Shown here piece by piece: positions 1 to 64,000 of a stretch of 64,000 nt of DNA (its first letter is position 1; every line of letters begins with the position of its first letter). The DNA is from Azolla caroliniana (lineage: Eukaryota; Plantae; Polypodiophyta): NCBI GenBank assembly GCA_043228905.1, contig JBHGNT010000007.1, positions 14,322,001-14,386,000 on the forward strand, read 5' to 3'. Under the pieces are notes generated by a model. It was not told the DNA's origin and did no database searches. It worked only from the letters and a program-made list of their open reading frames with translations. The position numbers were made by a program, and so were the translations under genes.

Positions 1-104
1 ATGCATTCCGCATTTCTGCGGTGGTTCTCCAGTTAAATACCCAAGGGGCTTACCCACTATTGCTTGGACGACCATGGTTGCGGACGACTCACATTAAGCA
101 AAAC

Positions 105-516
105 TGTTGAGAGACAAGCTCAACATTTGTGCGTAATACAATGCGTAACCAGTGCGTAGACTGGATGCATAAAACTGGTACCCAGACCGGTGCGTAGAAA
201 GGCCGTATCGGTGCATAGACCGGAAGGCCGTTAGAAAGATATTCCTTGTAAGGAATAGTTTTGGGAGTAAGTGTCGAGGCTCATTTATGAGCAGTCAAGT
301 ACTGTCAGTACTTGTGTTAGCCGTGTTCAGGGCTTGTATAAAAGTGCTCACTGAGCACATCCTATGTACAGATTGAGTATTATTTTCGAATTTAAGTTCT
401 AGTGTTACTCTCTCTCTGTCTCTCCCGTGCGTATAGTGAAAACCTAAGCTTTCCATTAAACCTGCGTTTTCTATTGTTCGGTTTTCCTATATTGCTTCTA
501 CACGCCATTCTTTTCA
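105..516 (+). repeat. 5' LTR of Copia A
   Basis: Direct repeat of 5286-5697 with roughly 15 substitutions counted by eye. Confidence 0.96.
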
Positions 517-528
517 TGGTATCAGAGC
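517..528 (+). promoter_or_regulatory. PBS (initiator tRNA-Met) of Copia A
   Basis: TGGTATCAGAGC directly after the LTR end. Confidence 0.95.
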
Positions 529-598
529 GAGAGGGTTGAGAACCTCTGCAACTGACTTTGCTTGAAGGAAAAACCAATGAAGAAGAACAAGAAAACCG

Positions 599-3500
599 AT
601 GGACAGAGGAATGGCTAGCTCGCTTCCAACGGAGAAGCTCGACAGAACCAACTACGCATCTTGGTCCTACAAGATGCACCAATACCTGCTCGGACACGGT
701 TACTAGAGCTATGTCGATGGAGCAAATGACACAGCACCCGATTCGACACACAAAGACTTCCCGGCGTGGGAACAATCGGCGAGCAGAGTGCTATACTGCT
801 TCGCGTCTTGTGTGGGTGAACAACTGCTAAGCTACGTTCGGGATGCAAAAACGCCGAAGGGTGCATGGGAAAATCTGAAGAAGATTTTCGCCGCGAGCAC
901 CACAACCAGGAAGCTTCAGCTTCGACATGAGTTGAGCAACCTATGACAACGCGATTTGTCGGTGGCTGACTATACCTCGAGGATTAAGGACATATGCGAC
1001 TCCTTAGCTTCCATCGATGTGAGCATCGAGGAAAGCGAGATGGTCCAGGTCTGTCTCGGGGGTTTGGCATCAAAGTTCGAGGTGTTCCAAACTGCAGTAA
1101 GTACCCGGGAGAATACGCCGTCCTTTTTCGACTTACAGTTGATGCTCCTGGTAGAGGAGAACCACGCGGGTGCGTCGACGAGCACGCACACCGACAACAA
1201 GATGTTGTACACGGAGGGAGAAAGGCCCCGTGGTTGTGGCGGATGAGGTGAGTCGGTACGCAATGGAGATGGCCGACGGGCTCAAGGAAGAAGGCACCGA
1301 AGTGATGCCGATAGCAATTCCGGACCCTCCGAAAACATGGGGAGTTGAGGCGACGAGAACCAGAAAGGGAAATCCGCCACGGAATGTTGGTACTGTGGCA
1401 AGAAAGGCCACAGGGAGAGCGAGTGCTGGAAGAAGCGCGCCGAGTTGGAGAGGTCTGGTTCCAGACATACCAACAAAGGAAATCGGCAGCAATCGCACTA
1501 CGCCGAAGGATCCAGAAAAGCCGAAAAAGGGCCAGTCTTCGTGACGAGACACGAAGCAAACTCAATGAAACAGTCCACCCCAAAATCAGACGAGGTGTGG
1601 TATGTCGACTCCGGCGTATCAAACCACATGACGTGCCACAAGGAGTGGTTCTCATACCTTGAGAAACTGACACAACCAGGAGTAGTCGCAACTGGAGACG
1701 ACACTCCGCATCCGATCGCGAATGTCAGTGAAGTTCCCTTGAGCCATGTCAGGCAGAAAGGGAAACTTATGAACGTGTTACACGTCCCGACCATCACGAA
1801 GAATCTGGTGTCGGTCGGGCAGATCGTCGACCAGGGGATGCAGGTTCGGTTTACGCATCTTGGGTGCTTCATTGAGGAAGAAGGCCGTATTATTGCGCAA
1901 GGGCGCAGAGATGGGAGGATGTTTATCCTCGACTCTACTGACGGTGGCACCGCAATGTTCGCGAAGGGACAAAAAGACGAGTCGGACATCGACTTATTGC
2001 CCAAATTTAGTGGCCGGAAGTCACAAATTTGTGAAGCCAGCCAACTTGGGAAGCAACACCGACTTCCTTTCCCAAATGAGCGTAACCGGAGCCGGAACAA
2101 GCTAGATTTGATACACTCTGATTTGCGGGGGCCATCACAAAACGTTAGTCTTGGCGGGAGCCGATATTTTGTCTCCTTCATCGATGACTACACGTGACAC
2201 ACATGGATCTACCTCATTGAGAGGAAAAGCGAAGTCTTCGACTGTTTCTGAGACCTCAAAGGGTTCATGGAAACGGAAACAGGAAGAAAGATCAAGTGCC
2301 TGCGGTCGGATGGCGGAAAAGAATACTTTTCTGGTAAATTCAACGGTTATCTACAACAGATGGGAATTCGGCGCGAATTCAGTTGTAGATACACGCCGGA
2401 GCAAAATGGCGTGACCGAGAGGAAAAATCAGTCGGTTGTGGAAGCTGCACGCACAATGCTGGAGGAGAAGAGCTTGCCTAAGTTCTATTGGGCCGAGGCG
2501 GTAATAACCGCGGTATACATCCAGAACTAGATCAGAGAAAAAGTGTCGGCGCACGAGCTATACTTTGGAACAAAGCCGAACTTGCGACACTTACGAGTTT
2601 TCGGTAGCATTGCATATGTACATGTGCCGAAGGAGAAAAGGAGGAAGTTGGATGCAAAAGCCGAGAAGTGTATCTTGGTCGGCTATTCGGACGAGCAGAA
2701 GGGTTATAAGTGCTATAAGCCGTGTACCAAACAACCGCGCGTGAGCTGCGACATTGTGTTTGATGAGTCCACGTCCTGGTACTTGCCTCCGACTCCAGAC
2801 CTCACCTCCAATCCGAGTTCTGACGATGAGGACAACGGGGTCGAGGTGCCTCCGGCTGAGCTTGAAATCGGGACCCCCGAAGAGAGTCCGATGTTGGTTC
2901 GGTTAAGTGGACCGAATGGACGATTGAGTTAGTACGACCAGTCCGATGAAGAGCCGACAAGTAGTGGAGACTTGGCCGTGCATTCCCCGTGTAGGAAGCT
3001 GAGGAGATGGCTTACGCGCGAAGAGAAAGGGAAGAAGAAGGTGTCGGATTCCGGCACGGATAGGAACAAGTCAGACCGACGCGAGTCTGACTCCGAGGGA
3101 AGCGGTGACGGGCCTTCAGGAACGAAGTCCGCGTCGGCCGAGAAGACCTCGACATCGGCTAATAACCGATTACGCCGATCTACCTGCCAAAAGAACCCGA
3201 TTGTGCGGTTCGGATACAACGAGTACATGGCGCATCACTATGTGTACATGACCCGTGTAGCGGAAGTGCGTGAGCTAGAGAGCTACGCAGAAGCGGTGAA
3301 GGACGCGAATTGGTGCGCCGCGATGGAGGAAGAGATGCACGCATTGGCGGAAAACAAGACCTAGGACTTGGTTGATGCACCGAAGGGTGTGAAGCCGATC
3401 GGATGTAGGTGGGTGTACAAGGTCAAGTACAACACTGACGGCTCGGTCAATCGATACAAGGCCTGGTTAGTGGCAAAAGGCTACGCGCAGAAACACGGCA

Positions 3501-5291
3501 TCGACTACGATGAGATGTTCGCGCCGGTCGCAAAGATGATGACCGTCCGTGTTTTGCTCATAGTAGCCGCGGCCAAGGGGTGGCACCTCCATCAGATGGA
3601 TGTAAAGAATGCATTCCTGCAAGGTGAGCTTGAGGAACAAATGTACATGGTACAGCCCCCTGGATTTCACTCCGGACCGAACACGTCGGCAATATGCTGA
3701 TTGAAGAAGTCCCTTTACGGACTGAAGCAAGCCCCGCGTGCCTGGAATGCGAAAATCACGCATCGGCTGCATCAGCTGGGCTTTGCAACGTCAAACTCAG
3801 ACTCCTCGTTGTTCATTCGGAAAGGTCGACTCGGGCCGGTCAATATTTTACTCTATGTTGATGACTTGGTCATCACCGGCGCCGACCTAGGTGAGATCAA
3901 CCGCGTGAAGCTCCAACTTGCGGCATCATTCGACATGAAGGATCTGGGGGACCTTCATTACTTCCTCGGGATCGAAGTGATCGGTACCCCCGAAGGCATA
4001 CTAATCAACCAACGTCATTACGTGCTGAATATGCTCTTCAAATTCGGGATGGCAGACTGTAAGTCCGTCTCGACTCCTCTAGATAGAACTGTCAAGCTTC
4101 GCCCCAATTCCCGCAAGGTTCCGACAAGTTGTCGGAAGCCTTATCTACTTGACAATCACCCGACCCGATCTCAGTTATCCGGTCGGGGTGATCAGTCAGT
4201 TCATGGCGCAACCTACCGAGGAGCATCTTCAGTGTGCGCAACGCGTACTGCGGTACGTAAGCGGCACTAAGGACCGCGGACTGCTATATCGGACCGATAC
4301 AGCCCCGCAGTTGGTCGGCTACACCGATGCCGACTGGGCCGGCAATGTCGCCGATCGCCGATCCACGTCCGGGTATGCGTTCTCTCTTGGGAGTGCCGCG
4401 ATAGCGTGGAGTAGCAAGAAGTAACCGACAGTTGCACTGTCGAGCACCGAAGCCGAGTATAGAGGGGCGGCTGTCGCAACATGCGAAGCCATATGGTTGA
4501 AGCGGCTACTTAAGGATCTGCAGGTGGAGGTGTCCGATCCAACGACGATCTACTGCGACAACCTCAGCAGCATCCAACTCACGAAGAACCCCGTCTTCCA
4601 CGCACGGACCAAGCACATTGAGGTGCACTACCATTTTGTCCGTGAGCGTGTCCTTTCTGGTGAAGTCGAACTTCAATATGTTCCGACGGATCGGCAGATC
4701 GCCGACATCTTCACCAAGTTTCTTGGTCTGGACAAGTTGCGGCAATTTTCGGGTGTGCTTGGGTTGCGTCACTTCGACGTGCCGAACTTGAGGGGGAGAA
4801 ACGTCCTAGATGACCACGAAAGGGAGCAAGAAAGGAGCGGAAAAGACCTCGGATCGGCTGAAGAAGCCGAGAGCGGATCCGCGGAAGAGTCCGAAAGCGG
4901 ACACAAGGGAAGTAGCCGAAAGAAAGAGCCAAAGCCAACTAGGCATGGGGGAGATGATGCAGTCAAGGGAGAGAAGACCGTAGACGAATTGGAGACAGCC
5001 AACTCGGATGAGAGTGAAAACCGATCGGACGTAGCCGAATCGGTTCGGATGTTTGATTCAGATACACTGAATCAATTGAGGGCCAAGCGGAAAAGAAGGC
5101 AGCAGGAGAAGCGCCAACACCGCAAGGGACCTGTGAAGGGCCGTGGGAGCAGACAAGCCGACCAGAAGGGTCGAAGCGCGCGGAGTCGAACAGGCCGAGG
5201 AGCGCGAGCGAGGCATGGAGCTAGTAGAAGCCGGAGTGTAGGTCCCGCAGAACAAGCGGAACCTCAAGTTGAGCTTGAGGAGGAGTGTTGA
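599..5291 (+). pseudogene. Copia A gag-pol polyprotein, interrupted by stops and frameshifts
   Basis: CCHC knuckle (CWYCGKKGH), protease WYVDSG, integrase (FIDD, LRSDGGKEY, PEQNG), RT ([23 protein letters not shown]), RNase H (YTDADWA, RTKHIEVHYHF). Confidence 0.93.
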
Positions 5292-5697
5292 GAGACAAGC
5301 TCAACATTTGTGCGTAATACGATGCGTAACCAGTGCGTAGACTGGGTGCATAAAACCGGTACGTAGACCGGTGCGTAGAAAGGCCGTATCGGTGCGTAGA
5401 TCGGAAGGCCGTTAGAAAGATATTCCTTGTAAGGAATAGTTTTGGGAGTAAGTGTCGAGGCTTATTTATGAGCAGTCAAGTACTGTCAGTACTTGTGTCA
5501 CCCGTTGTCAGGGTTTGTATAAAAGTGCTCACTGAGCACATCCTATGTACAGATTGAGTATTATTTTCGAATTTAAGTTCTAGTGTTACTCTCTCTCTGT
5601 CTCTCCCGTGCGTATAGTGAAAACCTAAGCTTTCCATTAAACCTGCGTTTTCTGTTGTTCGGTTTTCCTATATTGCTTCCGCACGCCATTCTTTTCA
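5286..5697 (+). repeat. 3' LTR of Copia A
   Basis: Repeat of 105-516, preceded by the PPT TTGAGGAGGAG. Confidence 0.96.
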
Positions 5698-8600
5698 AAA
5701 ACTAGCGAAAGAACGTGATTACGTTTGAATGAGGCAAAACCAAAGTATGGGTACCGACACATCCAGAAACCGGAACCGGCAAAGAGCTAACACCATTATA
5801 CATTGAAAGCGTTAATATGCTAGAAGGGGTCGCCGATGAGGAAGTCGACCAATATCTGGAGGATAATCCAAATATTGTACCCTTGTTCGAAATAGATGTG
5901 GCCGAAGCAGCCTCTCCGTATATTGCACAACCGGAAGATGTCGGAGAGGAACTGGATAGAGATGCCATAAGAGAACTACGTGAAGCACAGGAGGCCCTAG
6001 AATGGGAAATGGCGGTATCTCAAAGGGTGAAGGCGTCCCAACTAGAAGAAGTAAACTTGGGAACTGGAGAGGAAGCACGACCAATACATATTGCCAAAGA
6101 AATGTCATTGGAAAACAAAACGACAATGATTACATTATTGAAAGAATTCCTGGACGTATTTACCTGGTCCTATGAGGATATACGAGGGTTGGATTCGCAA
6201 CTATATCAACATCAGATCATCTAAGCAAAGACGTCAAACCGGTAGCACAAAGGCGCTACCGAATGAACCCTAATTATGCGGTAAGGGTAAAAGAAGAGAT
6301 CGACAAGTTACTCCGAGTTGGTTTTATCCGGCCGGTAAAGAAAGCCACATGGTTGAGTTTGATAGTCGTCGTGCCAAAGAAGAACGAGAAGATCCGGGTG
6401 TGCGTTGATTACCGGAAATTGAATGCTGCGACGGTGACCGATGCCTTTCCACTTCCATTCACGGATGGAGTTCTGGACGCGGTAGCCGGTCATGAGGTAT
6501 ATAGCTTCCTAGACAGATTCAACGGTTACAATCAAATACAGATGCACCCCGATGACCAAGAAAAGATGGCGTTCGTTACCGAGTGGGGAGTTTTTGTTGC
6601 CGTAATGATGATGTTTGGACTCAAGATGACGCCGACTAGCTTTCAGCGGATAATCATGGAAATATTTGGAGAGTTCATCCCGATATTTATGCAGGTGTTC
6701 CTAGACGACTTCGCGGTGTATAGCCAACAAGGGGAACACTTGGACAATCTCCGGTTATGCCTAGAGAAATGCGGGGGTACCGGCTAAGCTTGAACCCAAC
6801 AAAGTGTGTGTTCGGGGTGACTAGTGGTACACTACTTGGCCATATTGTCAGCAAGGACGGGATAGCAGTAGACCCTCACAAAGTCAAGGCAATTCTGGAG
6901 GCACTGGCACCAACGACGGCCAAAGCATTAAACAGATTCTTAGGACAAATCTGGTGGCATAGCCGGATGCTCTGGTATTTGGCAGATCTTGCAACACCGC
7001 TACATACTGCGGTTCACCGGACACCGTTTCAATGGACGCCTATAGAGGATGACGCTTACTGCACGCTAAAAGTACTACTATCGCAAGCACCGGTAGTACA
7101 ACCCTCGGACTGGTCCAAAGAGTTTCATCTGTTTGTCGATGGGTCAGACATAACAATCGGCAACGCACTTATGCAGCTGACCGAACCCAAGTGGTACCGG
7201 CCGGTATACTATGCGAGCCAGAAACTGTCACAAGAGGAACGAAATTACTCCACAATGGAAAGAGAGGCCTTGGGGATGATTTATAGTGTCACAAAGTTCC
7301 GACCCTATTTGTTGGGCCGTGAATTTTCATTTCACGTAGACCATTCCGCACTTTTATACTTGGTCTCTAAGGCATCCCTCATAGGTAAGTTGGCCCGGTG
7401 GACATTGCTACTACAGGAATTCGAGTTCGAAATTTATCACCGATTGAGTATACAGCACGCAGTTGCCGACTATTTGAGCCGGTTAGAAACTGGCGAGACC
7501 GGTGACGGCGTGCTAGATGAGTTTCTGTATGCCGAACTGTTTAAAATTACAGCAGAAACCACGACAGATAGTATAGTTCCGGATGAGGACAAATGGCCAA
7601 CGAACATGCATCAGTTCTTAAGCAAGGGATTACCTCCAAAAGTGATGAACAAAGACGAGCGGAAACGATTGGCGGTCCAAAGCTAGCATTTTTTTTTATT
7701 ACAGGACACCCTATACCACATGGGAGCTGATGGAATATGGCGGAGAGCGGTGCGGAGTGATGAAAAGGACACCATATTACAAGAAGCACATTGCAGAGTC
7801 GTCGGAGGACACTATGCCGGTGAAGCTACAACAAGAAAGATATGGAGCAGTGGGCTATGGTGGCCAATGACATTGAAAGATTCGGTCCGATATATGAAGG
7901 AATGTGATTTGTGTCAACGAATGGGCCAACCGACAGAACAGGCGCGGATGCCTCACCAGCCGGTACTACCCTTGGAACCACTTCAAAAAGGGGGGCTAGA
8001 CTTCGTCAGACCATTCAAGCCGCCAACCATGTGAACCGGCAACAGATACGTCATTGTCACTACGGATTATTGCACCAAGTGGGTAGAGGCCAAGGCTTTG
8101 GGAGACAATACCGTGACATCAACGACGAAGTTCCTTTGCGAGTACATCTGGTGTCGTTATGGATGTCCAATCGAATTAATTAGAGATTAGGGTGGACACT
8201 TCCTCGGTGAAGTGGTGGAGAGCCTAACAACGTTCTACGTGGTAGTACACAAGCGCAACACTCCATACTACCCGCATGCCAATGGACTAGCCGAGTCCAC
8301 CAACAAGACACTATAGAACATCCTCCAGAAGATCGTCAATGAGAACCAGACCGATTGGGACACGAAGTTGCACAGTGCATTATGGCCTTACCGGAAGATG
8401 TATAAAACGAGCATCAGGACGACACCATTCCGGTTAGTGTTTGGTCTAGAAGCGGTGATGCCGATTGAATTTCAAGTACTGAGTTTACGGATACGGGTCC
8501 GGGAGTGACTGAGTGAAAAGGAATAAGAGAAAATCCGATTGGCGGCACTATGTGACCTAGAAGAGCATCAGATAGCGAGTATCATGCAGTTGAAACTGGA

Positions 8601-9023
8601 GCAACGACGAAGGAAGGCATTCGTCGACCGGCACCGGAAGGGCAATGAGAAGTTGTTCGGAATCGGCAAGCCGATGGGCGTGTTTCAGACCCGGATAGGT
8701 AAGATGCTGGGCAAGCTACGGTTCTCGTGGACCGGACCATACTGGATCACGCGAGAATTCAATGGTTCTTACTAGTTAGGCACGCTTGCCGGAGAAGTAC
8801 TGGACAAATGGGTAAATGGGTTCCGGCCTAAACCCTATTACGGGCCCATGCCGCCAAACCCGTTCCATCAGGTGCAGACCGACGCGGTGTCGAGGTAGTT
8901 GTGGTTCGTGCGGCGAAGTCGCGGGGACTAAGGTTAAGGGGAGTTGAAGAAACTTAACTTTTAATAAGGCTTGTATGGTGATGATAGAATGGTTAAGGGT
9001 AGTAACACGAAGAGTTACAAGTA

Positions 9024-9024
9024 A

Positions 9025-9082
<58 letters not shown>
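9024..9082 (+). repeat. Compound (TG)n(AG)n microsatellite
   Basis: Seen directly. Confidence 0.95.
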
Positions 9083-9084
<2 letters not shown>

Positions 9085-9252
9085 GAGCATAGATAAAAGA
9101 TAGAGACAATGTATGATTCAAGAAAGAAGATTTAGACAAAATATGATTCTAGAAACAAGAGTATATGATATAAACATGATGTATATTAAAAATATAATAT
9201 TTTACCAACCTTACAATCCTTGATCGCAAACTGAACACATTCTCTATCGACC

Positions 9253-9312
9253 CTTGATTTGAACCCACGACATCAACTTCGAAACGAGAGGTTCTCCACC
9301 CAATGAGCTAGT
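9253..9312 (-). other. tRNA-like segment (A box and B box) inside the L solo LTR
   Basis: Minus strand reads TAGCTCATTGGGTGGAGAA...GTCGTGGGTTCAAATC. No acceptor stem found. Confidence 0.6.
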
Positions 9313-9604
9313 CTTCTTTACTTGATTATATTATTTTCTCACTCTCTCTTGATTGATTACCCTATTTTCCCCTTGATCCATCCCTTAATTCCTTGCCTCT
9401 CTTTATAGGTTCTCTCATGCATATGATGATATGGGGGTGCATTGCATGCATGTGATGGATGATTGCCATTTGGCGCACATGCTTTACATGTGATGCATGA
9501 TAGCCATCATGCTCATCTAAGCTCTAACGTATGAAGATACACATGCCATAAGTATTGTGATAAAAATATAACTATAGAAAATAACTTATCCTAATGGTAT
9601 ATGC

Positions 9605-10248
9605 TGTCGAAATTCCGTGCTCGGCCACAACCGAGGAACAGGATCGATTCACAGAAAACGGGAAATACACCAATGCACAAAAAAAACAATAGAGAGAAAG
9701 GGCACACTGGATTTTTACGTGGAAAACCCTAAATGGGAAAAACCACGGGAGTGCAAGACTCCAACTATCACTATACGCGGGAATGTACAATGGCTAGCTG
9801 CAAGGCGACGACCTTGAGCTCGCTGTCCTCGCCACAGGCGGCGGTATTACACAGAGGCGTCGACCTCTTCCTTCCTCCTTCTCTCTCACTCTCTCTCGGC
9901 TGCTCTCACTTCGCTCCCTCTTAGTGGAAAACAGAAAAAAATGAGCAACAACAAAACTGTTTGCCCTAAGTCATATTTATACACATATGACTTTCGGGCT
10001 ATTTACAAATATAGCCTCTAGGGCTCTTGGCAAACATATTCACAAATATGTCTCCGCATCCGAATCTCTCTCCGGGTACATTCGTCATCCGGCTCCGTAA
10101 CCGGGATCTTCATCATCCGGCTCCGTAGCCGGGGTCTTCATCATCCGGCTCCGTAGCCGGGGTCTTCATCATCCGGCTCCGTAACCGCAACCGGGCTTGC
10201 CGTCATTCATCTCCGGACATCCCATCCGGAGGGACCGAAATCCCAACA
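9605..10248 (-). repeat. 3' LTR of Copia B, with 4 copies of a 28-bp U3 repeat
   Basis: Matches 14364-14979 except for one substitution noticed and one extra CTTCATCATCCGGCTCCGTAGCCGGGGT unit. Confidence 0.97.
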
Positions 10249-10258
10249 AACTCCCCCT

Positions 10259-13200
10259 TCACTTCGGCATGGGATGTCTCTCCAACCCGATCCTCTTCCG
10301 GCATGCTCCCAGCTTGTCGGGTGTGAGCACCTTGGTCAGCATATCCGACCCGTTCTCGTCCGTGTGGATCTTCGTCAGCACGAACTCCTTATCTTCTATT
10401 CTTTCCCGGATCCAGTGGTATCTACGCTGGATGTGTTTCGTCCGGGAATGGTAGGCCGCGTTCTTCGCAAGGTGGATGGCACTCAGACTATCGCAGTAGA
10501 GTCGGTACTCCTCCTGCCGGATACCGAGCTCTCTAATGAAGTCCTTCATCCATATTATTTCCTTGCCGGCTTCAACAGCCGCCATGTACTCCGCCTCCGT
10601 GGTTGACAACGCAACCGTCTTCTGCAGCCTCGACTGCCACGAAACAGCTCCCCCTGCATACGTCATCACATACCCTGATGTGGACCGGCTGGTATCTGCA
10701 TCAGCCGACATATCCGAATCGGTAAAGCCGTCGAGTTCGGGCTTACCGGAGCCAAATCGGAGGCACACGTTTGCCGTGCCCTTCAGGTATCGGAGTATCC
10801 ACTTGACCGCGTTCCAGTGCTTTTTGCCGGGATTGCTCATGTACCGGCTCACCACTCCGACTGCGTATCCAATGTCCGGTCTTGTACACACCATTGCGTA
10901 CATCAAGCTTCCGACGGCAGAGGCATATGGCACTTTCATCATGTCCTCCTTCTCAGCCTTTGTCTTGGGGCTTTGCTTGCTGGACAACTGGCAGTTTGCC
11001 GGGAGGGTTGACCCGACCGGTCTTGCTTCCGACATGTTGAACCGGTGAAGCACCTTTGTCACGTACTTCTCCTGTGACAGCCACAACTGCTTCTTCTTCC
11101 GGTCCCGGATGATGTGCATCCCTAGTATTTGCCTCGCCGGACCCAGGTCCTTCATTGAGAAGGTTCGGTGAAGCGCTTTCTTCAGCGCCCGTATCTTGAC
11201 CTGGTCCCGTCCAACGATCAACATGTCGTCCACGTACAGAAGGAGTATTAGATAGTCTCCTCCTTCGAACTTCTTCACAAACACGCAGTGATCAAACTGC
11301 GTTTTGTGGTACCCTTCGTCGGTCATGAAGGAGTCGAACTTCCGGTACCATTGCCGGGGAGCCTGCTTCAGTCCGTAAAGGCTCTTCTTCAACCGGCATA
11401 CCAGGTGCTCCTTCCCTTTCTTCTCGAATCCTTCCGGTTGCTGCATGTAGATCTCTTCTTCGAGGTCACCGTGAAGGAATGCCGTCTTCACGTCCATCTG
11501 TTCTACCTCGAGGTCCATGCTTGCCGCTATGCTCAGCACCGTCCGGATGGAGGTCATCTTCACTACCGGGGCAAATATCTCGTCGAAGTCGACGCCCTTT
11601 TTCTGCTGAAACCCCTTCACCACGATCCTGGCTTTGTATCTCGGGGGGTTTTCGGCATCTCCCGGTTTCAGCTTGAACACCCACTTGTTTCGAAGTGCCC
11701 GCTTTCCTTTCGGCAACTCCACAAGTTCATATGTGTGGTTCTCATGCAGGGAATCCATCTCGTCCTGCATGGCACTCAACCACCTGCGGCTTTGGGTGTC
11801 ATGCTTTGCTTCTTCAAAGCTCTCCGGCTCCCCTTCGTCGGTTAGCAGCACGTGCTCTGGTTCCGGAAATCTCCGGGGGGCCCTTCTCTCTCTTAGAGGA
11901 TATCTCCGTTCCGGAGCTTCGGTAACCGGTTCTTCCGATTCTTCTTCATCCGAATCCATTTCGGGATCGGGGCCGGTTCCGGTATCATTTTCATCTTCTT
12001 CGGCCGGTTCTGTTTCTTCATAGTCTTCGGCCGGATCCTCGAGTGTTAACCGGTCCCTTGCCGGTCGGGACTGCTCCTCGTAGAGTTGATCCTCACCGGT
12101 CGACTTGGAGCTCTTCATCTTCTTCTCCGACTCCCAGTCGGCGAGTGTCTTGTCCTCCATGAAGATGATGTCTCGACTCCTGAATATCTTCTTGTCGACC
12201 GGGTCCCATACTCGGTAGCCGAACTCGTCGTCGCCGTAACCGAGGAATATGCATGGCCGGGTCTTTGGATCTGGCTTTCCTCTCCGGTCCTTTGCCACAT
12301 GCACGTATGCGAGACACCCGAACACCTTCAGATGCCGGTAGGACACTTCCTTACCGGTCCACACTTTCTGCGGTGTGTCTCCGTCCAAAGGTACTGAGGG
12401 TGATCTGTTTATCACGTATGTCGCCGTCGACATTGCCTCAGCCCAAAACCCCTTGGGTAATTTCGCATGTGCCAGCATACTCCGGACCCTCTCCATTATG
12501 GTCCGGTTCATCCTCTCGGCCAGCCCGTTTAGTTCCGGCGTCTTCGGCACAGTAAACTCGAGCCGGATTCCCTTCGAGCGACAGTACTCCGCGAACTGCC
12601 CCCGGTATTCCCCTCCGTTATCCGCTCGTATCGCTTTCAGCTCCCTGCCGGATTCCCTTTCCACTCTCGCGTGAAGTTCTTTGAAGACGCACAACACTTG
12701 GTCCTTTGTCTTCAACGGTGCCGTCCACAGCTTCCGGCTGTGGTCATCAATGAAAGTCACGAAGTACTGGGCTCCGCCATGTGACTTCGTTTCTACCTGA
12801 CACACATCAGTGTGCACCAACTCCAATGGTGCGCTACGTCTCGTCGGTGGCCTTGAGTGGAAGGAGGTTTGGTTCTGTTTACCGGCCAGGCAATCGGTGC
12901 ACTTCTCCAGGTGCACATGCTTCACTGGAATAAGGTTGTCTTCTGCAAGCCTCTTCATCCCCTTCTCACTCATGTGGCACAGTCTTTTGTGCCACAGCTC
13001 ACCGGCAGTGTCGGCTGCCACATTCAGCTCTTCCGGACACAACCAGGCATTCATAAGGTACAGAGTGTTGACTTTCCGGGCCCGAGCCACTATCAGGCTT
13101 CCCTTGCTGAACTTCATTACACCGTTCCGGATGCTACCCGTGTAGCCTTCATCATCTAGCCTCCCGGCCGAGATCAGGTTCAATCGAACCTCCGGAACGT

Positions 13201-14332
13201 GTCGAACATCCTTCAGCAGCATCTTGCATCCGGTTGATGTCATCAGCCACACGTCTCCTATGCCGGCAATCCGGCACGTGCCTTCATTTCCCATCCGGAC
13301 ACAGCCGTGCTCACCGGCTGTGTAGGATGAGAAGTATTTCTTCTCCGGGGTCAGGTGGAACGACGCTCCGGAATCGACCACCCAGGTCATCTCTACACCG
13401 GCAAGGTTCAGCTCCCTCTCTTCGGTAATGAGCATTATCTCTTCTTCACTTGCCGCGAGTGCCGTCGTTCCTTTCCGGTCCTGCCCTCGCCGATCCGGAC
13501 CTCTCCGGTCCGTGGCTCCCCGGTATGCACCGTTTCTCTCCGGTGACTTCTTCGAATCGGTGTCGTCGGCTCCGTTGTCCTTTCGGTAATGCCGACAATT
13601 CTTCCGGAAGTGCCCCGGCTTTCCACAGTGGAAGCATGTGGGCCTTCCTCTTGACTGCGACCGGGTCCCCGACTTCTCCCGTCTTTGCGGACTCCGGTTC
13701 CATTGTCTTCCCCGATCCGATTCGGTAAGCAGCGCCTTTGAGTCGGAGACCGGTTCTTTATCTCTCCGACGCGCTTCTTCATTTAGAATGCTTGTCTTTA
13801 CCGTTTGTAGAGACAAGTTATCTTCGGTGCAGGATGTGCTGAGAGTCACCACCAAGTTCTCCCAGCTTTCCGGCAATGTACACATCAGAATGATGGCTTG
13901 CATTGCATCCTCCAGCGGGAACTTGATCGCCGCAAGCTGGTTCACGAATCCCATGAACGTGCTTACGTGTTCCACCATGCTCTCGCCGTCCCGGTACTTG
14001 AGGTTCACTATCTTCCTCATCAGGGAGGTCCGGTTCAACGCATTCTTCCTCTCGTAGAGGCCCGACAGCTTCCGCCACATCTCATATGCGTTGATGTCGT
14101 TCGCCACATGTTGTAGAACGCTCACGTCGACGTATTGCCGAATGGTTGCAACGGCTTTCCGGTTCAGAAGCCTCCACTCCGTCTCAAGTACCCCCTTGGG
14201 TATTTCCGACCTGTCGATCGGTTCATACAGGTCCCGAACAATGAGCAGATCCTCCATCTTTATCTTCCAGTCGGCGTAGTTCTGCGCATTTAGCACCATC
14301 ATCCCCGGCTGCCCGCTGCTGCCGCCTTCCAT
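10259..14332 (-). CDS. Copia gag-pol polyprotein (gag, CCHC, protease, integrase, RT, RNase H)
   Basis: Track ORF of 1376 aa (10259-14389); the likely start is MEGGSSGQ, downstream of the PBS. Motifs CFHCGKPGH, WVVDSGAS, WHKRLCH, IRADNGGEY, QMDVKTAFLHG, LLYVDDML, FTDSD, RTKHI. Confidence 0.96.
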   Translation of the reverse strand: MEGGSSGQPGMMVLNAQNYADWKIKMEDLLIVRDLYEPIDRSEIPKGVLETEWRLLNRKAVATIRQYVDVSVLQHVANDINAYEMWRKLSGLYERKNALNRTSLMRKIVNLKYRDGESMVEHVSTFMGFVNQLAAIKFPLEDAMQAIILMCTLPESWENLVVTLSTSCTEDNLSLQTVKTSILNEEARRRDKEPVSDSKALLTESDRGRQWNRSPQRREKSGTRSQSRGRPTCFHCGKPGHFRKNCRHYRKDNGADDTDSKKSPERNGAYRGATDRRGPDRRGQDRKGTTALAASEEEIMLITEERELNLAGVEMTWVVDSGASFHLTPEKKYFSSYTAGEHGCVRMGNEGTCRIAGIGDVWLMTSTGCKMLLKDVRHVPEVRLNLISAGRLDDEGYTGSIRNGVMKFSKGSLIVARARKVNTLYLMNAWLCPEELNVAADTAGELWHKRLCHMSEKGMKRLAEDNLIPVKHVHLEKCTDCLAGKQNQTSFHSRPPTRRSAPLELVHTDVCQVETKSHGGAQYFVTFIDDHSRKLWTAPLKTKDQVLCVFKELHARVERESGRELKAIRADNGGEYRGQFAEYCRSKGIRLEFTVPKTPELNGLAERMNRTIMERVRSMLAHAKLPKGFWAEAMSTATYVINRSPSVPLDGDTPQKVWTGKEVSYRHLKVFGCLAYVHVAKDRRGKPDPKTRPCIFLGYGDDEFGYRVWDPVDKKIFRSRDIIFMEDKTLADWESEKKMKSSKSTGEDQLYEEQSRPARDRLTLEDPAEDYEETEPAEEDENDTGTGPDPEMDSDEEESEEPVTEAPERRYPLRERRAPRRFPEPEHVLLTDEGEPESFEEAKHDTQSRRWLSAMQDEMDSLHENHTYELVELPKGKRALRNKWVFKLKPGDAENPPRYKARIVVKGFQQKKGVDFDEIFAPVVKMTSIRTVLSIAASMDLEVEQMDVKTAFLHGDLEEEIYMQQPEGFEKKGKEHLVCRLKKSLYGLKQAPRQWYRKFDSFMTDEGYHKTQFDHCVFVKKFEGGDYLILLLYVDDMLIVGRDQVKIRALKKALHRTFSMKDLGPARQILGMHIIRDRKKKQLWLSQEKYVTKVLHRFNMSEARPVGSTLPANCQLSSKQSPKTKAEKEDMMKVPYASAVGSLMYAMVCTRPDIGYAVGVVSRYMSNPGKKHWNAVKWILRYLKGTANVCLRFGSGKPELDGFTDSDMSADADTSRSTSGYVMTYAGGAVSWQSRLQKTVALSTTEAEYMAAVEAGKEIIWMKDFIRELGIRQEEYRLYCDSLSAIHLAKNAAYHSRTKHIQRRYHWIRERIEDKEFVLTKIHTDENGSDMLTKVLTPDKLGACRKRIGLERHPMPK

Positions 14333-14363
14333 TTTCTGTGTTATCGTCGCTCTGATACCAGTT

Positions 14364-14979
14364 TGTCGAAATTCCGTGCTCGGCCACAACCGAGGAATAG
14401 GATCGATTCACAGAAAACGGGAAATACACCAATGCACAAAAAAAACAATAGAGAGAAAGGGCACACTGGATTTTTACGTGGAAAACCCTAAATGGGAAAA
14501 ACCACGGGAGTGCAAGACTCCAACTATCACTATACGCGGGAATGTACAATGGCTAGCTGCAAGGCGACGACCTTGAGCTCGCTGTCCTCGCCACAGGCGG
14601 CGGTATTACACAGAGGCGTCGACCTCTTCCTTCCTCCTTCTCTCTCACTCTCTCTCGGCTGCTCTCACTTCGCTCCCTCTTAGTGGAAAACAGAAAAAAA
14701 TGAGCAACAACAAAACTGTTTGCCCTAAGTCATATTTATACACATATGACTTTCGGGCTATTTACAAATATAGCCTCTAGGGCTCTTGGCAAACATATTC
14801 ACAAATATGTCTCCGCATCCGAATCTCTCTCCGGGTACATTCGTCATCCGGCTCCGTAACCGGGATCTTCATCATCCGGCTCCGTAGCCGGGGTCTTCAT
14901 CATCCGGCTCCGTAACCGCAACCGGGCTTGCCGTCATTCATCTCCGGACATCCCATCCGGAGGGACCGAAATCCCAACA
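14364..14979 (-). repeat. 5' LTR of Copia B, with 3 copies of the 28-bp repeat
   Basis: Repeat of 9605-10248, adjacent to the PBS. Confidence 0.97.
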
Positions 14980-15307
14980 TATGCTTCATCCTTGGTGTGT
15001 GAGGTTACAGGTTCAAGTCTCTCAAATGTTACTTAATACAATATTCAAGTTTATTTTTATATCGTGAAGCAAATCCTTCACGACACCGGTAACCGGAAGC
15101 GGCAAGCAATTGGCTGGCAACCAAGAGGAGCCGGTGTTACCAGACAACCGGGACTAATGCTTAATTATTAATAAATAAATAAATAAAAATCATCATGCAT
15201 AGGCGAGGAGCGAATGGGCACTTTGAAAAGGTGTGTGGTTGGTGGCTAATCAAAGCCTATTTAAAAAACAACATGTGTCAACCGACTATTATTATAGTAC
15301 ATGACGT

Positions 15308-17300
15308 TGTCGCGAAGATTCGCGCGTGCGTGTGCTACTCGATCGACCACCGGGGTATTGGACTGGGGAGGACGTTCGCGGAATTATCAAAGAGATGACG
15401 ATCAATGTAAGATTGGATGAAATTTGTTCACTTGAGAAGAAGAAAGATATGAAGAAGATAAAGATAATTATATTGATGATAGTGGTGTTGGTGATATCAC
15501 ATATTGAGCCTCCCTTACACAAGCCCAACTAGAGGCTTTTATAGTTCTTTCCATGCTTGTGACATGCACAAAAACATGGGCTAAAACCATGGTTTTGTGC
15601 ACACGGTTTTGCTTATGTTATGCACAAAGCATGGGTTTAGAACCATGGTTTTGTGCACATGGTTTTCTATGGTTGTTTCGTCTATAATTCGTATATGAAA
15701 AGGAAATACATAAAATCTACACTATATGATAGTTGTCCTAGTGGTAAGGCAAACATCTTGTATCTTAGAGGTGCAAGGTTCAAAACCTTGCTTGTACCCC
15801 TCTGTATGAACTCAAGTGCCACTAAGCCTTAGGCTTATTTGCTAAGTGTATGTGCAATGTTGCACATCCTTGGTTTATTTGTTTCACACCGTAGCCGAAA
15901 ATCGTCACGACATCCACCCCCACCAAACCCACACATCCTCCGGTATGTGCCGAGAAAGGTGAAGAGGTGAGATCTTTGGCAACGGTGATCAACCAAGTTC
16001 CTCCACACGCTCGTCGACCTCGTCTGACTTCGTCTTCCACTTTGAGTATGCCCAATCTTTCCAACCAAACCACCGTAGCCACCCAATCCACCATATCCGG
16101 CGCTCACACCTTCTTCACTGGTCGGTTGTAGTAGATCTACCGAATGATGTTGTCGATCTGACTACTCTTTCTTCGTCCACCGTGCGTGTCCTTTCATTGG
16201 ACTCCTGGCCACTCCTCGCGCTCACCGTCTTCAACTGGGTATTGTGGATCGTTCGTGTTGATCTCCGATTAGGCCGGGTTTGCCCTTGTCCGGATCGGTC
16301 TCTACCGATCACTTCTTGGCTCGTTTGGCCTTCGTCTACATTCGCATTTCACCGAGTCGGGCTCGATCGATTGATTCCTGTCGGGTCGGCCCCCTTTTGG
16401 ATCGGGATTGTCCGATCGATTTCCACCGAATCAGGTTTTGGCCGGGTCGGCCCCGGTCGATCGGCTCCCATGTGGATCTTCCTTCATTTGGGCCGGAATC
16501 CCAGACTGATCGTCTTCTGGTTCGACCAATTCTCGACTCTTCCTTCCTTCCTGCATGCCGCATCTCCATCGAACTCAACCGTGGCTTCATCCTTGGCCTC
16601 CTCGTCGGCAACATCCTTCCCTCCATGTATGCTCACCTCGATCCATATTGTCTCCTCTCCGCCACCTCCTGTATCTTTGGTCTTATGTTGACACACGGTT
16701 TCGATTGCCGAAGTCTTCGGAACCAATGTGAAGGAATCCCTTTGTTCATGCACATTTTACCTTGTCTTCCTCATCGCCCTTCCGGTCGTCCGCTTTTCCG
16801 TTGACACATTCCGTCTCCCCGGTCTCACGTTGGCGCACGTGTTGGTGTGGGGATAGGTGTGGGGATGTCCTTTCTTCCTTGATCTTCTTCCTCCTTGTGT
16901 TGGGCCTTCGTCTTCCCGTCACCACCTTCCGTCTCTCCGGTCTGACGTTGGCACGCGGGTGCAATCGCGGAAGTCTCGGGAACAAGAGTGGAGAAAGTAT
17001 CGACATGGCTATCCGTCGTCGACTTGTCCATAGCCACCTCCGACTCGATGTCGTTTGTCATGGCTACCTCCTCAATCACGCCGGACTCAAACACTTTATC
17101 TCCCTCGATCATGCAAGCTTTTCTCATGCTTGCACCTTCATCAACCGATGTTTCGTACACAATGCGTGTTCCGAAACATTTATCCTCCCTCGAAGTGGCG
17201 TTCATCGTCCTTGAGTCATCAGCCTCCTCCTTGGCCATCGTTTCTTCGTAAGACAAGAAGGTGCCTAGAATGGCTCCACCCCCCCTCCTAAGGGGGTTCA
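15308..17300 (-). mobile_element. Truncated L-family non-autonomous element: 3' LTR 15308-15912, PPT, low-complexity internal ORF remnants
   Basis: TGTCGCGAAG...GTCACGACA termini. TCCACCCCCACC (PPT on minus) as at 32711 and 62430. ORF 16825-17301 is homologous to the C-terminus of ORF 33663-34469. Confidence 0.8.
15733..15792 (+). other. tRNA-like segment in L LTR
   Basis: TGTCCTAGTGGTAAGGC (A box/D arm), then GAGGT-GCAAGG-TTCAAAA-CCTTGC (paired T arm, B box). Confidence 0.65.
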
Positions 17301-17519
17301 ACGTTAAGGGGGAGAGAGAGAGAGAAAGATGTCAAAGAGAGAGAGAGAGAAATGATCATTCTATTCATGTCACTTACTCACACCTCTTTGTATCCACCAC
17401 ACTGACACTTACATTCACACTCATAATCGTATAACATTACACATACATATAAACACATTACATCTTTCACCCTCACTTATCACACTTATCAATCACCCAT
17501 ACATCTCGTACGGTAACAA

Positions 17520-19269
17520 GAATCTAATTTACTTTGTCACCAGTCATACATTGAATTGGAGGTAGGCTCGTTGGTCATCTTTTGTTGCTGACTACGACTT
17601 CGAGATCTTGTTTCGACCTGGCGTTCAACATGGGAAAGCTAATGCCCTCTCTCGGCATCCAGATTTCGCACTACGCCCAGGAGACGACGCATATGCTTAG
17701 CAATCCCACTGTTTGTTGAGACCCGATCAACTTCATATGTTTCCAACCTGCATGTTGCTTGATGATTCTTTGTTCAACGAGATCGCCAAGGCAATCATGT
17801 CAAACCCATTCACCAAGGAAATCATGCATCAAAGACCCATCCTTGGAAATGAAAGCTTAGATCTCAACTAATTTACAACCCGGGATGGGTTACTATATCC
17901 TAATCACCTCGTATACATTCTAGAAAGATCGTGTCACACACGGGTATTACAAAACTATCATGATGATCCTCTTGCCAGCCACCTTGGGGTTACGAAGACA
18001 GTAGAGTTGCTATCTCAAGGGTTTTGGTGGCCCCAACCTTGGAAAAATTTTCAAGGAATTTATCAAGACGTGTGACGTATGTGCTCACTCCAAAGTGGCT
18101 AACCATCGGCCATACGATCTTCTCCACCCACTCCCAATTCCAAGTCGACCATGGGCGTACATATCCATGGAATTTATAATTGACCTCCCTCATGTTAGTG
18201 GACATGACACGGTGCTAGTGATTGTCGATCGATTTTCAAAGATGGTTCACTTTGTCCCCTATTCCAAAACCTTTTTCTTAAAAATGTTGTTCTACTATAC
18301 GGCTTACCCGAGGATATCACCTCTGACCGAAATTCTCAATTCATCTCCCACTTCTGGCGACGACTTCTACAGACATTCGGGACTTCTATCAACTTGTCAA
18401 CAACGTACCATCCTTAAACTGACGGACAAACCGAAAGAGTCAACCAAATCGTCGAACAATACCTCCGATGTACCGTGAGCTACCAACAAGAGGACTGGGT
18501 GGACTTCCTTGTAAAGGCGGAATTTGCCTACAATAATAGTATCCATGCCACATGCCCCCACTTTACACGATGTGCATCATGACCTCTCCCTTGAGCTCTA
18601 TATCGCTGGCGACCAATATAAAGATCAAGCTAACGAACATCGCTTGGCCACGCCAACTTTTGCAGTTGAGGACATGGTTTGGTTGTTATGTCGCCACATT
18701 GCGACCACACGTCCTTGAGCAAAATTGGACTACAAAAAGTCCAAGGTCCCTTATGTATCATTGAGGGAATTGACCATGTTGCCTTCCGGTTAGCACTTCC
18801 CCCAACATTCAAGATTCACAACGTTTTCCACGTTTCCCTCGAACTCTACCATGCTTCTCGAATCCCGGGATGAAAACCTCCTCCACCACAACCCATGGAA
18901 TTGTCTTGGGAGGCGGCCTTAGAAGGAGGATAATGTCATAGACATGATGCCACAGTGGAATGTCAGGGTTGAACCCATGACCTCTTGGTCTTAGTGGGCA
19001 ACCTTACCAATTGAACTACATCTATCTGTGCATCATTATATAAGATTAAACTTCTTATATTGTAGGTTCATCACGAAAACTTGCATGCATCCTCATGCAT
19101 TTTCTAGAAGTTTCTTACCTTTCATGCATACCTCCTCGTTCTTGTATAAATACTCAGGTGCACCTTGATTCTAATCAAGGTGAACAACACCAGTTACGAA
19201 AGCATAAGTTTAGTTCTTGTTCTCTTGTCACTCTTTCTCTTGTCTATTTTCTCTCTCTCTCTTGTTTAT

Positions 19270-19306
<37 letters not shown>

Positions 19307-19336
19307 GTATCTACCCTCATCTACTCATCCGTGACA
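17520..19336 (+). mobile_element. Decayed chromovirus-type Gypsy fragment: RNase H end, integrase, PPT and 3' LTR 18934-19336
   Basis: ARWSSFVADYDFEILFRPG, PLPIPSRPWAYISMEFI, VDRFSKM, GP...FRLALP...HNVFHVSL. PPT AGAAGGAGGA, then TGTCAT...GTGACA. Confidence 0.8.
18960..19022 (-). other. tRNA-like segment in chromovirus-type LTR
   Basis: Minus strand reads TGTAGTTCAATTGGTAAGG...GAGGTCATGGGTTCAACCCTG. Confidence 0.65.
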
Positions 19337-19880
19337 TCATCGACTTAATCAAAACGAAAGAGATTGTCTACGACCAAAGATGGGTCCAGACCCACAAATA
19401 TTTCGACAAGTGCTGTCACGACAGAAGGACTCCAAATTGAGCAAGAGTACTTGAATAGTAATTTCATGAGGCCGCACCGGGATAGAGCCCTGATTCAGAT
19501 TGGATATTTGAAGGATTTGGTGGTGGCATTGATTGATCTCATGTTTCCTAACTTCTATCGGAAGGGTCGATGGCCTATCAACATTAGGCATGGGTGGATG
19601 ATTCGGGCGGTGACAAGGGCAACAGAAGAACTTCATGGGTCTTTCCCTAATGTAGCAGTGAAAATCGGTGACCTCAAACTTGATCAACATTTTTTCATAC
19701 AAGAGTTGGTGTCGCACCATGTCATCGTTGGAGAACCCTACATTACGGCATCCCGAATGGAGATGAAAGTGCTTGATAATGGTTCGGCATATGCTCGAGT
19801 TTAGTTCAATTTCTTGCTGTGAAACCAAACCATGAATGAAATAGGCATAGCTTAGGAAGAGAATCTAGAGAGGAGTTTTA
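19337..19880 (+). pseudogene. Gypsy aspartic-protease region remnant
   Basis: ORF 19364-19804 contains VALID...LHGSFPNVAVKIG...FFIQE...VIVGEPY, a retropepsin-like C-terminal pattern. Confidence 0.6.
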
Positions 19881-20569
19881 GTTCGGGCTATTAGGGAGAG
19901 GGACAAGAATAGTAGGGGACATCTGACTTTCTTTCTTTTTTTCCTGGAAAATATCCATTCATTAGTTATAAACAATTATTACAAGCATGTTGACCTACCG
20001 TCAAGCTACCATTGGTATGTTGCATTATTCCTTAGGTTCCCATCCCTAAAGGATAAATAGTATCAACACTACACCACTCCATAACCTAGTTATGTGATTG
20101 GTTGTGGGAACAACCATATTAGTGGTACTAAGCACCATTTGGGTCTTGCATTTTGTAATGTGAGAAAAGGGGCATTCTTCCAATAGGCAATAAATTTGAG
20201 GCATTGCAATACTACAACATCTGTCTCACCTTTAATGTCATCATATCCCCCTTTCAAGGTATGCGGGTAAAAGCATGCGAGTGGAAACACTATTATAGCT
20301 AATTAGGTGGTAAAATGGCCATAGCTATTTAGCTATTTGTTTAACTAGTTTTTTGTGGGCAAATCATAAGGATCATTTATGAAATTTTATGCTTTATTAG
20401 TTAAATATATGTCATTTAATATATGAGAATACTCAAAATTTGAAATTTTGTTTCTGACGTAGTCGAACTTGGGGAATAGTGCCCTCATCTAAACTCGACT
20501 TGAATGTCACCAAATTCCTGCTAATCCGGAGTTTGAGTTCGAATTCCAAATTGATAGAGTACTCTGAGC

Positions 20570-23500
20570 ATGAATGGAGATGAAGCTCCCGCAGTAGCAC
20601 AAAAACTCTGATATCGACATTGCACCTTTAGAACTACAACACACCACTAGTTCAACCCTCGTCCAGGTATGTATTAGTTACAAATTAACAAATATTATTT
20701 TTTTCCTTACTAATAACTGTAACTTTGTTGCCTGTTCATCTTTTATAAAAAACGATTAGAGCAAAGTCGTTGGAGTTCCAAACCAGGATGTCTCGAAGAT
20801 CAAGGTGTAGTAGCAAGTGTGTTTATGATTGACTATTTTTTTTATTAGAGTTGATTTCATACATATTTTAGATGAGGGTTTTTTATTTTCGTAAGCGGTT
20901 GATTTCTGATTATGGTTTCTTATTAAGGTTTCTAATTAGGATTTCTAATTTCCTTAAGTGTTTGATTTCTGATTAGGGTTTCTGATTAAGGTTTCTAAAT
21001 AGGGTTTCTGATTTTTTAAGCGGTTGATTTTTTATTACTGTTGAAAATTTCAGATTTAGTGTTGGAATTTGGCACCAATTCACATTTTTTATTTCAATGG
21101 TAACTATGTGTCTGCAAACTTCCCCCAAACTTGATTTAGGATTTGGTTGATTGTGGCTGGTTTTTTATTTTTGATTCTCCCCTACCAATTATGGTTCTAA
21201 ATACACATGTCTCAGTAGAGAAAAGGTAATATGCATTGATTTTTTATTTCAGGTGGCTCGTTCCTCCATATCCTAGAGTGATGAACTTTGCAAAGTTTTG
21301 CGAGACAAAAGAGGACTTTAACAACATATATGGTCTGTCGCCAGAGGGTATTGACCCTGCTATTCTAACTAATGAATTGATTAGTGATGTAGACTGGTTG
21401 TCAGTCTATAAAGTGCCCAGAGTGAAAGACAAGGTAAAGCTTAAACATGTACGACTGGAGCTGTATGACAACTGCATCAGGCTCCACCAGAAAGTACATC
21501 AAGAGATCCCGGTCAACAACGAGTTGTCAGTTGCATTCGCGAGAGCTTTTGGGTACGAGTATTGTCAAACAACGAAGGAAGCAACGGACCCTGAAATGTG
21601 GTGAGGCATCGGTAGAACGATGCCGGAAGATGGGGAGCTTGCAACAAAAAATGGCAAGATTCTGGAGCATGGTAGTTGATAATGCAACTGCTGACTCCCA
21701 ACAAACCCGCAAGTATACACCACACCGAAACACAATGAAAGCCAATGTCGATGATACAAGTGAGACATTTATTAGCTATATGCTGAAAAATGTCCATGAA
21801 GCCTGTGAGACATTAGAGGCAACAAAGACTGATTTAGAGAAAGCAACATTGGTTGCTACGATGGAGAGCAAAGTCACTTTGGCAATGACAACAATCAGAA
21901 ATAAGATTCAGGTAGTAATTGTTTTGCTAGTATGTTACATGGTATAAAACTTTTACATGAAAATGTGCTTAGTGAGGCATTATCTGGAACAGGTTGCTCA
22001 ACATGAGCTCGAAATTGAGAGGCCGATGGATCCCCAATGGAAAACACAACTGCAAACAAAGATCCGGGTTCTTTCAATGAACCTGGACCTTCTAGGTGTA
22101 AATACTGTCGTTGATTACAAAGATCCAGGTTCTTTCCAGCACACATACCATATCATTTGTTTTCAATATGCCTGTCGCATTGCTACAGTCTATTTAGGGG
22201 ATTGCAATACAACTCTCCCAGATGAGTGGAGAAAACTGACAAGTAAAAATGCAGCTTGTCTCTATAATGTTGTAGCTAATTAGCTAAGCGGCATAAAGTA
22301 TGGTACCTAGTTAGTTGTTATAGTTCAATAGTGTGGTAGCTAATTAGCTACAACCTAGGTATTAGCTAATTAGCTACTGCAAATCTATGGTCTAGCAGCT
22401 AATTACCTAAAGTGTAGCTAATTAACTAAGCAATATCAAAAGTGGTAGCTAATTAGCTACTGCCATAATGAAGAAGAATAGCTAACTAACTGAGATGTAA
22501 CTAATTAGCTATTGTCAACCTATAGTCTAGTAGCTAATTAGCTAAGATGTAGGTAATTAGCTACTACCATAATCAAGTAGAATAGCTAATTAACTATTGC
22601 TAGCCTATAGTGTAGTAGCTAACTAGCTACTACCATATTTAAGTAGAATAACTAATTAGCTATTGTGGAGCTAATTAGCTAAGCAGTATCAAAAGTGGTA
22701 GCTAATTAGCTACCTCCATAGTTAAGAAGAATAACTAATTAGCTAAGATGTAGCTATTTAGCAACTTTCAACCTATAGTCTAGCAGCTAATTAGCTAAGA
22801 TGTGGCTAATTAGTTAAGTGGTAGTGTATTAGCTACTACCATAATTAAGTAGAATAACTAATTAGCTACTGCCAACCTATAGTGTAGTAGTTAATTAGCT
22901 ACAATGTAGCTAATTAGCTACTACCATATTTAAGTAGAATAGCTAATTAGCTACTGCCAATCTATAGTCTAACATCTTTTTAGCTAAGCAGTATCAAGAG
23001 TGGTAGCTAATTAGCTACTACCATACTTAAGTGGCTAATTAGCTATTGCAACCTATAGTGTAGCAACTAATTAGCTACAATGTAGTTAATTAGCTAGTAC
23101 CATACTTAAGTAGAATAGCTAATTAGCTTCGATGTAGCTAATTAGCTAATGTCATGCTAAAGTCAACAACTATTTAGCTACTGCCAACCTATAGTGTAGT
23201 AACTAATTAGCTACATTGTAGCTAATTAGTTAAGTGGTAGCTAATTAGCTACTACCATACTTAAGTAGAATAGCTAATTAGCTTCAATAGTAGCTAATTA
23301 GTTACAATGTAGCTAATTCGCTAAGTGGTAACTAATTCACTACAATGATACTTAAGTAGAATAACTAATTTGTTACATCTTAGCTAATTAGCTAAGCCAT
23401 ATAAAGTGTGGTAGCTATTTAGTTGTTATGGTTCAATTGTGTAGTAGCTAATTAGCTACAACCTAGGTGCTAGCTAATTAAGTACTGCAAATCTATGGTC

Positions 23501-25310
23501 TACTGCCAACCTATAGTCTAGCAGCTAATTAGCTAAGTGGTAGCTAACTAGCTATTGCCAACCTATTGTCTAGCAGCTAATTAAGCAGTATCAAGAGTGA
23601 TAGGTAATTAGCTACTGCCATAGTTAAGAAGAATAACTATTTAGCTAAGATGTAGTAGTATCGAGCAGTATCAAGAGTGGCTACTAATTACCTACTATGT
23701 AGATAATTAGCTATCATGTTTAGAATTGAGCTAAGGTCATAGGAAAACACAAGAGAAGTCGTTAATTAGCTGACCTGTTGTTGTAGAATCTTGTGGATTA
23801 AGGAGGTTGCATGAGGTGTTCGATGCCGATGATGCCTCAACCTATGAAGAGATAGTTGGCAACGTGGTTGAAAGTAAGAGTCCTGCTATCACATCTCCTT
23901 CAGATCAAATCCACCCTATTCTTTTGGAAGATTGTATTGAATTAGGCAATGTTGTGAAAAGCCATGAAATATTGGAAACAATATGTAAATCTAAGGTTCA
24001 GAACTACAATGTTTTTTAACACTTGATGCAACATTTCTTCGAATCCCAAAATCTTGATTCAACCCCATCAAGCCCAACTGCTGATGATGTCCCACTAGAT
24101 CCCACTGTACTTGAAAAGATATCGCAAGACGTGGCTGACGTGAAAGCCGCTGCTGAGGCGATGGAAAGGTTGTCGGAGGAGGACACACTTGCGCAATGGG
24201 TGAATGAAGCAAGGCTAAATGGTCAACTGTCTAGAAAAAGGTTGATGAAGGGGCCACGATCAGGAACAAGACCAGTTACTCGATCAAGTGGCTCTTGAAT
24301 TGGAGCTAATTACTACCAATTACTGATAAATGGGATATGACTGTTAGCTATTTTCCTAGAAAATTAGGAAGATGGCCTATGGTCTATTTGGACAAGTAAC
24401 ACCTCAAATTAGTTGTTGCTTGATCCATATTATTTAATGGAACTCTATGATGGATATTAAGATAATATTATTATTTTGTTGCAAAATATTTCACGTTCAT
24501 TATGTTGTTTTGTAAGACTATTAACTCCTTTGTGAGTGTGAATATGTTGGTGTTTTCTGATGTTGCAGAGTCTAAAGGGTTTGAATCTGTTGCTCCTAAG
24601 GCTGATGGCAATGCGGAAACTGTTGATGTTGTTGCGTGTTTAGAGGGCCCCATCTTGAAAGTAGATGTAGCAACTGACACAAATGATCTGGTCACACAAG
24701 TAGATCAAGCATGTTGCACAGATGATCTGATTTTGCAGGTAGAATCTGCAACATGTGATAGTAGTGGGCTAATATCAACTAGACAAGTATCTACATGCAT
24801 AGAAGTAATGCCAGAACCTATGACACAGTCGACTATACAAGAGCAAAACAGTGTGAAGCTAGGCTCAATGACTACACAAGAGCAAAACAAGGTGAAGCCA
24901 AACCCAAAGACATAGTCGACCAAGGGTTTGAAGAGGAAAAGGATACCAATTGTGTCAATAGAACCTGAGTTGATTGAAATTGATCGTGTGCTACCAATAC
25001 TTGGTGTAATAGAGGCTCAGTTGTAGGAATGGAAACCTAAACCATTAGAAGACGAAAGAAGAGCCTTGACCTTGGAGCTTGATAGAGTGCTGATGAGTGT
25101 GTATATGACACCAAGGAGCGACGCGAATCAATTTCTAGAGTGGGTTGTGCAATACTTTGATTTCTTTATTTGGAGTGAAAAACCACGTTCAGATGTTTGG
25201 AAGTGTGTAGAACATTCTTCCCAAAGTGGCGACAACACTTCAAGGGTCAATGGACACGAGAAAGATGTGAGCAACAGGATATTGCAAGATTCAAACCCTA
25301 AACCCTAAAC
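20570..25310 (+). pseudogene. Probable spliced accessory gene of the adjacent DNA transposon, with a degenerate FCP1/NIF-like HAD motif near its end
   Basis: GC-richer ORF blocks (21253-21912, 21957-22283, 23787-24298, 24571-25308) bounded by GT..AG signals (CAG|GTATGT 20668, TTTCAG| 21252, TTGCAG| 24570) and separated by AT-rich DNA. Internal stops present. Confidence 0.45.
22274..23775. repeat. Complex satellite of the 14-bp palindrome TAGCTAATTAGCTA with recurring linkers
   Basis: Several dozen exact or 1-2 mismatch copies separated by 5-25 bp linkers drawn from a small set. Confidence 0.95.
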
Positions 25311-25319
25311 CCTAAACCC
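25293..25319 (+). repeat. Interstitial plant telomeric repeat (AAACCCT) x ~4
   Basis: AAACCCTAAACCCTAAACCCTAAACCC. Confidence 0.85.
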
Positions 25320-26009
25320 AATGAAATGCTTGATAACTACTTGATGAAAACATTGAGCTACCAACTAACTGCATGGATGTGGACACCATACCAAGCTCGG
25401 TATGTGGATCACATATGTAGAGAAGTTCCACTGACCAACAAGAGCTTAGCTATTTATAGGTGCTTTGTAGACATTGCCAATGGTGTATTATAAATATGTA
25501 ATTTGATGACAGATTAATCAATGAAGAATTAAATAGCTTGTTTTGAGTAAATTATCTATTGTGTAATTTTAAAATAGATCATTGATTTCTAATTTCATGC
25601 TGTTGGTTGTTCTCAGAATGACAAATTGTTTGAACTTGTGCATGGATCACTTGAGAGTAAAAAAATCATTGCCATTATGGACATTGAACATACATTAAAA
25701 CTGAAAGTTACAATAAGTAAAATTGACAGTAGAATTGACTGTAATCAATACACATTTACCAGACACGATTTTATTAAGAAACAAGAACAGAAAAAGACTC
25801 CCAAACGATTTTATTAAACTGTATTTTTGCAATACAACTATTTTGTCCATTTTACAAGAGAAATGGTATGATCTCCTTGTAGCTACAAATTCCATGGCAT
25901 ATTGTTGTAAATACATTCATATACATTAGCACTAATTGTGTATAAATCTGAGCAGCTATTGTATTGCGACATCGGGACGTTGATGCACCTAATCAAATGA
26001 GAGTACATG

Positions 26010-26958
26010 TATGCTACTGGTTTGTCTTCTAAAAGACTATACACATAATCATAATCATCTATCTTGCATAAAAAATACCTTCGATGTAGAATGTCCCGGC
26101 ATATACAAAATTTCCCCAAGCATCTACAATATTCTGCGTTGTACATTGTTTAGAAACTGTGCACTTCAATATATAGAAATCAACACCCTCTGAATTGTCT
26201 TCTTCTACATTTACAATGAAATTATCCCCAATGTTTATGACATCACTCAGAGTATCTCCACGGCCCTGATATGTGAAGTCAACATTGTTTATTGTTTTTC
26301 CATCCATTAGGTCCTTTTCATTCATTCAATGTATGGTACTCCCAAATCTGAATATATGCTTTGTTTAAACAATACCTCCAATTTCCCTGCACACAATGGA
26401 AGCAAAAACAAGTTAATCCTCTAACCGCAATACAATGACCATCCAACCTAGAATAACCCCAAACAACATGGAGAGATTGCAATTCGGGAATTCCTTGACA
26501 CTCCGAAGTCTTCTCCCTATTTACTTCATCTATCTTCACTTCCCAAAATTCACGTTTGATATCTCGGACCTGTGAGGAATAAACACCAGTTGCACTCGTT
26601 GACATATTGGCTCTTAAAAATTCGACTACATGTGCTGCACAATTGATATGCACACTATCTGCCTTTAGTTGTTCATGGGTAAGTGCCCGCTTTATAACTG
26701 CACCTTTACCATCATGTTCACCTTTACCATGGCCAGACCCAAAAAAATTCCATCTTATCTCCAAACCTGTTACAGAAAAATACCTCCCAACAAAATAAAA
26801 TGGATGTGTAGCCTTGAATTGTGACGCAACTTCGTCAGACCAAACACAATGTCGAGTAAGCTCCGAACGTTGACATAATAACCATTGCTAATGTAACAAG
26901 AACAGTGTTGGACAAACAAGGTATCATGCTTCTTATCATCAGAAATATGGTCATGCCC
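26010..26958 (-). pseudogene. DDD transposase C-terminal half, Sola (probably Sola2)-like, decayed
   Basis: Motifs ISDDKKHDTLFVQHC, VWSDEVASQFK, WNFFGSGHGKGEHDG and a C-terminal CFCFHC, spread over shifted frames. Superfamily assigned from motif recall only. Confidence 0.7.
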
Positions 26959-29900
26959 GTAAGAATGGAACTCGTACACACTGATGTATGCTATGTAGAT
27001 GTTAGGTCTCATTTTGGTGGAAAGTACTTCGTTACCTTCATTGATGATCATAGTCGTAAGTTGTGGGCTTTTGTATTGAAGATGAAGGATCAAGTATTAG
27101 GTGTCTTCAAGGAGTTCCAGGCGAGAGCCGAGAGAGAAACCAGACGAAAGTTGAACGCGGTCTGGACGGACAATGGTGGTGAATACTGAGGGCAATTCGA
27201 AGAGTATTGTATTTGGATCGAATACACATTGCCAAAGATGTCGAAGTTAAACGGTATGGTTGAGAGAATGAACCAGACCATCATGGAGAGAGTCTGATGT
27301 ATGCTGGCCCATGCGAAGTTGTTGAAGATATATTGGACCGAGGTGATGATGACAACCATTTACATATAAACAAGTCTCTCTCGGTACCATTGGAAGGTGA
27401 CATACAACAAAGGGTATGCTTTGGCAAGGATGTGTCATACAAGCATTTGAGGGTGTTCGGTTGCCTGGCCTACGTGCATGTAGTTAAGGACAAGAGGAGG
27501 AAATTCGATCCCAAGAGTCAACCATGTCTATTTCTCGGCTATGAAGAAGATGAATTCGGCTATCGGCTATGGAACCTAATTGATAAGAAGGTGATTAGGA
27601 GCTGAGATATTGTCTTTATGGAAGAGAAGACAATAGCCGATTGGGAGATGGAAAATAGGCCTCCAATTGCCGATTCGAGCCGATTTGATGATTAGTCAAA
27701 TCGAATATTGGTTAATTTGACCGAAATCGAATATGAACCAGTCGGCCGTGTAGATAATCGGCAAAGTCGAGAGCCTACTAACGAACGAAGGGAACCAGCT
27801 GACCAAGGATCTAAATCCGATGAAGAGATGACCGAAGATATTGAACAGGAGCTGAATGCGTCAAATAAAGGCCAAAGATACCCTCTAAGAGAGAGAATGC
27901 CCCCCCGGAGATTTCCGGATAGAGAATATGTGTTGTTCACTGATGAGGGGGAGCCGAAAATCTTCGAGGAAGAAAAGAGAGACACCCACAGCATGAGAAC
28001 CACACATACCAATTGACCGAGTTTCCGAAAGGGAAAAGGGTACTCCGAAATAACTGGGTATAGAAATTGAAGTCGGGAGAAAGTGGGAATCCACCCAGAT
28101 ACAAAGCACAAATCGTGGTGAAAGGCTTTCAACAGAAGAAGGGTGTAGATTTCGACGAAATATTTACCCCGGTTATAAAAATGATATCGATTCGGACAGT
28201 GTTGAGCATAGCAACCAACATGGACTTAGAAGTACAGAAGTTAGACGTCAAGACTGCCTTTCTACATGAAAATCTAGAGGAAGAGATCTACATGCAACAA
28301 CCAAAGGGATTTGTGGAGAAAGGAAAGGAGAACTTGGTATGCCAACTGAGGAAGAGCTTATACGGATTAAAGCAAGCACCTGGAAAATGGTACTGAAAGT
28401 TCGAATCATCCATGGTGGATCACGGTTTCAGCAAGACACAAGCCGATCATTGTGTTTTTGTTAAGAAATGTGATGGAGGAGACTTTCTCATCCTCCTATT
28501 GTATGTTGAAGACATGCTAATTGTCAAACAGGACCTAAAGAAAATCGGAAGTTTGAAGAAGACCCTGAGCAAGTTGTTCACAATGAAGGATATGGGTCCG
28601 ACAAGGAAAATATTGGGAATGCACATTGTCTAGGATAGGACAAAGAGACTTTTGTGGTTGTCACTGAAGAAGTATGTGACGAAGATGCTCTAGAGATTCA
28701 ACATGGAAAACACAAAACCGGTTGGCCCAACACTACCGACAAATTGCAAGCTGAATAGAGGCCAATGTCTTAATATATGAAAGCGGAGAAAACTGAGATA
28801 ACATGATCCCATATGCCTCAACAGTCAGAACCCTAATGTATGCAATGGTGTGCATTAGACTGGACATTTCTTATGTTGTCGGAGTATGTTGAACGAGCAA
28901 GCTCAACTTGGGCCAGATCGGCTGAAGAATCCAAGAACCGGATCGGATTGGACCGATCGGTTATGCTCGGATTAGCTGAAGAAGCCAAGTGTCGGATCGG
29001 ATGGAGACTGATTGGCGAGGCCGGATCGGTGGGAGCCGAAAAGCCGTTGGAAAGATATTTCATGAAGGAATATATTGGGGAGTTAGTGTAAGGGCTCATT
29101 TATGAGCATTCGAGTACTGATGATACTTGTGTCAGTCCATTTAAGGACATGTATAAAAGTTCTCTCTCAGCACATTCAATGTACAAAGTGCTTATTATTT
29201 TTTGAAATAGGTTTATGTTCTGCTCTCTCTCTGTCTCTCCCGCATACTCTTTGTGCATTTGAAGCTTTCCATTAAACCTGCGTATTGTATGTTGCTATAT
29301 GTCTGAGTCGTTTGTGTCTACACTTCCACACCTAACTGTTTTCATGGTATCAAAGCACGAGGGTTAGAACATCCTCTACTACTGACAAGGGCTTTCGACA
29401 CAAAACAAGACTTAACACCCAGTAAGATCAGACAAGAAGAGAAATGGACATAGGAATGGCTAGCTTGCTTCAGACAGAGAAGCTCGACAGAAGCAACTAC
29501 GCATCTTGGTTGTACAAGATGCACCAATACTTGCTCGGACATGGATACTGGATTTATGTCAATGGAGCTAACGATGCAGCACCGGATGCAACACACGCAA
29601 AATTTTTGGAATGGGAACAAGCGGCAAGCAAGGTAATGTACTACTTTGCGTCCAGTGTTGGCGACCAACTTTTGAGCTACATCCAGGACGCCAAAACGTG
29701 AAAGGATGCTTGGGGAAATCTAAAGAAAATTTTCGTTGCAAGCACCACAATCAGAAATCTTCAACTCAGACTAGAGTTAAGCAATGTTCGACAAAGAGAT
29801 ATGTCGATGGCTAACTACACGTCCATGATCAAGGAGATCTACAACTCCCTCGCCTTTGTCAACATGAACGTCGAGCAGGATGAAATGGTGCAGGTTTGTC

Positions 29901-31965
29901 TTGGGGGGTTGGCGTCAAAGTTCAGAGCATTCAGAACGGTAGTCTACATGAGGGAGAATACACCGACATTTTTCGAGCTACAATTGATGTTGCTCGTAGG
30001 AGAAAACCACTCGAGTTCATCGAGGAGTATGCACACCGTCAGCAAGATGTTGTACATGGAAGAAGATAGGTCCTGTGGTTGTGGGGGATGAGGCGGGTCA
30101 ACACACAATGGAGGCTACTGATAAGAGCAAAACAGAAGCCATAATCAAAATGCCGACAACAATTCCAGACCTTCTAGAAATACGGGGAGTCAAGGCGGCA
30201 TTGGAAACCGACAAGCAAAAGTCGAAACAAAATGCTGGTACTGTGACAAGAAGGACCATACAAAGAGAGAGTGTTGGAAGAAGCGCTCCGATTTGGGCAA
30301 ACCCAGATCGAGCAGGGGTGACGCCGATAGGCGTCAAAGATCGCACTACACCGAAGGCTTAGGAGGAACTAGAAATGGATGAAGGAAAGCACCTCGAAAC
30401 CGAACGAGGTATGGTATGTTGATCCTGGAGCGTCAACCCATGTGATGAGCCACAAGGAGTGGTTCTTATATTTCAAGAAACTAGAATAACTAGGGGTTGT
30501 CGAAACCGGTGATAACACCGCACATACCATCAAACATGTCGGTGAAGTTCGCTTAAACCATGTCAGACAAAAAGGGAAGCTAATGAACATCTTGCACGTC
30601 CCGAAAATCACAAAGAACTTGGTGTCGTTCGAATAGATTGTCGACCAAGGGATTTAGGTTCGGTTCACACACCTCAGGTGTTTCATCAAGGAAGAGGGCA
30701 AGGTCATCGCACAAGGGCACCAAGAAGGGAGGATGTTCATCCTCGAAACGAACGAAGTCAGAACCGCGATGTTTGCGAAAGGGAAAAAGGTTGAGTCGGA
30801 CATCAACTTATGGCACAAGCGGTTCGGCCATGTCAACTTCCTGTGGCTTCAAGAAATGCAGATGAAGAATATCATGTTCAGGTTGCCGAAATTCAATGGT
30901 CGATAATAGCCAAGCCTATGAAGCCTCCGAACTAGGGAAGCACCGCCAACTTCCATTCCCCAACAAGCAAAATTGGCTTGATTTGATCCATTCAGATGTG
31001 TGGGGACTGGCACAGAATGTGAGCATCGGAGGAAGCCATTACTTTGTAACCTTCCTCGATGACGACACTCGGCATACTTGGGCGTGGTTGATTGCAAAGA
31101 AGAGTGAAGTCTTCGCTTGCTTCCTGAAGGTGAAGAGCCTCGCTCAACAGGGAACCGGCAGAAAAATCAAGTGCATGAGGTCCGATGGCGGAAAAGAGTA
31201 CCTTTTCTACCATTTCTCAAGTTATCTGGAGAAGGAAGGAATTCGGCAAGAGTTCTCTTGCAGATACACTCCGGAGCAGAATGGTGTGGCCGAGTGGAAG
31301 AATCGGAATATAGAGGAGGTGACATACACAATGCTTGAGGAGAAGCATATGCCTTAGCTTTACTAGGTCGAAGTGGTTTGGAGGGACTTCTACTTGAAGA
31401 ATCAGACATCTACAAATGGAGATGTCACCACATGAGGGTATTCGGCAGCCAAGCATAGGTGCATGTGCTGAAGGAGAAACAGAGGAAGCTAGACGTGAAA
31501 GCCGAGAAGTGCATTATGTTCGGCTACTCGGACGAGCAGAAGGGTTATAAGTGTTATAACCCCTGAACAAAAGAGGTTTGAGTAAGATGAGATGTTGTTT
31601 TCGACGAGTCAGCTTCGTGGTACTTACCCTCATCTCCAGACCCCGACAACTCCATTCCGATCTTTGTGGATGAGGTCAGTGAGGCTGAAATGCCTCTGGA
31701 CAAAGAAGAAGTTGCAGCTTTAGAAGAGAGTTTGACCTCATTCCGGCTAAGTGGGTTGAATGAGAAACAAAGTCGGAATGACTAGTCGAATGAGTAGTGG
31801 ACACTCGGCCATGTTCTCCCGGCACAAGGAACCGAGGAGACGGTTCATGCGTAAAGACAAGGGGAAGAAGAAGATGTCGTAGTACATCACAAACAAAGAC
31901 GAATCGGAGCGAAGCGAATCCAACTTTGGAAAGCTTGAAGACAGACCTCCGAAGAAGACGATCGC

Positions 31966-34900
31966 CAATTCCATCCGGTTGCCGGCTCTGTCCGATTTTC
32001 AATTGTCGGCTCCGTCTGATTCCTAGTTGCGGGATTCGTCCGGTCGTCGCCTCCATCTGGTTTCCGGTTGCCGCCGTCCGGTTCCGGTTCGATCACCAGT
32101 TCCATCCAGTTGCCAACTCCGTCCAATTTCCAGTTATTGGCTCCGTCCAATCGCCAGTTACCGAATTTGTTTGGTCGCCGGCTCCATCCAATTTCCGGTT
32201 GCCATATCCGCCCGGTTTCTGGTTCCCGACTTTGTTGCCGGTTCTATACAATTGCCAGCTCAATCCAAATTCTGGTTGCCGACTCCGTCCGGTTTTCGTT
32301 ACTATCATTGACCGGTTTGAGTTCCATCACTGGCCAGTTCGAGCAACTTAGCCACATCCGACGACTTAGCCACATGAGTCCTTTTAAACAAAAGTGGCCC
32401 AAGCCCAACTATTTCTTTTGTGCTCTTAACATATAGATGAAAAATTGATGGTTCTCAATCTGCTTATATAGCTGGCTCGTAAAGTTTCCTATCTATGTGG
32501 GATATTTCAAAATTCTATTTTCCTTATCTTCTCAAACTTCATGTCCACATAACTTGATATGTAGTTGTCTATTTTATATGTAGTAAAATGTGTTTTGAAG
32601 CTCTTGAGTACATCCATCTTTCCATATCAAGTCGCTAATCAAATCTAAAATAATTATTTCATTATTTTTTTTACATAGTTTTCATATCCTGTGTGAAAAA
32701 CCACACGACATTCACCCCCACCAAACCTGCACATCCACCAATATGTGCCAATTGTAGTGAGGTTCCTCTTTTGATTATTCTACTTCATCGAAGTTTCTTC
32801 TTTATACCTGAACTGCCGTTGCCATCCAATCCACCATATTCTTCGCTCACTCTTTGCATTTCCGTGGCTGGTTGCCATGGCTCCCTTTTCTCTTGTAGAG
32901 CATAATGCTTCATGCTTTGTGCATGTGCCACCTTCATCTCAACCATCTCCTTGGTCATCTAACTTTCTTTTATCATCCTTTCTTGTTCCATGCATGCCTT
33001 TCAAAGGCCTTATCGAAATACTATTGTTGAGTACTCTTAGTGGTTCATTCTTCAATTGCATGCTCATCTCGAGGTCCTTAAGTGAATACATTTCATGCTT
33101 CTCACTTTTTCTACTTTCGTGGTATACTTTGGAGTTGACCATGACTTGTTGCACGCACTAGTTTCAACCCTTGCTTCCTCACTGCCACCGTCCTTCTCTT
33201 GGGTCTTACATCGGTTAATGCCCAAGTCTCTCAAACGAGTGTGGAGGGATCGATACGCTTTCATAGTTTGTCTTTGTCATGCTACCCTTAGCCACTTCGA
33301 CCTTATGGTTGTCCACATTGGCTTTGGCCTTTGTTTCTTTGCCGCCACCTTCCAGCTCTTGGATCTTACATCGGTTAATGCCCAAGTCTCAAGAACTTTT
33401 GTGGGGAAAGTTTCTTCATGATGATCGTCTACCCTCTTCATCTTGATGTCTCCCTCTTCTTCGCATGTGTTAGCTTCGGCCTTCACTTCCTCGTCGCCAC
33501 CTTCCATCTGTTGGGTCTCACATTTGCTTTCCGATGTATCTGCCCCAAGAATCTAGAACAAGTGTGGAGAAAGTCTTGACACGACCATCCGCCATTGACT
33601 CATCCATAGACACCTCTGACTCGATGTTGTTTTTCGTGGCTATCTCCTCCATCATGTCGGCCTCACACTTTTTTCTCTCCCTTGATCAAGCAAGCTTTGC
33701 TCATGCTTGCACCTTCATCACTTGATGTTTCAGACATGATGCGTGTTTCGAAACATTTGTCTTCGCTTGAATTGGCATTCGCCACCCTTGATTCATTTGT
33801 TTCATTCTTCATCATTGTTTCTTTGCAAGACAAGAAGGTGTCTTGTTCCACATCTTCTCCTGTGGTGTTGTCGTACCGAAATTGGGCCTTCGTATTGGTC
33901 ATATCATGACTCCACCTTTGTTGGGAGGTCTCTTCTTCCTTGATAACCATTTTAATCGGTTTTGGCTCCATTATATGATTCTCTTTGGCCTCGACTTGAA
34001 GCTTTAATTTCTCATATGCCTCGTTTATGAAGGCCTCTATGTCGAGTAACATCGAACCTTCCCTCTTCAAGCTCTCTTCTTTACGTGGTAGTTTGTTGTG
34101 GCTTCTTGTCCTCCTTTCACCATTCGTCCTGGGTTGTGTTGTTGTCGATGATAATCTTGTCTTCCTCTTATCGTGTAGTTGACATACTCTTTCCACTTTC
34201 GTCCAATCCTCGGTGAGGCCATTTGCACCATCGTCATCCTCAAGTCGGATTCCAATGGCTTTCCTTTCCTTTAGATCTATTGATTTTATGAACATTAGGA
34301 CTTTATCCACCCCCACCAATCTTTGATCCCGCTCCGAGAGTTGTGCAAAGCGACACTCAAACTCAACGAAAGCATGCACGGTACTTTGGTGGGTCTTTAA
34401 TGATGATACCCATTGGTCAAACTTGTATAGGCTGCATCTCTTCGGCTCTTTGTATCTATATGTCTCCATGAGATATCCTCCTACCGCCTCGTTTCACATC
34501 AGGTTCACCAAAGATGTCGCGAAAATACGAAGAGGATACGTGAACTTGAGGCAGGACCTCGGGGCCTCCGACTAGAGGATATCACATTTGTGTGTTTATA
34601 TTTTTAACAATTAACAGAAATAAGAAATTTAATCATTTTCATTAACAAAGGAAAAGAAATTACAATATGTCCCAAGATTGGGATTTAGAAGTTTTAGGTT
34701 TACTGAGATTAATAGAAAAGAAAAATTACGGGTTTGAGAGATATGGCTTCTGTAGGGAAAATTAGGGTTTTTGCGTGTTATGGCTTCCATAGGGAAAATT
34801 AGAATTAGGTTATACGAGAGATATCTCTTCCGTAGGGAAAATTAGGGTTTTCGAGTGTTATGGCTTCTGTAGGGAAAATTAGGGTTTTTGAGTGTTATGG

Positions 34901-35953
34901 CTTCGATAAGATAAGAGAGTTAAGAAGGAAAAGAAAATAAAAATAGAGAGAGAATGAGTGTTGGAAAAAAAATGGAATTTATCTAGGTTTCTTTGTTGAT
35001 CCCTCCTTTCATGTTCCTTTGCCTCCCCACATTTAGTTGCATGGCTTTTACCTTTAGTTCCATGCCTTCCACATGACCTTTATGCATGGCCTCCACCTTT
35101 AGTTGCATTCCTTCCACATGACCTTTACTTTAATTTACTTTACTTTAGTTTAGTCGCATGATCCTATAATCCGTAAAGTTTGGCTCATGCTTTGATCCGT
35201 GCAGTCCGCGTCCGGCCTCATCCGTCCAGTCCGGTTCTGGTTCGATTGCCGGTTCCATCCGGTCGCCAGTTGCCGGATTCGTCTAGTCGCCGGCTCCATC
35301 CAGTTTCCGGTTTCCGCCGTTCGGTTTCGGTTCAATTGCTGGTTCCATCCGGTTGCCAGCTCCGTCCGATTTCCGGTTGTCGGCTCCGTCCATTTTACCG
35401 GTTGCCGGATTTGTCCGGTCGCTGGATCCATCCGATTTCCGGTTGCCATATCCACCCGGTTTCCGGTTGTCGGCTTTGTTGCCGGTTCTATACAATTGCC
35501 AGCTTAATCAAAATTCTGGTTGCCGACTCCATCCGATTTTCGGTACTATCACCGACCGGTTTGAGTTCCATCACCGGCCGGTTCGAGCAACTTAGCCACA
35601 TCCGGCGACTTAGCCACATCTGTCCTTTTAGACAAAAGTAGCCCAAGCCCAACTATTTCTTTTGTGCTCTTAACACAGAGATGAAAACTGATGGTTTTCA
35701 ATCTGCTTATATAGCTGGCTCCTAAAGTTTCCTATCTATGTGAGATATTTCAAAATTCTATTTTCCTTATCTTCTCAAACTTCATGTCCACATAACTTGA
35801 TATGTAGTTGTCCATTTTATATGTAGTAAAATGCGTTTTGAAGCTCTTGAGTACATCCATCTTTCCATATCAAGCCACTAATACAATCTCAAATAATTAT
35901 TTCATTATTGTTTTTACATAGTTTTCATATCGTGTGTGAAAAACCACATGACA
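31966..35953 (-). mobile_element. L-family non-autonomous element D (gag-like ORF only, no pol) inserted in Copia C
   Basis: 5' LTR 34515-35953, partial 3' LTR ~31966-32710 (direct repeat of ~35260-35953). PBS 34494-34510, PPT at 32711. The 1.8-kb interior holds ORF 33663-34469. Confidence 0.82.
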
Positions 35954-36493
35954 ACGGAAATGGCAAAGGATGCACATTGGCACACCGCAATGGAGGAAGA
36001 GATTCATGCATTTGAGAAGAATGAAACATGGGACCTGGTTGGCGCACTAAAGGGTCTGAGGCCGATCAGATGCAGGTGGGTGTACAAGGTCAAGTACAAC
36101 ACCAACGGTTTCGTCAACAGGTACAAGGCCCGACTGGTGGCAAAGGGCTATGCACAACAACCGGGCATCGACTACGATGAGACGTCCATGTTTGCTAGCG
36201 GTAACCGCGGCAAAGGGGTGGCACTTACATCAAATGGATGTAAAGAATGCATTCCTGCAAGGTGAGCTTGAGGAACACGTTTGTTGTTTGCCTACTGAAG
36301 AATTCCCTCTATGGACTTAAGCAAGCCCCGCATGCCTGGAACGTGAAGATCATGCAGTGTCTGCGTCAGATGGGGTTTGCCACGTTGAGCTCAGACTCTT
36401 CAGTTTTCTCTCTGGCAAAGTCAAAATGGGCCGATAATTATTTTACTTTATGTTGATGATTTAGTCATTGTCGGCACCAACCTAGAGGAAATC

Positions 36494-36819
36494 GGCCATG
36501 TGAAGGCTCAACTAGCGCCATCATTCGACATAAAGAACCTGGGGGACCTTCATTACTTCCTCGGGATCGAAGTGATTTGCATTCCCGAAGGCATACTGAT
36601 CAGCCAACGACATTATGTGCTGAGTATGCTCTTCAAGTTCGGTATGAAGGAGTGAAGGCCATGTGAAGGCCCAACTAGCACCATCATTCGACATAAAGAA
36701 CCTGGGGGACCTTCATTACTTCCTCGGGATCGAAGTGATTTGCACTCCCGAAGGCATACTAATCAGCCAACGACATTATGTGCTGAGTATGCTCTTCAAG
36801 TTCGGTATGAAGGAGTGAA
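36494..36819 (+). repeat. 163-bp tandem duplication in Copia C RT
   Basis: 36494-36656 repeated at 36657-36819 with a few substitutions. Confidence 0.93.
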
Positions 36820-38145
36820 AGTCTGTCTCAACTCCTCTTGATAGGAATGTGAAGCTTCGTCCCTACTCCGGAATGACATGCGACCCGAAAAGGTTTCGAC
36901 AGATAGTTAGAAGCCTTATATACTTGACCATCACCAGGCTGGACCTCAGCTATCCGGTCGGCTTGATTATTCAATTCATGGCACATTCGACCGTCGAGCA
37001 TCTTCAGTGCACGTAACGAATACTTAGGTATGTCAGTGGCATTAAGGACAGGGAATTGCTGTATCGAACCAATACTACCAAATAATTGGTTGGCTACACA
37101 AATGCCAATTGGACCGGAAACGCCACCGATCGTAGGTCTACATCGGGCTTTGTGTTTTCACTTGGAAGCACCATGATCGTATGGAGCAACAAGAAGCAGC
37201 CGACAATTGCATTGTTGAGCACGAAGGCCGAGTATCGAGGAGCGGTTGTCGCGACGTACAAAGCCATATGGCTCAAGAGGCTACTGAAGGATCTGCAAAT
37301 AGAGGTGTCTGATCCAACGATGATCTATTGTGACAAACTCAACAACATCCAACTGGTGAAGAACCCCATCTTTCAAGCCCAGACCAAGCACATTCACGTG
37401 CACTATCATTTTTTCCGCGATCGAGTACTCTCCGGCGAAGTCAAAATGGTGTATGTTTTGAAAGATCAGCAAATTGCCGATATGTTCACCAAACCCCTTG
37501 GCCTAGACAAGTTGCGGAAATTTTCGAGTGCGCTTGGTTTGCATCACCTCAAAGTGCCGAACTTGAGGGGGAGAAAGGGGAGGAAAAGATGGGAAGCCGA
37601 GGTGGATGAAGAGTTCGACTTCGGATTGGCAGAAGCCGAAGACAGATACAAGGGACGAGCCGAAGCCAATTGAACAAGGGGGAGGTAAAATCAAGAAGGG
37701 CAAAGAGGACAACACCAAGACATGGTCAGATGTGGTCAAGGGCCTAACGACATACGACATATCATAGACAATCGATTTGGTTGAATGGTTTGATTCGGAC
37801 GAACCGAATACATGAAGGTCGGGTAGGTGAGAAGGCAGCCGAAACCGACGCCGAGATGAAGAAGTCGACGGGTCGGGGGCCGCCAGTACTACGATAGCAA
37901 GGCAGTTGACAAGGGACTTACGAGCAGACAAGTCGACTGAAAGGGTCGAGATGCACGGAATCGGAGGGGTCGAAGAGCAAAGGACTAGAGGGATCAAGGA
38001 ACACAAAACAGAACTGGACGAGGAGCGCAAGCAAAGCGTGGAGACGCTAGGAATAGTCGGATGCTGACTCAAGGAGAACCTCAAGTTGAGCTTGAAGGGG
38101 ACTGTTGAGTGAGCAAGCTTAACTTGAGCCGGATTGTCTGAAGAA

Positions 38146-38741
38146 TGTAAAGAATATGCGGAATAATGCTCAACCACAACCGAGTCTTCAATCACTTCAT
38201 TGAGAATTACAAACATAGAAATGGGAATGTGGAGATAGATACATGTATACACAAAACACTGTAAACAAGAGAGTACACAAGATGTTAACGTGGAAAACCC
38301 TAAGAGGGAAAGCCCACAGGAGCCCACAGACTCCAAGCTATCACTATGTCAAAAGAATACAAAAGGAGGGCATAGAGGCAACGACCTCGTGTTCACTCTC
38401 TTCGCCTGGCGGCGGTTACCACAGAGAATCACTCTGTCTCTCTCTCTCTCTCTCTCGCACTCTCTCTCTGTTACGCTCTATACAACCATGGCCTCAATGC
38501 ACCATCGTCTAAAAGTGTTTGCCCTAGGTCATATTTATACTAATATGACATTAGGACTATTTACAAATATAGCCCCAATGGACTCTCAGAAACATATTTA
38601 CATATATGTCACTTCATCTGGTGAGAGGTTCTCACTGGGCCTGCATCATCCGGTTCTCACCGGGTCTTCCTTGCCGGGTAAACATCATCCGGTTCTCACC
38701 GGGCCTTCATCATCCCATCCGGAGGGACCGAAATCCTAACA
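38146..38741 (-). mobile_element. Solo LTR of the B/F (Tork-like) family inside the 3' LTR of C
   Basis: TG...CA ends, TSD AAGAA (38141-38145 and 38742-38746). Shares ACGTGGAAAACCCTAA and CATCCGGAGGGACCGAAATC with the B LTRs. Confidence 0.93.
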
Positions 38742-39923
38742 AAGAAGCCGTGAACCGGATTGGATTGGACCAATCGGTTAGGCCTGGATCGGCTAAAGAA
38801 GTCGGGAGCCGAATCAGATGGACATCGATCGGGGAAGCCGAATCGGTCGGAGCCGAAAGGCTGTTGGAAAGATATTTCGCAAAGGAATATTATTTGGGAG
38901 TTAGTGTAAGGGCTCATTTATGAGCATTTAAGTACTGATGGTACTTGTGTCAGTCCCTTTAAGGACTTGTATAAAAGTGCTCTCTAAGCACATTCGATGT
39001 ACAAAGTGTTTATTATTTTTTGAAATAAGTTTATGTTCTACTCTCTCTCTGTCTCTCCCACATACTCTTTGTGCATTTGAAGCTTTCCATTAAACCTACA
39101 TATTGTCTATTTCTATCTGTCTGAGCCAGTTGTGTCTACACTTCCGCACCTAACTCTTTTTAGAGTAGTCAACCGGTTCATGAGCAACCTTGGAAAAGAG
39201 CTTTCAGCCCCGATAAAATGGATATTTTGGTACTTGAGAGGCACCTCGACTGTGTGCCTCCAATTCGGTTCGGGTAATCCCACATTAGAAGGATTCACTG
39301 ATTCGGACATGTCGACTGATGAGGATACTAGCCAGTCCACGTCCGGATATGTGACAACATTTGCAGGGGGAGCCGTTTCCTAGTAGTCAAGGCTATAGAA
39401 GGTTGTGGCTCTATCAACCACAAAAGCCGAATACATGGTTGCCGTCAAAGCTAGCAAGGAAGTTATATGGATAAAGGCGTTTATCAGAGAAGAATTCAGA
39501 CTCTACTGCAACAACCAAAGTACCATCAACCTTGTGAAGAATGCCGCCTACCACTCGAGGACCAAGCACATCCAGAGGAGATACCACAGGCTTCGTGAAA
39601 GGGTAAGAGACAAGAACTTTACTCCGATGAAGATCCATACGAACAACAATGAATCCGATATGCTAACAAAGAGGCTATCGACAGAAAAGTTGAATGTGTG
39701 CCGGCAAAGGGTTAGATTGACAAAGCAACCCATGTCAGATTGAAGGGGGAGTTGTTGGGAAAAACGGTCCCTTCGGATGGGAAGAGCACAAGTCAAATCG
39801 GATGGAGTTAATAGGCAACTCGACAAGTGTATATGAGTACAAATATAGATAGGGAAAGTAGTTAGGTGAATATGGTTGATCATTATTGTTGTACAAGAGA
39901 TAGTTGGTTGTTGCCACTATAAC

Positions 39924-39925
<2 letters not shown>

Positions 39926-39995
<70 letters not shown>
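39926..39995 (+). repeat. (GA)n microsatellite in the F LTR
   Basis: Seen directly. Confidence 0.95.
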
Positions 39996-39997
<2 letters not shown>

Positions 39998-42335
39998 GTT
40001 ACTCTGCCACTGTCTATCAGACAAAGGATAGCCCAAGGTCATTGCCTTGAACCTTCTCGTTGTACTCCTCCTACCTTAGTCATTCTGTTCGGAGTTTGTT
40101 GACTCTCATGGTTTTTCCCTATTGGGCTTTCCACGTTAAAATCATGTATCTCTATACTTGTGTCCTTTGTCTTGTCTATTTTCTTGTTATTCTCAATCTT
40201 TGCACCCGCATACATATACGTGCTAACCCGTTGTGGCCGGATCGATTCTCGACATCTTTTGCCTTTAAAAATAAGAGCACTTTGCTAGAGTCCAACATTA
40301 TTTGGTTGAGTACAAATAGTCATGCAAATCTTTATTCAAATTCATGGAAAGTCCCACTTGTACTCAACTTTTTGTTGAAAGACTCCACCCAATCCATTAA
40401 ATCCTTCTTCATAATCCAAGATGAGTCATAAAATCCATATTCCTCAAGTAAGGCTTGTTCAAAAGTTCTCCAGTCTTGGCTTGCAACTTGTATCTCCAAA
40501 ACTTGAGAGTAAAGGCTTGAAGTAGCAACCCTTGAAGAGCTTGTCACTAGCCTCGCCTAGGAAATTCCTTTTTTACACGTTTCAGTCTTGTAGATTTTAA
40601 GATATTGGGTCACTTCCTTCCCATTGAAGCAACCAATGGCATCCATGATCCTTTCAATGGCCTTGTCAAGGCTTGTGACGTTGTCTCTCTCTTGAAGAAT
40701 CTAGTCTATCATCCTAGTCATTGCTTGGGCTAGATTATCACTAGAGTCTCTGGCTTTTGAGGTTCCATCCATTCTCCCCTGCCACTCTTTTGCGTCGGGT
40801 TTACCAAAGATGTCGTGAAGTTTTGCACATGCATTTGCTACTTGAGCAGGACCACGGGGGTCTTAGACCAGGGAGTCGGAGTGAAGGAGAAGACCAGAGA
40901 TGCACCTTACTGAAGAAGCTCCTCGTCAAGTGTTCATACTCCTCAAGCTTTCACTCGCCGAGTGTTCACACTCTTGTCAAGTGTTAGCACTCATCGTGCT
41001 TTCTTACACTCAACAAGCATTCACTTGTTGACCTTTTGTGCTCATTAACCTTTCAGACAATAGGCATTCCACTTGTCAAGAAACCTAGGGTTTCAGCATG
41101 ATTAGTGTGATAACATGTGTGAAGATTAACACTACTTTAAGGGATTAACAAGAGATTAGGACAATTAACGAGGAAAAAAATGAGAGATCCCTTTAGAAAA
41201 TTAGAGTTTACAAATTTCGGCTACTGGTTTATCACCGTGGGAAAAATTACAAAGGATTGGTTTACAAAGGTAATAATTAAAATGGAAGAGAAAGTAAAAT
41301 CTTGTGAAAATGATTCATAAGTGAAGAGTTCGTATGAATATCGGAGAAAGAAATTCCCGAGTTTGGTGATTCAACGATCAACAACATAGTTGTCGTGATG
41401 TGGTGCATCAACGTCGAGAAAAAGTTGGGTAGTTTCTTCAATGGCGGTTTCATCGGCATTCCGATGGTGGTTCTTGGAGGTTTGGCATCCTCTCTTAGAC
41501 GTAGAGCATTTAACATGATAGTCGGTCATTGAAGGGAGGGCGAAGTGGCATGGGAACACTTAACCATCTTCGAGGCGTGACCAACAGTGCAAGTCACGGT
41601 TCCGGCAGCCCACTTGACTCGCCTTCGCCGGTCTTCGTTTCGCATCTCTGTTGTAATTAGTGATTTAATTTGTAAAAACCACTGGATTCGTGGCGTCAAA
41701 CTGAATCGTTGTATAAAACCCATTTTTTGTATCATAAATCTTGTACATTCTATTTTGCTAAAAATTGTAGTCTTAATCTCATGCTTAGTCCTTATTCGTG
41801 AGTTGACTATCATGTTGATCTAAGGGTTAGCGGTCGGAAACCCTAATATTGTCGGCAAGTTGTAAGCCAACGAAGTTGAAACCCGCCAAATCGGAAGATG
41901 ATGCACGGAAGCCGCTGAGGGACAAAAATAGATGGGCCCATAAAGCATAAGACCTTCACCCTCTGACTCCCCTGTGACCCCAGTAATTTCCGTGACATTA
42001 TTGCCTGTTGTTGATGTTGTTCCTTCACACTCTCTTGATTTCAATTCAGTCTCCCCTTAGGCATCCCTTCCCTCTCTTTATATAGGCGCTGACATGTATA
42101 CAATGTATGTAACGGGGCATGACATGCATGATCGCCATTTGGCGCACATGTGTTACATGTGATGAATGACAGTTATCCAATTCACCCTAGTTCCCATGTA
42201 TGGCAATAGACCTAAGCCATAAGTATCAGGATAAGAATATAATTATATAATGTTGAGAATCAAACTCAACTTCCCTATGGCGTGAGCACATCCTAAGACT
42301 ACAAGTGTGTGGACACACCCCCACCACTATGTAAC

Positions 42336-43034
42336 CATAGATTGACACACGCGTGATATTCGTGATATTCTCCATGCGCAATATTCTCAATATTCGAGAA
42401 TACAAAATGGCCCCAAGAATATTAAAAACCCATTCATTTTGCAAAATATATATAAAATATTTATTTATTTATTTAAATAAATTTATTTCACCAAAAAAAG
42501 AACAATTATTCATTAATAGATTATAGCGTTAAGAGAGATTATGAAACTTATTTTAATTAATCAATTTTTTTTATTTTTTTTAAAAAACAAATACTTATAA
42601 CTTATAACTTATACATTTATTATAAAATTTTAGTTATACTTACAAATATGATTAGTATGAACTTTGAAGATATGATTTGTGTGAAGTACTATTTTTAATG
42701 TCAAAATAAAAATATCCATAAATTTTGAGGTAATAAAAAGTGAGAAATTAATGAGCCTTTATTTTATTTATTAAAAATAAAACAAATACATACTTATAAG
42801 TTATAAGTTATGCATTTATTATAAAAATTTAGTAGTGTCAAATCCCCAAGTCCCTCTTTTATTATCCCTATTTATTGTCAAATTCCTTTTTTTAATCCTA
42901 GGAAATTAAAAAAGGCAGAGATTTTTTTATTTTTTTTTGAGTTAAACGAATACTTGACCACCCATTCGTATTCGTATTCGTATTCGTTTGCATTCGAATG
43001 GGAAACCCAACGAATGCGAATATGTCAATCTATG
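42336..43034. mobile_element. hAT-type MITE
   Basis: Perfect 12-bp TIR CATAGATTGACA, 8-bp TSD TATGTAAC (42328-42335 and 43035-43042). The sister LTR near 54783 shows the empty site. Confidence 0.93.
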
Positions 43035-43242
43035 TATGTAACATAACTAATGTGTCATAAGACTTAACTTCTATGACACATAGTTAGTAGGTAATTAATT
43101 TTCCCCACTTTTCCAAGAGGTAGGTGTAGTAAGAGAGTGTAGTGAGAAAGTGACCATATAAGCACCTTCTCCTCTCATTTGTAGTTGTTAGTTATCATTT
43201 TTCTTGTGAACACAATCTTCTATTTTGTCTACTATGTGTCAA

Positions 43243-43294
<52 letters not shown>

Positions 43295-44005
43295 TGCATT
43301 TGAGAACACATGAAATCTTGGAGATATTAAGTGTTGGGTCCTCAAGAAATATCTTTTCGACACTTTGGTGACACCGGTTCTTCTCTATGGGGTGGAAGTA
43401 TGGGGCGGTAGCATCCCTAAATCTATGTGGAAAGAGTTTGAAAATGTCCAAAAACATTTTCTTACAAAGTTTCTATAAGTTAAGAAACAAATGTCGTACA
43501 CCCTCCTCCTTGAGACGGGATCGCTTCCCATTGAGATCATGGCCATAGAAAGGGTTGTTGAATACATGCTTAAGGTTCAAAAAAGTCCCTCACATCGACT
43601 TCCTAGAATTGCGTGGGAAGCAATCAAAAAGATCCAAAAGACGCATAAAAGCAAAATTTTGTGTTCCGGTTGGATGCAAGATATAGAAAAATGGTTTGGG
43701 AGATGGGATGCGAGACACTTGCTTCATGATGCATCAGTAGATTCCTTTGTAAATGAGGCCTTCTTGCAATGCCAATGTATCATGACATGGGACAAATGTG
43801 GAGGCTCACGCTTCCACATTATACTACACATGTTGCACCTAACTACAAAACCATATTCTTTGCGGAACGGGGAAATTGTACACATCAATACATGTTAGAG
43901 CCCATACCGTTATCTGCCATCGAACCATTGTTTCCATGCGACTTAGCTCACATGCATTGCGATGTGAAACAGGGCATTGGGGCAGAAGTGATGAGAGTGG
44001 TCGGC
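43295..44005 (+). pseudogene. Non-LTR retrotransposon (LINE) ORF2 C-terminal fragment
   Basis: YGVEVWG...LLLETGSLPIE...HRLPRIAW...RLSSHALRCETGHW, the pattern found downstream of RT in RTE-X/L2-type ORF2 proteins (motif recall). Confidence 0.65.
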
Positions 44006-44949
44006 TATACTCATCTGGACTACGTCGAGTGGTATGATGAACTACAACATTCTTTACAAATCGGCAATGTTGATTCGACTCGAAGGGTACACAGATACCG
44101 ATTGGGCTAGCTACAAAGCCAACTGACGATCAACTTCGAGCTTCATATTTTCAATCGACAACATAACCATATTATGGAGCAGTAAGAAGCAGCCGATAGT
44201 CACACTATCAAGCTAGAGGCCTAATACATGGGCATTGTTGCCACATGTGAAACCATATGGCTTAAAGGGGATTTTGAAGGATTTGGACATCTCCATCAAA
44301 GATCCATTCCTCCTATACTGCGACAACCTAAGCAGTATTCATCTGGCTCATAATCCTATTTTTCACATTCGGACTAAGCACATCAAGGTGCATTATCACT
44401 TTATCCAAGAATGTGTCCTCGCCGGAGATGTCAACCTGCAACATATCTGCACAAACCTTAAAACGATCGACATCTTTACGAAAGCCATTGGACCCTGTTA
44501 ACTCTTAGGGCCGGACAATGGCCTAACACAGGGTGTCTACGGAAGACACTTCACCAAAGGGGTGTTACGACAAGAGGATTAGGCTCAACGATTAATCTGA
44601 CTTAATTAGGTTACCTAGCAAGATCGTCCTTAATAATCACACGCGTAAGATATAACAATGAATGCAGAACGGCAATTAACACAGAGAGATAAAAACACTA
44701 AGCTTTATTAATTATCTGCTGAACATTACATTGCATCCGGGCCTTTAAATAGGTTTCCGGTTTGTAGTACAAAACGGTGCCATCCGCACTTGTTCGGGAT
44801 CGGTCCGGATCCGGAACGGCATACCGATTCCGGTCTGTCCGTCCACACTAATAGCTTACTTACAACCATTCCTTAATAATTAAATAACTCCTTCGTTACA
44901 CACTCTGGACTCCTTTGTCGGCCTGTAACACATGGCACGCCTGTGGGAT

Positions 44950-47759
44950 AGTACCTTGTACGTCGAATCCACCATCTAACCCTTGCTATTCTTCGAGAGT
45001 CTCTAATGGTTCATCTGGAATTGGTTGTTGTTGTAGTTGCTGCTGCTGCTGTTGCTGCTCCATTGATGGTTGCTGCGACTGGTCCTTTGGTGGCTGTTGC
45101 GGCTGCTCCTCCGTTTGTTGCTTTGACACCGGCGTTTCCGTCATTGCTCCCTCCGTCGTAGTGGTCTCCGGTTGATTGGTTCTGGCCTGGCCCTCGGCTG
45201 GCGACGGTTCCTCATCACTAAGGTTAACCGTTGCCGCTTCCCGTGCTTTTTCTTCCCGAACCTAGGACCGCTCGTAGCTTTCAAACTGGATTTGAGCGTC
45301 TAGCCTATCATCGTCTAGCTGAGCTACGAGTTGTTGGACCTACACTAGCTATTCATCCGCCAGGACTTGGAAGTCTTCAGCCAGCTCGTCCCGTATGGCG
45401 GTGAAGTCCTCGGAAGTCAACGTGTAACAATCATCTCCTTCCTTCCGCCGGTTTGCCACGTCTGCCCGTAGCAATTGGAGTTTCGCCGTATTTTGTGCCC
45501 ACTTTCTCCACCATCTTACGGAGATTTCGTCAATCAAGCGTTTTGTTTGATTCAGCCATGCTCGGAGGATGCACTAAATCCGGCCCATTCCCATGTGCGA
45601 TTTGATCTCCGCAGCTTGTCGTTCCTCCTTCAATTGCTTGATGATTTTGATGTTGTCTTCCGCCTGCTCCTTGTAATGCGTCAATTGCCTTTGATATGTG
45701 CTTTGTAATTTTTGCAATACCGTTGACGCTCTCTCCCTTTCTTCCTGCTGCTGACTCTGGAGCTCCATCCGGACCTTCTCCGCCTCGTCCAACCGTCTTG
45801 TATTTTCCGCTTGTTCGTCGGCAAGTGCCGTCGCGACCTGATCAACTTCCTGCCGGAGCTCGGTCATCCTTTCCTTATGCTCTATTTCCAGCCGTTTGTA
45901 GTCCTAGTGCAGGTGCTCAAAATCATCTGTCTTTTGCTTGAACCATACGTTGATTTGTCGACGGGCCCGGTCCTCGCGGTCCTTCTGCTGGCGGAGCTCC
46001 TCCTTTAGCCGTTCAATTTCCGTTTCCGCCGTCTTCCGCAGCTTGTCCTTTTCCTGCAGCACTTTGTCTTTTTCCTCCCTTAACCGGTCGTAAGCTTGAT
46101 GGCCTTTCCGGAGGCTCTCCTTTGCCCGGCGGAGGTTCTCAGTAGTCTTCTTTAATTCTGCTTCGGCCGCTGTCTTGAATTCCTGTTCACGGCTCCTTAG
46201 CGCTTCTTGTGTGGCAAGTTCATCTCTCAATTCCGCAAGCTCTTGGGCTTGCGCCGCATCTCTCTCCGGAACGGTTTCCGTTGCCGGGGTCTTATTAGTA
46301 TGTACAGGTTGGTCTGTTTCTTTATTCTGTACACTTACCGGAGTCACCGGTGATTGGATCTGTGTTGCCATTAAGGCCATTTTGGCCATTTCTGCCGTGA
46401 CCTGATCCAAGTCTTTTTCAAGGCACCGGATTCTGGACCGGGTCGTCTCTAGTTGTTCGGTTGTGACGAGCAACCGTTCACTTTGCGCTCGTTCTTCCGC
46501 CTCAATATACCCCACTGCTCCAGTAATCTGTTCGCCTATCCACCGAAGCCACAGGCTATCGGTGCATTGTTGTTGCGCTTGCATGGAGGTTTGATGGATG
46601 GGCTCGCTTGTGGGCGGGTGGTCCTGCCTGATTGCGCCGATTTGCAATTCTGTTTCTACCCGTGGACCACCCTGTTGTCCTGGTTCCCCTTGCACTTCTT
46701 CTTGGTTAGCCGAGGGAGGCTACATTGACCTTTTCGGCTCTGGCGGAATGGGACTTGTCGGTGTTGCCGGTGGTGCAGGGGCTTCTGATTCCGGTGCCAT
46801 GCGCACCGGTTCCGGTTCCTCCCTTGGCGTGGGAGTCTCAGTATGGGGAGCCGGTGTTCCCTCCGTCTGAGGGTTCGAACGTTTCCCAGCTACCTCAACG
46901 GTCCTTGCCGACGACCGTCGCTGGAGGTGCTCCGTAGGCTCCTCCTCTATTTCCTCCTCCTGAGTCCCAGCATTGAGTTTCGCCGCCAGGGGTCCGCTTC
47001 TCTATTCACCGGTCAGTGGAGTGTAATCTTTACGGGTCGTACTGGTGGTTCCTCCTACGCATCCGTTGGCTGCTTCCGGCTGGCGCTCTCCTTTCCTGCC
47101 TGTTTTGCGCCCGCCACCTTCCCCTTAGTGGCCATAGAGGCCAACAACTGTTGTCTTTTGGAAGCAATCTTTGGGGTGCCGTCCGCCACTCTTCCCTGCT
47201 TCTTGGGCTAGACGGGCTGGACGGGTGGCACAAGCAAGGTGAGCCACAGCGTTACTGCATGCCATATCCTCCGTCCTTCTCGGCCTTCTTTGTCGTCTTT
47301 TACTCTGACGATCTCGATCGCCGCACACAACCTGTCTGCGATCAAAACCGGTCAATCCACCTTAATCCCTTCATAGGTGGCGATGATCATCCCTGCCCGG
47401 TTCTGCGGCATGACAGGGGGTCTAGGGTACACACGGCCGTATTCGTGGAGCACACAGGCAATCTCGCGGAACAGCATATCTCCACCGCCCTGTGTCCGGT
47501 AGCCCTTGCTGGCTAGGGAGTACTCACCAAAATACTTGATGAGTTGCTCTGAGGTCGGATTGTCAATCGTGAATATGCCTCCCTCCGGAAGGCCTGTTAA
47601 CGCATGGATCACCTCCGCCGTTATGACCTCTGTGTCGATTTCTTTGATCACCTTGTCGGCTTCTTTGTGTGGCGGTACCTCCATAATCGTCAAGAAACCC
47701 TCGAGCCCGTGTTGCTTTAGCCATTTTTTGGCGGCTTCCGACAGCGTCTGCGGGTCCAT
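44950..47759 (-). pseudogene. Extra ORF of H2: plant-mobile-domain/Athila-ORF-like N-terminus, long coiled coil, Gln-rich tail
   Basis: ORF pieces 47352-47759 (VITAEVIHALTGLPEGG), 45904-46695, 45574-45867 and 45349-45537, same strand as pol. Confidence 0.7.
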
Positions 47760-48131
47760 GTCTGTGTCGAGGTCGGATTGTGGTGGCGAGGTTGGATGGT
47801 GATGAGAGTGAGAGAGAGAGAGAGCGAGTTCAGAAATCGGGGGTTCTCTGTGCATAGGTTCTCGTCTGGTGATCTTCCAACGCCTCGGTGCTTCTGTGCT
47901 CCTAGGTTCATGAAAGTAGAAGGTCTCCATGCACTGTGGTTTTTCTCTGTGCATTCTGGCGCCTTTTTCGAGCGTGTGCACGTCTTGTCCTAAAATAGCA
48001 TTATGTTTTGTGGCAGCGCTTAAATGCCCACTACGTACCTTTTCGCTCCTCGCTCTCTCCTCCGTTCATACCTCGCTTTTGCATGATTACTTCGCTTTCT
48101 TTTTTTCTTTTTTTTAAAATGTAGTGTGAGG

Positions 48132-51100
48132 TTACATGTCCGTTGGTCCTATCGGACCCTTGCCGGCCTCATTACGGTTTGTCGTCGCCTCATTCTCCCC
48201 TGTTACCGGCTTGTCGTCTCCTCCGTCTTGGTGGTTGCTGTTTCCCTGACAGGTTGCCGTTTCCGCACCGGTTCCCGATCCGGTGTCGGTCCTTTGCTCA
48301 AATGGGTTCTTGGGCATCGGTCCTCTATATGGCTTCAATCTGAATCCGTTGACCCATTTGCCTAGCACTTCGCCGGCAAGTGTCCCTAACTGGTAGGACC
48401 CATTATACTCACGTGTCAGCCAATACGGGCTAGTCCATCTAAACCGTAGTTTACTCGGCATCTTGCCCATCCGGGTCTGAAAGACTAACACCAGCTTGCC
48501 GATTTTGAACATTTTTTCATTTCCTTTCCGGTGCCTGTCGACAAATGCTTTCCATTGTTCCAATTCTAAGTGCAGGATGCTTGCCGGTCGTTGTTCCTCG
48601 AGTTCACACAGCGTTGTTAACCGTATTGCCTCCGTCTCCTTCTCGTTCAGCCGTTCCCGTAGCTGAATCTGTAAGCTTGGTACTTGGAATTCCACCAGTA
48701 TGACCGCCTCTAGTCCGAACGCTAACCGGAACGGTGTTGTTCAGATGCTCGTTTTGTATGTTGTCCGGTATGCCCAAAGCGCGCAATGTAGCTTGGTATC
48801 CCAATCCGTTCGGTTTTCGTTGACGATCTTCCGTAGGATATTCTGGAGCGTTTTGTTCGTCGACTCAGCTAACCCGTTTGCTTGCGGATAGTACGGTGTG
48901 CTCCGTTTATGGACAACGACATAGAATGTCGTCAGGCTTTCAACTACTTGGCCGAGAAAATGCCCCCCTTGGTCGCTTATTAATTCGATTGGGCATCCGT
49001 AACGGCACCAGATGTATTTGTATAGAAGTTTTGCCGTTGACGCAGCGGTGTTGTCTCTTAAGGCTTTGGCCTCCACCCATTTCATGTAGAAATCCGTCGC
49101 GACGATGACGTACCGATTACCTGTTCTCATTGCCGGTGGTTTGAACGGTCCAACAAAGTCCAGCCCCCACTTCTGGAATGGTTCGAGTGGTAGTACAGGC
49201 TGGTGCGGCATCCGAGCTTGCTCCGTTGGCTGGCCCATTCGTTGGCATAGGTCACAGTCTTTTACGTACCGTACAACATCTCTTAATGTAGTTGGCCACC
49301 ATAGGCCACTTTGCCATATTTTCCTGGCCGACGCATCTCCGGCATAGTGACCTACGGCAACTCCGCAGTGGGCTTCCCTCAGTATGAGGTCCTTTTCATC
49401 GCTGCGCATAGCCCATCTCCAAATGCCGTCCGCACCCTTGTGGTAAAGTGTGTCTTGCAGTAAGCAGAAATGTCGGCTTTGCACCGTCAGGCGTTTCCTT
49501 TTGTCCCAGTTCATCTCCTCCGAAGGCAGTCCTATGCTCAAAAACTGGTGCATATTTGTGAGCCACTTGTCTTCCTGTGCCACTGTCTCATCTGTTGCTG
49601 TTTCCGTAGTGACTCGAAACAGCTCCGCATCCAGAAACTCGTCCGCTACTCCGTCGCCCGTCTCTCCGGACTCTAGTCGGCTTAAATAATCCGCTACGGC
49701 ATGCTGTATACCGGTTCGGTGGAATATTTCGAACTCGAATTCCTATAACAGTAAGGTCCACCGGGCCAACTTACCGGTGAGTGACGCCTTGGACACCAGG
49801 TAGAGGAGTGCCGAATGATCTACATGGAAGGAAAACTTCCTTCCCAATAAATAATGCCGAAACTTTGTCACACTGTAGATCATCCCTAGAGCTTCCCGTT
49901 CCGTGGTAGAGTAGTTCCGTTCCACTTGGGATAGCTTTCGGCTGGCATAGTACACTGGCCGGTACCACTTTGGCTCCGTAAGCTACATCAGTACGCTTCT
50001 GATTGCGATGTCGGAGGCATCCACGAACACATGAAATTCTTTACTCCAATCCGAAGGCTGCACTACCGGTGCTTGCGACAATATTACCTTGAGGGCCCTA
50101 TACGCCCTATCCTCGGTGTTGGTCCACTGGATTGGTGTTCAATGTACCGCGGCATGCAACGGTGTAGCCAGGTCGGCCAAGTATCAGAGCATCCAGTTGT
50201 GCCACCGGATCTGGCCTAAGAACCGGCTCAATGCCTTTGCCGGTGCCGGCGCCGGTGCTTCTAATATGGCTTTTACTTTGTCCGGGTCGACTGCAATGCC
50301 TTCCTTGCTCACAATATGTCCTAGTAGGGTTCCACTAGACACGCCAAATACACACTTCGCCAGATTCAAGCTTAGCCGGTACGCTCTACACATTTCTAGA
50401 CAATGATGGAGGTGCTGAAAATGGTCCTCTTCCCGGCTATAGACGGCGAAATCGTCAAGGAAAACCTGCATAAAAGCCGGGATATATTCACCAAAGATTT
50501 CCATGATGATTCGTTGGAATGTTGCCGGTGCCGTTTTGAGTCCGAACATCATCACCATGGCCACAAACACCCCCCATTCGGTGACAAAATCCGTTTTCTC
50601 TTGGTCGTCGGGGTGCATTCGGATCTGATTATACCCACTGAATCCGTCTAGAAAGCTATAGACCTCATGGCTGGCGACGGCATCCAACACTCCATCTGTG
50701 AACGGAAGTGGAAACACATCCATTACCGTAGCCGCATTGAGTTTCCGGTAGTCCACACAAACTCGAATTTTTCCGTTCTTCTTCAGTACGACTACGATCG
50801 GGCTCAGCCATGTCGCTTTCTTTACCGGACGGATAAAGCAAACTCTTAGCAGTTTGTCGATTTCCTCCTTGACTTTGGCGGCATAATTGGTATTCATCCG
50901 GTACCGTCTTTGTGCCACTGGTTTTGCTTCCTTGCTCAAGTGAATCTGATGTTGGTATAACTGAGGGTCGAGCCCTTGCATGTCTTCGTATGACCAGGCA
51001 AACACGTTGTGAAATTCCGTGAGAAGTGTGATCATCGTCGTTTTGTCATCGGACCTCATCTCCTTGGCGATGTGCACCGGTTTTGCTTCGTCCGTGGTCC

Positions 51101-53981
51101 CTAGGTTCACCTCTTCAAGTTGCGACGTTTTTACGCGTTGTGAAATGGCCATTTCCCGTTCCAACGCTTCCTACGCTTGCCGTAACTCTCGGATTGCGTC
51201 CTTATCCGGTTCTGCTTCAGTCTCTTCCGGCTGTGGTAAGTATGGTGCTACTGCTTCGGCAATGTCAATTTCGAAGAGGGGTACGATCTTCGGGTTTTCC
51301 TGCAAGTACTGAGCTTCTTCTTCGTCAGCTAACCCTTCTAGCATGTTGACGCACTCTGCATACAACGGTGTACATTCATTGCCAGTGCTCGTCGTTGGCT
51401 GTGTTGGTACACGTACCTTGGCTTTTCCTCGCCGGAAGGTAATTATATTTTTCCTCCAATTCTGTTTGATATGTGCCGTTTTCAACCACGGTCGCCCCAG
51501 CAATAGCAGGTACGCGCCTTGTGCCTGTAATTGTAGCACTACTGCCGAGATGTGAAATGTATGACCGCCAACGGTGACTTCTAATTTTCGTATTAATCCT
51601 GTCGGCCACACTGAGCTTGTATCGGCCATCCGTAACCAGAATGGACATAGCTCCCACTCGTGGATTCCCAGGGCATCACACGTCCGGAGGCTTATTACAT
51701 TCACACCGGAGCCTCGGTCTATTACTGTGTCGGGGAGTTCTTTCCCTTTTACAATGGCAGTAATTATCGGACTGTTTGTGTCCACCACCGTTGGTCCCTC
51801 CTCCGGATTCGAGAAGAGTACCAGTGTCGGTGATGATTCTCCTGCCGTCATGGCTGTCTTCAGTTCTTCCGTGAATCTCGGCACGAGCTGTAGGAGTTCC
51901 TAGTGGCAGCATAATCTGGCATTCTTGCAATGCCTGCCATGTCTCGTTCTCGGAGTGACTGCCGCCGGCAAGCCCTACGGTGTTCTCCTTTTGCCACTCT
52001 AAGTCTGTTACATTTTGCTCATTATCTTTCTTCAACCATTCCGTCGCTTGCTTCTGGATGGTCTCCTGCGTCTCCCATTCCTTGGCCATGCCCTTCGACC
52101 TTGTGGTCACCTGCTGCAAATCTACCACTTCAGGGACTACCATATTTACTGTTGGTCGTTTGTCATAGCTCTTCACCGGGCATTGATTACTATAACGGCC
52201 TTCCTGTCGGCAGTAGTAGCAGTAGTAGCAGTAGGCTTTCCGGGTATTGCTGGATTCGGCATTGTTTGTTGTACCCAGGGCAGGTCCTGTGGTAAGCGCA
52301 GGGTTTTGGGCCGGTTGGTTGCTTGAAGCTCCTTGTTCCGGTCCCGTGGGTGGCCGCCTTTTTTGAAATGTCGTTTTTTGTTATAGTTCTTCTTATTGCG
52401 GTACTCTTAACGAGGTTGGTCATTATATCTGCCATATTCCTCCCGTTGTTGACGATACCCGAGGGAGTGCTCCCGGTCGTACTGTTCGTATCGTCTATTG
52501 TAATCCCGGTACCGATCATATCTATCGTCCCGGTCGTAGTTATCTCGTCGATCACCGTACCGGACATCATTCTCCCATCGATCGCCATACCGGACATCCT
52601 GTGTTGGTCTGTATCGGTCCATTCGCCGCCAGTGTTCCTCTTCTTCATCCTGGCTGTTGTGTGGCTCTATTTGTCGGACGGGCAGTGCTTGCCGGTTCAA
52701 TAGATTATACTCGCACCTATCCGTCGTATGGCCCTTGGATTGACAAATTACACATTGCATCCTCATAGTGCATTCTAGTGCCAAGTGTCCGGAATTCAAG
52801 CAGTTTGTGCATTGTATTGCTTGCTGAAACCGGAGGTCTTCATCGGACTGTAACGCCCGTTGGAGTGCTCCCAGTGTGAGCCATGAGCTTGTCTTTTCCA
52901 TCTCTCTCACCCGGTCAATGACCTGGTTGATGGTACTTGTGTGGAAGTCAATTACCATGCAAACCGTGCGTAGGGGTTCCCGGAGCGCATTTAGGAATAT
53001 AGATAGTAATTCCTCCTCCAAGGGTGCGCGGGCAAGCTGACTATGCATCCGTTGAAACCAGATGACAAACTGGGGAATGCTCTCCCCTACCTCCTGTCGA
53101 ATGGTATAAAACAAGACCACCATTTCTGTCTGGTCCACCTCCTTTTGGAAAAAATGCAAGAATTTAGCTTTTAAATCTGCGAAGGTGGTGATGGTAGACG
53201 GGTCATGCGTCCGGCGCCATCTTGCTGCCGGTCCCTCCAATGCGATGCCAAATTCCGCTATCTTAGAGCGTTCCTCTTCCTCCGGGGTCAATCGCTGGGA
53301 CACATGGTTTGCTTCCCATGTCTGTTCAAAGGCATGAACATGAGCTTCCGCGTCCGGATCATCTCTATACTTGGAGTACTAGAACGGCATGTCATCGTCC
53401 GGTATCGGTGCGCGGGTTGGTGGTGTTTGTGGTCGTTCCTAGTTTTTCTTCGGTGTCGGTGGTCTTTCCTGATTTGTCTCCGGCGTCGGTGGTCTTTCCT
53501 CTTCTTTTGGTGACGGAGGCCTCTCCTCCTCGACTTCCGGTGTCGGAGGTCGCTCTTCCTCTGCTTCTAGTTCCGGAGGTTCTAGGCTTAGCACTTCCGG
53601 TTCCAGTGTCGGTAAGGTGTCCGATCCTTCGTCCTCTGGTCCGCTCGGGGTTTCGTTGCTGCTACGGTAGTTCGTGTGCACGCTGTATTCCCCTTCGGAA
53701 TCCGATTCATACGCTGAAAAGGCTTCTGCTTCGCCTTGTCCGCTTGCCAATGCCTAGAGAAGGGATTCGGTTTCCCGGAGGCTGCTTAGGTTGTTGCCGT
53801 CGTCCGGGTGCGATGTTTGCTGTAACCAGAGGGACTCCTCCACTACTCTCCGGATTACGTTGGAAAATGAGCGATCCGATGTAATTTCCTGCGCCGCTTG
53901 CTGGAAAGCCTCACGTCTCCTTTGCCTTTCGGCAAGGCGTCGAGTTCGATCTGTAACCAGGTCGTGCGTTGATCTAGTCAT
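48132..53981 (-). pseudogene. H2 gag-pol, with several stops and frameshifts
   Basis: gag with Cys/His knuckles 52407-53303, protease (VIDRGSG, LLGRPW) 51171-51884, RT 50184-51164, RNase H 49743-50100, integrase 48132-49583. Confidence 0.93.
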
Positions 53982-56900
53982 CCATTCATGCCGTCGTTCG
54001 CTGCAACAACAGGAATCGTGGTCGCCAAAAACTGTGTTAACTCTTAGGGCCAGACAATGGCCTAAAACAGGGTGTCTACGGAAGACACTTCACGAAAGGG
54101 GTGTTACGGCAAGAGGATTAGGCTCAACGATTAATCCGACTTAATTAGGTTACTTAGCAAGATCGTCCATAATAATCACACGCGTAAGATATAACAATGA
54201 ATGCAGAACGGCAATTAACACAGAGAGATAAAAACACTAAGCTTTATTAATTATCCGTTGAACATTACATTGCATCCGGGCCTTTAAATAGGTTTCCGGT
54301 TTGTAGTACAAAACGGTGCCATCCGCACCTGTGTGGGATCGGTCCGGATCCGGAACGGCATACCGATTCCGGTCCGTCCGTCCACACTAATAGCTTACTT
54401 ACAACCATTCCTTAATAATTAAATAACTCCTTCGTTACACACTCTAGACTCCTTTGTCGGCCGGTAACAGACCCGATAAGCTTCAACAATTCACATTGGA
54501 TCTTTGTCTTTCAACCTCTGACTTGCCGAGCTTGAGGGGGAGTGAGCCTGAACCAGACCCGAACGAAGCTAGATGAAGTTGAACAAACAAAGGAGGAAGA
54601 ACGGGCCCAGATGGAACCGGACAAAGCCGAAGCCAGAGCCGACCATCGAAGCCGAACCCGAACACTAGTAAGACGAAAGCAATCAGGAGTTGAGCTTGAA
54701 GGGACATGTTGAGAATCAAACCCAACTTCCCTATGGTGTGAACACATCCTAAGACTACAAGTGTGTGGACATAGCACCACCACTATGTAGCATAACTAAT
54801 GTGTCATAAGACTTAAACTTCTATAACGCATAGTAGGTGGTTAAGTTCCCCCCTCATTCCTAAGAGGTACGTGTAGTCAGAGAGTGTAGAGAGAAGGTGA
54901 CCATATAAGCATTGCCTCCCTTCATTTGTAGTTGTTGGTTATCATTTTTCTTGTGAATACAGTTTTTCTGTTTTCTGTCTACTATGTGTCGACTCCCTCT
55001 CACTCACTCTCTCACACACACACATCCCTATTCCGCTACACAGAATCATACCCGATTCTTTACATATAAAATAACTTATTCTAATAGTTTGTACTTTGTA
55101 TTTAGTATACAAGGTTGTGGGTTCAAGGTTTACATATTTCACTTTATACAATATTTGAGTTACTTAGACATATATCGTTGCACTATGGGCTCTGATAACT
55201 AAGGTTTCATAATCCCCATTTCAATGGGATTTCTCATAGGTTGGCTTGGGTTTCATGTTGCATTTTTGAATAGTTTTAGAGTTTTTATGGTCTTGGGGGC
55301 TATGGCATATTTAGTGTATGCATAATTCCTTCGTATTTGATGCATGATTAAGGTGCAAAGACATTAGGCAATTGATAGTTCTCGTTGTTGGAAACCTCAG
55401 GGATGTTATCACTTGAGGAGTTCGAAATATGTGAGTTGATAAGTTTTTTTTGTCACACAACTTTTGAAAATGTATAGGTCCACAGTATTTTGTGTTTGAG
55501 TTCAGGTTTTTTCTTTTACGCTTTAATGACTCTATTTATAAATAAATAAATACAAACACAAATCCATGAATTATGCACAATATTACTCATGTTTTACTCA
55601 CGGGGGGAAAATATTGTCATTTTTTCCATATATATAAATCAAGCTTTTCACTCATTCTCATGACAATTTCGTGGAACAAGATGATTTACATTATGAATTC
55701 TATCTAGTGTTTTGAGTGCTTGCAAGGTAGTGTAAAGAAAAGTTCCAATTCAATGGTTCATTCTTTGTTAAAGTTGCAACCAATAGTAGATTAGTATTGA
55801 AATGTTTTTCCTACTAGTTAACTATTCCTCTAGGGAATTAACTATTCTTCTAAGAGCAATGTACTCTTGTTTCCCATATTCTCTCTATATTCCATACATG
55901 CAATCTTGTTTCCCATGCATTGTATAGGATCTAAACTACTTTAAAGCTTATTAAATAACCTCTCATCTAGATTCTTAATTTTGTGGCTATTTTGCCCAAA
56001 GGTAATTGCAATATTCCAAATATCGTCAAATTGAGTGATTTGCATGTTGACGAGGTTAATGTGAACATAAATAATGGCCACAAAGTTTCATATAAAATGG
56101 CTAAGATATTATCATGTTTGGAAAAGCTTTGCCAATTGTATATGATAATTGTGGTGTAATGTTGATAACAATGGTGTTTGTCAAAGCGCTTCTTATTTCG
56201 ATGACTTCTCTTAGCATGCATTTATAGAGTAGCTTGACCATGGACAATGTGGTCAATGATATCCATAATCGTGGAGCTCAAAAACTACAAATCCCTTGTA
56301 TAAAAGATAGCTAGAGCCATATCTGTGAAACCAAACAACTTTACATTGACAATACAATTTTTGTGAGATTGTAGAAGCAATGCTCCAACCGAGTATTCTG
56401 GTAAGAACTCATACATAGTTCTCTTTTCCTTGGGAGTTATTTTCCGTCAAAACATAAAGGTTTATGCACGTGTCATTGCAATTGTTTCTACCAAAACATT
56501 AAAACTAGATAGCATCCAAGACCAGATGAGAGATGGAAAATCTTCAGCCTTTTCAAACTCTTCATCTAGCATGTCAAGCTCCCCTTCCATTTACATCTTC
56601 ATGGCATCTTAACTGCACATTTGCCTTTCTTAGATGGAAAATGCAATTTCGACTGGATCTAATTTGATTAATGGTTACAATTAGTAGCGTCCCACTAGAC
56701 ATAGCACCAAGTAAGTCAATGTACATGCTGCATCGCAATTAGTTATGAGAATGTTTGCACTCGAACAAATGCTTTCCATCCTCATTGAATTCCTTTGATA
56801 ATATTTGTCATTGACTACTGTATGTGTCTCGACACTTTCTTCCAACTTGACTATCAAAGATCGTATTGAAAGGGCGATCTTTGAATAGCAAACTATAAAC

Positions 56901-57006
56901 CAAATCAAGATGGATAAAAACAAAATGTATATGTCCATCACCGTAATTTTTTGTATATATCCAGCACCGCATTCTTCTTGCCCATTACATGTACAAATTG
57001 TAAGTC

Positions 57007-58761
57007 TCACATAACCATACTTACTTCTGGAAAATATCCTTCATTTCTAGCCTTCACATTCAACCTTAGCAGCTTTGCATATATAGCATCCACTTGAGGA
57101 TGTCTTTCGTCCCCCAAGGTGAATTTATACACTCTCTGCTCGATTTCAATACATGAATTCCCTGGCTTTTTCCATGCATTCAAAGATTTTCTTTGCTCCA
57201 AGAGCTCAGCCATGGAATCCCACATGGCCATACCACTAAAAAGGTTTGAAAGTAACACATAGCAGGATGCATCCCTTAACTCTAAATGAGAAACCTGATG
57301 TAAGCATCTCTTTCCAAGGTCTGAATTTCCATAGACCCTTGAACTATTGAGCAAAGATGTCCATCCAGTCATATTCAGGTCATGAGGAATCTTTTCGAGC
57401 AGTGCGTGAACCTCCTCTAAGCACCCAGCTCGCCCGAAAAGATCTAATAAGGAGTTATAATGCTCACTCATCGGCAAGACCCCATATACATTTATCATTG
57501 CTTCAAAATGATGGATACCTTCTTGCACAAGGCCAATATGGCTACATGCAGAAAGAAGACATACAAAAGTGACATCATTGGGCATTAATCCTTCACTTAC
57601 CATGCCTTTGAAGTAGTGCAAAACCATGCCATATTCACTATGAAGCACATGTGCTGCCATCATCGCAGTCCATACGACTGCATTTCGGTTTCTACTTTCC
57701 CCAGAAAACACAGAGTGTACATCATCAAGATCTCCACATTTGGCATACATATCAATGAGGATGCTTCTTATGTATGCATCTGAACATAGATCAGACTCTG
57801 TGATATCAGCATGAATCAACTTTCCTTGATCTAACGCTGCAAGAGCAGAGCATGCTTTTAGAACACTCACATAGGTGAAATTATCGGGTTTTTTGCTACT
57901 TTCGAGCATATCTCGGTAGAGGGCAAGAGCTGAGAAGTAGTCCTCAATCTGAACATATCCATAGACAATGGCATTCCAAGACACATTGTTTGGTTCAATT
58001 CCTTCATTTCGCATCGCATTGAAGAGAGCCATGGCTTCATCGCAAAGAGAATGTTGGGCAAGAGCTGCAATCATTGCACTCCAAGAGACAACATCCCGAT
58101 ACTTAACACAAAGTCCCCCAAATACAGAGAGAGCGTCATCTAGAGCTCCACATCGCCCATACATGCTAATGAGAGTATTACAAATGAAAATATCGGATTC
58201 TTGTGAGGATCCAACGATATCGTGATGAAACCGTTTGCCGTTGTGCAAATCTTCAAGGCTCGAGCAAGCTTTGAGGAGAGCAACATAAAGATGCCCATCA
58301 GGCCGAACCTTGTGATTCGGGTTATTCTCGCTTTCTCGATGCATCTCCTCGTAGAGATGGATTGCTTGTTTGGGTTCTCCATTTTCACACAGTGCTGAGA
58401 CGATACCACTCCATGCAAACACATTGGGGGACTGTAGTTTTGCAAAGACTATGCTTGCTTCTAGAAGCTTATAACCACAATAACTACCACCAATAGAAGG
58501 AGATAAGAGCGAGAAGAGGCGGATCAGGTAGCTTCCTACTATAGTGTTTCTTTCTACTGAGCCACCATCATCATCAATATCATCGTGTTGAAGTATGAGG
58601 CAATGTGCTTCTCTGCCCACATCAATGTTTCTGGTGTTGATACAATCCTGTAGAAGAGAGGTGAGAAGCTTGATCACACCCCGTGTGTGCCTGTGTTCTT
58701 TTACTACTAATGATCTTTTCACTGTCTCTAGCTTCTCCAGAAGCTTGCTTCTCTCACTCAT
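57007..58761 (-). CDS. PLS-class pentatricopeptide repeat protein with E/E+ domain (organellar RNA-editing factor type)
   Basis: Intact 584-aa ORF with P/L/S motifs (NTLISMYGRCG, DVVSWSAMI, TFVCLLSACSH), E domain (YVLLSNLF) and PG box KKPGNSCIEI...HPQVDAIY...GYFP. No DYW triplet. Confidence 0.95.
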   Translation of the reverse strand: MSERSKLLEKLETVKRSLVVKEHRHTRGVIKLLTSLLQDCINTRNIDVGREAHCLILQHDDIDDDGGSVERNTIVGSYLIRLFSLLSPSIGGSYCGYKLLEASIVFAKLQSPNVFAWSGIVSALCENGEPKQAIHLYEEMHRESENNPNHKVRPDGHLYVALLKACSSLEDLHNGKRFHHDIVGSSQESDIFICNTLISMYGRCGALDDALSVFGGLCVKYRDVVSWSAMIAALAQHSLCDEAMALFNAMRNEGIEPNNVSWNAIVYGYVQIEDYFSALALYRDMLESSKKPDNFTYVSVLKACSALAALDQGKLIHADITESDLCSDAYIRSILIDMYAKCGDLDDVHSVFSGESRNRNAVVWTAMMAAHVLHSEYGMVLHYFKGMVSEGLMPNDVTFVCLLSACSHIGLVQEGIHHFEAMINVYGVLPMSEHYNSLLDLFGRAGCLEEVHALLEKIPHDLNMTGWTSLLNSSRVYGNSDLGKRCLHQVSHLELRDASCYVLLSNLFSGMAMWDSMAELLEQRKSLNAWKKPGNSCIEIEQRVYKFTLGDERHPQVDAIYAKLLRLNVKARNEGYFPEVSMVM

Positions 58762-59049
58762 TCATCTACAAAATTTTGCCAACAAATACATATATATGTA
58801 TACATACAAAAAGAACAGGGGAAATTTCCCCCCCTGTTCTGATATGCAATTCAGATGAATGAAAACAGAGGATTTTTTTTCTTAGTTTCCTTTTTATCTC
58901 CCCTTAATGCCCATATGTTCTTGTTTTTTCCAATAATGCCCTTACATGAGTCTAATTCATCCCCCTTTTCTATTATTTGGGCAATCTAGTATTATGTGTG
59001 ACGAGCCATCTCATTTTCTCAACTTCCTTTCTATCTTCCCTATTGCACC

Positions 59050-59513
59050 TAGCAACCAGCAACGGTTCAGTTTGTATTGAACTGGACTACAAAGCCAAAG
59101 CCTAACGGTCTAAACGGTTTGGTTTGGGGGTCAACGATTTAGTTTGGTTCGGTTTGAACTTTGATCGACTTAACAACTTCTGGTTTAAACAGGTTGACAC
59201 TGTAGTTTGAATAGTTTAAACTTTAAACGATTTAGGATTGACACATGATTATTATATATTTTCTTGAATAATTTTTGAACAACACTTTAATTTTGAAGCC
59301 TAATTATGACATTTTAGGAAAAATCTTTAAAAATTTAAATTGTGACCTAACTTGAAAAAATCTCTAAAACCATTTGGTTTGAGCTTAGATTTTTTTTTAA
59401 CTGTTTGGTTTGAACAATTTCGTGGTTTGGTCTACGGTTAAACGGTTCAGTTTTAAACAGTTGAGTTTGAGACTATGTCAAATAAAACTAAACCGAATCG
59501 TTGCTAATTGCTA
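59050..59513. mobile_element. hAT-type MITE upstream of the PPR gene
   Basis: 15-bp TIR TAGCAA(CC/TT)AGCAACG (13/15), 8-bp TSD ATTGCACC vs ATTGCCCC, subterminal AACGGTT/GGTTT repeats. Confidence 0.75.
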
Positions 59514-60799
59514 ATTGCCCCTAGATTTTTCCTACTTCCCATAAAATCCCTTGGCCAACGCTCACCTTCTCTCTCTCTCTCTCTCAACAAAAACCATATA
59601 TGGGATGGTTCATTTGTTTTTTCAACTATTTGCATGATTCGATATTACAAATGTCTCTCCATGGATTTTTCTCCTACTTACGCAATTATGTTCTTGTTAT
59701 TTCCTCTACAAGTCCTTGGCAAATAGCCATCAAGAGCGATAGTTAAGAATAAGATAGAATGATAGAATAAAACAATAAAGAAAGAAAGATAGATTCTATT
59801 ATTGTTTTCGGACGTCAAATATGACTTACGAGACCAAAAATATTACATTTCACGTAATACATGCAAAAGTGAGTAGCGACTCCCAATGTTCAAGAACTTT
59901 ACCAATAAATATTGCAATCGAGAGTGCACATTGTGGTTGTGAGAGGAATTCGTGCAAGGATTGGGTTTGGTCAAAGATGTGTGGAAAGCATAGTTGAATA
60001 TGATCAAAGGAAGAGCATTGTATCAAAGTGTGATACTCTGACTCTCGAACTTGTTTAGGGCAAAGTGTGCATACTCAATCATTCTCATCACTGGTGCCCC
60101 AACTCCCCGTCTCACATCACAATGCATGTGAGATAAGTCGCATGGAAGCGATGGTCCGAATTGCTGACAACAAGATGGGCTCTAACATGTATCGATGTGT
60201 ACAATTTCCCCATCCTACGAAGAATATGGTTTTGTACTTAGGTGCAACATGTGTGGTGTAATGTGTGAAAAATAAGAAGAGAATGTAATTAAATTAACAA
60301 ATAGAACAATCTCACAAGAATATGATGATGGTTGGCATTGAACTGGAATGGTTCATCAATAACTATTGCACTCTCTTATATAGCACAGTTGGACACATAC
60401 ATGCTTGCCAACTCACATCTATGCCTTATTGCATGGTTACATTCATGCAAGCATGCCATTTGGCAATTGTGCATCAATATGCGTGAGGTGGTGAAATCTT
60501 ATAATATTCAAATGGTTTCACCTCATATTTTGGACCATCAACAAGCTCAATTGGAAGTTGGAGAGCAAGGGGAACAAAAAAATGTGAAATATTACAACTT
60601 CAAGCATACATAAGGTTCCAAAAGTGATACATGAAACATTGGATAACGATGCATATGAAGAGGAAATGGAGACAAAACACAACTTCATTGGTCTTGTTAG
60701 TTTGTAAGGTTCCATGGTTTTTATGTTACTTTAAAAAATCTATGCACGATTCTCAACTAAAAACTTAGGTTCTTCTATTTACGAGGCAAGATGATGACA

Positions 60800-61020
60800 A
60801 TTAGCAAATTAGTTATGTGTGGCTTGGGCATCATGTAATTAATGTCGAGTAATAACAATGTGAATGAGTTGAAGTAGACAATTCCCAACAACGAGATTTT
60901 TGAATTTTCAAGCATCATCCATCTAAAGTTGGCAAAGAATGGAGTATGTCCATTAGAAGAATGAACTAAATTATTGCAACCAAACTCCATAAAGTGCAAA
61001 AGGCCAACCCATTAATCCTA
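60800..61020 (-). pseudogene. Old Gypsy integrase remnant
   Basis: MEFGCNNLVHSSNGHTPFFANF resembles the integrase motif AEFAYNNxxHSSTGxTPFFAN. Confidence 0.5.
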
Positions 61021-61036
61021 TTGCTAGTTGATGAAA

Positions 61037-61204
61037 TGTTGAGCGGGCAAGCTCAACTGGATCCGGATTAGCTGAATAAGCCAGAGCCGAATCAGTATCC
61101 AGAGTAGAGAACCGAATCGGTGTCCAGATAGATTGGTATCTGGAACTTAGAGCCGGACCGGAGAAGCAGATCGTACTCCGGAATAGTGAGAACCAGTAGG
61201 CCAT
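61037..61204 (+). repeat. Start of an A/C-family Copia LTR, interrupted by an L element
   Basis: TGTTGAGCGGGCAAGCTCAAC matches the LTR starts at 105, 28887 and 38103. Confidence 0.75.
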
Positions 61205-64000
61205 TGTCGTGAAGATCCATCACTACGTGCGGATCGTGAGGCGGAATTGTCGGGGTCCTGGACCGTAAGGATTTGAAGTTTGCAATAGCTTTAGTGAGAA
61301 AGGATTTAAGAGAGATTGAGAGAGAGAGATTGAGATTAAGATTCCAATTTTGAAACAGTTTGAGATTAAGCTTCCAATTTTGAAACAGATTGAGAAAGAT
61401 TGAAATGGAGAGAGAGATTAAGATTGAACTCTTGACGTTAGTTTTGAAGAACAAGATATATCATCAATTGGATAACGAATTTTTTTCTTATTAAATTCTT
61501 GATTCATCCCTCGCTCCCCTTTGATCTTTTCCATCCACTCTTTTATAGATGCCCCCATGCATATGATGCATGTGAGGGTACAAGACATGCATACAATGCA
61601 TGGAATGCATGTGATGCATGTTTGCCAGCTGGCGCTCATGCATTACATGTGATGCATTCTAACCATGTCACTCATTCAAGCTCTAATATTAGAATTTACA
61701 TGTGAAAGTATAATGATAGAAAAAATATTTTTAGAGAAATGACTTGGCTTAGTGATAAGTTTATTGCCTCCTATCTTGGAGGTGCAAGGTTCAAGCCTTG
61801 CTTCGATCCCTTTGTATACAAAATTTACTAGGTTTTTTTAGTCTAGATGATTTTGTTCGTTTCACACCGAAATCGTCGTGATCAACCTATCCGATCGATC
61901 TATCTACCTGGTCCATCCGGTCTGCATCCCCGTCTGGTGCTGGTGTTGGTCCTAGTTCGGTTGCCGTCCTTGTCTGGTTCCGGCTCCGTCATTGTCTGTC
62001 TGTTCTGGTTCCAGTTCTGTCGCCGTCCGTCCAGTTCCGGTCCTCTAAAACCATTGCGAGTAGTTAAGCCACAATTTAGCCCAAGAACATTCTATGCTCC
62101 ACATATAGACAAAAAGTGATAAGTTTTGGCTCTGCTTATATACTGTGGGATCCTAACTTGTCCTATCTATGTGGGATATCTCATAGTTTTGTTTTTCTCT
62201 TCTTCTTCTCAAACTTCACATTCACATAACTTGACATTTAGTTGTCCGTTTCAAATGTAGTAAAGTACATTTGGAAGCTCTTGAAGACCTCTATCTTCCC
62301 GTACCAAGATATTAAGCTAATCTAAAATAGTATCTTCACTATTATTGTTTTATGTCTTGTGTGAAGAACCACACTCGATTTTGTACATTCCATGCAATTT
62401 TCACACCGTTGCCGAAAATCTTCACGACATCCACCCCCACCAAACCACACGTCCTCCGGTATGTGCCAAGAAGAGAGATTGTGAGATTTTAGCTACGGTG
62501 ATTAATCAGATTCCTCCATGTCCTTGTTCACATAACTCAAGTCTGTAGGTTCAGTCCTACTATCTTCATCGTCGAGGTGATTGAGGTCAAGATCCTCGTC
62601 TTGTCTTTTCTTGAAAATCTTTACTTTTTTCCCCACAATGGGTATATGGCCAACCTTGATCCGTCTAGCTTCGCAAGGTGGTATGTGGCATTGTTGTTCA
62701 CACTTGTCACCACATATGGTCCGAACAATCTTCTTGCGAACTTTCTTGTTGTCCTGTGTTGATTGTCAAGGCTCTTGTCGTAGACCAATACCCAATCTCC
62801 TTCTTCAATCTTCTTGGGACGCAGTCGATGTGTCTTATTGAACCGAATCTTGTTCTTCACTCGAGCTGCCTCCATCATCTTTCGTGCTTTTTCTAGATAT
62901 TCAGGCCTTCTTTCTAGCTGCCTTATCCGTGCCGCCAATAATTCTTCGTGGCTCATCTCATTCTGCCATGGTATCGCTACCCATGAGGTGATCGTCCTTT
63001 CGATGGGCATTATCGGCTTCTATCCATACATAAGCTCTATTGGCATATACCTTGTCACTGAACTGTGTGTAGTTCTATCGGCCCACAAGGCATAGGGCAA
63101 TAGTTGTGGCCAGTTCCCGATGGCTTTGATGATTGCTCCATGCCCTCATTCGATCTTCCCATTCGTTTCTGGATTGTAGGCAGTCGTGAGGGAGAGCTTC
63201 ACCCCTAGTTGATCAAAGAGCTCTGTTGCTTCATGTGCATCCAACTCCCCTCGATCAGCCACTATCTTTCCCACACATCCATATCGACAAACAACCTCTT
63301 CGAGTAGAAATTTGCAAACAACTAACGTCGTCTTATTTGCCAAGGCCCGTCCTTCCACTTGATTTGCCAGGTCTTCTCTTGCCAGTACTAAGTACTTCAT
63401 TTGCCCCACTCCCATTGGCATTGAGACCAGATCCACCATCCATTTGAAGTGTATGGTGAGCGGGTATGTCGGCCGGAACTCATCATGATGACGTATGTTC
63501 GAATGTACTTGGCAAATTTTGCATGTGGACACAAAATGGAGTACATCTTTGTACATGCTTGGCCACCAGTACTTTTCCTTCAACTTTTCGAACGTCGCCC
63601 ATGTTCCTCTATGACCCGCCCAAGGACTCTCGTGGAATTTGGTCATCAGTGTCACTTGCTCTTCTTTCTTCACCACCACTCGACGTGGTATTCCTGTCCT
63701 TCTTTTTGGGTGTCGCCAGAGGAATCCTCCCTTTAGGAAGTATTGGTAAGCTTTCTTCCGGATTCGTAGAGCCTCCTCTTTTGTCAACGAAGTATCCGTC
63801 GTCATTGTTCTTAAGAATCTACCGATCAGTAACCACTCTCCTTTGTACTCATCCTCATTGAAGGCGTGGAGGGTTAGCGCATCCTTGTCTTCCGCCGATT
63901 GTTGGGCCATCTTGAAGAAGTCGAGGGTGACGTTTTCATCTTCCGAAACCATGCCACTTTCATTCTCAAATCTTGCCCTCGACAGCATGTCAACCAGGGC
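61205..64000 (-). mobile_element. L-family Gypsy with pol: 3' LTR 61205-62429, PPT, integrase; continues beyond the window
   Basis: LTR with terminal inverted repeat TGTCGTGAAGAT...ATCTTCACGACA, PPT at 62430-62441. Integrase HHCC (HESPWAGHRG...CKICQ), core and GPY motif at 62621-63988. Confidence 0.9.
61745..61803 (+). other. tRNA-like segment in L LTR
   Basis: TGGCTTAGTGATAAG, then GAGGT-GCAAGG-TTCAAG-CCTTGC. Confidence 0.6.

Follow-up and report, generated by a model that had tools for sequence, protein, structure and literature searches.

The window, i.e. the whole 64-kb stretch of DNA analysed here, consists of nested plant LTR retrotransposons surrounding a single PPR gene (Table 1). 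Relatives of the PPR protein with similar length are found in Adiantum and Ceratopteris and are 48-51% identical, which points to a fern as the likely host. Four related Gypsy LTRs, all located on the - strand and bordered by terminal TGTCG...CGACA, are denoted as family L (LTRs A, B, E/C, and D). LTR A resides in another Gypsy element (5731-8887), where the 4-bp flanks GCGG/CCGG differ by one mismatch in the single testable copy; the Copia element nested in it shows an unbroken 1382-codon frame with all Pfam domains. The internal part of the element of LTR B (15913-17331) harbors gag-like remnants only. The module placed at 55075-55130 in the sequence-only reading that preceded this analysis lies in the right part of LTR E/C, which is one LTR split by a second Copia element. 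The first LTR of this Copia contains an AT-rich insertion with internal inverted repeats (42334-43034), possibly a MITE.

LTR D is built from a core that bears a tRNA-like module (61205-61881) and a U3 extension resembling the module-less LTR at 34515-35953. A fusion between a U3 of the latter type and a whole module-bearing LTR is suggested by an LTR-start-like motif inside LTR D at 61860-61881. A one-off chimera was ruled out, as the same build recurs in a relative outside the window (L055) and in the nested LTR of another (L037). The earlier statement that one copy possesses an integrase gene holds insofar as an integrase region is joined to LTR D, with its frame broken there. A PBS, presumably matching tRNA-Trp, follows each of two related 5' LTRs, those at 34515 and at 40811. 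Two elements (31998-35953 and 15308-17331) combine family L ends and a PPT with only a gag-like ORF inside and are likely non-autonomous partners. In all family L LTRs, a CATG-rich, partly palindromic tract separates the module from the predicted TATA box. At 22271-23713, palindromic tandem repeats rich in TAGCTAAT form an array that produces weak, spurious Rfam miRNA matches.

An unrelated Gypsy element ends in the LTR at 18934-19336. Its pol region is broken (~17520-18930), and its integrase is 27% alike to that of LTR D over 44 residues. Owing to the resemblance of its motifs, this element is taken to be chromovirus-like; the chromodomain region is seemingly deleted in this copy. A tract similar to the CATG-rich one is present in its LTR, too.

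Table 1. Positions of the retroelement parts, tRNA-like modules, and the PPR gene in the window.
Feature	Position	Strand	Remarks
LTR A	8888-15085	-	solo LTR, ~820 bp minus nested Copia 9605-14979
Second module, LTR A	9256-9310	-	sense; A box 9310-9300, B box 9265-9256
Predicted Pol II TATA box, LTR A	9402-9408	-	basis: motif and conservation
A box, LTR A module	9587-9597	+	Copia inserted 7 nt after
Copia nested in LTR A	9605-14979		TSD TATGC; LTRs 95.5% alike
B box, LTR A module	15010-15019	+	past nested Copia
LTR B	15308-15912	-	605 bp, 3' LTR; PPT at 15913ff
Predicted TATA box, LTR B	15538-15544	-	
LTR B module	15734-15791	+	A box 15734-15744, B box 15777-15786, T-arm-like hairpin 15773-15791
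3' LTR of unrelated Gypsy	18934-19336	+	TATA 19145-19152
Antisense tRNA-like module of this LTR	18966-19018	-	A box 19018-19007, B box 18975-18966
LTR E/C, left part	41850-42250	-	TATA 42079-42085; outer end approximate
Copia splitting LTR E/C	42251-55064		TSD TATAA
LTR E/C, right part	55065-55200	-	past nested Copia; outer end approximate
LTR E/C module (module C), degenerate	55077-55129	+	A box 55077-55087, B box 55120-55129
PPR gene	57007-58761	-	584 codons; E motif present, no DYW match
LTR D	61205-62429	-	1225 bp, 3' LTR; PPT at 62430ff
Weak second module, LTR D	61421-61474	-	sense, downstream of TATA
Predicted TATA box, LTR D	61542-61548	-	
LTR D module	61745-61801	+	A box 61745-61755, B box 61788-61797, hairpin 61784-61801
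PPT and integrase region joined to LTR D	62430-64000	-	frame broken in this copy
CATG-rich tracts	9410-9520, 15545-15670, 42085-42170, 61550-61670		module-to-TATA interval

tRNA-like modules in the LTRs of the window

The A and B boxes previously reported in the four family L LTRs were confirmed, all on the + strand, with 43-44 nt from A-box start to B-box start. The LTR ends and the PPTs of LTRs B and D assign the LTRs to the - strand, and the modules are thus antisense to their elements, in agreement with the earlier claim. Within U3, they precede the TATA box by 217-240 bp. A position toward the U3 end, as previously described, applies to modules A, B, and C (76, 136, and 81 nt from the LTR start) and not to that of LTR D, which lies 642 nt into the LTR; the constant of the module position is the distance to TATA, not to the LTR start. 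The T stem GCAAGG/CCTTGC is complete in the two copies for which this was stated, LTR B (6/6 pairs, 7-nt loop) and LTR D (6/6, 6-nt loop). LTR E/C reaches 6/6 pairs including three G-U, LTR A only 3/6. The strong divergence ascribed to the flanks is restricted to the comparison of LTRs B and D, where module and terminus are the sole alignable parts, whereas LTRs A, E/C, and D have an LTR core of 250-375 bp in common (62-68%). A T7 run is found near the module of LTR D at 61833-61839.

A generic box model, not trained on family L LTRs, was compared with 30 shuffles of the window. It yielded 9 matches at 8 window sites versus 1.6 ± 1.3 in the shuffles (maximum 5); four of these sites are modules and four are chance-like. 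Modules B and D are detected by this model, the split module A and the degenerate module C are missed. A module profile trained exclusively on outside loci gave 17 window matches, with all four reported modules within the top 6 (E 1e-13 for D, 2e-8 for B, 0.05 for the right half of A, and 0.15 for C). No profile match better than E 2 was obtained in 15 other LTR segments of the window. Two candidates were rejected: a box-model match in the LTR at 34515-35953 (score 19.2), which falls into CCGGT-rich repeats and is not backed by the profile, and the GGTTCGAG motif that many module-less LTRs contain close to their 3' end, which shows no above-threshold A box at tRNA spacing.

Beyond the four modules first reported, the window harbors further ones on the - strand, at 19018-18966, at 9310-9256, and, weakly, at 61474-61421. 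The first of them is located at the U3 start of the chromovirus-like LTR (score 27.6), and its head differs from that of family L. The second module of LTR A is found ~100-150 bp downstream of TATA (score 24.8, profile E 0.002).

Distribution, inheritance, and conservation of the modules

Relatives were collected by a scan with the integrase C-terminus, and the best 80 of 183 confirmed loci were retained. Thirteen of these are without a called LTR start and 17 more are too short, leaving 50 informative LTRs. Within this sample from the best 80 of 183 loci, 11/50 LTRs carry a U3 module, seven in antisense (L002, L003, L004, L039, L046, L047, L055) and four in sense orientation (L007-L010, with a different head), and 39/50 carry none. 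Two additional antisense modules, in L064 (LTR start uncalled) and L078 (96 nt), are outside the 50-LTR count. The loci are short-read repeat assemblies that may be collapsed or chimeric, as L028 and L042 appear to be. The LTRs of the relatives match those of the window at 68-87%, and the integrases end in a short acidic tail, with the stop 32-60 codons after the match. No relatives were found in either of two scans of viral contigs. Ahead of the module-bearing LTRs of L003, L007, L008, L039, L046, and L078, pol frames are open over 1116-1149 codons, which indicates that autonomous-type elements carry modules.

One family-wide trait, as implied before, is not supported: the module is absent from 39 of the 50 informative relatives, and four possess the different sense head. 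Since most sister LTRs are without it, the module is optional. The integrase tree distributes modules over at least four distinct clades, 60-86% identical to D, and one large clade of 49 rows is devoid of any module; modules are also present in the second Gypsy lineage. The module tree resolves few groupings (4/22 branches starred), and the number of captures derived from its long branches is a floor, not a count. In ~50 kb of LTR, the box model gave 12 matches; internal sequence (156 kb) contained 2 and the 34 kb beyond contained 3, and an additional one (the 13th) lies in L017 past the LTR end. Matches among the loci are not independent of each other.

The antisense orientation is shared by 4/4 window copies and 7/11 loci with a U3 module, whereas the modules past TATA and those of L007-L010 are in sense orientation. 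Second sense modules are present in LTRs A and D as well as in L002, L004, L046, and L047, with the B box 117-172 nt past TATA, so that TATA is bracketed by a divergent module pair; the second module of LTR D is homologous to that of L002 (66% over 94 nt). Two antisense modules in tandem are found in L046 and L047, and a convergent pair in L039. A nested LTR of the same lineage in L011 (1850-2150) shows another sense U3 module (profile E 0.02). The distance from B box to TATA amounts to 160-240 nt in 13/13 cases, that from LTR start to B box varies between 40 and 642 nt. This fixed distance is partly due to shared descent.

The modules belong to the LTR family, as proposed previously: they occupy a homologous place in LTRs selected by their integrase, beside long open pol frames. 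Recent independent SINE insertions, considered before as the finding that would speak against this, were not encountered. Contigs from four DNA sequencing runs, which represent three organisms, were mapped to LTR B at 80% likeness, and in 4/4 runs the depth was level across the module and its flanks with neither a SINE-like peak nor a dip (in run X1, 8,400-11,500 across the module versus 8,300-14,200 alongside). Two contigs identical to the window show a depth near 10 in run X1, which indicates that the LTR B family is abundant; the summed depth does not equal copy number. At the LTR start and the PPT, the depth is 6-10 times that across LTR B; many sister families thus share this end, but not the U3 of LTR B. 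Neither a TSD of the module nor an empty site was seen in the LTR comparisons, and the family L head was not observed as a free dispersed repeat in the loci and contigs examined. In LTR retrotransposons generally, both LTRs of a new copy receive their U3 from the 3' LTR, so that one module capture spreads through a whole subfamily. The modules were likely captured from heads of tRNA-derived SINEs.

For the chromovirus-like LTR, mapping at 80% likeness revealed high depth across the PPT and LTR start, the module, and the TATA region in 4/4 runs, and ~100-fold lower depth in the U3 between these parts, again in 4/4 runs (in run X4, 25,000-37,000 and 27,000-65,000 versus 85-500). Several contigs run from the PPT or the LTR start into the module, and many module contigs continue into other context, with 45-79 loose ends per run at position 18946. 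The head of this module also occurs outside LTRs, in the flanks of L017 and L031 (78-80% alike). The respective regions (L017:3040-3260 and L031:3380-3590) form a dispersed repeat in which two tRNA-like heads are placed face to face beside a microsatellite; the first head is the one resembling the module. The sharing of this head with another dispersed repeat speaks for a SINE-like source and takes weight from the argument based on depth.

Whether the boxes are better conserved than their surroundings was answered in the affirmative for deep divergence, whereas the compensatory changes anticipated for the T stem were absent. The mean pairwise identity of the ten tRNA-invariant box columns is 0.87 versus 0.61 for the other module columns (11 modules, p=0.0007), a difference inflated by the fact that most modules were first found by motif scan. 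With only the seven modules from loci outside the window, the values are 0.88 versus 0.70 (p=0.02), and C/G and A/T columns, taken separately, each show the excess. Among seven aligned LTR cores, the TATA box reaches 0.89, the B box 0.78, and the A box 0.68, compared with a median of 0.46 for other stretches of the alignment. The spacing from A to B box is 43-45 nt in 24/24 full-length modules (with ties broken towards 44). In the unbiased trio L002/L003/L004, the boxes are not outstanding, with the B box equalled by 27% of all 10-column stretches. Within the family of LTR B, the module is as variable as the rest (7 listed variant sites in 60 bp versus 42 in 605 bp), and among the 40 of 42 rows listed, no substitution of at least 10% falls into the B-box core (15777-15783). 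The invariant B-box C is lost in L004 and L064, and the B box of L010 is decayed, too. Upstream of the module, the AT content exceeds the LTR median in 11/11 cases, as is expected for plant Pol III promoters (PMC3082873).

A tRNA fold, i.e. a cloverleaf with acceptor and anticodon stems, could not be substantiated. ARAGORN detected 0 genes in the whole window, Rfam no tRNA up to E 5, and a search of four 151-nt stretches (modules of LTRs B and D, 18966, and 9256) gave no tRNA (RF00005) match up to E 10; modules A and C were covered by the whole-window scan only. The best Rfam match of the LTR B module is mascRNA (E 1.4). No covariation was detected in the T stem, where the own arms form 2.27 of 4 outer pairs versus 2.25 for swapped arms (n=26, p=0.50; in a thinned set of n=12, p=0.33). 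Folds of 7/9 modules are no better than those of shuffles, and the stable ones are D (z -3.4) and L002 (z -4.4). A T4 run is located at most 40 nt from the module in 7/15 antisense modules, and 6/15 have none within 110 nt. Box conservation without covariation or a tRNA call implies, as far as sequence comparison can tell, that the boxes are kept as DNA and not as an RNA fold.

Candidate roles of the boxes in LTR biology

The best reading, which is assigned about even probability, is that captured SINE or tRNA heads have been retained next to the Pol II promoter to serve as TFIIIC sites. A and B boxes ~200 bp upstream of TATA would bind TFIIIC, and the bound factor would clear nucleosomes or hold back silencing near the Pol II promoter of the element. 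Variable orientation, lost fold, kept boxes, and steady TATA distance fit such a DNA-level site better than an RNA. Regions that contain tRNA genes are poor in nucleosomes, and a role as chromatin organisers has been proposed for TFIIIC sites (PMC11346459). The mode of action described there for tRNA genes and extra-TFIIIC sites, which corresponds to the one proposed here, concerns host loci of yeast and animals, and none of the papers found reports it for a plant LTR. The main rival is a passenger relic: tRNA-derived SINE heads, common in this genome, would have inserted into LTRs of an ancestor, persisted outside the core promoter, and multiplied together with the LTRs without benefit. TATA of module-less LTRs is mostly 170-270 nt from the LTR start, and captures may thus simply survive only outside the core promoter. 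The patchy presence, both orientations, tandem or partial duplicates (L046, L047), the occurrence of the 18966 head outside LTRs (flanks of L017 and L031, loose ends at 18946), the undiminished variation of the family B module, and the decayed B boxes all agree with a relic. On the other hand, the excess conservation falls exactly on tRNA-invariant columns, only module and terminus remain alignable between LTRs B and D, captures recur at similar TATA distance, neither a TSD nor an empty-site allele was seen, and the 100-fold depth contrast in the chromovirus-like LTR, which arises partly from non-LTR context, is not readily expected from a passenger. A relic is regarded as possible, though somewhat unlikely.

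A role of the module as an active Pol III gene, with a short RNA that serves e.g. as antisense or decoy RNA or as a small-RNA precursor, as in foamy-virus LTRs (PMC3993851), is rather improbable. Both boxes and the AT-rich upstream sequence are present, the T4 runs within 40 nt would predict an RNA of ~100 nt, and two modules form stable hairpins; these two folds differ from each other, however, the other folds resemble shuffles, the T stem does not covary, many modules are without a nearby T4 run, and U3 antisense RNA would probably favour silencing of the element. Antisense transcription as the purpose of the module, as initially put forward, is doubtful, given the varying orientation and the T4 run in 7/15 only; of the earlier proposals, the TFIIIC-bound chromatin barrier agrees best with the data. 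Very unlikely as its main role is a landing pad or decoy that draws retroelements seeking Pol III sites. Both nested Copia insertions occurred at a module, inside it in LTR A and at its predicted 5' end (55065-55069) in LTR E/C, with a rough post-hoc chance of 0.011 for both; yet these are two cases with sites ~25 nt apart, attracting insertions harms the host element, and a side effect of open chromatin is more likely than a reason for retention. The two insertions provide a weak hint of open chromatin at the module. Chance motif matches or an LTR-internal palindrome of no tRNA origin would agree with the missing Rfam and ARAGORN tRNA calls, but are largely refuted, and hardly credible, in view of the enrichment in LTR over internal sequence (12 matches in ~50 kb versus 2 in 156 kb), the tRNA spacing in 24/24 modules, and the cross-validation by the outside profile. 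Retention as TFIIIC sites may be extended to a wider, less probable picture, in which autonomous elements of two Gypsy lineages in ferns would have captured A/B boxes repeatedly, with TFIIIC-mediated anti-silencing, bracketing of TATA in some of them, and hot spots for retroelements.

The precedent named in the sequence-only reading, Cassandra, is less close than Helenus (TRIMp3; Kojima, 2024, PMC10886601), which had been missed there. Like family L, Helenus elements possess tRNA-derived sequence in their LTRs, with conservation centred on boxes A and B and no functional tRNA, and an origin by SINE insertion into the LTR was proposed (PMC10886601); one plant case, from Selaginella, is given in the sections consulted. 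Helenus is non-coding, 311-1263 bp long, and has only PBS and PPT between its LTRs, whereas LTR D joins an integrase region. For Helenus-1_SMo, a sense module in a 120-bp LTR was proposed to make the genomic RNA (PMC10886601). In contrast, the LTRs analysed here measure 400-1225 bp, contain TATA, join long pol frames, and have a main module that is antisense in U3 and therefore cannot make genomic RNA. According to the same source, TRIMp3 and its autonomous partners should not share long LTR stretches, and tRNA-like parts are present in "not a few" LTRs of Repbase, with the analysis devoted to TRIMs only (PMC10886601). This remark limits the novelty, as coding elements with such LTRs may sit undescribed in Repbase. 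Cassandra TRIMs likewise carry an internal Pol III promoter in plant LTRs, including those of ferns, but it is a 5S-derived type-1 promoter in non-autonomous elements, where Pol III makes the element RNA (PMC10886601; PMC12786077).

Foamy viruses resemble family L in having A/B-box Pol III units in the LTR of an autonomous retroelement, within a region read by Pol II. Their product, the expression of which was shown, is a hairpin pri-miRNA (PMC3993851), whereas the family L module is tRNA-shaped, mostly antisense, and without a conserved hairpin. The 4-bp flanks of LTR A, a single copy with one mismatch, may reflect the NCGN-type target preference given for Phygy, a non-chromovirus Ty3/gypsy clade (Neumann et al., 2019, PMC6317226). 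Phygy hosts are seed-free plants, and the named relatives of the family L integrase are from liverworts; the part of the Phygy description at hand makes no mention of a Pol III module (PMC6317226). A Phygy-like nature of family L is a lead and not a placement. A tRNA dimer at the LTR/PBS border is described for a Culex Gypsy element (PMC3286476), and the captures of this kind cited in the accessible part of PMC13570524 are only Cassandra, Helenus, and Ajax. A description of tRNA-type boxes in the LTRs of autonomous Gypsy elements from plants was not found in the literature outside subscription journals and Repbase entries.

Pol III promoters in plant LTRs are known from tiny non-coding elements, where they make the element RNA. 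Here, such boxes are present in coding elements with a Pol II promoter, mostly in the wrong orientation for element RNA, and they recur from several sources. If the relic reading is true, the value is mostly one of annotation. The coexistence of sister LTRs with and without a module makes the TFIIIC idea directly testable. If TFIIIC binding occurs, hundreds to thousands of TFIIIC sites would be scattered through the genome, and if it protects the LTR promoter, this would constitute a cis-acting evasion of silencing that may help to explain how LTRs persist in the large genomes of ferns.
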